Shown here: positions 1 to 64,000 of the stretch, piece after piece
How positions within the stretch are numbered: position 1 is the stretch's first letter
Layout: the number at the start of each line of letters is the position of its first letter
Source of the DNA: Mytilus trossulus
Taxonomy: Eukaryota
NCBI RefSeq assembly: GCF_036588685.1
Contig: NC_086379.1
Coordinates: 33,852,001-33,916,000 of the forward strand
DNA length: 64,000 bases
Reading direction: 5' to 3'
The notes under the pieces: generated by a model
What the model saw: only the letters and a program-made list of their open reading frames with translations
Database searches by the model: none
What the model was told of the DNA's origin: nothing
Translations under genes and position numbers: made by a program

Positions 1-72
1 TTTAATACACCATCAATTTTTGGATAGGATTTTGATGACTGTATGTATTGTGAGGAAGAAGGCTACTTGAAT

Positions 73-768
73 GAGGGGGGGACAAGGGGGTCCCCATAAC
101 AGCAAAACAGTGAATTAATTTGGTGGAAAACAGATAACAAGGAATTGAAAAGGGACAATAACAGATAACAGTAAATGAAATATGAAAATAAATGTCCAGA
201 ACAAATCCAGTAGAAGACTCGTAGATCTTAGTATATTATAACTTGTGGTATGGACCTGGAAATTTGTAATTTGTGTAAACAAGACATTTCGGCCGTTGAG
301 GCAGTTCTGTTTTGGTTGATTTTTATAACAGTACAGCATAAATACTGGAATGGTCCTGGTCCAAACGATTTTAAAAGTTTTTTTCTGATGAATGTTACTG
401 AAATTCTTCTGCAAATACAGGGCCACTCGATATTACAAGAAGAAAGACCCCAATAGATATACATTGTAAGAAGATGTGGTAAGCATGCCAATGAGACTGT
501 TATCCATTCAAATCACAATTTTCAATTATCTTCATTTTCTACGGAAGATAGGCTGTCAAAATGCTAACATTTCAATTTCCAATAACAGTTAACAGCAAAT
601 AGATTCTCACAATAACAGATAACAAAATAGATAAAACTCCTATAACAGCTAACAGAGAATAAGACAATAACAGCTAACAGCTAACAGTAAATTTATTTTC
701 AAAATAACGGATAACAAAGAATTAAAATGCCCCATAACAGCATAACAGTTAAACCCCTTGCCCCCCTC
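73..768. mobile_element. Non-autonomous TIR element (MITE) with ATAACAG-rich subterminal repeats; mirrored copy at 3456-4151
   Basis: Ends GAGGGGGGGACAAGGGG / CCCCTTGCCCCCCTC; TTGAAT direct repeat at 67-72 and 769-774 (6-bp TSD). Confidence 0.75.
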
Positions 769-1959
769 TTGAATGCCCTCGATGAAGGTGCTTATATGGA
801 AAATACATCTTTGTTGATTTCGTTGTATTGTTCTGTCTTACTTCGGTACTATAGAATTTGTACACGTGTTCAAATGCCCTTATAAAGATTTGTTCAGAGT
901 TAAATTTAAAATACTGGTAGATAATTTGTTATTTTTGTCTCTGATTCATGAGGGTCTTCAATTGTATATTGTTTAATTTTTTTAGCCCTTTATTCCGCAA
1001 TTTTTGTCAACACATCTCTATTCTGTAGACTGGACCATCGAGACCCTCATTTCTGTTCATTTTTATGTTCACCAAAACAGACTTAGGAAAGTATGTATAG
1101 TAGTTATTGCAGGTAAGGAAATGGGACGATGAAAATAACTTATGTCTGATTCATGTTATGTAATGCATATGGTGTACTTTTATTGGAATATTTATAATGT
1201 TACACGCAGCGGAGTTACGGGCCGGGGGTGTATACTATTTTGTACACTCCTCCTTCATCGCCAATATATATATATATATATATATATAGATGAAGATGTG
1301 ATGTGGTGTGAGTACCAATGAGACAACTCTCCATCCAAATAACAATGTCCGGTGTGTATTTTTTTTGTCCAGTGTTAGTTATTTTTTTTAACCATTTTCG
1401 TTCGTTCTTTGTTGCTATTACAATGTACTTTATAATTTATCTCTTTGTACCAGTCGTTCAAGTTTAAGTAAAAGTTGTGCGTTAAGGATCATTTACACAT
1501 GTAATAAAAATAATTGTATTATGGTGTATGACTATAATAGTTAAAATATTTGAGAAATATGTTTGTTAAAACAGCTATCACGGATTTATAAATATATATC
1601 GTTAGAAGTTACTGCTATTATGAATACTTCACATAGTTTTATAGTAATGTTTGATAAAACTTTTTAAATAATTCTTATTCCCTTTTTGTAACTTATTTTT
1701 AATATTAACTTGACGGGGAAAAGAAACAAAAACACAAAACACATATCACACAGAAAACCTGACCGTACCAGCTTTGTTTCGTATGTTATTTTTTACAAGG
1801 GAGATAAACGTTATAAGTGGGAAAATGGCAGGATCATAACAAAATAAAGGATTTCACACCTGTAAAATTGCTGGAATAGCATGACTTCTGTATGTTGGAC
1901 TCTCTATATCTTTTCTAACTAAATCAACAACTTCCAAGATCTTAATTCTTGGCATTCTG

Positions 1960-2110
1960 GCCACCGTTTCACAAAGGGTCGTAAATCGTGAAAAAGGTCG
2001 TACGACCATTTTAACGATATGCGACCGTTTCACAAATATTTACGATTTACGACCTACGAGGAATATTGGTCGCAAATTCCCGACTGGGTTTAAGCAGTCG
2101 TAAATCGGAA
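1960..2110. promoter_or_regulatory. Left TIR and subterminal repeats of the Harbinger (putative transposase/Myb binding sites)
   Basis: Repeated TCGTAAATCG / CGATTTACGA / CGTTTCACAAA at ~1966, 1979, 2026, 2043, 2098. Confidence 0.6.
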
Positions 2111-2153
2111 ACTTTAATAAAACGGGAAATAATACGTGTCATTTTTAGCAACT

Positions 2154-5100
2154 ATGGCTGCGTTCATGGCTTTGCTAGAACAAGAAGAGAGGAAAGAGAG
2201 GAGGCCGCGTATTTTCCGTGATCGACTATATGACAGATGTTGAGCTGATTGAGCGATACAGAATGCCAAGATTTAAGATCTTGGAAGTTGTTGATTTAGT
2301 TAGAAAAGATATAGAGAGTCCAACATACAGAAGTCATGCTATTCCAGCAATTTTACAGGTGTGAAATCCTTTATTTTGTTATGATCCTGCCATTTTCCCA
2401 CTTATAACGTTTATCTCCCTTGTAAAAAATAACATACGAAACAAAGCTGGTACGGTCAGGTTTTCTGTGTGATATGTGTTTTGTGTTTTTGTTTCTTTTC
2501 CCCGTCAAGTTAATATTAAAAATAAGTTACAAAAAGGGAATAAGAATTATTTAAAAAGTTTTATCAAACATTACTATAAAACTATGTGAAGTATTCATAA
2601 TAGCAGTAACTTCTAACGATATATATTTATAAATCCGTGATAGCTGTTTTAACAAACATATTTCTCAAATATTTTAACTATTATAGTCATACACCATAAT
2701 ACAATTATTTTTATTACATGTGTAAATGATCCTTAACGCACAACTTTTACTTAAACTTGAACGACTGGTACAAAGAGATAAATTATAAAGTACATTGTAA
2801 TAGCAACAAAGAACGAACGAAAATGGTTAAAAAAAATAACTAACACTGGACAAAAAAAATACACACCGGACTTTTATACATTGTTATTTGGATGGAGAGT
2901 TGTCTCATTGGTACTCACACCACATCACATCTTCATCTATATATATATATATATATATATTGGCGATGAAGGAGGAGTGTACAAAATAGTATACACCCCC
3001 GGCCCGTAACTCCGCTGCGTGTAACATTATAAATATTCCAATAAAAGTACACCATATGCATTACATAACATGAATCAGACATAAGTTATTTTCATCGTCC
3101 CATTTCCTTACCTGCAATAACTACTATACATACTTTCCTAAGTCTGTTTTGGTGAACATAAAAATGAACAGAAATGAGGGTCTCGATGGTCCAGTCTACA
3201 GAATAGAGATGTGTTGACAAAAATTGCGGAATAAAGGGCTAAAAAATTTAAACAATATACAATTGAAGACCCTCATGAATCAGAGACAAAAATAACAAAT
3301 TATCTACCAGTATTTTAAATTTAACTCTGAACAAATCTTTATAAGGGCATTTGAACACGTGTACAAATTCTATAGTACCGAAGTAAGACAGAACAATACA
3401 ACGAAATCAACAAAGATGTATTTTCCATATAAGCACCTTCATCGAGGGCATTCAAGAGGGGGGCAAGGGGTTTAACTGTTATGCTGTTATGGGGCATTTT
3501 AATTCTTTGTTATCCGTTATTTTGAAAATAAATTTACTGTTAGCTGTTAGCTGTTATTGTCTTATTCTCTGTTAGCTGTTATAGGAGTTTTATCTATTTT
3601 GTTATCTGTTATTGTGAGAATCTATTTGCTGTTAACTGTTATTGGAAATTGAAATGTTAGCATTTTGACAGCCTATCTTCCGTAGAAAATGAAGATAATT
3701 GAAAATTGTGATTTGAATGGATAACAGTCTCATTGGCATGCTTACCACATCTTCTTACAATGTATATCTATTGGGGTCTTTCTTCTTGTAATATCGAGTG
3801 GCCCTGTATTTGCAGAAGAATTTCAGTAACATTCATCAGAAAAAAACTTTTAAAATCGTTTGGACCAGGACCATTCCAGTATTTATGCTGTACTGTTATA
3901 AAAATCAACCAAAACAGAACTGCCTCAACGGCCGAAATGTCTTGTTTACACAAATTACAAATTTCCAGGTCCATACCACAAGTTATAATATACTAAGATC
4001 TACGAGTCTTCTACTGGATTTGTTCTGGACATTTATTTTCATATTTCATTTACTGTTATCTGTTATTGTCCCTGTTCAATTCCTTGTTATCTGTTTTCCA
4101 CCAAATTAATTCACTGTTTTGCTGTTATGGGGACCCCCTTGTCCCCCCCTCATTCAAGTAGCCTTCTTCCTCACAATACATACAGTCATCAAAATCATAT
4201 CCAAAAATTGATGGTGTATTAAAAGTATTATTCGTCCAGGATTTTTTTTATTAAATTAATAACAGCATGTATGCATGTGTCTATCTCAGAACTTATCCTT
4301 GCATTAACATCTAGTAAGTCATGAAGGAACTGTAATTGCTAACTATGACATCACATGGTCATGCATGTACAATAACATATATTAGTAGCCTTACATCCCA
4401 CAAGTACGTAAAATAATTACCCTACCACGTCCGATATGTGTCTCATTGTTCCTTATTTAAATTAACTTACCACCAGTTGGAATATTAGGCTGAAAGGCGT
4501 GTAAATTATAGTCCAGCGTGTACAAGCTGGTATGTCTAGCTGTCTTTTTTTAATTCTTATCATAAAGAGACGATCATTACTTCATGCTTTACTATATACA
4601 GTTATTCCCCGAAACTTATAGCTCCAAGTTTACGTTGCCAACGTGAGACAATCCTTTAAAGACAAAAGAGTACTCATTACAATCATACCATACACCCAAT
4701 ATAGTTGCCTATTGCTTACATCATAGGCGGATTCATGGGGCTAGGGGTCCATCTTTTTGTGGGAAATGTAGTGGATTATAACAGAAAACAGAAGTGCTTT
4801 ACTATACCAGTGGCGGATCTAGAACTTTTAATACGTGGGGGCCCTCTGACTATTCCAAAAGAGGGGGCGTTCCAGTCATGCTTCAGTGATTCCCTATATA
4901 ATCTGCAATCAAATTTTCCCCGGAAAGGGCCCCCTATATCCACCTATATAGACTAGTAAGGGACTTCTGATTATATATATATACAAAAGTAAAGGGAATT
5001 ACTGAAGCATATTTAAACATGAACCCAATCCCACTTTGGATCCGCCACCGTATACTAATTGACTCAGAGAAGTTGACATAACTACCAATTAAATTAATGA

Positions 5101-8100
5101 GGGTAAAGTCAAATAAACATCAACCGGCATGTACACATAGTTAAATTAATGCTTATAAATCAGACCTGGATGAGAACAATTAACCAATGGTCAGGACACT
5201 GTTGTCATATCAAGATGATTCCCTGGTCGGCCGCTTTAACAACTTACGTACGCCAAAAATACTTAAGCTTCCATATGAGTTTATTACTAGTAATCTGGTA
5301 CAGACTTAACCGTTAAACCTTTTAGGCCAGGTGAGCTAAAAAAGACCAAAACACAAAAACTTAACACTGAGCAATGAACCATGAAAATAAGGTCAAGGTC
5401 AAATAAAACTTGCGTCACTGAAATGTAGATCATAAAATATTTTCATACACCAAATTTGATTGACCTATTACATAAAAGATTACTAAGATCTACGAAAAAT
5501 GGTTAAACATTGACTATAAAGGGGCAATAACTCCTAAAGGGGTCAATTGCACATTTCGGTCATGTTGACTTATTTGTAAATCTTACTTTGCTGAACATTA
5601 TTGCAGTTTACAGTTTATCTCTACTTATAATAATATTCAAGATAATAGCCAAAAACAGTAAAATTTCCTTAAACTTACCAATTCAGGGGCAGCAACCCAA
5701 CAACAGGTTGTCTGATTCATCTGAAAATTTCAGGGCACATAGATCTTGACCTGATAAACAATTTTACCCTCTATCAAAAATGCTCTAAATGCTTTGGTTT
5801 TCGGGTTATAAGCAAAAAACTGCATTTTACCACTCTGTTCTATTTTTAGCCATGGCGGCCTTCTTGGTTGGTTGGTTGTCGGGGTCACCAGACACATTTT
5901 TTAAACTTGATACCTGAATGATGATTGTGGCCAAGTTTGGATTAATTTGGCCCAGTAGTTTTAGAGAAGATTTTTGTAAAAGTTAAAGACGACAGACGCC
6001 AAGTGATGGGAAAAGCTCACTTGGCCCTTTGGGCCAGGTGAGCTAATAATATCATACACAAAATATAGTTGACCTATGACATATAGTATTAGATAAAAAG
6101 ACTCAAAAACTTAACTTTGACCACTCAACCATGAAAATGAGGTCAAGGTCAGATGACATCTGCCGGCTACACATATACACCTTACCATCATTCCATACCT
6201 ATTGCCCAATATTGTGTATTTAGATATTTCTTGCTATTGCACAATACTGTGCAATTGAATATTTCATGCTTTTGCACAATACTGTGCAATTGAAGATTTA
6301 TTACCATTGCCCAATACTGTGCAATTGAAGATTTCTTGCTACTGCCAAATTCTTGTACTAATAATTTTGGTCCAACTTGAATACTGGGCCCAAAATCGAA
6401 AACCTAAGTACATGTTTAGATTCCTCATATCAAAGAACCCCAAGCAATCAATTTTTGTTAAAATCAAGCTTAGTTTAATTTTGGACCATTTGGACCTTAA
6501 TGTAGATCAATTTGAAAACCGGACCAAATAATTAAGAATCTGAATACACAGTTAAATTTGGCATATCAAAGAACCCCAATAATTCATTTTTGGATGAAAT
6601 CATACAAAGTTTAATTTTGGACACTTTTGGCCCCTAATTCGTTGGTATCAAAACTCCCAAAATCAATCCAAAACTTCTTTTTGTGGTCATAAACCTTGTG
6701 TTAAAATTTCATAGATTTCTATAAATTTATACTTAAGTTATTGTGCAAAAAACCAAGACAAATGCTTATTTGGGACCTGTTTTTGGCCCCTAATTCTTAA
6801 ACTGTTGTGACAAAAACTTCCAAAATCAATCTAATACTTAAGTAATTATCTAGAAATCATTCGTCTTCGGATGACGCTGATAACTTCAACGACCTGATAA
6901 CAATATACCACCAATTTTAGCATCCTTATAAAAACTGCAAAATGTACTTCAATTTAGTTATGCATGGACAGCAACCAAACAATATTGTCCGATTTGTCTA
7001 TAAATTAAAAACATGGCCGCCAATAGTCTAGCAACCTTGTCTTGCAGATAGCATTTCTTACTGTCAAAACAAATCTTATTAAAAATTTTGCAACTTGACT
7101 AAACATTATTGAAATGTGGACACAGAGATATGTTTTGCCTGGTAGTTATCTTAGATTCTCGATAGTAAAATGCAAATGTTCAACACAAATGGCAATGATT
7201 GCCTCGCTTGTCCTGTTCAAACTTTAACTTGATGTTTCCCCAGTATTCAACTTTTTCAACCCCTTTTTTTCAGGTATTGGTCTCTTTGAGATATTATGCA
7301 AAGGGGGATTTTTACTCTGAAGTCGGAGATTTGCATGGAATTTCAAAAGCCAGTGTGTCTAGATGCATCACAAGAGTATCTAAAGCCATCGTGTCAGAAA
7401 TGGACAACATAAAATTTCCATCAACAGAAGCTGAGATGAATGTGATTAAAAGGGGATTTTATCGTATTGCCAAGGTCCCAAATGTCATCGGTGCAGTAGA
7501 TGGTACTTTAATCCCCATTATTGCTCCAAAAGAGAATGAACCTGCATATGTCTGTAGGAAAGGATACCATTCCTTGAATATACAGGCAGTTGTGGATCAT
7601 GAGATGAGGTGAGTGAAAACAAAACTGGAAATATGATATGATATTTATTTGGAGATTACTAATTTGCTACTGTATATACTTACCTGTTATTCAGGAAACA
7701 AAAATAAACACAATAAAAATAACAAATAACAGTATTATAATTCACTGATGAAAAAAAGCAACAACATGAAAATAAGCATTGAAATTAAATTCATAAAATA
7801 GGGTAGGAAAGGCAACTTCTTCTTCTTCTTGGTATAAGCCTCCTTTAATTAGGAGCACCTTCAAATATATATGGAGTTTTCCCTTAACTTAAAAAAAAAT
7901 GTTTTTAAAATGATAAAACAAAAATTTTCCAACATATGTACAGCACATATAAATAAACAATTAACTATAGGAATGTCATGCATGGCATATTTACATGGAC
8001 CTTATTATTACAAAATATTCTACCATACAAGTATATTCACTTAAGTATGTGACTTAGTTTTATTTAAATTTAAAATAATGTTTCATTTAAATTTGCTTTT

Positions 8101-9224
8101 TAGTATGCATAAAATGTACATTAAAGGGAGGTTTTATTTAAAAGATCTATGTATTAAAATAATAATAGGTTAAGATGTAAGAATTCAATAAAATCTAAAA
8201 TAGCAGTTTTTCTTAGTGGAATGTTATATGTACTTTATGATCAATGTATAATAAAATCTTTTAAAAAGTTATAAAAACTTGTTTTGCCCCTATCAAAAGA
8301 TTTTAAAAGGTTATATTAATGATAAGCACTGTATAATAAATTGTATAAGGCTGTTGGGGATAGGAGTGATTTTTAAATATTTAAGATTCTTACAATTATT
8401 TAATAATTTAGCTTTATGCATGTACACATTTTATTTTATTTCAGATTTACAAACCTAGTAGCAAAATTTCCAGGCAGTGTACATGACTCGTACATCTTTT
8501 CAAACTCTGAATTGGGATACTTTTTTGAAGAGAACAATGTGGATGGATGGTTACTGGGAGATTCTGGATATGGTCTAAAAAAGTATTTGCTTACTCCAAA
8601 ATTAAATCCTAACACACTGGCTGAGGAGAAATACAATAAGGCTCACTCAAAAACACGCACCATAGTGGAACAGGCATTTGGTGTATGCAAATCTAGATAT
8701 AGGTAAACAAAAATATTATTTTCAAATTTCAAAAAATATCATTTTAAATATATGTTAACGAACAGTCATTCTTATGCCCTCTATAACTTGCTGTTCCATG
8801 TGCACCAAGACTCCTTATTGAAGAAGTTGTATTGTTACCTATAATTCTGCTAAATTCAGTCTTGGGTGCAGAGTATGTCTCATTGACTCTCGTACTACAT
8901 CTTATTAATAAAATATGAAGAATGAAACAATTTTCTTTTTCTTAAGTGCAAATTACAACAATTTCCAATGTAAAAAAAATATTGCTTTTTTTTTATCATT
9001 ACAGGTGTTTGCATAAAACAGGGGGCTGTTTGCCATTTACACCTGACAAATCTGCAATAGTTGTTACAGCTGTTTTTAAACTCCACAATAAGTGTATAGA
9101 TGACAAGTTGCCACTTCCAGATTTTACAGATGATTTTATTGACAATGTAGATAACCATATTAGAGATATTGCACCTGCTACTGTTCAAACTCTTAGAGAA
9201 CACATTATTCAGAGATTTGCCTAA
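2154..9224 (+). CDS. Harbinger (HARBI1-like, DDE_Tnp_4-type) transposase; exons 2154-2358, 7274-7608, 8445-8702, 9005-9224; frameshift at ~2223
   Basis: Spliced translation ...ELIERYRMPR...RSHAIPAILQ|VLVSLRYYAKG...VIGAVDGTLI...RKGYHSLNIQAVVD...FPGSVHDS...LLGDSGY...YNKAHSKTRTIVEQAFG...RYR|CL...LHN. All introns GT-AG and in phase; D-D-E residues present. The ATG2154 frame stops at 2241-2243; ATG2230 gives an open 313-aa spliced ORF. Confidence 0.93.
3456..4151. mobile_element. Mirror copy of the 73-768 MITE, in intron 1 of the Harbinger transposase
   Basis: GAGGGGGGCAAGGGG ... CCCCTTGTCCCCCCCTC flanked by ATTCAA on both sides. Confidence 0.75.
5325..6930 (-). mobile_element. Cluster of Helentron-associated (HINE-like) non-autonomous elements, with ~34-bp tandem repeats at ~6200-6345
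   Basis: Minus strand TTATTAGCTCACCTGGCCCAAAGGGCCAAGTGAGC hairpin start followed by a GTC microsatellite (~6048-5985). A second GGCCAGGTGAGCTAA end lies at ~5326; TTGCACAATACTGTGCAATTGAA repeats follow. Boundaries approximate. Confidence 0.5.
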
Positions 9225-10099
9225 AAATTTATTTATATGCCTATATGATTCATGAAAATTAGAAAAACATGTTTCTGTTTTCCACCAAAAATATATTTAT
9301 ATCAATTTTCAATTTATATAACAGAAATCTCAATTTTTACTATTATGTATAATTGCATGTACTCAGTAATTCACAATTAAGAAATATGAATGAGAATATG
9401 GCTGTAGGGTATTATATAAAATTATCTTTAAAGGGGCACTAGCTACTAGATATATAAAAAATCTGAAGTATGTTTTTTTTTGTTCAATCATTAATGAAAG
9501 TGAAATAGTGAAATAATAATTTGCTTTTATCAGCTGGAATGGTTCAGTTTTTTCAAATAAAGCTAATAATCATTGAATTATTCATTTGCCAGTGAAAAAC
9601 TCAACCTATTTAAATCCGTATTTATGTGAACTCCAAATTAACCCTGTAGAAAGATATAGAATATGCATGCGCTGCCTGTGTATTGTTATTTAAAGGAAAA
9701 GAATGTCAACCTTGAAAATGAAACAAAGGTAAATAATTTGATTGATTAATTCAATCCACAAAAACTCTTTCTGATAACAGTAAAAACCATGATAAACATA
9801 AATTTATAATTTATAAAACAAAATTTACCAGACCTATAAAGTTCTAATTGCAAGGGCAGTTTATTCTATTTATATTTAACAGACCTATAAAATTTGAATT
9901 GCATGGGTAGTTTAATCTATTTATATCTATGTTTATGTATACATCGCTTATATGGTCATAGAAGGTCAACTCAATAGTTAATTAGATGGTGTCTTGGCTA
10001 AAATTCTGGTATCTGTGGAAAAACTGCTTTAATTTACTAAAGTTTAAATTTAAGTTTTGTTATTTGAAAAAAATTTTTTTTAGCTTTCATATTTTTGGT

Positions 10100-13000
10100 T
10101 TAATTTTCATTTATCATTTTAATAATTGGAGACAACATCACATCAGATAAGTCGTTTGAAAATTTCATTTTCTTCAACTTTACATAATCTTCAAATAGCT
10201 CCAGGCCCCTTTTCTTCATTGCAATGCCTTGTTTTAACAGTTCTAGTTTTTCTTCCCTTTGTCTTCTATAAACCTCTTGGTTTTCCTGTTTTAGGGCAAA
10301 TTTCTTTTTTTCCAATTCCAGTTTTTCTTTTTTAACTTTCAGCTTTTCTTTTTCAACTTCTAATAACAATTCTGTAAAGAAACATTGTTTAAATACTTAC
10401 ATAACAAAAGGACACGTCCAACACTATTTATATATAGGTATCTCTTACATTAAAATTGTACAAGAACTTGGTGGAAATAAATTCATCATGTAGATCTTTT
10501 TGCTCTTTACACTAGTGATAAATGAATTAACTTAAAGTGATACTGGTTAATTTTCTGTATGATTACTAAAATATAGTCTTTAAATTAGTTCAATTGATAT
10601 CTTGAGTTGGCCATGGTTTTAGTATAAATTGGTATTATATTGATAATTGTCAATTTGCTTAGTTTCCTCTTCTACTTTCTTTTAATATCACACTCGGATT
10701 TCCTTTGAACTGATTTGGAGTGAGTTCAAAGCTGTAATATTTTATTTAATGCAGACTCAAGATACAGAGAGTAGTTTAAATATCACTAAAAAAAAATATA
10801 ACTGAAAAGTATCTATGCACCCATTTCAAGTCCGGAAAACATGGACTTAATTTTGCCTTTTATGTTTACAAATTTTATTTCATATGGATGTTTTAGATTC
10901 AGTGTGGCATCCATTTCTTGTATTACTATGCACAACATTTCACAATAATTTAATTTAACTTTTCTTCTGATTGGCTGAGCCTTTTTTGTTTATCAGCTCA
11001 TAGACATAACTTTATCATGTGGTTATGATGGTTATCATTGTTTTTTCATGATTTACTTGAGTTTAAATTGGAGTTAAGAATTAAATTATAAGAAATGAAT
11101 GTATAAATACTTTTTTGGTCTATCCTGAATAACATAAAAAATGTGGCACACACTTTAAAATAAATTGCTTGCAGGTTATACTGTGTCCACCTCATATTAC
11201 AGTAATTCCTTGATTATTGTTCTAATTTACAAACCTGATGAAGACGGAACAGGATAATTTTTGGTTTCTTTCCTGACTGGAGATAGTATTAATCTCTTTT
11301 CAGTGTCATTTTTTTCTGTAAATTATATTATAATTAGGTACAATTAACATTATGAGTAGGCATAATACACAAAATATTATTCATCATTAACACTTGAAAA
11401 AACAAATATCAAATAATTATCTTAAAACATGCTTATCATGATTAAAAAGTGTGGAAAACTGATTATCTGCATAAATTGACATGTTCAAATATATTTATGC
11501 GCTGTACCTGAATTAAATTCTGCGTAATAAAAGTTAAAATTAGAAGAAATAATAAATATTGTTTAGATTAAGCTTTAGCTTTGTTGACATGGGACTTATC
11601 AAAAGTAACATACCTCTTGTTGGCAATGCTGCAGACAAGTTAGCCTCAGCTGTTTCAGGATTTTCTGAAACAAAATTATATCATAATTTTAAAAAACTTA
11701 ATGAAAATATAAAATGTTATGATTTTATTCCAATTATTACATTTTTAACCAGATTTTTGTTACAAAATGTCAGTTATTGATTTGGGGATGTACTGTGGTC
11801 GGGCGGCCGGGCAGGCGGCAATCAAATGTTGTCAGTGCATTAACTCATGAACCGTTCAACCAAAACTTTTAAAATTTTAATATGTTGTTACTAACAACTA
11901 AATGAAGGTCAAGTTCAATAATGGTGATTTTGGTCTCTTTGAAAGTAACACTAAAGTGTGATGGTCCATTTGTAATGTTTAAGTTTATTTAATTTTTTAA
12001 GCTAACATGCAATGGTTTGTTAATAGAACCTGGTGATGAAGGTGTTGGCATTTTAGCCTTGGCATTAATTAAGATGTTTTTATTCAGCCTCACCATACCC
12101 CCCCCCCAAAAAAAAAATGAAATAAAATATTTTTTGGTTTAACTGTGGTTCAGTTCAGTGTAGAGATATACATACATTTTTAAGACATGTTAAAAGCACC
12201 ATATAAGCAGAATGATATATTTGTTCTTCAATAATTGCACTTACTTAGGACACTTGGTTCACCTTCCTCATGAAACTGTATGAAGTTCTTTGGCTTTGCT
12301 GAAATGTTAAGTTTCAAAGTAGAATACTATAGCGACAAGAACACTATTCATACTATTACAACTGTAAATAAACTGATTTGGAGTAATAAAAAAAATATTC
12401 TACAATACAAGTTAATTCAATACAGAAGGTCAATATCCTTAGGGACAACATTTATAAATCAACGAATGAAAAAAAAATTAATTGGTCAGAGTACACAGTT
12501 ATCGTTCTTTGATTTTCTTTGTCCACGTATATAGTCCTTAGTGTGGACAGTGAATTACTGGCTAAATTTTGTTATACCCCTCCCAAATTTATTTCTCCCT
12601 GTTTTATGCCTCATTTAGCAATTCGGGGGGGGGGGGGGGGGGGGGGGGGGTGAAATGACACTGTAAAAAATTTGGGTTATAAATATTAATGTAAAGTAGT
12701 GATTATGTCCAGCTGAAAAAGGTACAAAAAATAGCACTTCGGAAGCTGTCAAAAGCTTTCAAGACCCCCGTAACTTAAAATTTCCATATTTCGAGTTAAA
12801 AATGAAGTTTTCTCTAATTTTGATATAATTTGTCCCAAAAGTAGTACAACACACTTTAAAAATATTATTGAGAAATCACAGGGGGGATTTTTTTTTCATT
12901 TTCATTTATTGTCTAAAAGTAGTTCACTCAAAATAACTGTGTAGTCTGTACTCGGATCAATTCAAATAGTCTGCAAGTTTTTCGTTTCATTGACATCTTT

Positions 13001-16000
13001 TTTAAATGTATGTTTATTGGTGAATCCATGTATCCTAAATTAAGGTAAGGAAATCATTTTGGACCATTACCATTAGTACCAATCAGAATCTTTACTCATA
13101 ATGTAGCTCTAGCTTTTTATTTCGGTATCCACCAGAATCCACCTTTTGCACAAATGTTGGTCTTTTTCCAACAATTGTGACTTAAACAACAACTAGATGG
13201 GTCAAAGCGACATAAATGGCCCCCGTCTCAAAATGTTGAAAAATCATCAATTTCAATAACACATGTGGTTGATGTGGACACAAACATGATGGTAGTCTCA
13301 CATGTCGAAAATCAGCTCAAAATCTAGTGGTGTATAGAAAATAGTCTGTACAAGAGTGATTTTCAACAATTTTCAAAGTTGATATCCCTTAATTTTGTCA
13401 AAAATTAGCTGAGAAAACCAAAGTCCAAAGCCCAAAATAACAGCAGAAATAGTCAAGTGAAACAAAATTTAACTTGATCTGTAAGTTATCATGGGTAACT
13501 CACATACCAAAAATTTGCCCAATATCTAAAAGCGTTTTGAAAAAGAGTCTGTATAACTGTGCTTTTCAACAATTTATCAAAGTCAAAACCATGTAATTTC
13601 GGTAAAAATTAGCGAAGCAGAACTAAAATTAAACTTGATCTGTAACTCATTATGGTTAACTCACATACCAAAATTTAGCCCATTGTCAGCAGGCGTTTAA
13701 AATTTCTGAATTACAGAATTTCTGTCAAGGATAAAACTATATGGCAGAGCCATAAAATTTGACTGATACGCCGGATAGGTGAAACAATTTACCTTGTTGC
13801 ATGAAATATAATAATATTCTTAAAACAAGAATAATTGTATAGTTAGTAAATAATCTTCCTACCTAGAGAATCATAGCCTGATTCCAACCCTGAAATGGCA
13901 GCGTCTGATGTTACACTTATAATCTGAAAAGAAATAAGAAATATACTGTATAATTGTGTTTTTTTCCTGTAAAAGTACTGTGTGAAACATTCATTGGGTT
14001 TCAGAACCAGAGGTTAGTGGCTTAGCTTGACTATTTTTAAGTGTACACCCCAACCTTTGCGAGAGGTTCGATATCCCTGATCGACCCAGGTTATAACACT
14101 TTCTAGTAGTGGATTTGAGGGGGAGGTGTCATTAACAACTGATCAATAGCAAATCAAAATACCCAATAGGCTATTTTTTCATCTTTTATGTTTAATGCAT
14201 TCATGGTGTTGATTTGAAATCTAATGGTCAAATTTCAAATGGTCAATCATTTCAATGGTGTAACAGAAAATATCCAAACCAGTTACTTTAAAACATTTTT
14301 TCAAATGGAACCGTGGGGTATAGCAATTACTCGAGTAAACCCTCTTTTTGTGCAAATGTAGTTAATGAATATGAATTTATTAACTGTCATAGATGTTATG
14401 GTGCATTATGTTAATTCGTAAAGGGTTCCATGGAACCGTAGTTCTTGCTATATTACCTCTTCCCAAGAAAAGTGAATCTTTTTATCAGTCCATCACAGGA
14501 TTTTAAATAATCAAACAGTTTCTTTATAATTTATTTTCCTTTATTTGGAATATTTTACTACTACCTAAGTCTCATGACAATATCTGAAGGTTTTAAAAAT
14601 TATCATGTAGACAATAATAATAGGGTACCATTTGATTGAAATCAAATATTGTGCCTTTTATTTGCAATTACAAGCTATTGAAGAGAGATTTAATGGCTGG
14701 TGTGCTTTAAACCAGATTTTATTAATTCATTGAGATTGAAATAATTTTTTTACCAAAATTCAAGTGTAGGCCTATGCGTTTTGATGTAAACGTAGCTACG
14801 CGCCTGGAGGTGCATACATGTAAGCTTATTTGTGTAGCCCTAACACATCATACATATTCCTGTCCTTAGTCAAAAAAAAGTCTTTAAAATTTGTGTTGTA
14901 TATTATTCCACAATTTATCCATATGATACAGTAAAGGTTTAATGGCTTAAGGAATTTGCACCATAAAAAATATGAAAGTCTTAAAAACTAAGGAAAAATT
15001 GATTAATCACCTTTAATTCGTTAGAGTCAATCTCTGGAGGGGCTGGCCCACCTCCAGTCATCAAACTGTCTCTCCTCCTTTTGTTCTCCTTCTTTCTGGC
15101 ATCACTTTGCAAATCAAGCCATTTTTTCTTTACTTGCGTGATACTTCTAGGTTGTATGTTGCAGGAATTGATACTGAAAAAAAATGTGTAATGTTTAAAA
15201 ACATACATGTAATTCTTATTTTTATTGATTATCGTTGATCATCTCCAGAAGATTGATTATGTCTCTTTAGCCAATACAGCAAAAGCAAAAAAAAGCAATC
15301 AAGAAGAGATGACCATTTGAAAGTCTGTTATCATGTTAATCGCTATTTGACAATAAAAAATTGTCAATTAAAGGCCACATGCCCCTAAGTTTCTAATGAT
15401 AATTTTTCTTACCTCTTTACCCCGATGAGAAAGGGATTTATTAATCAACAAGATCAAAGGAAAATAAAAGCAATAATAAAGAGATAACTGTATTGTATTT
15501 GAAGCTTTAAGGACGTCCATCGGTAGTTTTACTGTCAGTTTGCCTGGCGACGCGATATAAGTGTTGTGTGGTCACAAGTTGAATATTTTTCAATATTTGA
15601 ATTCTTTGATTAGTTTTTCTTTTTATTACATTGGCAAATGGCTTTTTTTAAAGAAATTTGTGTAAAAAATGTTAGAAACTATATCTTTTTTTCTATGCAT
15701 TTACTATTTGTTTTGTTCTGCCGTTATCAACGTCTTGACAATGCCTATCGTTGTATGATGTCAGAGAGTGAAATACTGTAAATTCAGAAATTATTGCGAG
15801 GTTTTTATTATTGCGAATAATGCGTCTGAGTTGTAAACGCAATAATTAAAACTCGCATTTTGTAATATTTTAACTGAATTAAGCAGGACTTTTCTCAAAA
15901 TCGTAAAAATTAAAATCGCATTCAAGTGTAAATTGACAGAATCGCAATAATAAATGCACGCAATAATTTCTGAATTTACAGTAACCATGTTTATTTCACA

Positions 16001-19000
16001 TGTGAAATTATCGGATTTTATCTTATGTAAATAATTGCAACCTATGTAATAAAAAGATATAAATTAGCAAGATGAACTTCAACCTGCTAACAATGGCTTT
16101 AGAATTATTTTTTTTTCTTATTTTGGAGTATGAAATTCAGAAACAATAAATAATTTCTTCCTATCAAATTCTTACTAATTTTATAAAATTTATATTATCA
16201 TGATTATTAAGTGTTCTAAAACTGATGATCTAGATATAATAATGATATTGACTGTTTTTACAGTAAATGTACTCCAACTGTTTTCACTTTGAGTTGTAAA
16301 TATTCTTATAAATCATTCTTGATATTTAGGAACATGTTTATATATCTAATTGTATGGATGATTGTACTGCCTTATTTATATCAACATGATGTCAGCAATA
16401 AAACTTTGTCAGTTTTTATCCTGTATGTTTTATGTTATTTATTTTTAAAGTTGGCTGTATAGTCATGATAGTAGATGTGAATGTGCTAGATAAAATTCAT
16501 GTTAGTCTTATTAAATTAAAGTAATTATTATTATATAATGTTCAAAATAAAATAAAATAAAATTGAAACCTGAGAAATAAACCAGTACAATGTACAAGTG
16601 AATACATTGTATGTTACAACAGTGGCTAGTAAAGAATTTCCCTTTGGAAATGTTATGTTTTACACATAATAATGATAATTATATCGGTTGGACAAGTTAA
16701 ACATATATACTTTTTCTTATCATTTCAAAAGTAATCTTTAAAATGAAAATATTGAAGAGGTTGGGAACAAACCCTCTATATGGTGGTAATACATGGAATA
16801 GAAGGATAATCTATTTTTGTTTAATCTGGATTTAAATCAAAATAGGCCAGGGCAGACTGTCACTGGCATTCTCTACTTATTATGGCAGTGACCTGAAACA
16901 GTTGATGCACCAATTGATGTTCTTAATTTAATATGTACATGCCCAGTTTGATGCTTACCCGACTAAATATAAAATCTATTGTTTACCATGATTGAAAGCA
17001 ATGATGATCAGGTTTATTCTACTCACTTATGCCTCACTGAACAGAATTTCTATTGATAGATTTTACATGAAATTTAAAGGTCAACTATTCAATTTGTTGT
17101 TGATCAGGTGTTCAGATAGGGCATGTCAGTTAACTGCTATAGTAGTCTGTTGTAATATATATAATCAAGTGTCATTTTGTTTATTTTCTTTTGTTACATC
17201 TTCTGACATCAGATTCGGACTTCTCTTGAACATGTTGAATTGAATTTTAAATGTACATATTGTTATGCGTTACTTTTCTTCATTGGCTACAGGTGGCACG
17301 GTAGTATTTCCTGGCCCATAGGGGATAATGATAGCCTTTTTAGAATTTTCACCACTTTCTAACACTGCAAAAAATTCTACATTCACAGTTTACTGAAGTA
17401 CTTTCATTTTACTATTCAGAAATGAATTTGAATATGTATCATGACCGTTTACTTTTTTTGCTATTTTTAAAAACCTAAGGCCACTAGTACTTTTAGGTCT
17501 TTTATGGTGCAGTGAATACAAAATTTAAAAAAAATCTCAAAAATTCATTTTCATCTGTATGTAAAATTATTTCATATTTTTCTACACCTGATTCATCCCT
17601 CAGTTTGGGAAAGTATGTTCAGTTGATACTGTACTTTTTGTCCAATCACACTGTTTAGATACATTTACCTAAGTAGGGTACACAAAAGAGCAACCTAAAT
17701 TCTGGAAAGCAAATACTACCGTGCCACCTTAACCAAGACATAACAAACTTGCAACCAGTCATGACACCTATGATGCATAGACTTCTTATTTTGGAACATA
17801 TTACAATAAAGAATACTAGTCTGCACTCATTTCTTACCCAAAAAAAATGAAACATTACATCCCTACCCCATCTGGCAGATTTTCACTTTTTTTTTCATCT
17901 TACCATTTTTACTTAAGGAGTGAACAAAACCCAAATATATGATGTTTCAAATCAACACAGAAGTCAAACATGGTGATTCAGGAGGAATTAGTGGATTGCC
18001 AACTCTGTTTATGGTTAATCTGACTGAAAGAAACAGTTTTAGCACCAAATCATAAAAACTGGTATTAAAGTCCATTCCACATTTTACAGCATGCCTTATA
18101 TTACTTTAAACATTTCCAGATTATGAGGATAATACAACAAGAGTCTTTAGATTGCAGTTAACTATTATTCCAAAATCTGTTTGGCAATACATGTACTAGA
18201 ACACATCTCTTAGTTGACTGTTTGTCTATTTCTCATGTATGCATTAAGTTAAATTATGTCCCCTTACATAATCAATTTGCCTTTATTGTGCTTTTCACTG
18301 TCAGAAAATCTTAAAAGTTAATGGTATTTGCATGGAAAATGAATAAACCATTTAATCTTGCTGATATAACATCATAAAAACATTCTTTGTCAAAAATAAT
18401 GTCTTGTCAATGTAAAGACACCCCTATTTCTATCACTATTTCAGACCAATATGAGAGCTAAATCAATAAGTAAGGACCCCTTAACCACTTACTGGTTCCC
18501 CAAAAGCTGCTACTGGTGTCATGTTACATCAGAACTACAAATTAAACCTGAATAAAACTAGTATAGCTGTACTTCTGTTGAAAAAAATAAGAAATTATGC
18601 AATTTATTCATTTCGGTGAAAATAATAGGACCTACATGCAACCTAAGAATGTCGCGTCTCAAATTTCAGTGGTTGCACATGTGTTAGACACTGCGAAAAG
18701 TTAAAGCGAGCATTTATAATTGAAAGTGTATTGCATGTTACATAAAAATAATGAATTTCAACTTTCTAGGTAAATATCTACATTATCACCCACAGGTCAG
18801 GCAAAATTTGCTGAATCAGCAATTTTTACTCTCAGGGGTGGAATTTAAGGCTTGTTTTTATCATAGTTGCCCTTAATCAACTTTTTATTGATAAACTTAC
18901 AAATTGCATAGGTAAAAAAGAATCCTTTAATGATTTAGTGTAAAAATATATATCCCCCTTAAGGTGGCACGGTAGTATTTCCTGGCCCATAGGGGATAAT

Positions 19001-19601
19001 GATAGCCTTTTTAGAATTTTCACCACTTTCTAACACTGCAAAAAATTCTACATTCACAGTTTACTGAAGTACTTTCATTTTACTATTCAGAAATGAATTT
19101 GAATATGTATCATGACCGTTTACTTTTTTTGCTATTTTTAAAAACCTAAGGCCACTAGTACTTTTAGGTCTTTTATGGTGCAGTGAATACAAAATTTAAA
19201 AAAAATCTCAAAAATTCATTTTCATCTGTATGTAAAATTATTTCATATTTTTCTACACCTGATTCATCCCTCAGTTTGGGAAAGTATGTTCAGTTGATAC
19301 TGTACTTTTTGTCCAATCACACTGTTTAGATACATTTACCTAAGTAGGGTACACAAAAGAGCAACCTAAATTCTGGAAAGCAAATACTACCGTGCCACCT
19401 ACAGATATAGGGGAGGGTTGAGTTGAAGATTGTTTACCTTTCTGTAATGGAGTCCCAACATTTAGTTTTGTCGGAACTGGATAGGCCAGGAGAAAATTTC
19501 CCCTTAATTATGTCTATACTCCCGGTAACAAGAGTTACAAGGGTTGAAACCTCTTCTTTTGACCACCGGATGGCCTTCCCTGTGCTAACAATAGAGTCCA
19601 T
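10100..19601 (-). CDS. Harbinger Myb/SANT-like DNA-binding protein, ~281 aa; exons 19601-19438, 15173-15011, 13923-13863, 12298-12245, 11664-11614, 11315-11235, 10371-10100
   Basis: MDSIVSTGKAIRWSKEEVSTLV...KTKCWDSITES|INSCNIQPRSITQVKKKWLDLQSDARKK...MTGGGPAPP...|IISVTSDAAISGLESGYDS: trihelix Trp pattern plus TGGG motif, then a C-terminal Lys/Glu coiled coil. GT-AG junctions are in phase, total 846 nt. Small middle exons are less certain. Confidence 0.87.
15774..15983. mobile_element. TA-flanked MITE (TACTGTAAATTCAGAAATTATTGCG family)
   Basis: 25-bp inverted ends TACTGTAAATTCAGAAATTATTGCG / CGCAATAATTTCTGAATTTACAGTA; second copy at 27632-27813. Confidence 0.85.
17292..19399. mobile_element. 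Composite-like KolobokP-type non-autonomous DNA transposon: LTDR1 17292-17728, internal region, LTDR2 18963-19399
   Basis: Two apparently identical 437-bp direct repeats, each bounded by an 18-bp TIR GGTGGCACGGTAGTATTT/AAATACTACCGTGCCACC. TTAA at both inner junctions (17729-32, 18959-62); TACA TSD at 17288-91 and 19400-03. Confidence 0.88.
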
Positions 19602-19894
19602 CTTCAAGTTATGATGTCGTCTGCTTGGGAACCTTTCATGAAGCACATTTCGCGGATTTTGTTTTTAACTATAAATGTTTATATTACAATTCGATACTCA
19701 ACATACTTACCTGAAACCGTTCCATTCTTATATAACCTGCTTGTCTTACTTGAAAGAACTGTATACATAAACCAGAAATATATCATATGACATATGATTG
19801 TCGATAAAGAGCTCCGATAAATGATATTATTAATTCAACACAGGTGCGCGTCTGATCAATTTACCGACCTTCACACAAAAGAGCTGTATAAACC

Positions 19895-20024
19895 GTGGTC
19901 GGTAATCGGAAGTCGTACGATAATTTTTCCGACACGTTTGTGAAACACTCGTTAACTTGGTCGGGAACATATTCTACGACCAGTCGTAAATCGTACGATT
20001 TACGATGTTTTGTGAAACGATGGC
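19895..20024. promoter_or_regulatory. Right subterminal repeats and TIR of the Harbinger
   Basis: GTCGTACGA, TTTGTGAAAC and GTCGTAAATCGTACGATTTACGA motifs leading into the TIR. Confidence 0.6.
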
Positions 20025-20789
20025 CTGGGGAATATTGTCCCGAGTAAATTTTTATATTGCACGAGCTTGCGAGTGTAATTTATGTTCTACGATGGACAAT
20101 ATTCCCGAATATTTATGCATAACCCTTTTATTGTATAGCAATATAATATTTGGAAGTAAATCTTGGTTTAAACTAAGATTTTGTCGTTGATGACGTCATG
20201 AATCTTAAAGATGTATTGCACTAGGGTAATATTGGAATTTATTGCACGCTAGCTTTTGGCTACTTTCTATGTTAAAGGTTATATTGCTTTGCAACAAGAT
20301 TTATTAATTCATGTATTTCTTTTGTAGACGAAACGCACGTCTGGCGTGAATACTTTTATGTTAAAAGAAACTCTTGCAACAAATTTTTCTTATGGTACGA
20401 ACGTAACTGCCGATATATTGAATCAATGTTGAATACATTTGTATCATAGCTTTCTCTACCTGTTTAACCATGTATATTTGCTCTGTGGTTTTTGTCTGAA
20501 GGCTTTATTATTACAGTATTTAAAAAACAGTGACAGAAGATGTTACATAATAACTTTCAAAAGAATGACCAAACTAGACAGGAAGGAAGTTAATCAACAC
20601 TGCTATGACGTATCACTCTTACCGCAACAATATTGGGAGGAAATACAAGTAATATATGTACATTTACGATCATTCTTGTATTTAAAAGGGTTGGAACTCT
20701 AGTATACCTAGAGCGTCACAAATTATACATTTATTATCATCTGTATAAATGTGTTACAATCAATAATTTGGTACTCGAGTAATAGTTTC

Positions 20790-22229
20790 AAGTTTTTAGA
20801 GGCTTCCAATCCGCCAGTTATGATAAATTCGATTACTTCTTTAAAGACCCAAATGTTGCAAAACAACTATCCTACATCCATGACAAATATGTTGTTGTCC
20901 CCGCATATAAAGTCCCAAGCATCATCGTGTTTGTGCGCAAAGCTCGTGACATTAAATGCTTGATACACGAATAGGTATTGGCAATTCACTTGAAAATTCA
21001 ACATATACCCTCACGACACTTTACGAAGAGGACATCGTGGATAATCATAGGTCTGTACTATTTTCCTTTGGAACAATGTTAAAATTCAACTAATTTGAAA
21101 GAACTTGATCTTCGATCACTGTATTAATTACCTAAACTTCATAAAAACAACGGTAAATTGCTGGGTCTTCCTAGTTTTCCCCGAAACCTCTTTCTAAACT
21201 ATTAACATCTATTTTATCAACAATCAAAGCCGGGCTTCAAAGTTATTGTAAAACTGCATATTCTAGAGGTGGCGTGAATCAGATGTGGAAAATAAATAAA
21301 TCCAAAGATATTGTAGATGACATACAATCTAACTCTCTTTCATCTTGTCTATTCTACACTTCGGACGCATGAAATTTTTAAAAGAGTTGTTTTGAATTTT
21401 TTACACAAATATTCCACATTCCAAACTAAAAGACAAATTGAAAGAGTTGACATTGCTTTGTTTCATGTAAAATAATGGCCAACGTAGATTCAAGTATCTT
21501 GTCATATGGAAATGAGGGAGGAATAAATCCTACTTTGTAAAGGATCACTCCGATTTAAACAAAAAATTCTCTGAAACTGCATTATAAAGATGTTTGATTT
21601 CTTGATTGACAACATATTTGTTGCGTTCGAAGGAGGTGTTTTCAAAGAGACTTTCGGCATTCCAATGGAAACCAATTGTGCCCCTCTTCTGGCCGACTTG
21701 TTTCTATATAATTATGAGGTTGACGTCATACAGACACGTCTTAGGATTAAAGATTACAAGTAAGCAATTTCATTTAACTCTACTTTTCGCTATAAAGATG
21801 ATTTTCTCTGACTAAATATATCCAAGCGAACTAGAGATACAGGATACAAATGATACGGTTAAGTCGGCTTCATATCTTGATTTACATCTAGAAATTGACA
21901 ATGAGGGTCGGTTGAAAACAAAACTTTACGACAAAAGAGATAATTTAGGCTTTCCAATTGTGAACTTTCCATTTCTAAGTAGCAACATTCTAGCAGTACC
22001 TGCATACGTGGTTTATATCCCCCAATTGATACGATACTCTCGTGCTTGCATTGCCCATCAAGTACTTTTTGATAGAGAGCTGCTGCTGATCACAAGGAAG
22101 CTATGAATCCAAAAGTTCTAAATAGTGAAGTAAAAATCATCTCTTCGTAATTTTTTGCGCACGCCATTACGAGTTGGTTGACTGTTATGAAATGACAGTT
22201 TCACAAATGATATCGAATATGTTCCTAAC
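20790..22229 (+). pseudogene. Decayed Penelope-like retroelement reverse transcriptase (Naiad-like by inference)
   Basis: Fragmented translation with HDKYVVVPA, PKLHK, SRGGVNQMW, FDFLIDNIFV, GIPMETNCAPLLADLFLY, FRYKDD (YIDD motif) and LKTKLYDKRD..FPIVNFPFLSSNI...QLIRYSRAC; many stops and frameshifts. Confidence 0.85.
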
Positions 22230-22261
22230 AGTTATCAAAGGTACCAGGATTATAATTTAAT

Positions 22262-22305
22262 ACGCCAGACGCGCGTTTCGTCTACATAAGACTCATCAGT
22301 GACGC
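22262..22305 (-). ncRNA. Minimal type I hammerhead ribozyme
   Basis: Minus strand GCGTCA CTGATGA GTCT TATGT AGAC GAAA CGCGCG TC TGGCGT: complete core, stem II GTCT/AGAC, palindromic stem III, stem I GCGTCA/TGGCGT; GUC cleavage predicted between 22268 and 22267. Confidence 0.85.
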
Positions 22306-22639
22306 TCAGATCAAAACAGTTAAAAAGCCAAACAAATACAAAGTTGAAGAGCATTGAAGACCCAAAATTCCAAAAAGTTGTGCCAAATACGGCTAAGGTA
22401 ATCTACTCCTGGGCATAAGAAAACCCTTAGTTTTTGAAAAATCAAAGTTTTGTAAACAGAAAATTTATAAATTTGTAACGTTGTAACAACAACCCCTTTC
22501 CCTTTCATGAATGTGACCTACTTGATTGTGAAGACGTGTCTTTACTCTAAGATCGATTATGAATAATACGAATTCATGAACCTGACGAAATTTTACATAT
22601 TAATAATTGGCAAGCATCTCGCAAAATGTTCAATTGGTA

Positions 22640-23095
22640 TTGATCCGTTTCAGATCCGTTTATCATCCTTTTAATCCGTTTTACGTCCGCTAGAAGTCCG
22701 TTTCTAATTCCTTCAGTATCCGTTTTATCCGTTAAATATCCGGTAGAAGTCTATTAGTGAATTTGTTTACCAGACCTCTAACGGATGAATACCGTACAGG
22801 TAACGGATACAAACGGAAAACGGAAACAAAACGGTCAAGTACCTACAAAACGGACGCCTACTGGGCAGTCAACGCACATTTTATCCGTTGGACGTCCTTT
22901 CGAAGTTTTGAACATGCTCAACATTTTCATCCGAACAGAACGGACGTCAACAGATAAAACGTTCGCTAAACGGAAATGAAACGGATATGAACGGCAGTTT
23001 AACGGATAAGAAGGGACGTCTAACGGTTATGAACAGATTGAAAAAAAGTATTCATTATGCATCCGTTCGAGCCATCCGTTAAGGTATGCCTGAGG
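22640..23095. mobile_element. Degenerate MITE-like element rich in TCCGTT/AACGGA motifs
   Basis: Alternating blocks of TCCGTT and AACGGA repeats in inverted arrangement; ends not resolved. Confidence 0.45.
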
Positions 23096-23104
23096 CTTGA
23101 TAAT

Positions 23105-23535
23105 TTCAAAATTTATAAACGGAATATTTTAGTTAGATTGAATAATGTTAGTACCGAAGCACTGACTACTGAGCTGATGATACCCTAGGGGACTGATAGT
23201 CCACTAGCAGATAAAACAACACGATTGATCATTTCTAGCGTCCGAAGCGCTTTTCTGGATTTACCTTCATTAGAAACGCTCAAAGCCAAACATTTGAAAT
23301 CTGAAGATGTATAAATACCGAAACCGTTGAAGAGCTATATGTAAAAAAAATAAAAAATAGCTAAATTCATCTAAAGCCAATTTTGTATGAGAGCTGAAAC
23401 CTTAGTTTTTTTTTAATTATTTCAAAATTTATAAACGGAGTATTTTAGTAAAGTTTGTTACATCATGTCAGTATTGGATCACTGACTACTTGGCTGATGA
23501 TAACCTCGGGACTGATAGTCCACCAGCAGAGGTAG
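23105..23535 (-). repeat. ~315-bp partial tandem repeat containing a degenerate hammerhead motif (retrozyme/PLE pLTR-like)
   Basis: TTCAAAATTTATAAACGGA...CACTGACTACT..GCTGATGATA..GGGACTGATAGTCCAC occurs at ~23105 and ~23421. Minus strand GAGCGTTT CTAATGA AGGTAAATCCA GAAA AGCGCT TC GGACGC at ~23281-23238. Confidence 0.55.
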
Positions 23536-23839
23536 TTAACTGTTCCACTGGTACCGTTTGTCCCTCTTTTATATGTGTTAATTATATTTACCTCCAGATA
23601 TATCACAAACTGTCCAGTACTTGAAAGTGCAGTCAACAGCTTTGAGTTCAAACGTATTATCACCACGTACAACAGCTGAACATGTAAGTTTTTGATCGAC
23701 ATCATTTTGGATTTGTATTTTCCTATGAATTGAATTAACATTTATAGATATCCAGTACTACAAATCAAGTTGTTACAGTAATTGGGTTATTTTACTCTTT
23801 CATTTAACACAAACCTATAGCATTGATTTTTATTCCATA

Positions 23840-24553
23840 CCAAAGACCATATGCAGCAGAAGACAAAAAAGTTAAAAGAAACAGCTAAATTGATCAATGC
23901 CAACAAGACAAAGCTAATGTACCTCAATATAGAGAGACATCCTGTCATATTTGTAAAAGGGAAACAGCTGGAAACAGAAGATTCATTTAATTTTCTAGGC
24001 AGTTGTATAACAACAGAAGGTGGCGCTGAAAGAGATATAAAGAACATAATAGGAAGATCTAGATCCGCATTTATTAGATAAGGCAACATCTGGAAAACAA
24101 CAGCATTTTCAAAGAAGACCAAGCTCATGCTCTTCAACAGCTATGTACTCTCTATACTCCTATATTGTTCAGAGTGCTGGAGAATGACTAAGAAAGACAT
24201 CAACATACTCTCCAGCTTCCATTACACATGTCTGCGAAAGATAACGAAGATAGCAAAGACCTACATGAGATGACGAACACCAAAGACATGGAGACTTTGC
24301 TGATACAAAAAAGGTAAAAGTGGCTTAGTCATGTTATACACCAAACCATCTGATGACATGACCAAGGTAGCCCTTAGATGAACACCAGAAAGGCACAGAA
24401 AGAGAGGCCGAACTAAAACAACATTGCGAAAATTTCCATAACCCGGAAAGAGGATAAACCTGTGGAACAGTGGAAAGAAAAACAAACAGAATGGAGGAAA
24501 CTTGTCCTTGCCCTATGTGCCATAAGGCATAACATTTATTAAGTAAGTAAGTA
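23840..24553 (+). mobile_element. 5'-truncated, decayed RTE-clade LINE (3' end of RT ORF)
   Basis: MQQKT..L..TA..INANKTK.M...LE..DSFNFLGS.IT..GG...DIK..IGRSRSAF, IWK, KTKL.LFNS, SECWR, RGRP-like and W..LV.ALC motifs; ends in a (TAAG)n tail. Confidence 0.8.
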
Positions 24554-25191
24554 AAGCATTGATACCCATTCTTAAAAACACTTTTATCTTCCTAACCAAA
24601 AGTGAGGTTTTAAAATTGTTCATGTAGTTATATTGGTTCAAGAGACAATCGAACTAGAAAGATTCATTGAGTACATTAATCTACTTATGGTAGATTGTCG
24701 TCAATTAAGAACAAGTTTTTAAAATAAAATTTTAATGTTATTGTTTTTATGAATAACTTGTTAATATTATGAAAAAAACAATAACAACTTTTTTGTTTAA
24801 AATAATTAGAATTTACGGTGCATTAATTTGATGGCAAAATTTTCCATCAGTTAACATTGTACGTCGTCGTCAAAGCACTTGCAACGTTTCCAGTGCACTA
24901 GACATTCAATCACCTAAGACATTTCTAAGTTTAATCATGTAAAGTTTCAGTGACTAATATAATCATCTTCGGTTTTATCTAGTATTGTAATACAGTGCAT
25001 GGTGTATAATAGAAGATAAATGGTGTGCTATTGATACGAGGTGTCTCGTTTGCCGCAGCCATCTCAAGTTTCAATGAAATATTATACGTCTAAACATAAA
25101 ACATTTATCTTACGGCATGGTAATCCATATGCACATTATTATGCTTAAAAAAGCAAGTGAATATAGTAGTACATAAACATATTTTACGCAC

Positions 25192-28100
25192 CAGTAATGT
25201 GCTTGTATACTGTGAAATGCGATCGTTCTCCACATACGTCTTTGTTTGAACCTTGACATTTGTATGTGCACTTTGATGAGTCTACTCCCTCTAAATTGTA
25301 AAGGGAATTAAGGCAGACACAGCAGTTGTACTACATTACAAAGAATATAGATACCTTACATGGATACCTTAAACAAGCACATTACAAAATATCGTAGCAA
25401 AAATAGCCTTATTTTTTTTTATTTTTTTTTTACAAAAACATACAAAGGTGTTCATTACCATTTAAGTCACAAGTCAGGATTGAATACAAATTATAAATGC
25501 TATTAAACAGGGTACGTCATTCATTCCTGGACAACCATTCTGAAAATTGATTCTGCGACTGATGACATCAAAACATAAAGCAAAAAGAACAATAGCTGTA
25601 AACAGTTGCAAGCTATATCTTTATACCACATTGCTTTGCATTTATAAGTCAATAAAAGATGCAACACCTTATTTCATTTCCGAAACACTATAGACTACAC
25701 AAGGTTTCTGTGGGGTTTTGCCTAGAGCCATCTTTATTTGTCTATGCTTTGTGCTGGTGTATTTCATGGTGTCGTTTTTTCTTGGTATTATCAGTTTCTT
25801 TTACTACTTTCGAATTTAAATATCCTTTTGGTATCTGTTGCCCCTATTTTATAACGGTAACAATAACTGAAACGCAGAAACCACAAAACAAATGTATTAC
25901 CTTTAGTGCAAAATATGGTAATATTTTACATTTCTCTGAGCAAAGTTGTGGGGATAATCTTTTAATATCATGGACATCATTACTATTCATTGCTCCAGAC
26001 TTGCTATAACATCCTACAAAACAAACAAAAAACATATTTCTATATCAACAATAATTAAATAAATTCAATAAAAAGGACATTTTGAATAGCCGAACACAAA
26101 TATTGTTAATAATTTATTATAATGGGATTGATGAAGGACAATTGTGAACACACTGTGATTGGAAGTCAAAACCTACAGCGGCATATTTCTTAGGCACAAT
26201 TACACGGTGGCATATCTAACCATGTAATCACGCTTTACATTTGTTATCAGAATAATTTTGAAATGCGACGAACAGTAACTGTAATGTTTATGCCATTTTA
26301 GAATACAAACGTCATATCACGATTTACGGGCGATTAGCGGCATAACATATATATTATAAGTATAAGATATTTAGAATACATTTTTGATCTCCGTTGCAGG
26401 CCTTGCCATTAAACTGAATATGTAATAATGGGAATTTGGAAGATTCCACTTTTTTAATATGTTTTGTGGCATTTTTACTTATATTAAGTGTTATGCTGAT
26501 AATATCATAACTTCTTCAATAAGCCTTTTCCTGATGATTGAGTGAACTTTGTATTTCGTGGCAGCTTGCAACGTTTGCAAATTTTGTAAAACGTCATTTC
26601 TATGTAGCCAGTAGTAAATGAATCATTATACATATTACTCAATTTATTTCACTTGACTGGGCGGAGTTTAACCGGTTCGCCCATAATAAACCAGTCCATC
26701 TATAGATAGGTGTATTAGGATAAACTCATCAATGAAGTGTCCAGTAATTCTTTTGTAAATTCCTTTGATGACACTGATAGGTGATTAGAAATCATTAATA
26801 ATTATAACGGCAATCATCCTTATCACACACATCTTCAAATAGACTTTCCTTATGCAAATAAAAACCTAGCTCCGCCCGATCAGTTGAAATAACATTGGTA
26901 ATACCAGGATTCAAATTTGCATTCAAGCCAGAAGCGTGTTTTTATGTACAAAAACCTTATCAGTGTCTCTCCAATCCAAAAGAAAATTTAAAAGCCAAAT
27001 GAATTACGAATTTGAAAGCATCGAGGATCAAAACGTTCCAAAAGTTTTGCAAAATACAGCTTAGGTTATCTATTCCTCAGGTAACTTATTTATGTACTAT
27101 ATCTTTAAGCTTATCTTTTATTCATACAGATCGTTTACTGTTTCGAGTCCTATACAACCTCCACTTAAAAATATTCGGCTTTAAGCGTTCCTGGTGAAAG
27201 TAATTTAAGAAAAGCACTTCAGACGCATGAAATGAAAAACGTGTTGTTTTCATTTTCTACTCACTTGGTCGATACCTCTACCGCTGGAATATCAGTCCCA
27301 AACGGTATCATCAGCTAGTATGTAGTCATTATTTCGGAACTGGCGTGATTTGTAACTAACCTTTCTAGAATTGCGCGTTAATAAATTTTGAAATTATAAA
27401 AAAAATTAAAAAAAATGAATATTGTTTTGTACTTTTGAGCATACCGCTACAGCTAGTGAAATATTTCGATTCGCCATGTTTTTATGAAACATCTACCAGC
27501 ATTATTCCTCGACTAAATGGTTGTACGCAAAATTTCGCACAGATACTTGCCTTATAAATAAGTATGCAAGGCACGTGTCAGTTCTACAAAATGATTTCCT
27601 CAGTGAAACTTAAGGTAGATCTTCGGCACAGTACTGTAGATTCAGAAATTATTGCGAGGTTTTTATTATTGCAAAAGTTGTAAACGTAATAATTTAAACT
27701 CGCATTTTGAAATGTTTTATATGAATTAATCAGGATTTTTCTCAAAATCGTAAAAATAAAATCGCATTTAAGTCTAAAATGACAAAATCGCAATCATTTC
27801 TGAATTTACAGTATTTGTTTTCCGCTATACCATGTTCTTATACTTTGTCAAAATGTGGATTTTACTATGCTCTTTTAAAAAATTTAATAAAAACCATGGG
27901 TCACCAATCTTTTGTTCAAGAATTGACTCGTTGAAAATTGCCTAAAATTGCTTAGATTGTTCATGAATAAAAACATGTTGGTGCATAAAAAGAAATCTAT
28001 GAAATATAATTATAAAATAAATTGTGAGAAGATAGGTTTTATAAGAAGTTTTAAAGTCATACACAACTACTTTTGCATAGGTACTATTTCTGTACTAAAA

Positions 28101-31100
28101 ATGCAGTACTAGAAATTTATTTTTAATATTTAGTACTATTTCTTTACTTTAAAACTATTGTAATATTTTGATACTTGTATTTTGAAGTACTTGATTTGTA
28201 CAAAATATTATTGTACAGAAATAGTACAATATTTCATGTTTGAAAATCATAACTTAAAAAGAGATTTAAAATAGAAAAACTTTCAAAATGCTAAATATTT
28301 AAAGATAGTAACCAAAAATTGGTAGTACCTTAATTTCAAGTAATCATAAAGTACTGTAAAATACAGGTACATAAATATCACAATAATTTTAGTGTAACAA
28401 AATAGTATTGAATATGAAAAGTAGATTTCCAGTACTACAATTTTTTAGTACAGAAATAGTACCTATGAAAAAGTAGCTGTGTATGAAACGAGTGAGTGAT
28501 GAAAAATAATGTTTATCCATTTCTTGAACCAATGCATGTATATATCATTGAAGTCGAAGTTTACTGATTGTCACCTTATAGTAAATAAATAACAAAAAGC
28601 ATGGGTATTGAGCACATGTTTCACATGTACAACCAGATAATTGGTTATTTTAATGACAGATTCATGCGTATTGCGATCACCCATTTTTTACGAGGAGGGT
28701 TACGCTGAGGACACTATGCATACCGAAAATATTTCGAAGAATTGCTTCCTGGAAGCAAGCAATTAAAAAAAGGTAAACTTCATCTAAATGTGGACAAATT
28801 AAAGAATGTTCATCAGAAAAAAATATATGTACATAAGTTGTATAATGAAAACTATCCATTTAGTTATAAAAAAAACATATGCATCATTTTTTTTAATTTG
28901 AGGTTTCTTATAACTTTAAGAAAATAAAAATAAAACATGTTTTCACAGAAACATTTTTCTCGCTACAAATAAAACATTTCCATATCAGTCAAGTATAAAT
29001 ATTTTGTTTAAATAGTTATCTCTCCTTAAATGGCTTGCTTGAAAAAAATGATTCTAAAACACAAATGTGTGTTATTTGTTTAGATGTTTTAAATGATGCA
29101 ATAAGCTAGAAAGTTATCTTGATATAGTTATACTGTCTCACCAATACAATTGCACCTCTGTCTACAAATTTGCAAATTTGAGCAAATAACTAGAATGCTT
29201 GTGCACTGCAATAGTACAATTCAAAATGGCGGTATATCATGAATATACCTTAAATCTATACACAAAAAAATACAGGTATGTTGGACAAGTTTTTATGATA
29301 TTACTAATATTATTATGCATATCGCCTCAGCAAGCTTTAATGTCAAAATAAGACGACTTTGCATATATATATATATATATGTTACAGGCATTTTCTAAAT
29401 TTAGGCATTTTGTAAAAGACTGAAATTTTTAGGCATTTTCTAAAATGCCTGCATGATTTAGGCATTTTACAAATTGACTATTTTTATCAGGCATTTTATA
29501 AAATGCCTGAAAAAAATGTAAGGCATTTTACAAAATGCCTAAAAGATTAGAAACTGAATTGAATGAACTCAATATTTAACGACTTGAAATATCAAATAGA
29601 TAATTCTATTCTATCATTACATATGGCAAGCAATTTAAACGGCAGCAGTCCCTTTGCGCCAATTACTGTTTTTCCGTAGTATCATTTCGCCAAATTTTGT
29701 TTTCCAAATGCATCAATTGCGTCAATATTTGGAGTTCATTTGCGCCAATTTACCCGTATGCATCATGCACATATCTATCATAAATATATATATTTTTTTA
29801 TTTTTGGCTTAACCCTTTCCTCCATTGATTTTTTTTTTTGGCATTCTTGATTCGCATAGGATTTTTTTGATAAAATGCTGAACTTATGCTTTGAAGTATT
29901 AAAGCATTGTGAAAAACAACTATTTCATCAAATAAATTTAAGTCAGATATTCCTATGATATTCCTTTTCATATTGGATACAAACTTTATTAAGTCAACTG
30001 CAGACAAAAGGCGTCATTATGGAGGAAAGGGTTAAACAGTATCATATGTTCGAAAATATTTCAGGAAAGGAAACATTTGTCGTGTAAACTGCCGGCTCTA
30101 AGTCAGAATAAAGGTGGAGGGAAGTTATTTTTCCTCTAATTGGCGCAATCATATGTTTTATTTTTGGCGCAAATGATACCATGTAATTTTAAAACAGGTG
30201 GCGCAAACGTAACATTGGAAAAAAAAAGTTGTGGCGCAAAAGGACGCATTTTTGGCGCAAACGGATTTCTCCCATTTAAACAGTTGCAGTTTTATAATTG
30301 TAATTAAATCATTTACATAAACACTGAAGATGGCTTTTATTTGTTGCTTCTTGTAATGTTTGGGTGACAGCGACTGTAACATATTTGTCCTGACTTTTTG
30401 CAAAGACAACTCTTAGTGTTACATCTAGTCTTACCACTAGCACTAGAGCCACATTTTGTGTAACCCTGAACATCACGTAAAGAAACTTTACTGAAAGCTT
30501 TTCTAAAGGATATTTCATTATCATAATTGCAGATCTCCTAAGAGTCTACAGAATTGACACTTGTTTTGAAAACTTTTAAATAAGTTATAGCTCAACAGAA
30601 GAAATGCACCTAGTTTTGCATATGATAATAATCCGAGGAATGTCCTTTAATTCCAATCTTAAATTTGTTCAAAATAGTTTCATAGTTTTCTCTGTTCCAT
30701 ATAACACTTTTCTGATCAGAGTCAACATGTTCAATTAGTTGGTTTGTAAATCTTTGTTCAGGTGTAAGGACAAAATGCCCTTCTTCCATAATGAAAGAAG
30801 ATCATTAATGAACTACAGATCGAGTTAGTACAAACTCATAGTTGTTGCTCTATGGAGTTTCTAATTATAGACATTAAAACTAGTAAAACATGAAAACTTA
30901 ACCTGCAGGCTACATTTTTTAAAGAATAATCTTAACTTTATTTTACTCAACACTTTTTTGTAGCTTTACAATATATTTCTATCATCTATTTCATGTATTT
31001 CCTATTTACACAATTTTCCTGAAACAGACCAGGCAATTTGTGAAATTTTCATCAAAAATTTCAGGCATTTTACAAAATGACTAGATTTTTTTGGGCATTT

Positions 31101-34100
31101 TGTAAAATGCCTGTCAACTTTGGGCATTTTAGAAAATGCCTGAAAATTCAGTCATTTTACAAAATGCCTAAATTTAGAAAATGCCTGTAACATATATATA
31201 TAACTCGTCTAAACATAAACCCAACAATGTAAGATCTGTAAATTTGCTTTCGCAAATTTTTGGTTCTTCCCTCGCCGGGATTCGAACCCATGCTACTGTA
31301 ATATCGTGACACAAAATCGCCTGCACAGCAGCCGTCCCGCTGGACCACACGACCACCTGGGCTCTCTAGCGGCGTACTACAGTACATGATATATAAGGCA
31401 TGAAGATGTTATTGTTACAGATCACCTAAATTATCTATAGTAAAGGATCCTACAAATTAATGTAAAATACAGTCACAGAAAATAATTATATTCATAAGTA
31501 CGTCTGAGTCATTGACAACCCTACAACAGATTTATCCATCGGATCGCCATCAATGATGGTGATACATGGCTGTGTACATAATGTATAAACAACTCGTCTA
31601 GACATCAACCCAACAATGTTAGATCTGTAAATTTGCTTTCGTAAATTTTTGGTTCTTCCCTCGCCGGGATTCGAACCCATGCTACTATGATATCGTGACA
31701 CCAAATCGCCTGCACTGCACCCGTCCCGCTAGACCACACGACCACATGGGCTCTCAAAAAAAGAGCTTTCGCTGGCCATGTGTTACCTTTCCACGTCAGT
31801 TTTAATCTAGCGGCGTACTACATTACATGATATATAAGGCATGAAGATGTTATTGTTACAGATCACCTAAATTATCTATAGTAAAGGATCCTACAAATTA
31901 ATGTAAGATACAGTCACAGAAAATAATTATATTCATAAGTACGTCTGAGTCAGTGACAACCCTACAACAGATGTATCCATCGGATCGCCATCAATGATGG
32001 TGATACATGGCTGTGTACATAATGTATAAACAACTCGTCTAAACATCAACCCAACAATGTTAGATCTGTAAATTTGCTTTCGTAAATGTTTGGTTCTTCC
32101 CTGCCGGGATTCGAACCCATGCTTCTATGATATCGTGACACCAAATCGCCTGCACTGCACCCGTCCCGCTAGACCACACGACCACCTGGGCTCTCAAAAA
32201 AAGAGCTTTCGCTGGCCATGTGTTACCTTTCCACGTCAGTTTTAATCTAGCGGCGTACTACAGTACATGATATATAAGGCATGAAGATGTTATTGTTACA
32301 GATCAGCTAAATTATCTATAATAAAGGATCCTACAAATTAATGTAAGATACAGTCACAGAAAATAATTATATTCATAAGTACGTCTGAGTCAGTGACAAC
32401 CCTACAACAGATGTATCCATCGGATCGCCATCAATGATGGTGATACATGGCTGTGTACATCATGTATATACAACTCGTCTAAACATCAACCCAACAATGT
32501 AAGATCTGTAAATTTGCTTTCGCAAATTTTTGGTTCTTCCCTCCCTGGGATTCGAACCCATGCTACTGTGATATCGTGACACCAAATCGCCTGCACTGCA
32601 CCCGTCCCTCTAGATCACACGACCACCTGGGCTCTCAAAACAGAGTTTCCGCTGGCAATGTGTTACCTTTCCACGTCAGTTTTAATCTAGCGGCGTACTA
32701 CAGTACATGTTATATAAGGCATGAAGATGTTATTGTTACAGATCAGCTAAATTATCTATAGTAAAGGATTCTACAAATGAACGTAAGATACAGTCACAGA
32801 AAATAATTATATTCATAAGTACGTCTGAGTCAGTGACAACCCTACAACAGATGTATCCATCGGATCGCCATCAATGATGGTGATACATGGCTGTGTACAT
32901 CATGTATATACAACTCGTCTAAACATCAACCCAACAATGTAAGATCTGTAAATTTGCTTTCGCAAATTTTTGGTTCTTCCCTCCCCGGGATTCGAACCCA
33001 TGCTACTGTGATATCGTGACACCAAATCGCCTGCACTGCACCCGTCCCTCTAGATCACACGACCACCTGGGCTCTCAAAACAGAGTTTTCGCTGGCAATG
33101 TGTTACCTTTCCACGTCAGTTTTAATCTAGCGGCGTACTACAGTACATGTTATATAAGGCATGAAGATGTTATTGTTACAGATCAGCTAAATTATCTATA
33201 GTAAAGGATTCTACAAATGAATGTAAGATACAGGCACAGAAAATAATTATATTCATAAGTACGTCTGAGTCAGTGACAACCCTACAACAGATTTATCCAT
33301 CGGATCACCGTTAATGATGGTGATACATGGCTGTTTACATAATGTATATACAACTCGTCTAAACATCAACCCAACAATGTTAGATCTGTAAATTTGCTTT
33401 TGCAAATTTTGGGTTCTTCCCTCGCCGGGATTCGAACCCATACTACTGTGATATCGTGACACCAAATCGCCTGTACTGCACCCGTCCCGCTAGAAAACAC
33501 GACCACCTAAGCCCTCAAAAACAGAGCTTTCGCTGGCCATGTGTTACCTTTCCACGTCAGTTTTAATCTAGCGGCGTACTACAGTACATGTTATATAAGG
33601 CATGAAGATGTTATTGTTACAGATCAGCTAAATTATCTATAGTAAAGGATTCTACAAATGAATGTAAGATACAGTCACAGAAAATAATTATATTCATAAG
33701 TACGTCTGAGTCAGTGACAACCCTACAACAGATTTATCCATCGGATCGCCGTTAATGATGGTGATACATGGCTGTGTACATAATGTATATACAACTCGTC
33801 TAAACATCAACCCAACAATGTTAGATCTGTAAATTTGCTTTCGCAAATTTTTGGTTTTTCCCTCGCCAGGATTCAAACCCATGCAACTGTGATATCGTGA
33901 CACCAAATCGCCTGCACTGCACCCGTCCCGCTAGAAAACACGACCACCTGGGCCCTCAAAAACAGAGCTTTCGCTGGCCGTGTGTTACCTTTCCACGTCA
34001 GTTTTAATCTAGCGGCGTACTACAGTACATGATATATAAGGCATGAAGATGTTATTGTTACAGATCACCTAAATTATCTATAGTAAAGGATCCTACAAAT

Positions 34101-36484
34101 TAATGTAAGATACAGTCACAGAAAATAATTATATTCATAAGTACGTCTGAGTCAGTGACAACCCTACAACAGATGTATCTATCGAATCGCCATCAATGAT
34201 GGTGATACATGGCTGTGTACATAATGTATAAACAACTCGTCTAAACATCAACCCAACAATGTTAGATCTGTAAATTTGCTTTTGCAAATTTTGGGTTCTT
34301 CCCTCGCCGGGATTCGAACCCATACTACTGTGATATCGTGACACCAAATCGCCTGTACTGCAGCCGTCCCGCTAGACCACGCGACCACCTGGGCTCTCAA
34401 AAAAAGAGCTTTCGCTGGCCATGTGTTACCTTTCCACATGGGATGTGTGGGCTAGTGACTGTCGGTGCCTTATGTAGTTTGCTTTTCGGATTGAGGCAAG
34501 GCTCCGTTTTGAAGACCCTGCAAGAACTTATATGGTTTACTTTAAAATTTATAAACTGGGATGTTTAAACACGTTCTACTTGGGATAAATAGATAAATTC
34601 AGAATGTACAAAAACTAAATTACGTATACTCAATACGATAACAAACAAACTGAAAATTTTTGAAAAAGACACAATTTTGCATCAGGCAGATTACAAAGTA
34701 ACTCTTCTTTTATTTAGGCATATTGCTATATCATGAACCAGAGTAACATAATGTATTTGTAGCACAAACTTCTTCTTTCTATTAGCCATTGATATCAGTT
34801 GTCAATTGTTGAAAGTGCTGCTGTGTATTTTATCTATCAAATTTAAGGAACAATGACATTCGTTGATTTTATGATTACCGTGATGAATCATCCACTGTGT
34901 GTTTAAATAAATGCCACCAGCCCAACCAGCGTACTCCTTGTTATATAAATAATGCAGATTGTTCTCAGAAACTAAGCTACAGTAACTTAAACTGTCTATC
35001 CAATTTCTTCTTCTGGTGGTCATAAACATGCCATTGTCTGAAATAAAAACAAATCAAGCACAACATTGCACCTGTTCTAAGTCAGGAATCTGATTTTCAG
35101 TAGTTGTCGTTTGTTGGTGTGGTTCATAAGTGTTCTCGTGTTTTACATATTATAGCCAGTTGGTTGTCCAGTTTGAATGGTTTTGCGCTAGTGACTGTTG
35201 GTGCCTTATGTAGTTTGCTATTCGGATTGAGGCAAGGCTCCGTTTTGAAGACCCTGCAAGAACTTATATGGTTTACTTTAAAATTTATAAATTGTGACTT
35301 TGACGAAGAATTGTGACATTGTCATTTATACCACATCTTTTTATATCTATATAATATTTCCCTAGTTTATTTCAGAACGAACAAATTTAATGGAACACCC
35401 AGCTCATTAATTTCAGTTAATTCATAAACACAAGTTAAATTTATATTGATCCATCAAATCACCAACTGTTGATTTATAAAAAATAGATATAACAGAGTGG
35501 CATGTGCAAATGTCCTCGGATATTGACCGTCTACCATCTGTATATTTGACCTCCTGAAAGATTAGTTTTGGCAAATGAAGTAATATTCTGTTCTAATAAA
35601 AGATTTATTGTGTATATCGTTTTCTGATGTTGAACACACAAAGGTAACCGTGAAACTTGAGATATATACAAAGTCAATTTTGAGGTTTTTATGGTATTTT
35701 TTTTTACTAAAATAATGCATATATAAGATCTAAGACAATAATGTGCAGTAGTTAGTTTTAAGAATACTCTTCACTTCAAGGAGATATTTTATTCATGGCA
35801 TGCTGTATCAAATCCATCTTCACCAGTTACTAAAAGTTTTTGATTTATAACGCTCTAAGTCTATATGAAAATTGTTAAAGAGTCTAGGGGAAACAATGTA
35901 ATGCATGGTTTTATATCAGCATTGCTTTTACTGTTTTGACTAGACGCCATTAAATAAACCACTGAGATAACCTTCGCCTTCGAATTATATTATGGACGTA
36001 TGCCCACAGGTACACATTCAGATGAACATAAACTCACAATTAAATACTTCGAATTATGATGGGATGCTGTGTATGATATCATGTCAGTGAGTTCAAAAAT
36101 AAGTAAATATTTGTTTGCGCGCATAATCAGTTAGTATCCCAATTTTCACCAATGTCCTCTGTGAATGTTAAGTATTAGTTAAAGTCAAATGAATAAGCTA
36201 TCAAATGAGCCTGCTAGTAAATATTTGTTTTCTTTCTGTTAAGCAATGTTGATCAGCTTATGTGTACAAAATAAAATCTAATGGGTTCTTGGATGAAAAA
36301 TATTATTTCGCCATATGCTTTCATAAATGTTATATATCAAATGAAGGGTATTAGTATAAGTTAATGTTTCAAACATAAGTTATGTCCTTAAAACTTGTTA
36401 AAACATATTGCAATTACCTGTTTTCACTTTCCATGGTAAGAAACTAAAGACACATAAAATAGTCCAAATAGTTTTTAAAGTCAT
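25192..36484 (-). CDS. Secreted WSC-domain protein (5' part); exons 36484-36418, 35037-34879, 26013-25901, 25330-25192; 3' continuation uncertain
   Basis: MTLKTIWTILCVFSFLPWKVKT (signal peptide)|DNGMFMTTRRRNWIDSLSYC...QWMIHH|GCYSKSG...SPQLCSEKCKILPYFALK|YNCCVCLNS...SSKCTYKCQGSNKDVCGERSHFTVYK matches the WSC cysteine pattern; GT-AG junctions in phase. Confidence 0.8.
27632..27813. mobile_element. TA-flanked MITE, same family as 15774-15983
   Basis: TACTGTAGATTCAGAAATTATTGCG ... CGCAATCATTTCTGAATTTACAGTA. Confidence 0.8.
28062..28481. mobile_element. MITE with CAC...GTG termini and TA flanks (CMC/EnSpm-like by inference)
   Basis: CACAACTACTTTTGCATAGGTACTATTTCTGTACTAAAA vs TTTTAGTACAGAAATAGTACCTATGAAAAAGTAGCTGTG; long imperfect inverted arms. 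Confidence 0.7.
29380..31192 (-). mobile_element. Internally deleted Ginger2/TDD-type DNA transposon in a (TA)n site
   Basis: TIRs TGTTACAGGCATTTTCTAAATTTAGGCATTTTGTAAAA / TTTTACAAAATGCCTAAATTTAGAAAATGCCTGTAACA, with many GGCATTTT repeats and TATA flanks. Minus-strand remnant 30525-30337 EISFRKAFSKVS...QGYTKCG...RCNTKSCLCKKSGQICYSRCHPNITRSNK* matches the KRBA2-like Ginger2 C-terminal Cys motif. Confidence 0.8.
29641..30273. mobile_element. Nested TIR element with TTGCGCCAA subterminal repeats and an 8-bp TSD
   Basis: GGCAGCAGTCCCTTTGCGCCAA / TTGGCGCAAACGGATTTCTCCC; ATTTAAAC at 29633-40 and 30274-81. Confidence 0.75.
31193..34437 (-). repeat. Tandem array of ~7.4 units of 440-441 bp, each with a tRNA-derived (SINE-like) Pol III head
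   Basis: CATAAGTACGTCTGAGTC recurs at ~31493, 31934, 32374, 32814, 33254, 33695 and 34136. Minus strand has an A-box-like GGTGGTCGTGTGGTCTAGCG and a B-box GGGTTCGAATCCC in each unit. Confidence 0.93.
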
Positions 36485-37099
36485 ATCTATGTTTCACTTC
36501 ATGTCGCTACAAAGACACATGTCCTGTCACTAAATTGATCAACATCACAATAACATCCTGTTAATTTGTGCAATTAATAATATTACGATATTTATATTGG
36601 TAGTGAAACTATAGCCTCTTCATGCACAAATTTGGAAAATAGATTTTAGGAAATGTTATATTGTTCATTTGTGTTAATTGCGGAAATGAAAATAAGGTGA
36701 AGTGTAAAGCGCTTGAACATGATCTGATATCACTGGGGAAAAAACAAATTAAAAATAAATTATTTCCTCTCACCAACTTTCCTATTTTCCCGGAAAAATC
36801 AGCTGGTTGAGAGCCAAAAAAGGCAGACAGGAACGGATGTCCAGCAGACCAAGCACAGTAATACTAAAGGGCTTTTATATGACTTTCTGGACAAATTTTA
36901 CGTTTTATGTTTTGTACATTTGAATAGATTTATTTTTACGCTTTTAGATGTATGTGTTGGTACCCAGCCTACATGATCTGAAATTGGAAAGAAGTAGTTT
37001 GTAATAAGTTTTACATCTCATTATATTAGCTACGATTATACTTAGTCTATTTCTTTATGGAAAGCAAATTAACATTTATCTTATTAATTACCTGGATAT

Positions 37100-38345
37100 A
37101 GCCCTGACATTTATTCTGACTATGACCTAACAATAATAATGATTATAACGCTAATCTTTATCATGACTACAACCATAACCCCGATGCTAGCTACCCGAAC
37201 ATTAATGTTTGTTTACTATACCCCCAAATTTATCCTAAATATAACCCAAACGTAATTTTACTATAACCCTTATCATAAATGTGACAATAACCATAACTCT
37301 AATGATGTTTATAACCTTAACCCTAATGCTGACATGGCCCTAACCCTATCCTTGTCCTGATTATAACCTTTACCTAAAAAGTGACACTTAGCATAATCAT
37401 AAAGGTGAATATAATCCTTGTCATCTTACTGACTATAACCCTTACCATAATGCTGGTTGTAAGTCTTACCTTAATGCTTGTCATGACATTTTCCTTTATG
37501 CTGACATTTACCCTAACCCGATCGCTAACTACTAGTATAACCCTAACCCTAGTGCTTGACAATAACAGTTATTCTGACTTTTCTTCACTTACCGTAATGC
37601 TGACTAAACCCTATCCCTTATGTAGATTTAAACCCTCAGCCCCTATGTTGGCTATAACTCTCACCGTATTGGTGACTATAAACCTAACCCTTTTATGAAA
37701 CCTTAACCCTAACCATAATGCTGGCTATAACCCTAAATATTATTGTGAAAATAACTGTAACCCGATTGCTGGATATAATCTTAACCTCAGTTCTGACAAA
37801 AATCTTAACAATAATGTTGATTATAACGCTAACCCTAGTGCTGACCACATCCCTTAATATAACGCTGGCTATAATTCAAACCTTAATATTGACCCTAACC
37901 CTAAACGGAATGAAAACTATGATCTGTCCATATTCAACAGGCTGACTAATAACCCTTACTCTGACCATCATAGTGACTAGTACCCTAGCTATAATGCTGA
38001 TTATAACGCTATCCCAAATGCTGACCTATAACATAACCCTGGTTACGGATCATAACCCTAATATCGACTCAAAACGTAAACGTAAATGTGGCTATAACCC
38101 AGATCCTATTTCTGGTATCATTACTAACCTTTACGATAGACATAATACTAACCCTTATGATAACCATACTGCTAGCCCTATCAATGCCTATATCTCTTAC
38201 CCTAATAATGATAAAAACCTTCACCCTTATGATGACTATAATATAAACCCAAAAGCTGAATATAACCCTTACTCAAATGATGACTACATGTGTAGCCCTT
38301 ACCGTTTTGCTGGCTATAACCCTAACCTTAATAGTGACCAAATAG
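37100..38345. repeat. Degenerate telomere-like (TAACCC)-based minisatellite
   Basis: Recurrent ATAACCCTAACCCTAATGCTGACT-like 18-24-bp units; the ORFs here are low-complexity artefacts. Confidence 0.75.
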
Positions 38346-38949
38346 TGACCAAAAAAACTCACCTTATTAGAGGTCGGTCATTTAAAGACACATCAACCGT
38401 AATATATACGTTGACGTATCCGAATCTGTAGATAAAAAAAAAAAGTATATGATCCCGAGCTTTAATTTCATGTACTTTAAATAATTCAAATGGGCGACTG
38501 ATTAATTTCTAATGCAGAAATTTACAAAACAATAAGAAAATATCGAGTTTTTGTGAATATGTATCCCTACTTTTAAAGATATTCCGGATAGTTGGAACAG
38601 TTTACAGGTATGATAGGAGTGAATACGGTAATTCGTTTGTTTGTGTATGAACTTGTGCTCACGAAGAACCAAATTGACAATTCCGCGCTTCACACAAAAT
38701 GTACTTCGGTCAACGCTTTTACACCCCAATGAAGTTACAAAAAGAAGCATTCAATTCTTAAAAAAAATATAAAAATGATCGGACATTTTTTATTAACCTG
38801 AATCTAGAATGTTCAAGAATGATAAAAGCAAGATGCGTTGAGAAATCCTTCAAGTAAAAACTGTTAAAGATGACAAATGTGTACCTTGAAAAGGCTGATG
38901 TGATTATATGTTACAGTGTATAAAACATGTATTTGTCTTGCTGTGGATG

Positions 38950-39325
38950 ACAACTAGCACCAGCATATGGAGTATATGTGTCTCAATTGATACGTTACAC
39001 TAGAGCTATCTCACAATACGTTGATTTTGTTGAACGAGGAATACTGCTTTCTCAAAAGTTGCTAAGACAGGGCTATGAATCAATCAAATTCAGGTCATCA
39101 CTCAAAAAATTTGACGGTCGCCATCATGAGATGAATTGCCATTATGGCAAAAGTGTGTCAGAAATCATATGTGATATTCTTCCTCGGTCATAAAAACCTT
39201 ACATCATTACCGAACTGAACAAAGAAATAACACGACAGATGCTGTATACGGTGCAAGAAATGCTTACCCTTCCGGAGCACCTGATTTCACTCCCGGTTTT
39301 TAGTGGAGTTCGTGTTGTTTTTAAT
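38950..39325 (+). mobile_element. 3' fragment of a Penelope-like element (RT C-terminus and 3' UTR)
   Basis: APAYGVYVSQLIRYTRA....DFVERG.LLSQKLL.QGY...KFRSSLKKF.GRHHE, same family type as 20790-22229; followed by TGCTTACCCTTCCGGAGCACCTG... Confidence 0.75.
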
Positions 39326-41421
39326 AATTACTTATAGCTGTTTATGTAAATGTCCTTTGGTTTTGTGAGTCTTTGTTTACTCCTTGGTATTCATTGGTAT
39401 TGTCTAAAACACAAATACCTTTGCGCAGATTAAAACCTAGAGAGAATGGTTTACTGATTTCTTACTTCTTCTTTGATCGATTGATACTGATTGGAAATAA
39501 AAGAGTCTACTGTGGATTAATTATAATTCGTTGGATACCAATTTCGTGGATTTCGTGGGTACAGGTGATTCACGAAATTATATGTTCAACGAATAAGAAT
39601 ATTTATTTAGACTTATGAGCAGACATCGGTAAAACACGAAATTAAATACCGCGAACATGTGAGTTTTCCTAAATCCACTAAAATTAGTACCCACGAAATC
39701 GAATCCAAAGTATTTTATAAAAACAAATTAAGAAAGGATACCAGTCAAGATTATGTAAATTTTGACAATTTCCTGGAAGATGTGGACAAACAAGTTAACA
39801 ATAGATGAACTATTTAACTAGCAACGCAAAGTTTAGTTTTATGTTTATCACAAAATAATTTAATTTCGGATGTAAAGCGTCTTCTGATTGTCTGACATTA
39901 TTTTGTAATCAGCCCATAGACATAATTTAGTCATGTCACCGTGACGTCATTAACGTTTTTTCATGGTTTTCTACGGTTTTAAATGGAATTCAGAATTAGA
40001 TTATAAGAAATGACTGTAATATTTTTTCTGTCTATTCGAAATAACATAAAAAAATGTAGTGCACTGTTAAATAACCCGCTACGAGCGTTATTCAGTGAGC
40101 ACCACATTTTCTATGTTATTTCTTCATAGACAGAAAAAAAAATTACAGTCATTCCTTAAATAACAAATTAAACCATAGATACATGTTAAAAATCTTAATG
40201 TGAAGTTATTGGCTTAATTTGACTATTACTGTTTTTGAAATATTCATATGACTTGGCTCTTACATTATACATACCGTCACTGTGTTATTGTGCCAAGTAA
40301 ATTTTCTGTATTCTTATCTTTCGTTTTGTGCTTATATGCTTTTTCTATATTCCTTTTGTGTTTCTTTGTAGAACTATTTGCTTTTGTTTTTTAGTGATTA
40401 CGTGTTGACTGACTGAGTCACTGAAGTACCACTATTTTCAACATTTGCACCTATGTTTTCTGTTTGTTTTGTTTTAACATTGCTTTTAATATAATTGCAT
40501 GTTATGTAATACCAGTGATAAGTTTAGCTAGCTATAAAACCAGCTTTAATCCAACAATTTCAACATAGGAAAATGCATGTACCAAGTCTTAAATAACTAT
40601 TACAGTTGTTATCCATTTGTTTCATGTGTTTGAACTTTTGATTTTGCCATTTGCTTAGGGACTATCCGTTTAGAATTTACCGCGGAGATCGGTATTTTTG
40701 TTATATAAAATAGTGTTTATATCAATACGTAGGAACATAGAACAAATAACATTAATGCTAGAAACATGAATACTACATGTACAATAGACACAAATCACCG
40801 ATACAAAAAGTACTAGTCTTATACAACAGTTACTAAAAGTTAATTCAGCAGCAATTACATCTAATGAATAATTCTTGATGTATCGGACTATATGTATAAT
40901 TTAATTGTTTGTGAAAAGTAAAATAGCCACAAAAAAGTCCTTTATCAAGTCAGGAACCTCAATGCCCTTGAAAATCTTTTGTGTTGGTGTGTATGTGTGT
41001 GTTTTTGATTTTTGTTTGTGTTCTTAGTATGTCAAATGTGACGTCCATTTTACTGAACTAGTTTACATTCTTGTTTTAGGGCCATCTCCAATTGCAGGAG
41101 TTTTTGGCTTCGTGAAAGAAAAAAAACACTAGTTAGACAGCTTAAGAGAGATCAACACTTATATAACCAGAACATAGATACTCTGGTAGGTTAGGGAAAG
41201 CTGTGCCAAATTTGCATTAATTGCGTACATTATATACACTACAACATGCGTTGGTTCCCCTCGATAATGTCACATCGAAGAGAATAAATATGGTTGTGGT
41301 TTCATTTTGTTGACAATTATATTATATTGGATCCGTGGTGGTCTGTGACATGGTACAACAAACGAAGATTAAGTCCGTTAAACTTTCGAATTGATCACTT
41401 TACCTCTAGGAAACTCTTATA

Positions 41422-41711
41422 CAGTATTTTTCAACCGACACTCAATATTCCTACAACAAATGTTGCTGTTCATGCCGACTTAGTCTTCTCTTCATGAGAG
41501 GCAACAGTCTAGCAGCGCCGTCATATAGACATTATATCGTCCCGTTGATGCAATTTTTAAGAGTTATAATTACTTTCATTATGCAATTGATCGAACGCCA
41601 CTGATCTCATGACAACTTTTGAACAGACGTTGCCTCACATGAAGAGAAGACTAAGTCGGCAAGAACAGGAGGATAGTTGTAGGGATATTGAGTCTCGGTG
41701 GAAAAATACTG
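41422..41711. mobile_element. Foldback/MITE with ~90-bp imperfect inverted arms
   Basis: CAGTATTTTTCAACCGACACTCAATATTCCTACAAC...GCCGACTTAGTCTTCTCTTCATG vs CATGAAGAGAAGACTAAGTCGGC...GTTGTAGGGATATTGAGTCTCGGTGGAAAAATACTG. Confidence 0.7.
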
Positions 41712-42796
41712 AATACGAGATGAATAATTGAACTGTGTGAAAACTGATAAGAGACTTTCCGTTTTGAATATTCCCCAGAGTTCAGTACTTTTGTGATTTT
41801 ACTTTTCATTGGACATTAATTGATTGCGAAAACATTTGTTAAAACAAACTGCTATCATTCTGGGCGTTAAATGCATTTGCGATATTGGCAACAACACAAT
41901 GCATGTCTTGAAATAATTTATTAAAAACGTTATATACACATGTGACCGCAAGCGTTATTCATATTTAGTTTGTCTTGGTTATCATCTCGTTGATGTATAA
42001 CACACCAATCATATATGCATGTGTAGATATGTATATTACTTTCATTTTATTCAATACAAGAAGTCATAAACTATATAATAAGCAACACAAATGACGCAAC
42101 ACATGGAAATGTGTTTCACAATTATTTGCTATACATTTGTAGAAATGCATTACATAATTTGAAACCTTACAAATTAAATGTAAAGTTTACATGAAAGAGA
42201 AACCAATGGAGTTAGAGCATTTTTTCAAATAGTAATTTTAGTATTAAAACAATGTTTAAATACATGTATACCAAATAACTTAAATAAACGCCATCGACGG
42301 TTGTTTGGGTTTTATATATTGTATGTTCATGTTTTTTTGAAATTAAAAACAAATCTGCCCTATCTATTGATATATGATAAATACCACTAAAAGTGTTCTT
42401 ACGTGTGCTAGCAAAGGTAAACAATGTGATTGTAACTATCTACTTTGTCTATCTAAAATTGCTCTTTATGGCTGCATAGCATTGATTTATATAATAACCG
42501 CAATATAGCCCTTATCATACATGTAGCTCTGCATTTTTATGATGAACAATTATTAAGTAAAATTTTAGAGTCAATTAAATTGGTAGGAATGATTTCTAAG
42601 CACAATGCATGTATCATGTTAGAAGAAAACATATATAACGAGATATTATTGACTGTTACAATAAAAACATATTTTTTTTTTTAATCATAAATAGTTAATA
42701 TTCAATCAAAGTTTGCGTTTAACATAAAACTTTCATAATTATCTTAAATTTTAATTAGGATATTTGAAAACAATAAAAATAAACAGAAATGGGCAC

Positions 42797-45700
42797 TCAA
42801 AGGGAAAGTAGCATTTGACTCAAAATATTTGCCACTGTTAAAAGATATAATAGCGCAACTGTTTCTCTACCACCGCCATTGCCTGAAAGAAAGAAATGTG
42901 AGTGTACATAACAAAGAGTATCCGTCCTACATGTAAGTATATAAATGTGGAAATAAATGTTTTCATAATCAACTTTCTGAGGAATTAAAACTCGTCGTTC
43001 CGTTGTTTTACTAGTAACTGTTGTTATTGTTATTTTCAATACTTCAGCCACTCGGAAAATGACACAGGGAAAACTGTCTATTTCCAATCTTGAATAAGCT
43101 GAACACATGTCTTTACCTAACATGTTCTTAAGTCCAGCTTAATTTAATTTGATGCGTTGATAAACTAAACAAAATTATAATAAGTCTAGAAGGGTTTCAG
43201 TTGTATAGTAGACCGGTTCGCTGTAATAATACCCACAGACATAAAACTATGAATGATTTGGCTTTGTAGCCCACATACGTATAAATGCGTATAACTGAGT
43301 CTCAAATTTTGTTGATGTTATTCTGGTTACTTTTACTTACTGCATAGAATGCCAGCCTATCTTGAGAATTAAATAGACGCATGTCAGATATTTATTATCT
43401 AATTAGTTTCACATGTATTATGTTTTTGTATCTCTAAACTGTAGTAAAATGATTTGTATTTGCATTCTATTATATGATATAATTGTTTCAATTCCTTAAA
43501 ATTTTCAAGTTTTTTTTATATAATTTAAAACTTTACATTTGAAATTATTACCTAGGTTCATGATGTCTGTATAGTATAGGACTTTTTTCATGCTAGACGA
43601 TAACGAGTCTTTTGGGTGAAATAACTGCAATGTTGTAATATATTAAATGGAACACAAAATCAATTCAGGCGAATATTGTATTTCCTTGAATGTTTTACTT
43701 AAATATGCAAATAAATCTCTTTGATTCTCCACAATACAATAAAATACCATTGCAAATTTTTTAAACGGACTCATTTTGTTTTCAGTTGTTCTAGTATAAA
43801 ACTTCTTACAATAATGGTATACTATAAAGGCGGATTGGGCGTAGAAGAAGAATCAACTATTTTTGCAAGAGACAATTGCAATTTAAAGAATAAATACGAA
43901 TTCATATTTAAGAAATGAATGTCGATGTGAGTAATTTATTGGGGTGCTTAGATCATGTATACCCGTTTTTGTCAAGCTTACTGAATAATGACATCACCCG
44001 ATACTGTGTTAGTTTGATTGGCTTCATGTTCAGACAACAATCGCAGGTCAATCAAAAATTAACCTTCATTTTAAATCAAATTGTTACATTCGTGATGACA
44101 TGTGTTTATAAGAAAAACTTTATAAAAACTGTTTTACGTGGTCTTTTTTGGCATAACATATGTAATTATAAGAAATTAATGCTTCTTGTTGTAATGTTGT
44201 TGGGAGTGTAAAAGTTTTATCGTGCATACATTTTATGGAGGGAGCGCTTCCGCACTTCATACTTAACTGTGCTTCGATAACACTTTTCCCTCCAATAAAT
44301 TACTAAGAGAAGCTTTCATTTCTTAATTGATGAAAAAAGTACCTACACTGAGTAGGACTCACTACTGGTGATGCTTCATATCCCATGTCACACGTGCAAT
44401 TCGTGTTACACGTGGCATGGACGACACAACGTCCCTCTTCACAATCTTCATATGGTTTCCTTCCTGTTAATAAATAAAAATTAGAAGAAAAAAAAACATT
44501 CTTGTACAGGTAAAATTGATGATAAACATATAATTTTAATCCATTATATGATTTTAAACAGACCAAGAAAAATCCAGTGGCAAGAGTTTCCCTGTTTATG
44601 TATAGCTGTATTCAAGTTTAATATAACACTTAATGACCATCGTTCGTCCTCTCAGGGGAAGGTGATAGTTAAAAAATTAGATGTCCCCAATACTAAAATA
44701 CACACGAAGCGAAGCTATATATTATTTAGACCATGCCCTGTAAATTGTTTATTTCAGATTTTTTTATAATTTAGTTAAATTTTTTACATGGTAATAAATC
44801 AATAAAGGAGAATTTGTGTCAATCAATACACGGAATGTATAAGAACCCAGCCACGTCCACTTGTATGTGTGTCCATTTGATGAGTCAAGCCTTTTTCAAC
44901 TGATTTTTATTGTTCGTTCTTATGTTGTACTGTTATACCACTGCCCCAGGTTAGGAGGGTTGGGATCCCGCTAGCATGTTAACCCCGCCACATTATTTAT
45001 GTATGTGCCTATCCCAAGTCAGGAGCCTGTAAATTCAGTGGTTGTCGTTTGTTTATATAAAAAAGACCTATAGTTTTCTCATTTAGATTGTTTTACATTG
45101 TCTTATTGGGGCCTTTTATAGCTGACTATGCGGTATGGGCTTTGCTAATTGATTGTTGAATGCCGTACGGTGACCTATAGTTAATGTCTGTGTCAATTTG
45201 GTCTTTTGTGGATAGGTGTCTCATTGACAATCATACCACATCTTCTTTTTTATAACTTCTCATATATTAAGAAATATTCTTTTTCATATATAAAGAAATA
45301 TTCTTTTTTATATATTAAGAAATATTCTCCTTCATATATTAATATTCTTAAATTCCTTACAAAAACGAAATTATAACTTGAGTGCCATATTTGGGATGAT
45401 ATTGTTGGTCGTTTCTTTAGGGGACATTTGTTAAGAGAAGGGGTGGGGGAGATTGATGTTTTTTTCCTAAAACAACAATCTAAATCCCAATTTGATGAAG
45501 GACAATATTTTGGTCAAGCAGATTTTTCCCGTAACTTATAGCGTTAAATTGAAACAAAAATATTTTGATTGATAGCGTCGAAAAAATAAAAAAAACAATA
45601 AAAATGTGCGAAAAAAATCCAACTGGTACAAAAAAAGTTGACCTCGTTTAAGTTAAAATATTTACTACTTTATGTACTGTTATTGCGGACTTAACCTGTT

Positions 45701-48700
45701 TGGAATAACTAAAATTAGACCTCAGCATTACACATAGAACTCATAGTTGTAAATTGCTTTTGTTTGGTCTAAATTAATGAAAATGTGACTTGTCTTTTTA
45801 AAGAAGCAATTTTGACAGAAATAACGCACACGACTACGGGGCTGTTTACTGATCTTAGTCACATGTACACACGGGATTCGCACAGTCGTTGTGTTCCTGT
45901 CGCATAATTGCCACACATCTTGTTCTAATATGTTTTGGTCTATTATAAGTTTTTTTTAAGTATGCAATGTCTTACTTTCATAACAAGTCCCTCCTTCTTC
46001 GTAATAGTTACTGTTACACAGACATTGATATATCCCCAAACCTTGGTTGAGGCATCCCATGTTGGCTTCTAAACATTGGTCAGCTGCAGAATCTGTATTA
46101 TCACATGTTCCATTAAATGCTTTTCCTGAAATGAATTTTATACATTATGTTCACAGCTTAATCTCAATAATCGACTGACATTATACAATTATAACCATTG
46201 TCTGAGGTCGATATAACCTCCAATTGACCAAAACCAGCGGCTACAATTGTTATATCATTAATCAACAACTATTGCATGAACAATTACACATTGGAGATTT
46301 CTATATTGTATTTTAGCACATGCTGTACAAATGCATGTCCTGTTTAATTTGCTGTTTTGGGCTACGAACGCTATACGCAACAGTATTTGCGTTTAAACTG
46401 AGTAATTTATTAGATACAAATGTACATGTGATCAACTTTTAACGAATCACTAATCCTTAAAAATATTTCATTAATAATGTCAATAGATACAAAACAATAT
46501 GCGTTCCCATTTCCATTCTCAATTTTATTGTGTAAAGTTACTCGAATTTAAGGCAAACATGTACGATACAGAAGAAAACTATAACGTTGATCGATCATTT
46601 CTTGAAATTAATACACACAACCTTTTCTCTGAAATTATAACTCAAAACAAATGTGATATGTAAATTTGTCAAATACAACGAAAAATATCATATTATTACT
46701 AAGTTTTCGAGATAACAAAGATGTTTCGCGGGGAGGGAGCGGTTACTGAAGTGTTCTAAAAAAAAAAAAAAGCATTTATATAATTTTAAGTTGATTAGAC
46801 GAAAGTTAAATAATATAATATAATTATCGCGAAATATTTAATTTAAAAGTTTTTCTGATAGTTGAATTTCTGCACAGCAAAATTAATGTATTAGGAAAAC
46901 ATTATTATTATTTTTACCCACGATATTTGACTAAAACATACATGGTATGGCCTTTTATAGCTTCCATGTACCGTGCAGTATCAGTTTTGTTCATTGTTGA
47001 AGGCTTGTTTGGTGACCTTATATTGTTAATTTCTAATAGATATAGGAAGATGTGGTGTGAGTGCCAATGAGACAACTCTCCATCCAAATAACAATTTAAA
47101 AAGTAAACCATTATAGGTTTAGTCAATTTGAGTTCCGGATGAGGGTCGTCTCATTTGGTAATCATACTACATGTACATAGTGGCGGACCCAGAACTTTTA
47201 TAAGGAGAGAAGAAGGGCGCTCCAGTCATGCTTCAGTGATTCCCTATATAATCAAATCAATCTTTTTTCCCGTGAACGGAGAGGCGGGCACCCCACCCCC
47301 ACCCCCTTTGGATCCGCCTATGCGACATCTACTTAGTTTATTTAAATGTGTTCGTTAAAATTTGGGCTTTAATTTGTAGTTAAATGTGTAATTGAAAATT
47401 ATACATCCGTGTTATTGTTTAATGATGCACTGATGATTACAACAGAACAAAATGGTTGTGAATATGCTTAATATATCATTTTAAGATAAAACAGACCCTA
47501 TCGTTTTTAGCAAGTTAACAAGGTAAATAAATATTTGTCTAAGGCTCTATAATTCGCACTACAGTTTGAGTTCCTCTGTCATATCACTATCGACTTGATG
47601 GTGCTTTGAATTTCACACTACCCAACCCAATTGATATATCAGGCCCGTTTGTATATGCCTCAATCTAAAGGGACGTTTAACTGCCTGAATATTTTAAATG
47701 ACACTAGTGAAGTGAATCTGGCCTTAAAAATGAGATGAGTAATCTAAATCGTTGTTTTGCCATTTGTTGTTTTTTCTCCAAAAATTTCACACCCTGTATA
47801 TCTGACAAGGTTTCCCAAAATAGCGAAATTTGAAAGTGTCTTAAGATGTTTATTTATTGATACAAATATAGAATGATGTTTAATTACATATATCACCTTT
47901 CAGCAAAACCATGACTATGTGAGAACACATTTTTGTTTCTTTGCAAACAAAAAAAGACAACGAAAGGGTATAATTATTTCCACTATGTGCTGAAAAATTG
48001 TAACTGGGCGTACGTGAAGAAAGCTGAAATTATTCAAATCTAACAATATGTGTAAAATCATTATTTTTGTATGATTTTCTTTAAAATGTCCTAACACCAC
48101 GACAAACAAAATAAATCGATGGTATTATTTTTCCATCTTGAATACAAGAGACATTATATAATATCTTACGTGGTGCGCAGAGACCAGTTTTCTTTTCAAA
48201 ATGATTGTCTTTGCATAAACATTTGAATCCATTATCATTCCGGCATTCAGCAAGAGAATCTTCACATTGGTCAGCCGATTCACTCACTTCACATACTGTA
48301 TTTAATACAATTTCTGGAAGAAATAAATGGAGAGGTGTTCATGGTACACAGATAATGTACCCGATTGCATATAACGTTATAAAGCGGCATAACTCGAGAA
48401 TAGTAAAAGGGACGCCAACCAAATTCGAACTTGATCTGTGTTTTGTTGCTATTAACATTGTGTTTAAGTTTAGTACATGTAAAATATGGTTGAGGCAAAT
48501 AAAGTAAGAGATCGCATTTCCGAAACCAATTTGTGGAGTACGTAAGAACATACGGACGGATAAGGGTAACACTAAAATGCCCCTTCCGATGACGGAGGGG
48601 TTATGAAAAAAAGATACATACTATGCGCATCATGCATTGAGAATTTGTAGGTCGCATATTGAAGATAAAGGAAACCAAATGTTTTCAATTTGTCCGTCCG

Positions 48701-51700
48701 TCTGTCTGTTTTGTAAACGCTTTATTTCAAAAAGAATGGATAGGACATCAATCATGTCAATGTAAATTAAATCAATTGTACATAATTCTGTATATGTGCA
48801 TATTATTAATTTTTTTAAATTAGTTAATTCATTTTTGAGGAATTTTAATTTTTTTGTTTAAATACCACTTATTTCGAGAAATGCATTTTGTTAGCTTAAA
48901 AGACCTCCATAATATAAAATGTTGCACAGTTGTTTACATGATATGCACGGATTGATAAGTTTTGTTGTTGTTGAAAGTCACCTTCAATCACTAGCTATCC
49001 ATGACGGCCAGTGTTTTCATTGGTTGTGGAATCCGGAGAGAAGCACCGACCTTGGACAGTAAGCTGCGTATCCTTGTAAATTCCGATCTAATTCGAAGGC
49101 GGAAGGATGTTTTGCGGATTAAAAAAGTATTTTTTCACATCCTGTTACGCATGCTTTCTATCCCCCTCCTTGATATTCAAATGGTCGTTCCCTCATACAT
49201 TTGTGCGTCTGTATGACTCATTGATACATGTATGTATAGGTTCTTTTAGGTTGTAACAATTCAAGTCGTACTCAGATAAATGTGTATAAAAGATAGTATG
49301 CAGTCATGTACATTAAAATATTACAGGAAGCACATTTTCAATTTTCAACCCAGTACACCCATTCATATCTTTGTTGTTTTTATACCATAACAAGCAAAAT
49401 TTCAAGATATAATTTACACTTCATTAAAACTTACTTGTAGCACATTCCGTGGTGTTATTTTTTCTAAATGTTGTACTGGAACAAGTACAGTTGTTGTTAC
49501 TACCACATATGTTCCCTGTTTCTGAACAAGTTGAACTAGTACAATTTTCGCCATAAGCTGCTCCTACATGTAAATAGTGATCGCACACTTATGATTAATA
49601 ATGATGATAGATATAGGAAGATGTGGTATGAGTGCCACTGAGACAACTCTCTATTTAAATAAAAATTTATAAAAGTAAACCATTACAGGTCAATGTACGG
49701 CCTTCAACACGGAGCCTTGGTTCACACCGAACAACAAGCTATAAAGAGCCCCAAAATTACTAGACTAAGTGTAAAACCATTCGAACGGGTCTAATCTATA
49801 TAAAAAAAACGAGAAATTTATATTTTGGTATTGATGGCAAATCTGAGATGTTTTCATGTTCAGATATAATTCAATTTAAAGTTTGCCATTAAAACAGAAC
49901 AAATAGGATAAGAATTCAAAATGTTTAACTAGATTTTCGATTTGTTTTAGGGTTGTTGTCTCGTGGGCGTTCATGCCATCATTCATAACGTTTGCCATTA
50001 CTATAATTTGTTTGTGTTATTTACCACGTAGATTTTTTATAAAAGTACTATTTACTACTGTTTTCCGAGAATAATAAATAAATTGCAAGCATTTCAGTTA
50101 AATGTATTAATGAAAGCACATTTCACTGAAAAGTTTAATACATAGATAATTTTAATAGCGTATTTAAATGTTTTGTTTTCTTTCATTACAATTGCAGCAT
50201 AGTAATAAGTAAATCCTATTGGAAATTACCATCATACCTTCAACTGATAATGCACAAACAATTGTAATCAATATCCATACACCAGTAACTTTAACTTTTA
50301 GGTGGTCCTGTGAATAAGATAGAAATCACCAAAAAAAAGCATATGATATGTTGTCTATTTTAAAAAATAACAATGATGACTTGTCTTCAATTTAAACAAA
50401 AAGCTGTTGTTGCATGTACATTTTTATAAATAACAATAAAACTGTTATCTATTCATGGCAGGCTAAACATTAAGGTGGGGATATAATGTTACACCTACAT
50501 CCACATTTTGCGTCCGGCCGTCTGTTTGTAAAGCATACATTTTTGTCTAAGTGTTTCGAATAAACAAACAAAATGGCGAAATAAACAGGCAGCAGTTTCA
50601 CTAAAGTGAATTGTTACACGTGGACACATTCTGTCAGAAACTAACTGTTTTTTTCCTTCGATTCTTCACAGTTTTTGAAAATATTTTCAAGGACCACACA
50701 TACTTTTTGTCACACTTTTATGAACAGAACATAATAATTTTATATATGGTCAGGAGCTTAAAGATGTTTAGGCTAGCGCTTGAACTTTAATTTCATAAAT
50801 TTCAGACACCTAAATTTACATTATATGTTTTTCCGAAATTACAAGTGGGAATATGAGTAGCTAATAACTCGCCCAACTGAGTGTTCTTTTCATAAATAGT
50901 GTTTATAGACATGGTTTGGGGAAATCTTCCATTTTAATCGATTGGGTTATTTGAGATGTGGTGAGCTAAAAAAGAAAGTACTTTATAACGTCTAGGATAT
51001 AATACATGGCAGGAGCAAAAAAAAACCCAAAAAATTCCCACTTCTGCTACAAAAATTCAGTTACTTAAGTGTTAATCACATTTATATAATTCATGCTTCC
51101 TATTATATACAATGTAGGTGAGACGTATAATTATGTTTTTGCCCTTTTATATGAGTAAAACATCATACACAAGGAATGGAACGTGCAGTTAGAGAAGATT
51201 ATGCTGCTGTTGCTTGGTCATCCTGAGAAGTCCATTAATAATCTCAGACGAAGAAAAGAAAAGGGTAGATGAGAAGAGAAGCACAATTGTCTAAAAATCC
51301 ACTCTACAGTCCGAGTTTTTGTTCAGTTTAGGTAGGCATATACTTTTACAAAATGTGCATGGGCTTTTTTCTCGCTTGAATTCTGTTTCATTTATAATTT
51401 CGGGGTCTTTTATCTTGCTTATGCGATATGGGTTTTGTTCATTTTTGAAAAACTAAAATTGCTAACTTTTGCGTAATTTTGGATGTGTTGAATAGTTATC
51501 TGATTGGCAATCTCTTATTTTAGTTGTCTTAATTGATAGGTCTTTAAGGTCTATGTTTAATAAAATGAACTGTTTTTGGTTGTCTAGCACATTATTTAGT
51601 CAGTACTTCTGAGAATTGTAAGTTTTTTATTCGCGCTTCTAATCTGGTTTCGCAAACTTTATTCTTTATATTACAGTTTAAAAGCGACACACCGACACTA

Positions 51701-53403
51701 TGGTGACACAACATCCCCTTTTATTCATAACAATATACTTATATTTATAGCTCACCTTTTCAACCTAATTTGATTAAAAAGGACATGTTCTTCATTATTT
51801 TCGTATGAAATAACTTGATTTAATCTGCATCCTACTTGATATAAAATACCAATTACATGCACGCAAACGTAAAATTAGGGTTTTATGCGATAGCATGCAT
51901 GTTAAGGAAACAATAAGACAATTGTAATTTAATAAGCCAGTGAACGATTAAAATAATCAACATGTGCCTCCGAATAACTTGGGTGTTAGTCTACAAAGGT
52001 TGTTGTTTTATATTTATAAGTGGGATGGGTTCAAGCTTGAAATTGTAAAAATTAAACAAACAACCCTTTAAATGTCTTGCACAATCCCACTTTCATATAT
52101 GTTATCAAAAAGAACAGGCAATATTTAAAATACTGATTTTTTTTAAAATTTAGTGACGGGGGAATATTTTGTTTATGCATGCCAGAAACAACCACAGGCG
52201 GTTGAGTAATATTCCTACCTTCTATTTTTTTTATAAATATTTAAAAAAGAAATGTTCTTTTCACCTATTTTTTTCTCTTTTTCTATTTTTGTTTTGCTAG
52301 AACACTTATACATTCCATATTAAAAGCAATAACATCACGTGTATATATATACTTCTCACGGTTATTGTATCAATGTATGGATAGGATCAAAACCAAACTA
52401 AAAGTGGTATTCGAGTTTTCCGTCATTCTCTCCAGGCGAATGCACTTTGCAGATCTTACCTATTGGAATTATTCTAAGAATATTTCTCATCATTATGAAA
52501 TGTTAACCACTGGACATTAGGAACTAAGCAACAATAAGTAAATTTAAATACAAAAAATCTTTTAAAGAATGATTGATTGTTGGTTGCTTAACGTCCAGTG
52601 GAAAATATTCCGTGCATGTTCAGGACGACAAAAAGTTAACAATAAATACAATAGATTGGTCTTTTATTAATAGAAGCCATCCGTGATGATGATTGGGGAA
52701 ATTTGGACTGTCACTGGAAACTGAGGGTATACTGGAAGCCAAGGGGCCGAAATTTGGCCTTGCAACAGGCCACCTCAAGGAGTTTTGCACGTGCAAAGAG
52801 CGTGACACTCTCTTTACACGAGGCATCGGATTTAACGTTCCCATTCTAACCGGACGTGGCTACAAACTTGATACATCCCGCACAGCCAAACGGACGCCCC
52901 ACTTTGGCAAGCGTTTTACTGCCGGTCGGGAGAAGACCAAGTCATCATATTTCGTTTCCCCAGTCACCCATGGGGACTTCTTTTAAAGAACATCCATTTT
53001 ACTTTTTGTATGTCTCTTTACAAAAGAATTGAAATACTTTAGTATAATATTTAAAATCATGATCAATAAGGTATTTTGGGATGCAGCTTTTGTACGGAAA
53101 CCCAGAACATATGAATATTAGTTAATATTCAATAGTTTTCATATATCTGTTTATTTTTTTCTGAATTACATGTTCATTGGTGTTGCGCAAATATTTCCAA
53201 TGCGTTGTAAAGAGTTAGACAACTTCATAGCACCTGCTATCGATGCTATTACAATTTTGCATGACAGATAAAAGTATGAAGCTGAAAACAGAAGATGGAA
53301 TATATTTTGGTGTTCGTTTTCAAAAGAAAGAAAATAGTTATTGTAAATATGAACTAGTTTTACACGTACAGTTTTTATTATTTTTTAAATCTCTACTTAC
53401 CAT
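42797..53403 (-). CDS. GPI-anchored cysteine-rich cell-surface protein with four EB/EGF-like 6-Cys modules, 232 aa; exons 53403-53401, 50307-50238, 49563-49435, 48313-48170, 46125-45976, 44463-44347, 42882-42797
   Basis: M|DHLKVKVTGVWILITIVCALSVE|GAAYGENCTSSTC...|KIVLNTVCE...|RKAFNGTCD...|RRKPYEDCEEGRC...PTQ|CNGGGRETVALLYLLTVANILSQMLLSL*. All introns GT-AG, module exons phase 1-1, total 699 nt; signal peptide and hydrophobic C-terminal tail. Confidence 0.88.
44830..45255 (+). repeat. Copy of an abundant interspersed repeat family ending GTTGTCTCATTGGCAATCATACCACATCTT (other copies ~1290, 47040, 49610, 56245, 59600-60170, 63430-63985)
   Basis: Shared terminal motif and internal CCCAAGTCAGGAGCCTGTAATTCAGTGG segment in many positions and both orientations. 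Confidence 0.7.
52570..52978 (-). mobile_element. SINE (5' head truncated) with (CAAT)n tail and 12-bp TSD
   Basis: TCTTTTAAAGAA at 52558-69 and 52979-90. Minus strand ends CCACTGGACGTTAAGCAACCAACAATCAATCA; central GATGCCTCGTGTAAAGAGAGTGTCACGCTCTTTGCACG resembles Nin/Deu-type SINE bodies. Confidence 0.75.
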
Positions 53404-54546
53404 GTAGTCACTTTTTAATAACGGTTTCCTTATTCTATCGGTTAACCTCAACTATTTTGTATACCCGTTTGATTTATTAAAACGCCGGATATCATTTTAT
53501 ATTTGTTTTGTATAGCAACCAATTTAAATGCGCATGTGTATACGTAATATTTGCAAGTTGGTATGCATACCATAATTATACATCCGATAGGATTCAAAAG
53601 TTATACAAGTATAAATGCAACACGGTCAGATCAAATGTTGAGAGAAGTATAAATGTAAAATCAAGAATGATGCATTTATTCCATTTTTTTTTAACATGAA
53701 ACACTGATTATTGTAACTGATGGCTACTGGGATGAAAAATGGGGAGGGTCGACTACCACAAGAGATAAGGGTTTGTTCGATAATGAGAAATGTTATGCTA
53801 TATACGGTCTCAAGTGTTCCGTGAATTGTATTAGTCGAGGACGTACACGTAGCATGCACCACTTTCACAAGGCACCAGAATTGGTCCCCATAACGACATA
53901 AAGATCGAATTCAAAGTAAATTGCTACGAATTATCGCAATGCTTTCTACTGACCCATGTATCATCTTATCTAAACTTTTTGTGTGTATTTTAGGTTTTTA
54001 GTGAAAGCAAAAACCGTGTTTTAGATATGTTATAACATTATGAAATATTGAGATTTGATTTAATTATTTTTAATCAGACCGGTCTCGTTTTCTTTTGCGT
54101 TAAAGACTTTTTTTTCAATGGTAAGTGTTTTAATAGATTTAACCGAAATATTGTTTTTGCGAGAGCCTAGGTAGACAAAACACGCTACAGAAAAAATGTT
54201 TAATCAGGGTGCAAATATATTTCATCATAATTTATTTATTTGTATCCCTTTAAACTATTCATGGGCCTGTTAAAGTTACCTAACAATGCTAACGTTTCTT
54301 GCTCTAAACTTATCCATTCATTATTACAAGGCATACAGCACGAGGTTGCACTGTTGCAAGGTTTCAAGGCTTACTATCTGCTCTTATCTTTTTAGGGAAA
54401 AAGTTACCGACGGTCCATCATAAAACATCCGTAGAAAAACACAGATAAAACCATGTCCAAAAGATAAACGATTAAAATATAAACAACAGGTTCGTTTTAT
54501 TAAAGATATATTAAAATATCCTCACACATGTTACAGTGTGAGTCAT

Positions 54547-57403
54547 TTCACGGTAGGTATAGCGTCCGGCTAGGATCGTGTATTTTCGAGTGATTCTGTC
54601 CATTTGTTTCGAGTGTAGTTCTGGCTTTTTCGAGTGATAAAACATGCGATAAGTTCAATTACCTGTTATTTCGTATTATTAATTCGTATATTTTAACTAA
54701 TTTGATTCGTTTAGGGATAGTCACATGTTAAACTATATTTTCGAAGGTAGATAGAAAAACGGCGGATAGCAAAAAGAATATTGACCGGCAAAAAGCATAT
54801 TGCACGGTTATTTAAAAAAATCTAATTATAGAAATCTGAAAACCAATATACTTAATGACGTATTCTCAACATCCAATCAAATGCTTTTCTGTAAAACTTC
54901 CGGTACAATCACAACAACTTGAACAAGTAGACGTTTACGATAAATGGCCACGAAACGAAGATTCGCATCCCTCGAGGATGAAGACGGGGAACATCTGTTA
55001 GAAAACGTTGATTCAAAAAACACTAAAAGGCAAACAAACACAGCTATAATTAATGGTTTCCGGGAATATCTAACAGAGAAAAGCCTTCCCTCAGGCACTT
55101 GTTTCTATCCATTGGAAGACCCACTATCAACGTATATTTACGAGAAGGTACCCAACTACTTTTTTTACCTCTCTGCTTAAAACCCTTATTTCTCTGTCAA
55201 TTCAGTCCCATACGCCATTCGATTCATGAAAAGTTTATCTTTCAGATGATATGCATTGTATTACCCTTAGAGTACCCCTTACCCCCAGTACACAAGATTT
55301 GGCAATGAATTTTCATGTGATCGTTTTTAGTCCTCCTACAAAATACAACTACTTCCGTTTTAGATAATTTGCATAAAACAGTGAAGGATAAGTCTATAGA
55401 GTCACAAATGATTAATGTAAAATCTAGAGAGTGAATGACCCTATGAACTATGAACCGACCAATCACAAGCGGTTTTGAATTTTTCTGCTTTTTTAGCATC
55501 GTGAAAGCAACGAAAATTTACATTTGCATGCGCTCATACCGCGCATTTAAGCGTGGTGCGATCGTGGTCTAGTGGGACTGGGGCTTAAAGTGTTTGTATA
55601 TCTAAAGCCCCAGTCCCACTAGACCACGATCGCACCACGCTCACCACGATCTAAAATAAATTCAGATCGTGGTGAGGTCGCGGTATGAGCGGCATGCAAA
55701 TGTTAATTTCCACACTTTCACGATGCTACTACTGTACGTCCTCACTACGCTTCTACAACGATCCCGCTACGTTTATACCACATTCTCACCGCGCTTATTC
55801 TTTGACCTCACTACGCTTATCAAGATCTTTCTACGCTCTTCACGTTCTCACTACGACCATACCACGAGTTATCCGATTGCAACACGATCTTACTGCGATT
55901 ATAGCACGTTCTTACCACGATTATACTACGTTCATACCGCGATCTTACTACGTTCTCAGCAATAACGTCAACATCGTGTTCCATATCAATACAGTTCCAT
56001 TCCTTCTATTTCTGATTAATAAGTATATTTTTCGGAAACGATACAGTCATGCCACCAAAATCTACTAGAATACGTGGGCGTGGTGGTAGGGGTTGAGGTA
56101 GAGGCAGAGGTAGCAAAGTAGCGAATCCTGATCAAGCAGAGATGTCGGACCGACCAATCCAACTTAAATTACAACCTATTGCTGGTTCATAAAGCTCAAA
56201 TGACGATATGTTAGTGAACGATAGCAGAGATGACAAAGATGTGTCAATAGATATAGGAAGATGTGGTATGAGTGCCAATGAGACAACTCTCCATATCCAA
56301 GTAACAATTTATAAAAGTAAACCATTATAGGCCAAGGTTCGGCCTTCAACACGGATCCTTGGCTCACACCGAACAGCAAGCTATAAATGGCCCCAAAAAT
56401 TACTAGTGTAAAATCATTCAAACGGGAAAACCAACGGTCTAATCTAAATGAAAACGAGAAGCATGGTTAAGCCGTCAGAGAAAATGGTCAAGAAGTCTAA
56501 TTACCGCCGATGCAGACAAATAAAACCTGGAGAGATTTAATATATTTTATGTGAAAATGACAATGAGAATGATGGTCGTAGTGTGAACGTAGTAAAGTCG
56601 TAAGAAGAGCGTGATGAGGACGGCAAGGGCGTGCTAGAATCGTACTATGGTCTTAGACAGCGTGATATAAACGTGGTATAGTCGAATTGGAAGCGTAGTT
56701 GGGTCGCGGTGAGAACGTGATGGTCGTAGTGAGGTCGTAGTAACGTCGCTGTGAGATCGTAGCGCAGTCTCTCTGAATAAAATCACGCTTTCGCTACGCT
56801 CTCGCTACGATGGTACAGCGACCTTTGCGATCTTACTACGACCTTAGTGCGCTCTCGCTACGCTTCTACTACGACCGGATTTCGCCACGACCGCGCCACG
56901 ATTGTTTTGAACATGTTTAAAGTTGGCCACGCTCATCACGATCTTGAAGACCTCACCACGACCGTTATACGACCTTACTACGATCTACACGATCGTACTA
57001 CGATAATCAAAATTTGCATTTTTTTCACAGATCGTAGTGCGATCGTGGCCTAGTGGGACTGCGGTATAATGATATATAGATTCCATGTTTTCATTTCCGA
57101 CGACATTTGCATTGGTACATTATGTGTATGAAAATGGCTTTATTCGGTATTTTGGAATAAAAGCACCTTTTGTAACGAAAAGCAATGTCAGAATGATGAT
57201 ATCTTTTTATTTCAAATGCTAACATTCCATGTATAACCTTGTATATCAAGTTTAAGCTTCTATATCACGTCTTGTTAGAAAAGAAGTCTGTTTGTATACA
57301 TTTTTAATCATATTCACTCGAAAAAAAGTGGTCACACTCGAAAAAGCCCGATCAAATTACTATAAAAACCACGATCCTAGCCGGACATTATACCTACCGT
57401 GAA
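54547..57403 (+). mobile_element. Crypton-like (tyrosine recombinase) transposon derivative with 34-bp inverted repeats and N-terminal ORF remnant 54944-~55095
   Basis: TTCACGGTAGGTATAGCGTCCGGCTAGGATCGTG (54547-80) vs CACGATCCTAGCCGGACATTATACCTACCGTGAA (57370-403), 32/34 match, with TTTCGAGTG subterminal repeats. MATKRRFASLEDED.EHLLENVDSKNTKRQT..AI..FREYLTEK resembles the N-terminus of Crypton/KCTD1/QRICH1-like proteins. Confidence 0.65.
55606..57066. mobile_element. Non-autonomous PIF/Harbinger-like element (TAA TSD) nested in the Crypton-like element
   Basis: AGCCCCAGTCCCACTAGACCACGATCGCAC / GTGCGATCGTGGCCTAGTGGGACTGCGGTA; TAA at 55603-05 and 57067-69; CTACG/CACG-rich subterminal regions. 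Confidence 0.75.
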
Positions 57404-58389
57404 TTTTAAAAGGTGTGATAGTAGAAGTTTACATTACTAAGAACTAAAACACAGCAACAACACTCTCTGAAGGAACGCACACTGCATGTTCTAGGTAAAC
57501 AAATCCTTGAATATCGCATAAAGATTGGGATAACATTCTTGATATTAGGGACAGCTGGAGGGCTGCTATAGACATGAAAATGTCGAGAAAGGAAAATTGG
57601 AACAGTTGTTATGTGTACCGTATTCAAAATTACCAAATGAATGATCAATTGATTAGTGAAATTATTAATTTATTAAATATAAAAATTTAAAATCTCAAAT
57701 ACATACATGTATGTGGTTAACATAATAGTTATCCATGCAATATATACAATCATTATTATTGCAATTTTAATTATTATTATTATTTTTTTAACAATTATAT
57801 GACAATTATTAATGTTTAAATTTACTAACCATAATCAGCCTCTTTCGAATGTTCAACTTCATACTATAGTAAATTTAATCAGGTTAACAATTCACCTAGC
57901 TGTTAACCTTTTCATGATGTTTGACACACTGTTTGTATAGTGTTGTACATACAATGTCAGTGGTCATGTTTGTAGACTGTAGTATCAAATTTGTTGTCTG
58001 TAACATTCAGATTCGGGACGAAATGACGACAAAAGTATTTGAAATGACCTTTTGGGACATTCAGTTTGTATGATAGATCTTTCAAAATTGGTAAGTTTAA
58101 TAATTTTCTAGAATCGAGGTGTTTGGACCTTGTCATTTTGCATATTATAACAAACTCCCATCTATACATTGTTTACTGATGGCTTGCTGGTTCAATGCCG
58201 TAAACATGTACCCCACATTATGTTTTATTCATTATTTAAAAGTTTGAAAATTCCATAATAAGTATTAAGTATTTTAACCTAGAGCAATTTCAAAACATAA
58301 TTAGAACTTATTGACGTCATTTTATTTATTATATATTCCATGTAGTGAGAAGTACTGAAGCACTCAAGTAAGTAACAAAATCACAGAGT

Positions 58390-58660
58390 AAAGGGGCTAG
58401 TTTCTCATGGCCTAGTTACCGTATCACCATGGTGATACGGTCTGATTAGTCAGAGGCTAAACGTCAGGTTCGGGTAAATCTGTTTACGGTATTTCTGTTA
58501 TTTCATTGGTTATAAATACTATCTAATGGCTTCTTCGTGGCTGTTTCCGGAATGATTCTGGGGGAAATGAAGTTCATTATAACGTCTGATTGGCTATAAA
58601 TGAGTGACATGCATTATATGTTCCACGCGTCCGTAAGTGGGGTCGGATTGAAATCATGAT
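58390..58660. promoter_or_regulatory. Candidate promoter: 24-bp perfect palindrome plus CCAAT boxes
   Basis: ACCGTATCACCATGGTGATACGGT at 58418-58441; ATTGG at ~58505 and ~58589; local CpG enrichment; possible splice donor AAG|GTGAGC at ~59165. Confidence 0.35.
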
Positions 58661-61600
58661 ACTAGGTGATAGGTTCATATTATGATAAAGTGTTCATTTG
58701 CCACAGTGATTAGTTATGATGATAACTCACGACAAACTGTCAATTTGGTGCATATTATATAATCATGTGACAATGTGATGATTTAATCTTGAAATTATGT
58801 TGCTATTTTGTTAAAAAAACTGTACATTTATGTATTTTTGCTATTCTCTAAAAATAGAACAGTAACGTGTATAATATACACTTTACACTGCGTATTAAAA
58901 CGGTTAAATGATTGAGATACTTTTGTGTTAGATATCTTCGTAGAAAGCTTAAATTTTAAATAGTAAATACATAAAACGTATGCTCTATGTATAAAACTAA
59001 TAACCATTTATTATTCATTGCTTTGACATATTGATTAGAAAAAATTAGTATCACGGAATTTACCGAAGATGTAATTTCGTTTCAAGCACTTTCAACGCTT
59101 CATTGATTTCTGGTGTAAATAAACAAACCCGACGATACTGATTAGAAGAATACAAAGACTACAAGGTGAGCAATATGTGCAAAGAAGCATACACCAAGCA
59201 TCACGGTATTGTTATTGGCAAGGGTTTCAGTGCACTATAGGATACTATAGTGTCAGCTGTTGCAAATTATATAAGTTAGCGTTTTACAATGCACAGCTCT
59301 ATATTTGACAATGACCCCCAAGGCAATCATTTATACGATCCTTCGAACCCAAAAAACTTGCAACACAGCGAACTCCCAAAAAGATGTTTGCATGTGGGGT
59401 AGACAGTTTGATGATCTTTGATGTACTCTTACATGATGATTTATTCTTTGGAGTTGTCATTAGACTGATTAAGAAGGGGGCCAGGGGGGCATGCCATCCT
59501 TTTCTGGGAAATTTGGTGGGCCTGCACTTATAAAATTCTGGATCCGCCAATGGGTTGTTGGACCATAATAGTCCCAGTATGTACACACTGGTGATTAGCA
59601 GTCATTATAAAAAAGAAGATGTGGCACATGTATGTCTATGATTGACAACGAGACAACTGTCTACAAGAGACCAAAATGACACAGACATTAACAACTAAAA
59701 AATGTATAGGTCACCGTACACTTTTTCTAGACCACAAAAAAGCACGTGCAAAATAGTCGTCCCAAAGAATTGTAACTTTTGAAATTGTTGTCGCGCGCTG
59801 AAACCCCCATGGGCATTTTCAAAAGTTGGCAGGTATGCGTACGGCCGTCAACAATCATCAAAGCCTATACAACATAGTTAGCTATAAAAGGCCCTGCTAT
59901 GACATGTAAAACAATTCAAACCAGAAAACCAACGGCCTTATTTATATAAAAAAATTGAACAAAAAACAAATATGTAACACATTAAAAAACGACAATAACT
60001 GAATTATAGTCTCCTGACTTTGGACAGACACATACATAAATAATGTGGCGGGGTAAAACATGTTAGCGGGATTTCGATCCTCCCCCTAATCTTGGAGAGT
60101 GGTACATGTATAAACAGTACATCATAAGAACGAACTATAAAAATCAGTCAAAAAAGGCTTACCTTAACTCATCAGATTGCCCATAAATATATCAAAAGCA
60201 CTGAAAATTTCATTTGATATGTCTGATTTCAATTTATTCACATCATCAGATCTTACACTTAGTATATTTTTTCATGATGAATATTACTATTTGGTTGATA
60301 ATGTAGGGAATCACTGACACATGACTGGAGAAGTCGCCCACTCCCACTTATTGTACTTTTCCATTGTGGCATCATATATTTTGTATTAAAACATCAAATT
60401 TTTACATGGAATATTTGTAATGTACAAAAATGTACATGTACAGTTTGTAATGGCGGACAGATACATAAACATATTGTAGCAATATTATAAGGTGTATTCA
60501 AAGCAAAATAATTAATAATAAATCAACTCAATGGATAGAAGCATACTGGTAAGTCAATTTTTTTTCCACACAGCATCTGCATAGAGCATGATAGTGATAA
60601 GATGTAAATGATAAAATCAGGAGATCAATCACTGGATTTAGAAGTCAAGAATTTTTATATTTTACTTATTTGGGTAGATACATGTAACACAACATTTATC
60701 GTGTACCTGTACGCTCAGTGTTCTTCATGAAAACTATCACACTGATTTTAAATCATTATAGGAAAGCACAGTGTATAAGCAAACATTTCAGAAGGCAAAG
60801 AGTCTTTTATAGGCTGATTCCAATAGTCTGTAAATTATCTGGAAAAGCTTAGTTCTTGTCAACTTCCTTATTATTTCAAACATTTTAATAGATGTCTCCC
60901 AAATTTGGTGTATTTCTATTAGATTTTTTCAAAGTCATTTTCATTTATTTTCAACCCGGCCCAGAAATATGTTTAATATTATAGCTGATTTAGAGAAAAG
61001 CCACCTGGGTCACCTCTAACAAAGGCTATATTTATTGTCAATGCAAACATTTTACCTGTTCAGCACCAGGGCCCCTGGCCATGGCTCTTTTTTTCATAAT
61101 TCATCTTGCATGTACATCTCCTTTGAATTTTTTTGCTTATTTGTTCTATGGTCTATCTATGCATATCTATCTATATACCACATTTTCATGGTCCAACAAA
61201 AATGTTTAAAATGTATACATTTTACTTTTTTCTAGCTTCTCGTGTGATAGCCATACCTTTTTGGTCACTATTTATGTGTTGCGTTTAAATATGAATTGTA
61301 ACACTTTACAGTGACTGAACAGGTAAAACAAATACTTCTCAAGAAACAGAAAAAAGAAGACTACTTGGAACAGCACCAGACTACATGTACATGTATGTAT
61401 GAATAAAAACTCAGATCAGAATAGCATGAAGGATATTATATGTCCTTGTCAATAAGCAAGGGAAGCTTTTAATAATAGTGGCTATTTTTTAATTTACTAG
61501 ATTTTTCATTCATTATCTGTGCAAATTTCAACATAATTTGTCATAAATTGAATTGTTATCTAACTTTACTCAAACTTTTAGTGCTGGATCCAGAAATTTT

Positions 61601-64000
61601 CATAATCGGAAACCACTGACTGCCTAAGAAGGGGCCAACTTCAGTCATGCTTCAGTAATTCCCTATAAAAACAACAAAATTTTTCCTACAAAAGGGGTGG
61701 CCCAGGCCTCTAGAAAAACCCTCTAACTCAACCTCTGACTTTTAATTTAATATGACAAGTGTTTCATTCACCAAAATACTGGTGCGTTTCTGTGATAAAT
61801 ATCATGCACAATTTTATAAATGAGACGGGAAAGAAGATGCACATGTGGTGTACCTGCACATGACAACTGCCAAATTTTTTTTTATCACAACTAATCATGC
61901 TGATACTGGCATTACCAGAGAGAACCAGTACACATCAAATGAAAAATCACAAATAACTGATACATATCAGATATTACAGAATTAAATATGTTTTAAATTT
62001 ATTACAAAAAAATGTGTTCTCAATCTTGTAGATAGATATTACTGGATCTCATATACATGAAAGTACCAAAGACAACTGTCTATCATGTCTATCCAAGTCA
62101 CAATTTAAAAAAGTAATCTATTAAAGGTTGTAGTTTGGTCTTCAACGCAAAGCTTGGTTCACACCAAACAGCAATTTTATACAGTCCATATCAATCATGA
62201 CAATGGCGTTTGGGGTTAAACATGTTTTAGTAGGTATATAATATTGCCATGGAACTTTTTTCATGAGAGTGTTATATTCTATAGAGTATTACTTCCTGTT
62301 TGGTGGAATAGTGAAATAGAAGTCAATATGTTCTTGCTTAAACCTATGTCGCTTTGAAGGTGTCATGATTGTCATCCTCAGCTTCAGCAATGTGTTACTG
62401 TAATTTGAATTTCAAAATGCTGAGCGATGTTTTTCGAAGCACTGGTCAACTCCACCATTGCGAATCATAAGACTTTGACAATCAGTAAATTATGGCGAAA
62501 AATATCTTCTTAAGTAAAGAATTGTCGCATAAAAATTACATAATAGAGTACACAGGAAATGGCTAAGTTCACATAGTCTAGTATGATTAATTATATTAAA
62601 AAAAAAACAAGCAAAAGGGGGGGGGGATGGGGCGTATCCCTCTACGTCCCCCTCTGGATCCGCCACTGCCTCCTGTTGTTGTCCATTTTGTCAAGTAGTA
62701 ATCCTCAAAAGTATGTTTACGTTATATGCTATTTTTATCAAGTTGATTATAAACACAGAATACATATTATTATAATATCATTCCCCATTTCCATTCTCAA
62801 TTTTATAAAGTCTCCTTCCATTATAACACGGGTACACCATTAATACAACAAAAATAACATATAAATAGAAAAAAAGCGCTATGTTTTCATATTGCTTGAA
62901 GTGCAATATTCCAATAAAAATAAACTACTCACAAACCACTGATCTCAATATAATCAGCTAAAATACGGCAAGCTTTTTAGAAAAGCTATTACTTGTAGTG
63001 ATTTAATTGTCTGAGAAAAACATGACTTTGCAGTTATTTTGTCAAATCAAAGGAGATAACGTGACAATAAATAGACATTAATCAGAGGCGATTAATTAAG
63101 TAATTAAGAGACGGTTTCTCTTCTTGCTCGTCGAAAGTGTCCGCTTTCACGATTCGTTGATTCGCCAATATTGATTTATCATTTACAAAAACCACGCATA
63201 ATAGCTTCCTTAATTAAGTTATTCGTGGCTCTTCTTCGTCTTTGTGTTGTCGTAAGGTTAGACACGATCTCTTGCCAGTCGAATACGACTAACCTGATAT
63301 GATATACATATTAAAAACATTATGTATAATAACTATGTCACTAGGAACTGTTTTCCTTTCTCGATCATCTAAGTTCGACAATGTTTCCAAAGAGTGTCAT
63401 GTAGATACAATCTGATTAATAATTGAAATGCATGATTTTTAGCTGTTATAAGCTTTGAACTAGCTGTCAGTAACTGCGAGTACTCTTAGATCTGTACTTA
63501 AAGTCTTTTTTGTTGTTGGGATGTACAAGTAGCAAGCCACGTCCAATATTTCCATTTTTATCCATCTGACGAGATAAGTCTTTTTTAACTGATTTTTATA
63601 GTTCATTCTTGTTGTACTGTTACACTGTCAAATGTTAGGGGAGTGTTGGGATACCGCTTATGTACATGTCTAACCCCACCACATTCTGTATGTGTGTGCA
63701 TGTCTTAAGTCAGGAGCCTGTAATTCAGTGGATATCGTTTGTTGATGTGTTACAAATTTGTTTTTCGTGAACTTTTTAGTACATTTATTATGCCATTAGT
63801 CTTCTTGTTTGAATTGTTTTACATTTGTGATTTTTTTAGGGCCTTTTATAACTCACTATGCGGTATGGGTTGGGCTCATTATTGGAAGCCGTACAGTGAC
63901 CTAAACATGCTACAGCTGTTAATTTCTGTATCATTTGTTCTTTTGTGCAGAGTTGTCTCATTGGCAATCATATCACATCTTACTTTGTTATAATTATAGT

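What the first reader, a model, noticed from the sequence alone, without database searches (positions are those of the whole stretch)
1..4223. Harbinger end inserted into its own transposase exon, creating a giant palindrome
Seen: the left palindrome arm stops exactly at the first base of the left TIR (1960). The flanking CTG (1957-59) is the mirror of the CAG at 2259-61 inside transposase exon 1, so the sequence left of the element is an inverted copy of its own interior joined at a CWG target triplet. The right flank (CTGGGGAATATT) is not the missing remainder (expected CTGTATCGCTC), so this is not a simple nested insertion and the matching CTGs are not a true TSD. Inference: alternative (sister-chromatid or self-targeted) transposition, as known for maize Ac/Ds, generated an inverted duplication. 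The small arm differences argue against a plain assembly fold-back.
Basis: partly seen in the sequence, partly recalled or inferred. Interest (0 to 1): 0.88.

Follow-up and report, generated by a model that had tools for sequence, protein, structure and literature searches.

The report
Harbinger transposon inserted into itself
A large cut-and-paste (Harbinger) transposon in an animal genome pasted its own ends into its own transposase gene. This left a 34-kb near-palindrome whose junctions match, base for base, the known "sister-chromatid / hybrid-element" kind of aberrant transposition; I found no report of that kind for this transposon superfamily.

Summary
The arms are about 15.6 kb (left) and 17.8 kb (right), not 2 kb. 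The left arm runs 13.6 kb upstream of the window.

- **The element.** The Harbinger spans 1960-20024. It has DDE_Tnp_4 exons on the + strand and Myb/SANT exons on the - strand.
- **The missing piece.** It is followed by CAG and then by an inverted right TIR.
- **Full structure.** A-CTG-[L-e1]-CAG-[R'-e2'-CTG]-[L-e1-e2-R]-CTG-B, 33,986 bp with no gaps.
- **Empty site.** Flanks A and B are two halves of one copy of a ~310-bp repeat, joined by a single CTG. So the outer CTGs are a true target duplication.
- **Inner target.** The CAG at 2259-61 is duplicated in inverted orientation.
- **Simulation.** A simulated hybrid-element (sister-chromatid) insertion from a 15.9-kb progenitor reproduces both junctions exactly.
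- **Rival.** An inverted nested self-insertion followed by a flip of the 299-bp centre gives the same sequence and cannot be excluded.
- **Independent arm histories.** The arms differ by 25 substitutions, with derived states on both. A 2.1-kb TE with its own target duplication sits in one arm only. The central exon 1 alone has a 14-bp frameshift deletion.

The kind of event is known from Ac/Ds and P elements; this is a new member of it in PIF/Harbinger.

The parts
1..1959 (-). Proximal 1,959 bp of the left (inverted) arm. The arm continues upstream to C7:33838355 (inverted right TIR). It is preceded by CAG (C7:33838352-54), by a second L-TIR plus exon-1 5' part (C7:33838039-33838351), and by the outer CTG (C7:33838036-38).
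1957..1959 (+). CTG: inverted copy of the duplicated CAG target, abutting the left TIR (junction J2 at 1959/1960).
1960..2258 (+). 299-bp centre (spacer) of the palindrome: left TIR (1960-1975), a subterminal repeat of the TIR motif at 2021, the 5' UTR, and the start of transposase exon 1 (ATG at 2154). It carries a derived 14-bp frameshift deletion at about 2221-2224.
2259..2261 (+). CAG target triplet inside transposase exon 1.
2259..20027 (+). Right arm (17,769 bp): the rest of the element up to the right TIR, plus CTG.
7199..7609 (+). Open frame holding transposase exon 2 (start of DDE_Tnp_4).
8407..8703 (+). Open frame holding transposase exon 3 (DDE_Tnp_4 core, E = 1e-16).
8946..9221 (+). 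Open frame holding the last transposase exon (inferred acceptor near 9004). The left-arm copy has Cys>Arg at 9006.
   Evidence: the exon limits are inferred
10103..19664 (-). Myb/SANT-like partner gene, multi-exon. Open frames at 19437-19664, 14984-15238 and 10103-10396.
17287..19398 (+). 2.1-kb TIR element with its own target duplication, present only in the right arm. The left arm keeps the exact empty site.
20009..20024 (-). Right TIR (15 of 16 bases match the left TIR).
20025..20027 (+). CTG: right copy of the original 3-bp target duplication. Its partner is at C7:33838036-38.
20028..20310 (+). Flank B: the 3' part of a ~310-bp high-copy repeat. The first ~25 bp of that repeat are the last bases of flank A, which reconstructs the empty site.

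Best explanation
A roughly 15.9-kb autonomous Harbinger had inserted at a CTG inside a short repeat. After the locus was replicated, the transposase paired the left end of the copy on one chromatid with the right end of the copy on the sister chromatid (or the homologue). This is hybrid-element insertion, also called sister-chromatid transposition. The transposase cut both ends and integrated them, with the usual 3-bp stagger, into the CAG at codons 40-41 of the transposase exon 1 of the copy that still held its left end. The e2-R fragment was thereby inverted. The result is A-CTG-[L-e1]-CAG-[R'-e2'-CTG]-[L-e1-e2-R]-CTG-B. The other chromatid would have been left with an empty site. Shown: the structure, both junctions at exact TIR termini, the inverted 3-bp target duplication, the retained outer TSD, the empty site, and the independent later mutations of the copies. 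Inferred: that the two ends came from different chromatids in a single step, and that the transposase did the joining.
For: The arms and their extent are. A second L-TIR plus e1, then CAG, then an inverted R-TIR lie upstream, with the outer CTG. The L and R termini and the CWG target are defined by other copies: 8 of 12 L-end flanks are CAG or CTG, and one 9.6-kb copy has a perfect CAG/CAG TSD. The element has PIF/Harbinger gene content. A simulated hybrid-element insertion from a 15,918-bp progenitor is collinear with the observed 36 kb at 99.7% and gives both junctions to the base. The last 26 nt of flank A match the 5' end of a repeat family at 22 of 26 positions, and flank B continues that repeat at 91-93%, with one CTG between them. 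There are no Ns in the 104 kb examined. The arms diverged independently: 25 substitutions, of which 16 could be polarised (7 derived on the right arm, 9 on the left). A TE insertion with its own TSD sits in one arm only. A 14-bp deletion is found only in the central exon 1. The mechanism is documented for Ac/Ds (bioRxiv 10.1101/2020.01.07.897926) and defined for P-type elements (PMC2775673).
Against: The same final sequence arises from a normal insertion of a whole excised copy in inverted orientation, followed by recombination between the arms that flips the 299-bp centre. Nothing in the sequence separates the two routes. No reads, other individuals or RNA could be examined. The event is old (0.16% arm divergence), so it cannot be observed directly. 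Pairing of ends in trans has not been shown for any PIF/Harbinger transposase.
Confidence: 0.52

Rival explanations
1. Double-Ds-like origin. A complete copy, excised from the sister chromatid or the homologue, inserted normally in inverted orientation into the CAG of the resident copy's exon 1. Later, homologous recombination between the two ~16-kb inverted arms flipped the 299-bp centre.
For: This gives exactly the same junction sequences and target duplications as the observed structure; J2 and its reverse complement are the same duplex (reasoned). Long inverted repeats with a short spacer are expected to flip. Ordinary transposition is normally more frequent than hybrid-end events.
Against: It needs two events. 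In the assembled orientation there is no complete inverted inner element: its L-e1 lies in the host orientation.
Confidence: 0.38
2. Assembly artefact: a fold-back chimera, or two haplotypes of a simple insertion joined head to head.
For: No read-level check was possible. Palindromes are a known failure mode of long-read assembly. The 0.16% divergence and the TE presence/absence between the arms could be allelic differences.
Against: An artefact would have to invent two complementary junctions, each at an exact TIR terminus, with a 3-bp target duplication in inverted orientation. It would also have to place the missing L-e1 piece precisely where transposition predicts, inside a gap-free contig and bracketed by a validated empty site. 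A fold-back would be symmetrical and would leave no L-e1 at the far end.
Confidence: 0.04
3. Inverted duplication independent of transposase: fold-back priming or template switching at a break near the left TIR.
For: The CTG at the junction could be read as 3-nt microhomology between the original TSD and the CAG at 2259-61.
Against: Fold-back priming predicts an open-ended inverted copy with a second junction at an arbitrary place. Instead the left arm ends exactly at the right TIR terminus and is joined via CAG to an e1 that ends exactly at the target. Arm identity does not extend past 1959/2259.
Confidence: 0.03

Closest known systems
Sister-chromatid transposition (alternative transposition) of maize Ac/fAc, which yields inverted duplications and composite insertions (Zhang & Peterson 1999, from my own knowledge; bioRxiv 10.1101/2020.01.07.897926)
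   Same: Ends from two different chromatids are used as one transposon. The new junctions lie at exact element termini. There is a target duplication and an inverted duplication of transposon sequence.
   Different: That system is hAT (8-bp TSD), involves two separate elements (Ac plus fractured Ac), targets sites 0.3-3 Mb away, and was seen de novo with the reciprocal deletion recovered. Here the superfamily is PIF/Harbinger (3-bp CWG), a single element is involved, the target is inside the element itself 299 bp from its left end, the host is an animal, and the event is inferred from one assembly.
Hybrid element insertion of Drosophila P elements (Gray, Tanaka & Sved 1996, from my own knowledge; definition in PMC2775673)
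   Same: The left end of one sister copy and the right end of the other, at the same site, act together and insert nearby. This is the closest formal model for a single-element event.
   Different: It belongs to the P superfamily (8-bp TSD) and was studied through male recombination. I could not read the original paper here, so its cases of self-insertion are cited from memory only.
Double Ds, the chromosome-breaking Ds of maize: one Ds inserted in inverted orientation into an identical Ds (from my own knowledge; no open paper was found)
   Same: A transposon inserted into a copy of itself in inverted orientation, which leaves extra ends in unusual relative orientation.
   Different: In double Ds the inner element is complete and fully inverted. 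Here the 299-bp L-e1 piece is in the host orientation, so the structure matches double Ds only after a flip. It is also 34 kb rather than 4 kb.
Aberrant transposition of linked mPing elements in rice (PMC7584900)
   Same: The same superfamily (PIF/Harbinger), with rearrangement breakpoints at element termini.
   Different: Those events use ends of two linked MITEs on one chromosome and give deletions or megatransposons. Inversions and inverted duplications could not be seen with that study's short reads.
Mu killer and the 'Ac killer' loci: inverted duplications of a TIR plus part of the transposase gene that silence the family
   Same: An inverted duplication that includes transposase exons and lies next to an intact promoter-bearing 5' end.
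   Different: No transcript or small-RNA evidence exists here. The arms are far longer and include the whole partner gene.

Membership tests
PIF/Harbinger superfamily | DDE_Tnp_4 (PF13359) transposase | tested here: met
   8407-8703 scores E = 1.2e-16 (61 bits) and 7199-7609 scores 24.8 bits, equal to the cut-off. Exons were searched one by one. The joined spliced model was not built or searched.
PIF/Harbinger superfamily | A second, Myb/SANT-like DNA-binding gene | tested here: met
   PF13873 on the - strand at 19437-19664 (E = 4e-8), plus a weak match at 14984-15238.
PIF/Harbinger superfamily | Short TIRs and a 3-bp target duplication | tested here: met
   The TIRs match at 15 of 16 bases. 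The locus has CTG/CTG and a 9.6-kb copy on C5 has CAG/CAG. The empty site was reconstructed from paralogous repeat copies.
Hybrid-element / sister-chromatid transposition product | Both novel junctions lie at exact transposon termini, one left end and one right end | tested here: met
   J1 is e1-CAG|R-TIR' and J2 is e2'-CTG|L-TIR. The termini are defined by 11 other L ends and 6 other R ends.
Hybrid-element / sister-chromatid transposition product | The target triplet is duplicated, and the copies are in inverted orientation around the inverted segment | tested here: met
   CAG at C7:33838352-54 and CTG at 1957-59. The simulation reproduces this.
Hybrid-element / sister-chromatid transposition product | The original TSD is kept at the outer ends, with no flanking deletion or duplication | tested here: met
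Hybrid-element / sister-chromatid transposition product | The two ends came from different DNA molecules; a reciprocal empty-site chromatid exists | not testable with these tools
   This is a historical event, and the alternative route (nested insertion plus flip) gives the same sequence.
Double-Ds-type nested self-insertion | A complete inner element, bounded by both TIRs, inverted inside the host copy | tested here: not met
   After the inverted e2' comes L-e1 in the host orientation, not e1'-L'. The feature would be met only if a flip of the centre is assumed.
Mu-killer-like silencer | The inverted repeat is transcribed into hairpin RNA and yields small RNAs against the family | not tested
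   RNA runs could not be reached.
Assembly fold-back | A symmetrical palindrome with no element-specific junction logic, lacking spanning reads or showing halved depth | tested here: inconclusive
   The structure argues strongly against it, but reads were not available.

The most novel reading that the evidence does not exclude
The 34-kb palindrome acts as a natural 'killer' locus. Transcription could start from the intact transposase promoter in the outer L-e1, or from the Myb-like gene, which lies on the + strand in the left arm. It would then run through antisense and then sense transposase exons, form a long hairpin, and seed piRNA/siRNA silencing of this low-copy Harbinger family. [quoted passage not shown] If the scan's other unverified notes of double or stacked Harbingers in this genome hold (s1-820535, s1-827173), self-insertion would be a recurrent route to such loci.
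Probability: 0.15. Interest if true: 0.75.

Novelty: new member of a known kind. Interest (0 to 1): 0.55.

Why it matters
Alternative transposition is a proven source of duplications, inversions and transposon-silencing loci, but base-level natural examples come almost entirely from hAT (Ac/Ds) and P elements. This locus shows the complete set of signatures for a PIF/Harbinger element in an animal genome. That implies either that the Harbinger transposase can synapse ends held on different DNA molecules, or at least that it targets its own sister copy. It also shows that one such event can create a 34-kb palindrome that persists long enough to diverge by 0.16% and to take a new TE insertion. 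Finally, it offers concrete junctions for population genotyping and for testing whether such palindromes seed small-RNA silencing in animals.

Tried and rejected
**Readings rejected**
- Simple nested insertion. With the upstream sequence, the true discrepancy is only the orientation of the 299-bp centre.
- Fold-back priming with CTG microhomology. It cannot produce J1 or the distal L-e1.
- Two haplotypes misjoined. Neither junction exists in any simple allele.

**Searches that found nothing**
- An alternative haplotig or an empty site in the same assembly. Flank A is unique and no second copy of the arms exists.
- Another inverted pair of this family in the genome. The transposase region occurs only here (twice), on C2, twice on C29 and twice on C1, with no other inverted pair.
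- Papers combining 'alternative transposition' with Harbinger, or on double Ds. Nothing bore directly on the finding. Gray et al. 1996 is not held.

Exons were searched one by one.
Full report
**1. What is in the sequence**

The window is G000:C7:33852001-33916000, in the interior of an 85-Mb contig. Inside the window, 1-1959 is the reverse complement of 2259-4223, and 299 bp (1960-2258) lie between the two. The palindrome is cut off by the window edge.

I added 40 kb of upstream sequence. With it, the right arm runs from 2259 to 20027. The left arm runs from 1959 back to window position -13648, which is C7:33838352. A global alignment gives arms of 17,769 and 15,608 bp. They differ by 25 substitutions and 10 indel events, one of which is a 2,112-bp insertion in the right arm. 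There is no N in the 104 kb examined.

**2. The element**

Base 1960 starts the left TIR (GCCACCGTTTCACAAA). The same motif, with one mismatch and inverted, ends at 20024 and is followed by CTGGGGAATATT.

The genome holds 13 left ends and about 8 right ends of this family. In all of them similarity starts at the same base, and the flanks are unrelated. The three bases outside the left end are CAG or CTG in 8 of 12 independent cases. A 9.6-kb copy on C5 has a perfect CAG/CAG duplication. So the target is CWG and the duplication is 3 bp.

Gene content:
- On the + strand, open frames at 7199-7609 and 8407-8703 match DDE_Tnp_4.
- On the - strand, open frames at 19437-19664 and 14984-15238 match Myb_DNA-bind_5.
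- The inferred exon 1 starts with the ATG at 2154 and ends at a GT donor at 2359. The CAG at 2259-61 lies inside it.

Exons were searched one by one. I did not build or search a joined spliced model.

Other copies show that large size is a family trait, not debris particular to this locus. The C29 copy, about 18.8 kb from its left end to its right end, is similar in pieces out to at least 14.3 kb of the element. The C2 copy is 96-97% identical over 8.8 kb.

**3.

A second left TIR starts at window -13961 (C7:33838039). It is preceded by CTG and followed by the same 5' UTR and exon-1 start (L-e1). That copy stops exactly after the CAG target. The next base is the first base of an inverted right TIR, at C7:33838355.

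The full structure is A-CTG-[L-e1]-CAG-[R'-e2'-CTG]-[L-e1-e2-R]-CTG-B. It measures 33,986 bp from the outer left TIR to the right TIR.

**4. Empty site**

Flank B begins with a high-copy repeat of about 310 bp. Aligning three other copies of that repeat shows that it starts about 25 bp further left than flank B does. Those 25 bp are the last bases of flank A: 22 of 26 positions match, and flank B continues the repeat at 91-93%.

A and B therefore join into one repeat copy with a single CTG. This shows three things:
- The whole 34 kb sits in one former insertion site.
- The outer CTGs are a real target duplication.
- The outer left TIR and the right TIR at 20024 belong to one original insertion.

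**5. Mechanism**

Take a single element, A-CTG-L-e1-e2-R-CTG-B, after replication. Suppose the transposase pairs the left end of chromatid 2 with the right end of chromatid 1 and cuts both. The two flanks can then rejoin as an empty site, leaving A-L-e1-e2-R] and [L-e1-e2-R-B. Integration of these two ends into the CAG of the first piece has two possible orientations:
- In one, the result is a direct repeat of L-e1 plus a lost circle.
- In the other, the result is A-L-e1-CAG-R'-e2'-CTG-L-e1-e2-R-B.

I built the second product in silico from a 15,918-bp progenitor. It is collinear with the observed 36 kb at 99.7%, broken only by the later 2.1-kb insertion. Both junctions are reproduced to the base. 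The CAG is present on both sides of the inverted fragment although the cut copy had only one, which is the mark of a staggered transposase integration.

This is hybrid-element insertion (P elements; defined in PMC2775673), also called sister-chromatid transposition (Ac/Ds), with the element itself as the target.

**6. The rival that cannot be removed**

Suppose instead that a complete excised copy had inserted, inverted, at the same CAG, as in double Ds. The product would be ...e2'-CTG-[e1'-L']-CAG-e2.... That differs from the observed sequence only in the orientation of the 299-bp centre. The centre lies between 16-kb inverted repeats, so one crossover between the arms flips it. J2 and its reverse complement are the same duplex, so the local junctions are identical in both isomers.

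The one-step route fits the assembled orientation directly. The two-step route needs a flip, which may be frequent. I put them at 0.52 and 0.38. Either way, the element's ends were pasted by transposase into a copy of its own exon 1. I hold that general statement at about 0.9.

**7. Real or artefact**

The internal evidence is nevertheless strong:
- Both junctions lie at exact TIR termini, with an inverted 3-bp duplication.
- The missing piece is where the model puts it.
- The empty site is validated.
- The contig is gap-free.

The copies also have separate histories:
- Of the 16 substitutions that could be polarised with the C2 and C29 copies, 7 are derived on the right arm and 9 on the left.
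- A 2.1-kb TIR element with at least 7 copies at 94-100% in the genome sits in the right arm with its own target duplication, while the left arm keeps the intact empty site.
- Only the central exon 1 has lost 14 bp between two ATCG repeats. The outer copy and the two other copies in which this stretch could be read keep them.

The substitution divergence of 0.16% is far below the 3-4% that separates this copy from its nearest relative. I put an artefact at 0.04.

**8. State of the genes (described only)**

- The outer exon 1 is intact for 40 codons and then runs into the inverted right TIR.
- The central exon 1 is frameshifted by the 14-bp deletion.
- Exons 2 and 3 are identical in both arms. 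The left-arm copy of the last exon has a Cys>Arg change at the position mirrored by 9006.
- The open frames of the Myb-like gene are the same in both arms apart from two residues near their edges.

By the canonical gene model, the locus therefore encodes no intact transposase.

**9. Comparison and novelty**

The kind of event is known: Ac/Ds sister-chromatid transposition and its inverted-duplication 'killer' loci, P-element hybrid-element insertion, and double Ds (from my own knowledge). In PIF/Harbinger, aberrant transposition has been inferred for pairs of linked mPing elements, giving deletions and megatransposons. That study's short reads could not detect inversions (PMC7584900).

I found no report of a hybrid-end or self-insertion product for this superfamily. 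The library search is incomplete, so this is weak evidence of absence. I class the finding as a new member of a known kind.

The host was not identified here. The genome is 1.3 Gb, and C1-C14 are the large, chromosome-sized contigs among those seen in the search results.

**10. Notes from the scan**

Other first-stage notes on this window called the 18-kb element unusually large (s1-821118), called the 2.1-kb insertion a KolobokP element (s1-821023), and proposed a Mu-killer-like role for the centre (s1-820734). Another note reports a 26-kb 'double Harbinger' elsewhere in this genome (s1-820535). I could not locate or test that one. It is not of this family by the criterion.

Noticed in passing
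window 17287-19398: A 2.1-kb element with TIRs (G)GTGGCACGGTAGTATTT and a 4-6-bp target duplication (C)TACA(G). At least 7 copies at 94-100% identity occur in the genome, the closest other copy being 99% identical, so the family is young. A first-stage note calls it KolobokP.
   Followed up: partly
window 20026-20310 and C7:33838013-38: A high-copy repeat of about 310 bp with ~100-bp internal inverted repeats. More than 80 matches at about 88% were found, which is a lower bound. It is the host site of the Harbinger, and the insertion lies ~25 bp inside it.
   Followed up: partly
window 338-770 and 3455-3886: A ~430-bp dispersed repeat inside the inferred intron 1 of the transposase gene, with dozens of genomic copies at about 90%. 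It is present in both arms and therefore predates the rearrangement.
   Followed up: no
window 6199-6373: A tandem array of a 35-bp unit (about 5 units) inside the element, followed by a 2-copy 103-bp direct repeat at 6394-6632.
   Followed up: no
G000:C29:185622-200784 and C29:677294-688692: Two copies of the same family on contig C29 share an identical right-end flank and similar identities. This suggests a segmental duplication of about 490 kb spacing rather than two separate insertions.
   Followed up: no
window 12625 (right arm) against the left arm: A run of 14 extra G in the right arm relative to the left arm. It may be a real homopolymer length change or a sequencing artefact of a poly-G tract.
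   Followed up: no
window 1857-2009, - strand: A 51-codon ATG open frame crosses J2. It starts in the reverse complement of the left TIR and runs in frame into the left-arm remainder of exon 1 (from the internal Met). A 5'-truncated transposase transcript from the left arm is therefore conceivable.
   Followed up: no

Follow-up and report, generated by a model that had tools for sequence, protein, structure and literature searches.

The left end of an 18-kb Harbinger-type transposon of the mussel Mytilus trossulus is fused to an inverted copy of its own transposase gene, and the palindrome formed in this way was likely produced by one hybrid-end transposition between sister copies of the element, leaving what is probably an inert scar and not a silencer (we put the chance of this reading at roughly 60 %). 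Read in this manner, the locus would be a natural, young example of an animal Harbinger-type element transposing aberrantly, a process of which Ac/Ds and P furnish documented cases and rice mPing a suggested one. No animal Harbinger case was found in the literature, as far as this can be judged from listings, which do not prove absence. Such events would offer one route to structural variation in mussels, and the reading makes an exact prediction for the far junction.

The element and its genes

Within the window, i.e., the whole stretch of 64,000 nucleotides that was analysed, the complete element occupies positions 1960-20024 (18 kb), with 16-bp TIRs and the triplet CTG on both sides (Table 1). 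The initial annotation had overlooked the remainder of the element as far as 20024, the CWG target present at the junction, and the 14-bp frameshifting deletion in exon 1. The transposase ATG at 2154 agrees with the N-termini of the proteins P0020 and P0045. The DDE domain (PF13359) was recognized in exon 3 (E 5.9e-16) and in the protein P0002 (E 2.7e-31), and most of the 43 homologues are named HARBI1. A Myb/SANT domain (PF13873, E 2.2e-08) is present in the second gene, ORF2, the splicing of which was seen in contig 13 of the public RNA-like run X19, where a gap of 247 nt corresponds to the four middle exons. A search for a second gene identical to ORF2 gave one 189-aa sequence common to two accessions, both with a contig of the same length, by which one gene and two are indistinguishable.

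On the basis of its DDE_Tnp_4 domain, its Myb/SANT open reading frame, and its CWG target duplication, the element would belong to the Harbinger-like PHIS transposons of the NuwaI-group type. In the portion of the source drawn on here, members of this group have TIRs of 12-61 bp that usually start with GGG, and they share with the mussel element the CWG target duplication, the DDE transposase and Myb/SANT reading frame, a short TIR, and an animal host (PMC4482050). The mussel TIR of 16 bp falls in this range but starts with GCC, and its 18 kb with multi-intron genes stand against an average consensus of about 4.5 kb.

Table 1 Features of the element, the palindrome, and the flanks (positions in the window)
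Feature	Position	Strand	Remark
Left arm, inverted copy of the element from CAG at 2259 onward (exon 1 end and intron 1)	1..1959	-	extends beyond window start
Inverted copy of the last 100 nt of transposase exon 1	1860..1959	-	reads MPRIK..., allele common to other copies
CTG adjoining the left TIR; CWG target triplet	1957..1959	+	reverse complement of CAG 2259-2261
Unpaired 299-nt spacer: left TIR, subterminal GGTCGTAAATCG-like motifs, presumed promoter, exon 1 start	1960..2258	+	
Left TIR, 16 bp	1960..1975	+	
Transposase exon 1, coding part	2154..2358	+	14-bp deletion behind 2220, giving a frameshift and a stop at 2241
Right arm, as far as its mirror image lies in the window: CAG target, then 100 nt of exon 1 and intron 1, which contains nested repeats	2259..4223	+	
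Transposase exon 2, DDE_Tnp_4 start	7274..7608	+	
Transposase exon 3, DDE_Tnp_4	8445..8702	+	E 5.9e-16
Transposase exon 4 with stop	9005..9224	+	
ORF2, Myb/SANT-like partner gene, 7 exons	10100..19601	-	open 281-aa frame
ORF2 exons	19601-19438, 15173-15011, 13923-13863, 12298-12245, 11664-11614, 11315-11235, 10371-10100	-	
Right TIR, 16 bp	20009..20024	-	1 mismatch to left TIR
CTG, target-site copy of the original insertion	20025..20027	+	
Right flank, 3' part of a dispersed repeat split by the element	20028..20260	+	uninterrupted homologue L001

Structure and reach of the palindrome

A palindrome with a stem of some 2 kb, which would include 100 nt of transposase exon 1, had been reported in the initial annotation, and global alignment showed it to be real: arm 1-1959 and the reverse complement of 2259-4223 are distinguished by four substitutions (27/4197, 150/4074, 977/3247, and 1946/2272) and two indels, one of them 8 nt long and the other a difference of 2 nt in (TA)n. 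The arms are 0.2 % apart, and their blastn identity is 99.3 % over 1967 columns. Derived changes are present on both sides, at 2272 and 4074 on the right arm and as the 8-bp deletion on the left arm. As the left arm touches the first base of the window, a stem of about 2 kb is a minimum. In the part of the stem that holds exon sequence, all but one of the 100 positions of 1860-1959 pair with 2259-2358; the exon thus makes up 100 of the 1965 nt of the visible stem (5 %), the remainder being intron 1, partly in the form of high-copy unrelated repeats. RNA crossing the center would fold, as had been claimed, with a predicted value of -255 kcal/mol for 1860-2358, and the inverted duplication of a Harbinger-type element is likewise borne out. 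The loop, 1960-2258, is single copy within the window; its length of 299 nt, the left TIR, and the transposase start codon are as first described, while the promoter that had also been placed there is presumed.

The protein P0002, a M. trossulus record, bears on the reach of the left arm. It starts with the left-arm allele, which it matches at 33/33, against 32/33 for the right arm. Like the window copy, and unlike P0001 and P0045 with their Val, it has Ile90, and it differs at 1 of 216 residues from P0044, which is identical to the window. The length given for its longest contig is also that of P0044, P0047, and P0052. These observations suggest that the left arm runs through exon 4, over at least 7 kb, although P0002 could be a third copy located elsewhere. 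The frame of the left arm has another ATG 18 codons upstream, so that the start of P0002 is not forced by the junction.

The junction and the apparent native insertion site

The junction falls exactly at base 1 of the left TIR, which is joined to CTG just as the right end adjoins CTG. The triplet fused to the left TIR is the CAG/CTG of the element's own exon 1; CWG occurs at 440 of the 18065 positions of the element (2.4 %). Flanks of other copies were surveyed in 4 of 18 DNA runs, in contigs that show presence only. Among the matches listed at 1956-1963 in these four runs, CTG or CAG directly precedes the TIR in eight of nine, and in the ninth the first bases of the TIR are altered, with CAG ahead of them. 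Two matches at 1977, from X3 and X4, have a degenerate end that is preceded by GAG, not CWG. Normal continuity of exon 1 (joint 1959/2258) was present in all four DNA runs. All 24 public runs matching 1-9300 consist of assembled contigs, and none of them is listed as RNA. None of the pieces listed in the four DNA runs bridges 1959|1960 (contigs cannot show absence), and the junction is therefore without read-level support in these runs.

The element split a dispersed repeat, of which the uninterrupted homologue L001 carries a single triplet at the place homologous to the insertion. In a comparison made by eye, 16 of 21 positions of one left flank from X1 agreed with the L001 sequence that precedes the right-flank repeat, a match for which the probability by chance is about 6e-6, or 6e-5 when ten rows are allowed for; the left arm in the window matched the same stretch of L001 at 8 of 21. 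The X1 flank thus appears to be the native left flank of the element. As it fits L001 and the left arm does not, the right end appears to lie in its native site and the left end to have moved. No second copy of the right-flank repeat was found within the window. The pattern built on the right flank had no match in viral contigs and otherwise hit eight loci, of which L001 is homologous and the other seven were dropped as chance matches; a gapped pattern of putative native left flank and right flank had no match in metagenome contigs.

Origin of the palindrome

A TIR-exact junction with a CWG triplet, CWG at the other copies, and an apparent native left flank in one of the runs make aberrant transposition, of the hybrid-end, sister-chromatid kind, the most likely origin. 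After replication, the transposase, made by this copy or, if the frameshift came first, supplied in trans, would bring together two ends from different chromatids, the left one from the first and the right one from its sister. The CAG at element position 300 on this sister would then receive the paired ends. The predicted product reads, from the left, native left flank, left TIR, a stub of ~300 bp, CAG, and an inverted right TIR, continued by the inverted rest of the element (~17.8 kb), CTG, the complete element, CTG, and the native right flank. The window would hold the last part of this structure, and the far junction is expected ~15.8 kb to the left of its start. The reported lack of preference of the rice Harbinger Ping for local transposition counts against such a local model, as far as the consulted part of the source goes (PMC7584900).

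Hybrid element insertion by the Drosophila P element, defined in PMC2775673 with reference to Gray et al. (1996), and SCT of maize Ac/Ds (bioRxiv 10.1101/2020.01.07.897926) are, in the available portions of these accounts, alike in two respects: an element end is set precisely on a new target with the signature of the family, and an inverted duplication is bordered by element ends. The mussel case differs from both in that a CWG-targeting animal Harbinger element is involved, the target is its own exon 1, and one ordinary element would suffice; the comparison relies on the near junction, the far one lying outside the window. For rice, the part of PMC7584900 considered here describes structural variants in which a PIF/Harbinger transposase is likewise implicated and breakpoints lie at element termini. 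Linked MITEs take part in those variants, most of which are deletions or macrotransposons, and the short reads used there could not show inversions.

Fold-back repair is an unlikely rival. A resected break just outside the left TIR, whether made by the transposase or not, would allow a 3' end that closes with the CAG of the former target site to fold onto the CTG 299 nt inside and prime copying, and the palindrome would be a repair scar instead of a strand-transfer product. Spacers left by fold-back events are typically a few hundred bases long, and the native left flank ends in CTG, by which 3 bp of microhomology would be available and an identical junction formed. Such a course demands that the break fall at a distance of precisely 3 nt from the TIR and that no more than 3 bp serve for priming, and the partner triplet is exactly the target motif of the family. 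Moreover, a fold-back that is not followed by a second template switch leaves an unstable chromosome.

There is very little to be said for a double element, in which a whole sister copy was inserted, inverted, into the donor exon 1 in the manner of double Ds and the donor's 5' stub on the right was lost later. The left junction would come out the same, and the complete copy would have CTG on either side. The right end, however, adjoins the native target repeat with no trace of an inverted 299-nt stub, and a second, precise event would be needed. It is equally hard to credit that the palindrome is an artefact of assembly, caused by a long read that was chimeric or folded back. Assemblies are known to contain false palindromes that are long and perfect, and the lack of a bridging contig among the pieces listed in the four DNA runs would fit. 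Against this, the four substitutions and the 8-bp deletion that separate the arms include derived states on either side, the first TIR base and the target motif of the family are just where the joint lies, and the public record has the left-arm allele together with exons 2-4, although this record may share the same assembly. A simple nested insertion should have left an inverted 5' stub behind the right end; as there is none, this reading was rejected.

Proposed silencing capacity

The initial annotation proposed that the palindrome acts as a silencer resembling maize Mu killer. Such a function would be compatible with any origin of the palindrome: read-through across its center, from the inward-facing ORF2 promoters, a promoter in the far-left stub, or an unseen host intron, would yield a hairpin RNA that enters piRNA or ADAR pathways and lowers the family in trans. 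The arms pair almost perfectly, the intact ORF2 is spliced in X19, and Mytilus has piRNAs (PMC11067994). The unspliced contigs 8237-8868 (X19) and 8405-9420 (X22), which are strandless, may represent read-through from the 3' end of ORF2 toward the center. Bin 1960-2469 has no contig cover in X19 and X22, two of the six RNA-like runs, which says nothing on expression of the loop.

The arrangement of the locus nevertheless renders silencing improbable. Both the start codon and the one left TIR lie in the loop, outside the stem, and point outward, so that the presumed transposase promoter would copy one arm only. The predicted ORF2 promoters are the only internal promoters facing the center; ORF2 retains a 3' end of its own that lies 7.8 kb from the loop, and a hairpin RNA would therefore need long read-through. 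The distance from the ORF2 stop to the loop is 7842 nt, over which 13 AATAAA and 10 ATTAAA hexamers occur on that strand in AT-rich DNA, and an RNA of at least 10.3 kb is needed to pair any exon beyond the first 100 nt. No host gene overlapping the palindrome was found in the window; the nearest one found ends at 42800, 22.8 kb beyond the element. Molluscs are reported to be without DICER2, the siRNA Argonaute, and endo-siRNAs (PMC11114477, PMC12479628), and the mussel is without a reported siRNA pathway to turn a hairpin into a trans-silencing signal. With the outward-facing 5' end in the loop, exon in 5 % of the stem, no overlapping host gene found, and the siRNA loss of molluscs, the Mu killer-like function is not supported, and we infer from the layout of the locus that it has little or no function. 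A more elaborate version is very improbable: a whole-element palindrome of ~36 kb with two intact, inward ORF2 promoters would give a multi-kb hairpin over the transposase gene, handled by piRNA or ADAR pathways, that damps the family in trans and would amount to a self-made killer in animals without siRNAs.

The maize killers, as described in the portions of the sources used, illustrate the differences. The Ac killers p1-ww-id1 and id4 are also inverted transposon duplications, probably formed by the element's own aberrant transposition, and killers produced by alternative transposition silence in trans (bioRxiv 10.1101/2020.01.07.897926). They consist of two 5' Ac fragments with the promoter kept inside the repeat and are located in host introns, whereas the mussel 5' end is an unpaired loop. 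For them, dsRNA, siRNAs, and heritable silencing were shown; the mussel locus is known from DNA sequence, with no overlapping host gene found in the window. Mu killer is, like the mussel palindrome, a natural inverted duplication with 5' transposase-gene sequence; it is read through from a flanking gene and has two TIRA and two truncated mudrA copies (PMC3440606, PMC1563492), both TIRA copies being kept and the two partial mudrA copies ending in the inverted duplication (PMC3440606). In contrast, the mussel locus has one left TIR in a central position, keeps the 3' ends of both genes, and occurs in a phylum reported to be without endo-siRNAs; the two copies of the 5' end, TIR and promoter, that lie inside the inverted repeat of the Mu and Ac killers are not found in it.

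Silencing, if shown, would matter much more, since molluscs are reported to be without the siRNA pathway used by the plant killers, and the locus would then test how bivalves handle long endogenous dsRNA. The CpG o/e is 1.77 in the loop, 1.76 at the right end, and 0.59 in the arm, a pattern that is uninformative on silencing, as the high values reflect the subterminal motifs.

Structure of the palindrome and of its element

At the start of the window a mussel Harbinger-type element is duplicated in inverted orientation (see table); the duplication is real and young, and probably transposase-made. In the alignment, the left arm is the reverse complement of the right arm apart from four substitutions, a microsatellite that differs by 2 nt and a single 8-nt indel, with a substitution distance of 0.20% (95% interval 0.06-0.52%). 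Base 1 already lies inside the palindrome, and the visible length of the left arm is a minimum.

Features of the window
Feature	Position	Strand	Remarks
Left arm	1-1959
Spacer (loop)	1960-2258		299 nt
Right arm	2259-4223
Harbinger-type element	1960-20024		18 kb
TIR and inverted partner	1960-1975, 20009-20024
Transposase gene	ATG 2154, exons to 9224	+	four exons, DDE_Tnp_4
Myb/SANT gene (ORF2)	19601-10100	-	seven exons, PF13873, open 281-aa frame
437-bp TIR elements	17292-17728, 18963-19399		in ORF2 intron 1
1.8-kb element	29370-31202		80-bp inverted ends
440-bp tandem array	31191-34437		7-8 copies
Degenerate array	37100-38350		24-bp period
Host gene	57862-42800	-	EGF repeats

The TIR search gave four matches at three or fewer mismatches (0.45 expected), the two element termini among them, and CTG adjoins the element at both. 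The best homologues of exon 2 are Mytilus records (99-100%). In M. trossulus itself, the transposase record P0044 (C-terminal 216 aa) matches the window and the ORF2 record P0052 shows 0/281 differences from it, while P0047 matches the neighbouring host gene.

By target, ORFs and host the element fits the NuwaI group of PHIS elements, for which a CWG target, DDE and Myb ORFs and animal hosts are described (PMC4482050); the TIR, unlike the usual NuwaI end in that source, does not start with GGG. The element is about four times as long as the average NuwaI consensus (PMC4482050), enlarged by repeats nested in transposase and ORF2 introns alike; ORF2 is nonetheless intact and spliced.

Judged from its sequence, the transposase of the window copy is broken, its frame meeting a stop at 2241. 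Fourteen additional bases behind 2220 were seen in three of the four public DNA contig runs (X1, depth 141/141; X2, 21.8/40.5; X3, 16/16), X4 having no such row, and the matching residues are present in the protein records P0020 and P0045. Short derivatives whose match to the left end stops after its first 90-155 bp (loose ends behind 2052-2115) occur in all four runs and are probably non-autonomous family members.

Target site and origin of the palindrome

CWG is the target of this family. CTG or CAG immediately precedes the TIR in eight of the nine loose-end rows listed at 1956-1963 in the four DNA runs, the ninth having CAG followed by a slightly altered TIR; in another two listed rows, at 1977, the end is degenerate and preceded by GAG. 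Within the element, CWG takes up 2.4% of positions. The left arm ends precisely at base 1 of the TIR, and its terminal three bases, read on the opposite strand, repeat the CAG that stands at 2259-2261 in exon 1 of the element itself.

On its right the element is flanked by the downstream portion of a dispersed repeat with an uninterrupted homologue, L001 (one of eight pattern matches). In a comparison by eye with the upstream part of L001, one left flank in X1 was identical at 16 of 21 positions (chance ~6e-5 after correction for ten rows), whereas the window's own left neighbour agreed at 8/21. The element thus appears to have been inside an L001-type repeat originally, with a CTG duplication; its right end would still be there, and its left end has moved and now lies in exon 1 of an inverted copy. 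Several other insertions of the family (loose ends 1957-1963; X1, X3 and X4) are at the CAG/CTG within a mussel repeat that is common and similar to 6015-6045, which suggests that this repeat is a preferred target.

The simplest single event to give the palindrome is hybrid element insertion, in which the ends of two sister copies act together in one transposition (PMC2775673); sister-chromatid transposition is described in maize (bioRxiv 10.1101/2020.01.07.897926). Ends from two sister copies would cooperate, with element position 300 of the sister as target. The product would run from the native left flank through a left-end stub, CAG, the inverted right end and the inverted remainder to CTG, the whole element, CTG and the native right flank, the window holding the last part and the far junction being expected near -15,800. 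The main rival is fold-back repair primed on the 3-bp match, which would yield an identical junction.

Hybrid element insertion is indirectly supported by the protein record P0002, which begins at the first ATG within the arm and carries the left-arm allele (33/33 vs 32/33). It shares Ile90 with the window copy and differs from P0044 at 1/216 residues, and the longest contig recorded for it, 85,406,108, equals in length that for P0044, P0047 and P0052. If P0002 is the left copy, the arm would be at least 7 kb long; P0002 may also be a third copy elsewhere. Normal exon-1 continuity (joint 1959/2258) was found in all four DNA runs and no piece across 1959|1960 was among those listed, so that these four runs give no view of the rearranged allele. 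An assembly artefact is unlikely, because each arm carries derived changes of its own: 2272 (Ile to Phe) and 4074 in the right arm and an 8-bp loss in the left.

Aberrant transposition is established for Ac/Ds and P, and the palindrome is probably a further case of this known rearrangement type. In rice, the Harbinger MITE mPing has likewise been implicated in aberrant transposition, and local hops of Ping are described as not favoured (PMC7584900). Judged by titles and abstract openings, no Harbinger or animal equivalent was found among the papers that the searches listed.

Potential as a silencer

The initial annotation proposed a Mu killer-like hairpin silencer at 1860-2358. The pairing holds: 1860-1959 and 2259-2358 match at 99/100 bases, and 1860-2358 folds at -255 kcal/mol. 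The likeness to Mu killer extends to the inverted duplication and fails in the layout. Mu killer is described as keeping TIRA and a truncated mudrA in two copies each, transcribed by read-through from a flanking gene (PMC3440606, PMC1563492), and Ac killers as inverted 5' fragments that still contain the Ac promoter, lie in host introns and produce dsRNA and siRNAs (bioRxiv 10.1101/2020.01.07.897926). In the mussel locus the layout is reversed for the transposase gene, with the TIR, presumed promoter and ATG in the loop, facing outward. The transposase promoter would therefore copy one arm, and divergent firing from the loop would, by this anatomy, yield a pair of same-sense RNAs. Exon accounts for only 100 of 1965 bases of the visible stem. 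Depth in X1 is 52-243 over 1400-1860, and in bins over 2470-4509 it reaches thousands to hundreds of thousands; a large part of the stem is therefore unrelated repeat of high copy number. A silencer function of the palindrome is very improbable.

A hairpin RNA would arise most readily by way of ORF2, which is oriented toward the centre. Contig 13 of the RNA-like run X19 joins 15011-15179 to 10207-10371 without mismatch via 247 nt, the combined length of the four middle exons, showing that ORF2 is expressed somewhere in the family. Unspliced contigs at 8237-8868 (X19) and 8405-9420 (X22, also RNA-like) cover transposase exons 3-4 and the adjoining intron, and minus-strand AATAAA stands at 8138 and 8064. 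These strandless contigs are possibly a 3' extension of ORF2; in ordinary copies, the ORF2 3' UTR and the transposase gene may overlap in antisense. From the ORF2 stop to the loop are 7842 nt, and only an RNA 10.3 kb long or longer could pair any exon past the first 100 nt. The palindrome might also lie within an intron of some larger gene that has exons beyond the window; the sole host gene found in the window ends 22.8 kb past the element. Its product is a small protein with EGF repeats and hydrophobic ends (P0047, 242 aa; named '24 kDa ookinete surface protein-like').

In molluscs, DICER2 and the siRNA Argonautes are reported lost and a 32-species survey reports no endo-siRNAs (PMC11114477, PMC12479628), which leaves the plant mechanism without an obvious counterpart in the mussel. 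piRNAs are reported present (PMC11067994), and editing or piRNA capture of a hairpin RNA is possible.

Other features of the window

The two 437-bp elements are identical, in direct orientation and 1234 bp apart. Their flanks are exchanged (TACA-E-TTAA ... TTAA-E-TACA), and the pair resembles either a cointegrate or the product of a second aberrant transposition. Further on, the 1.8-kb element is followed by the 440-bp tandem array, and the degenerate array shows a strong C skew and TAACCC-like words.
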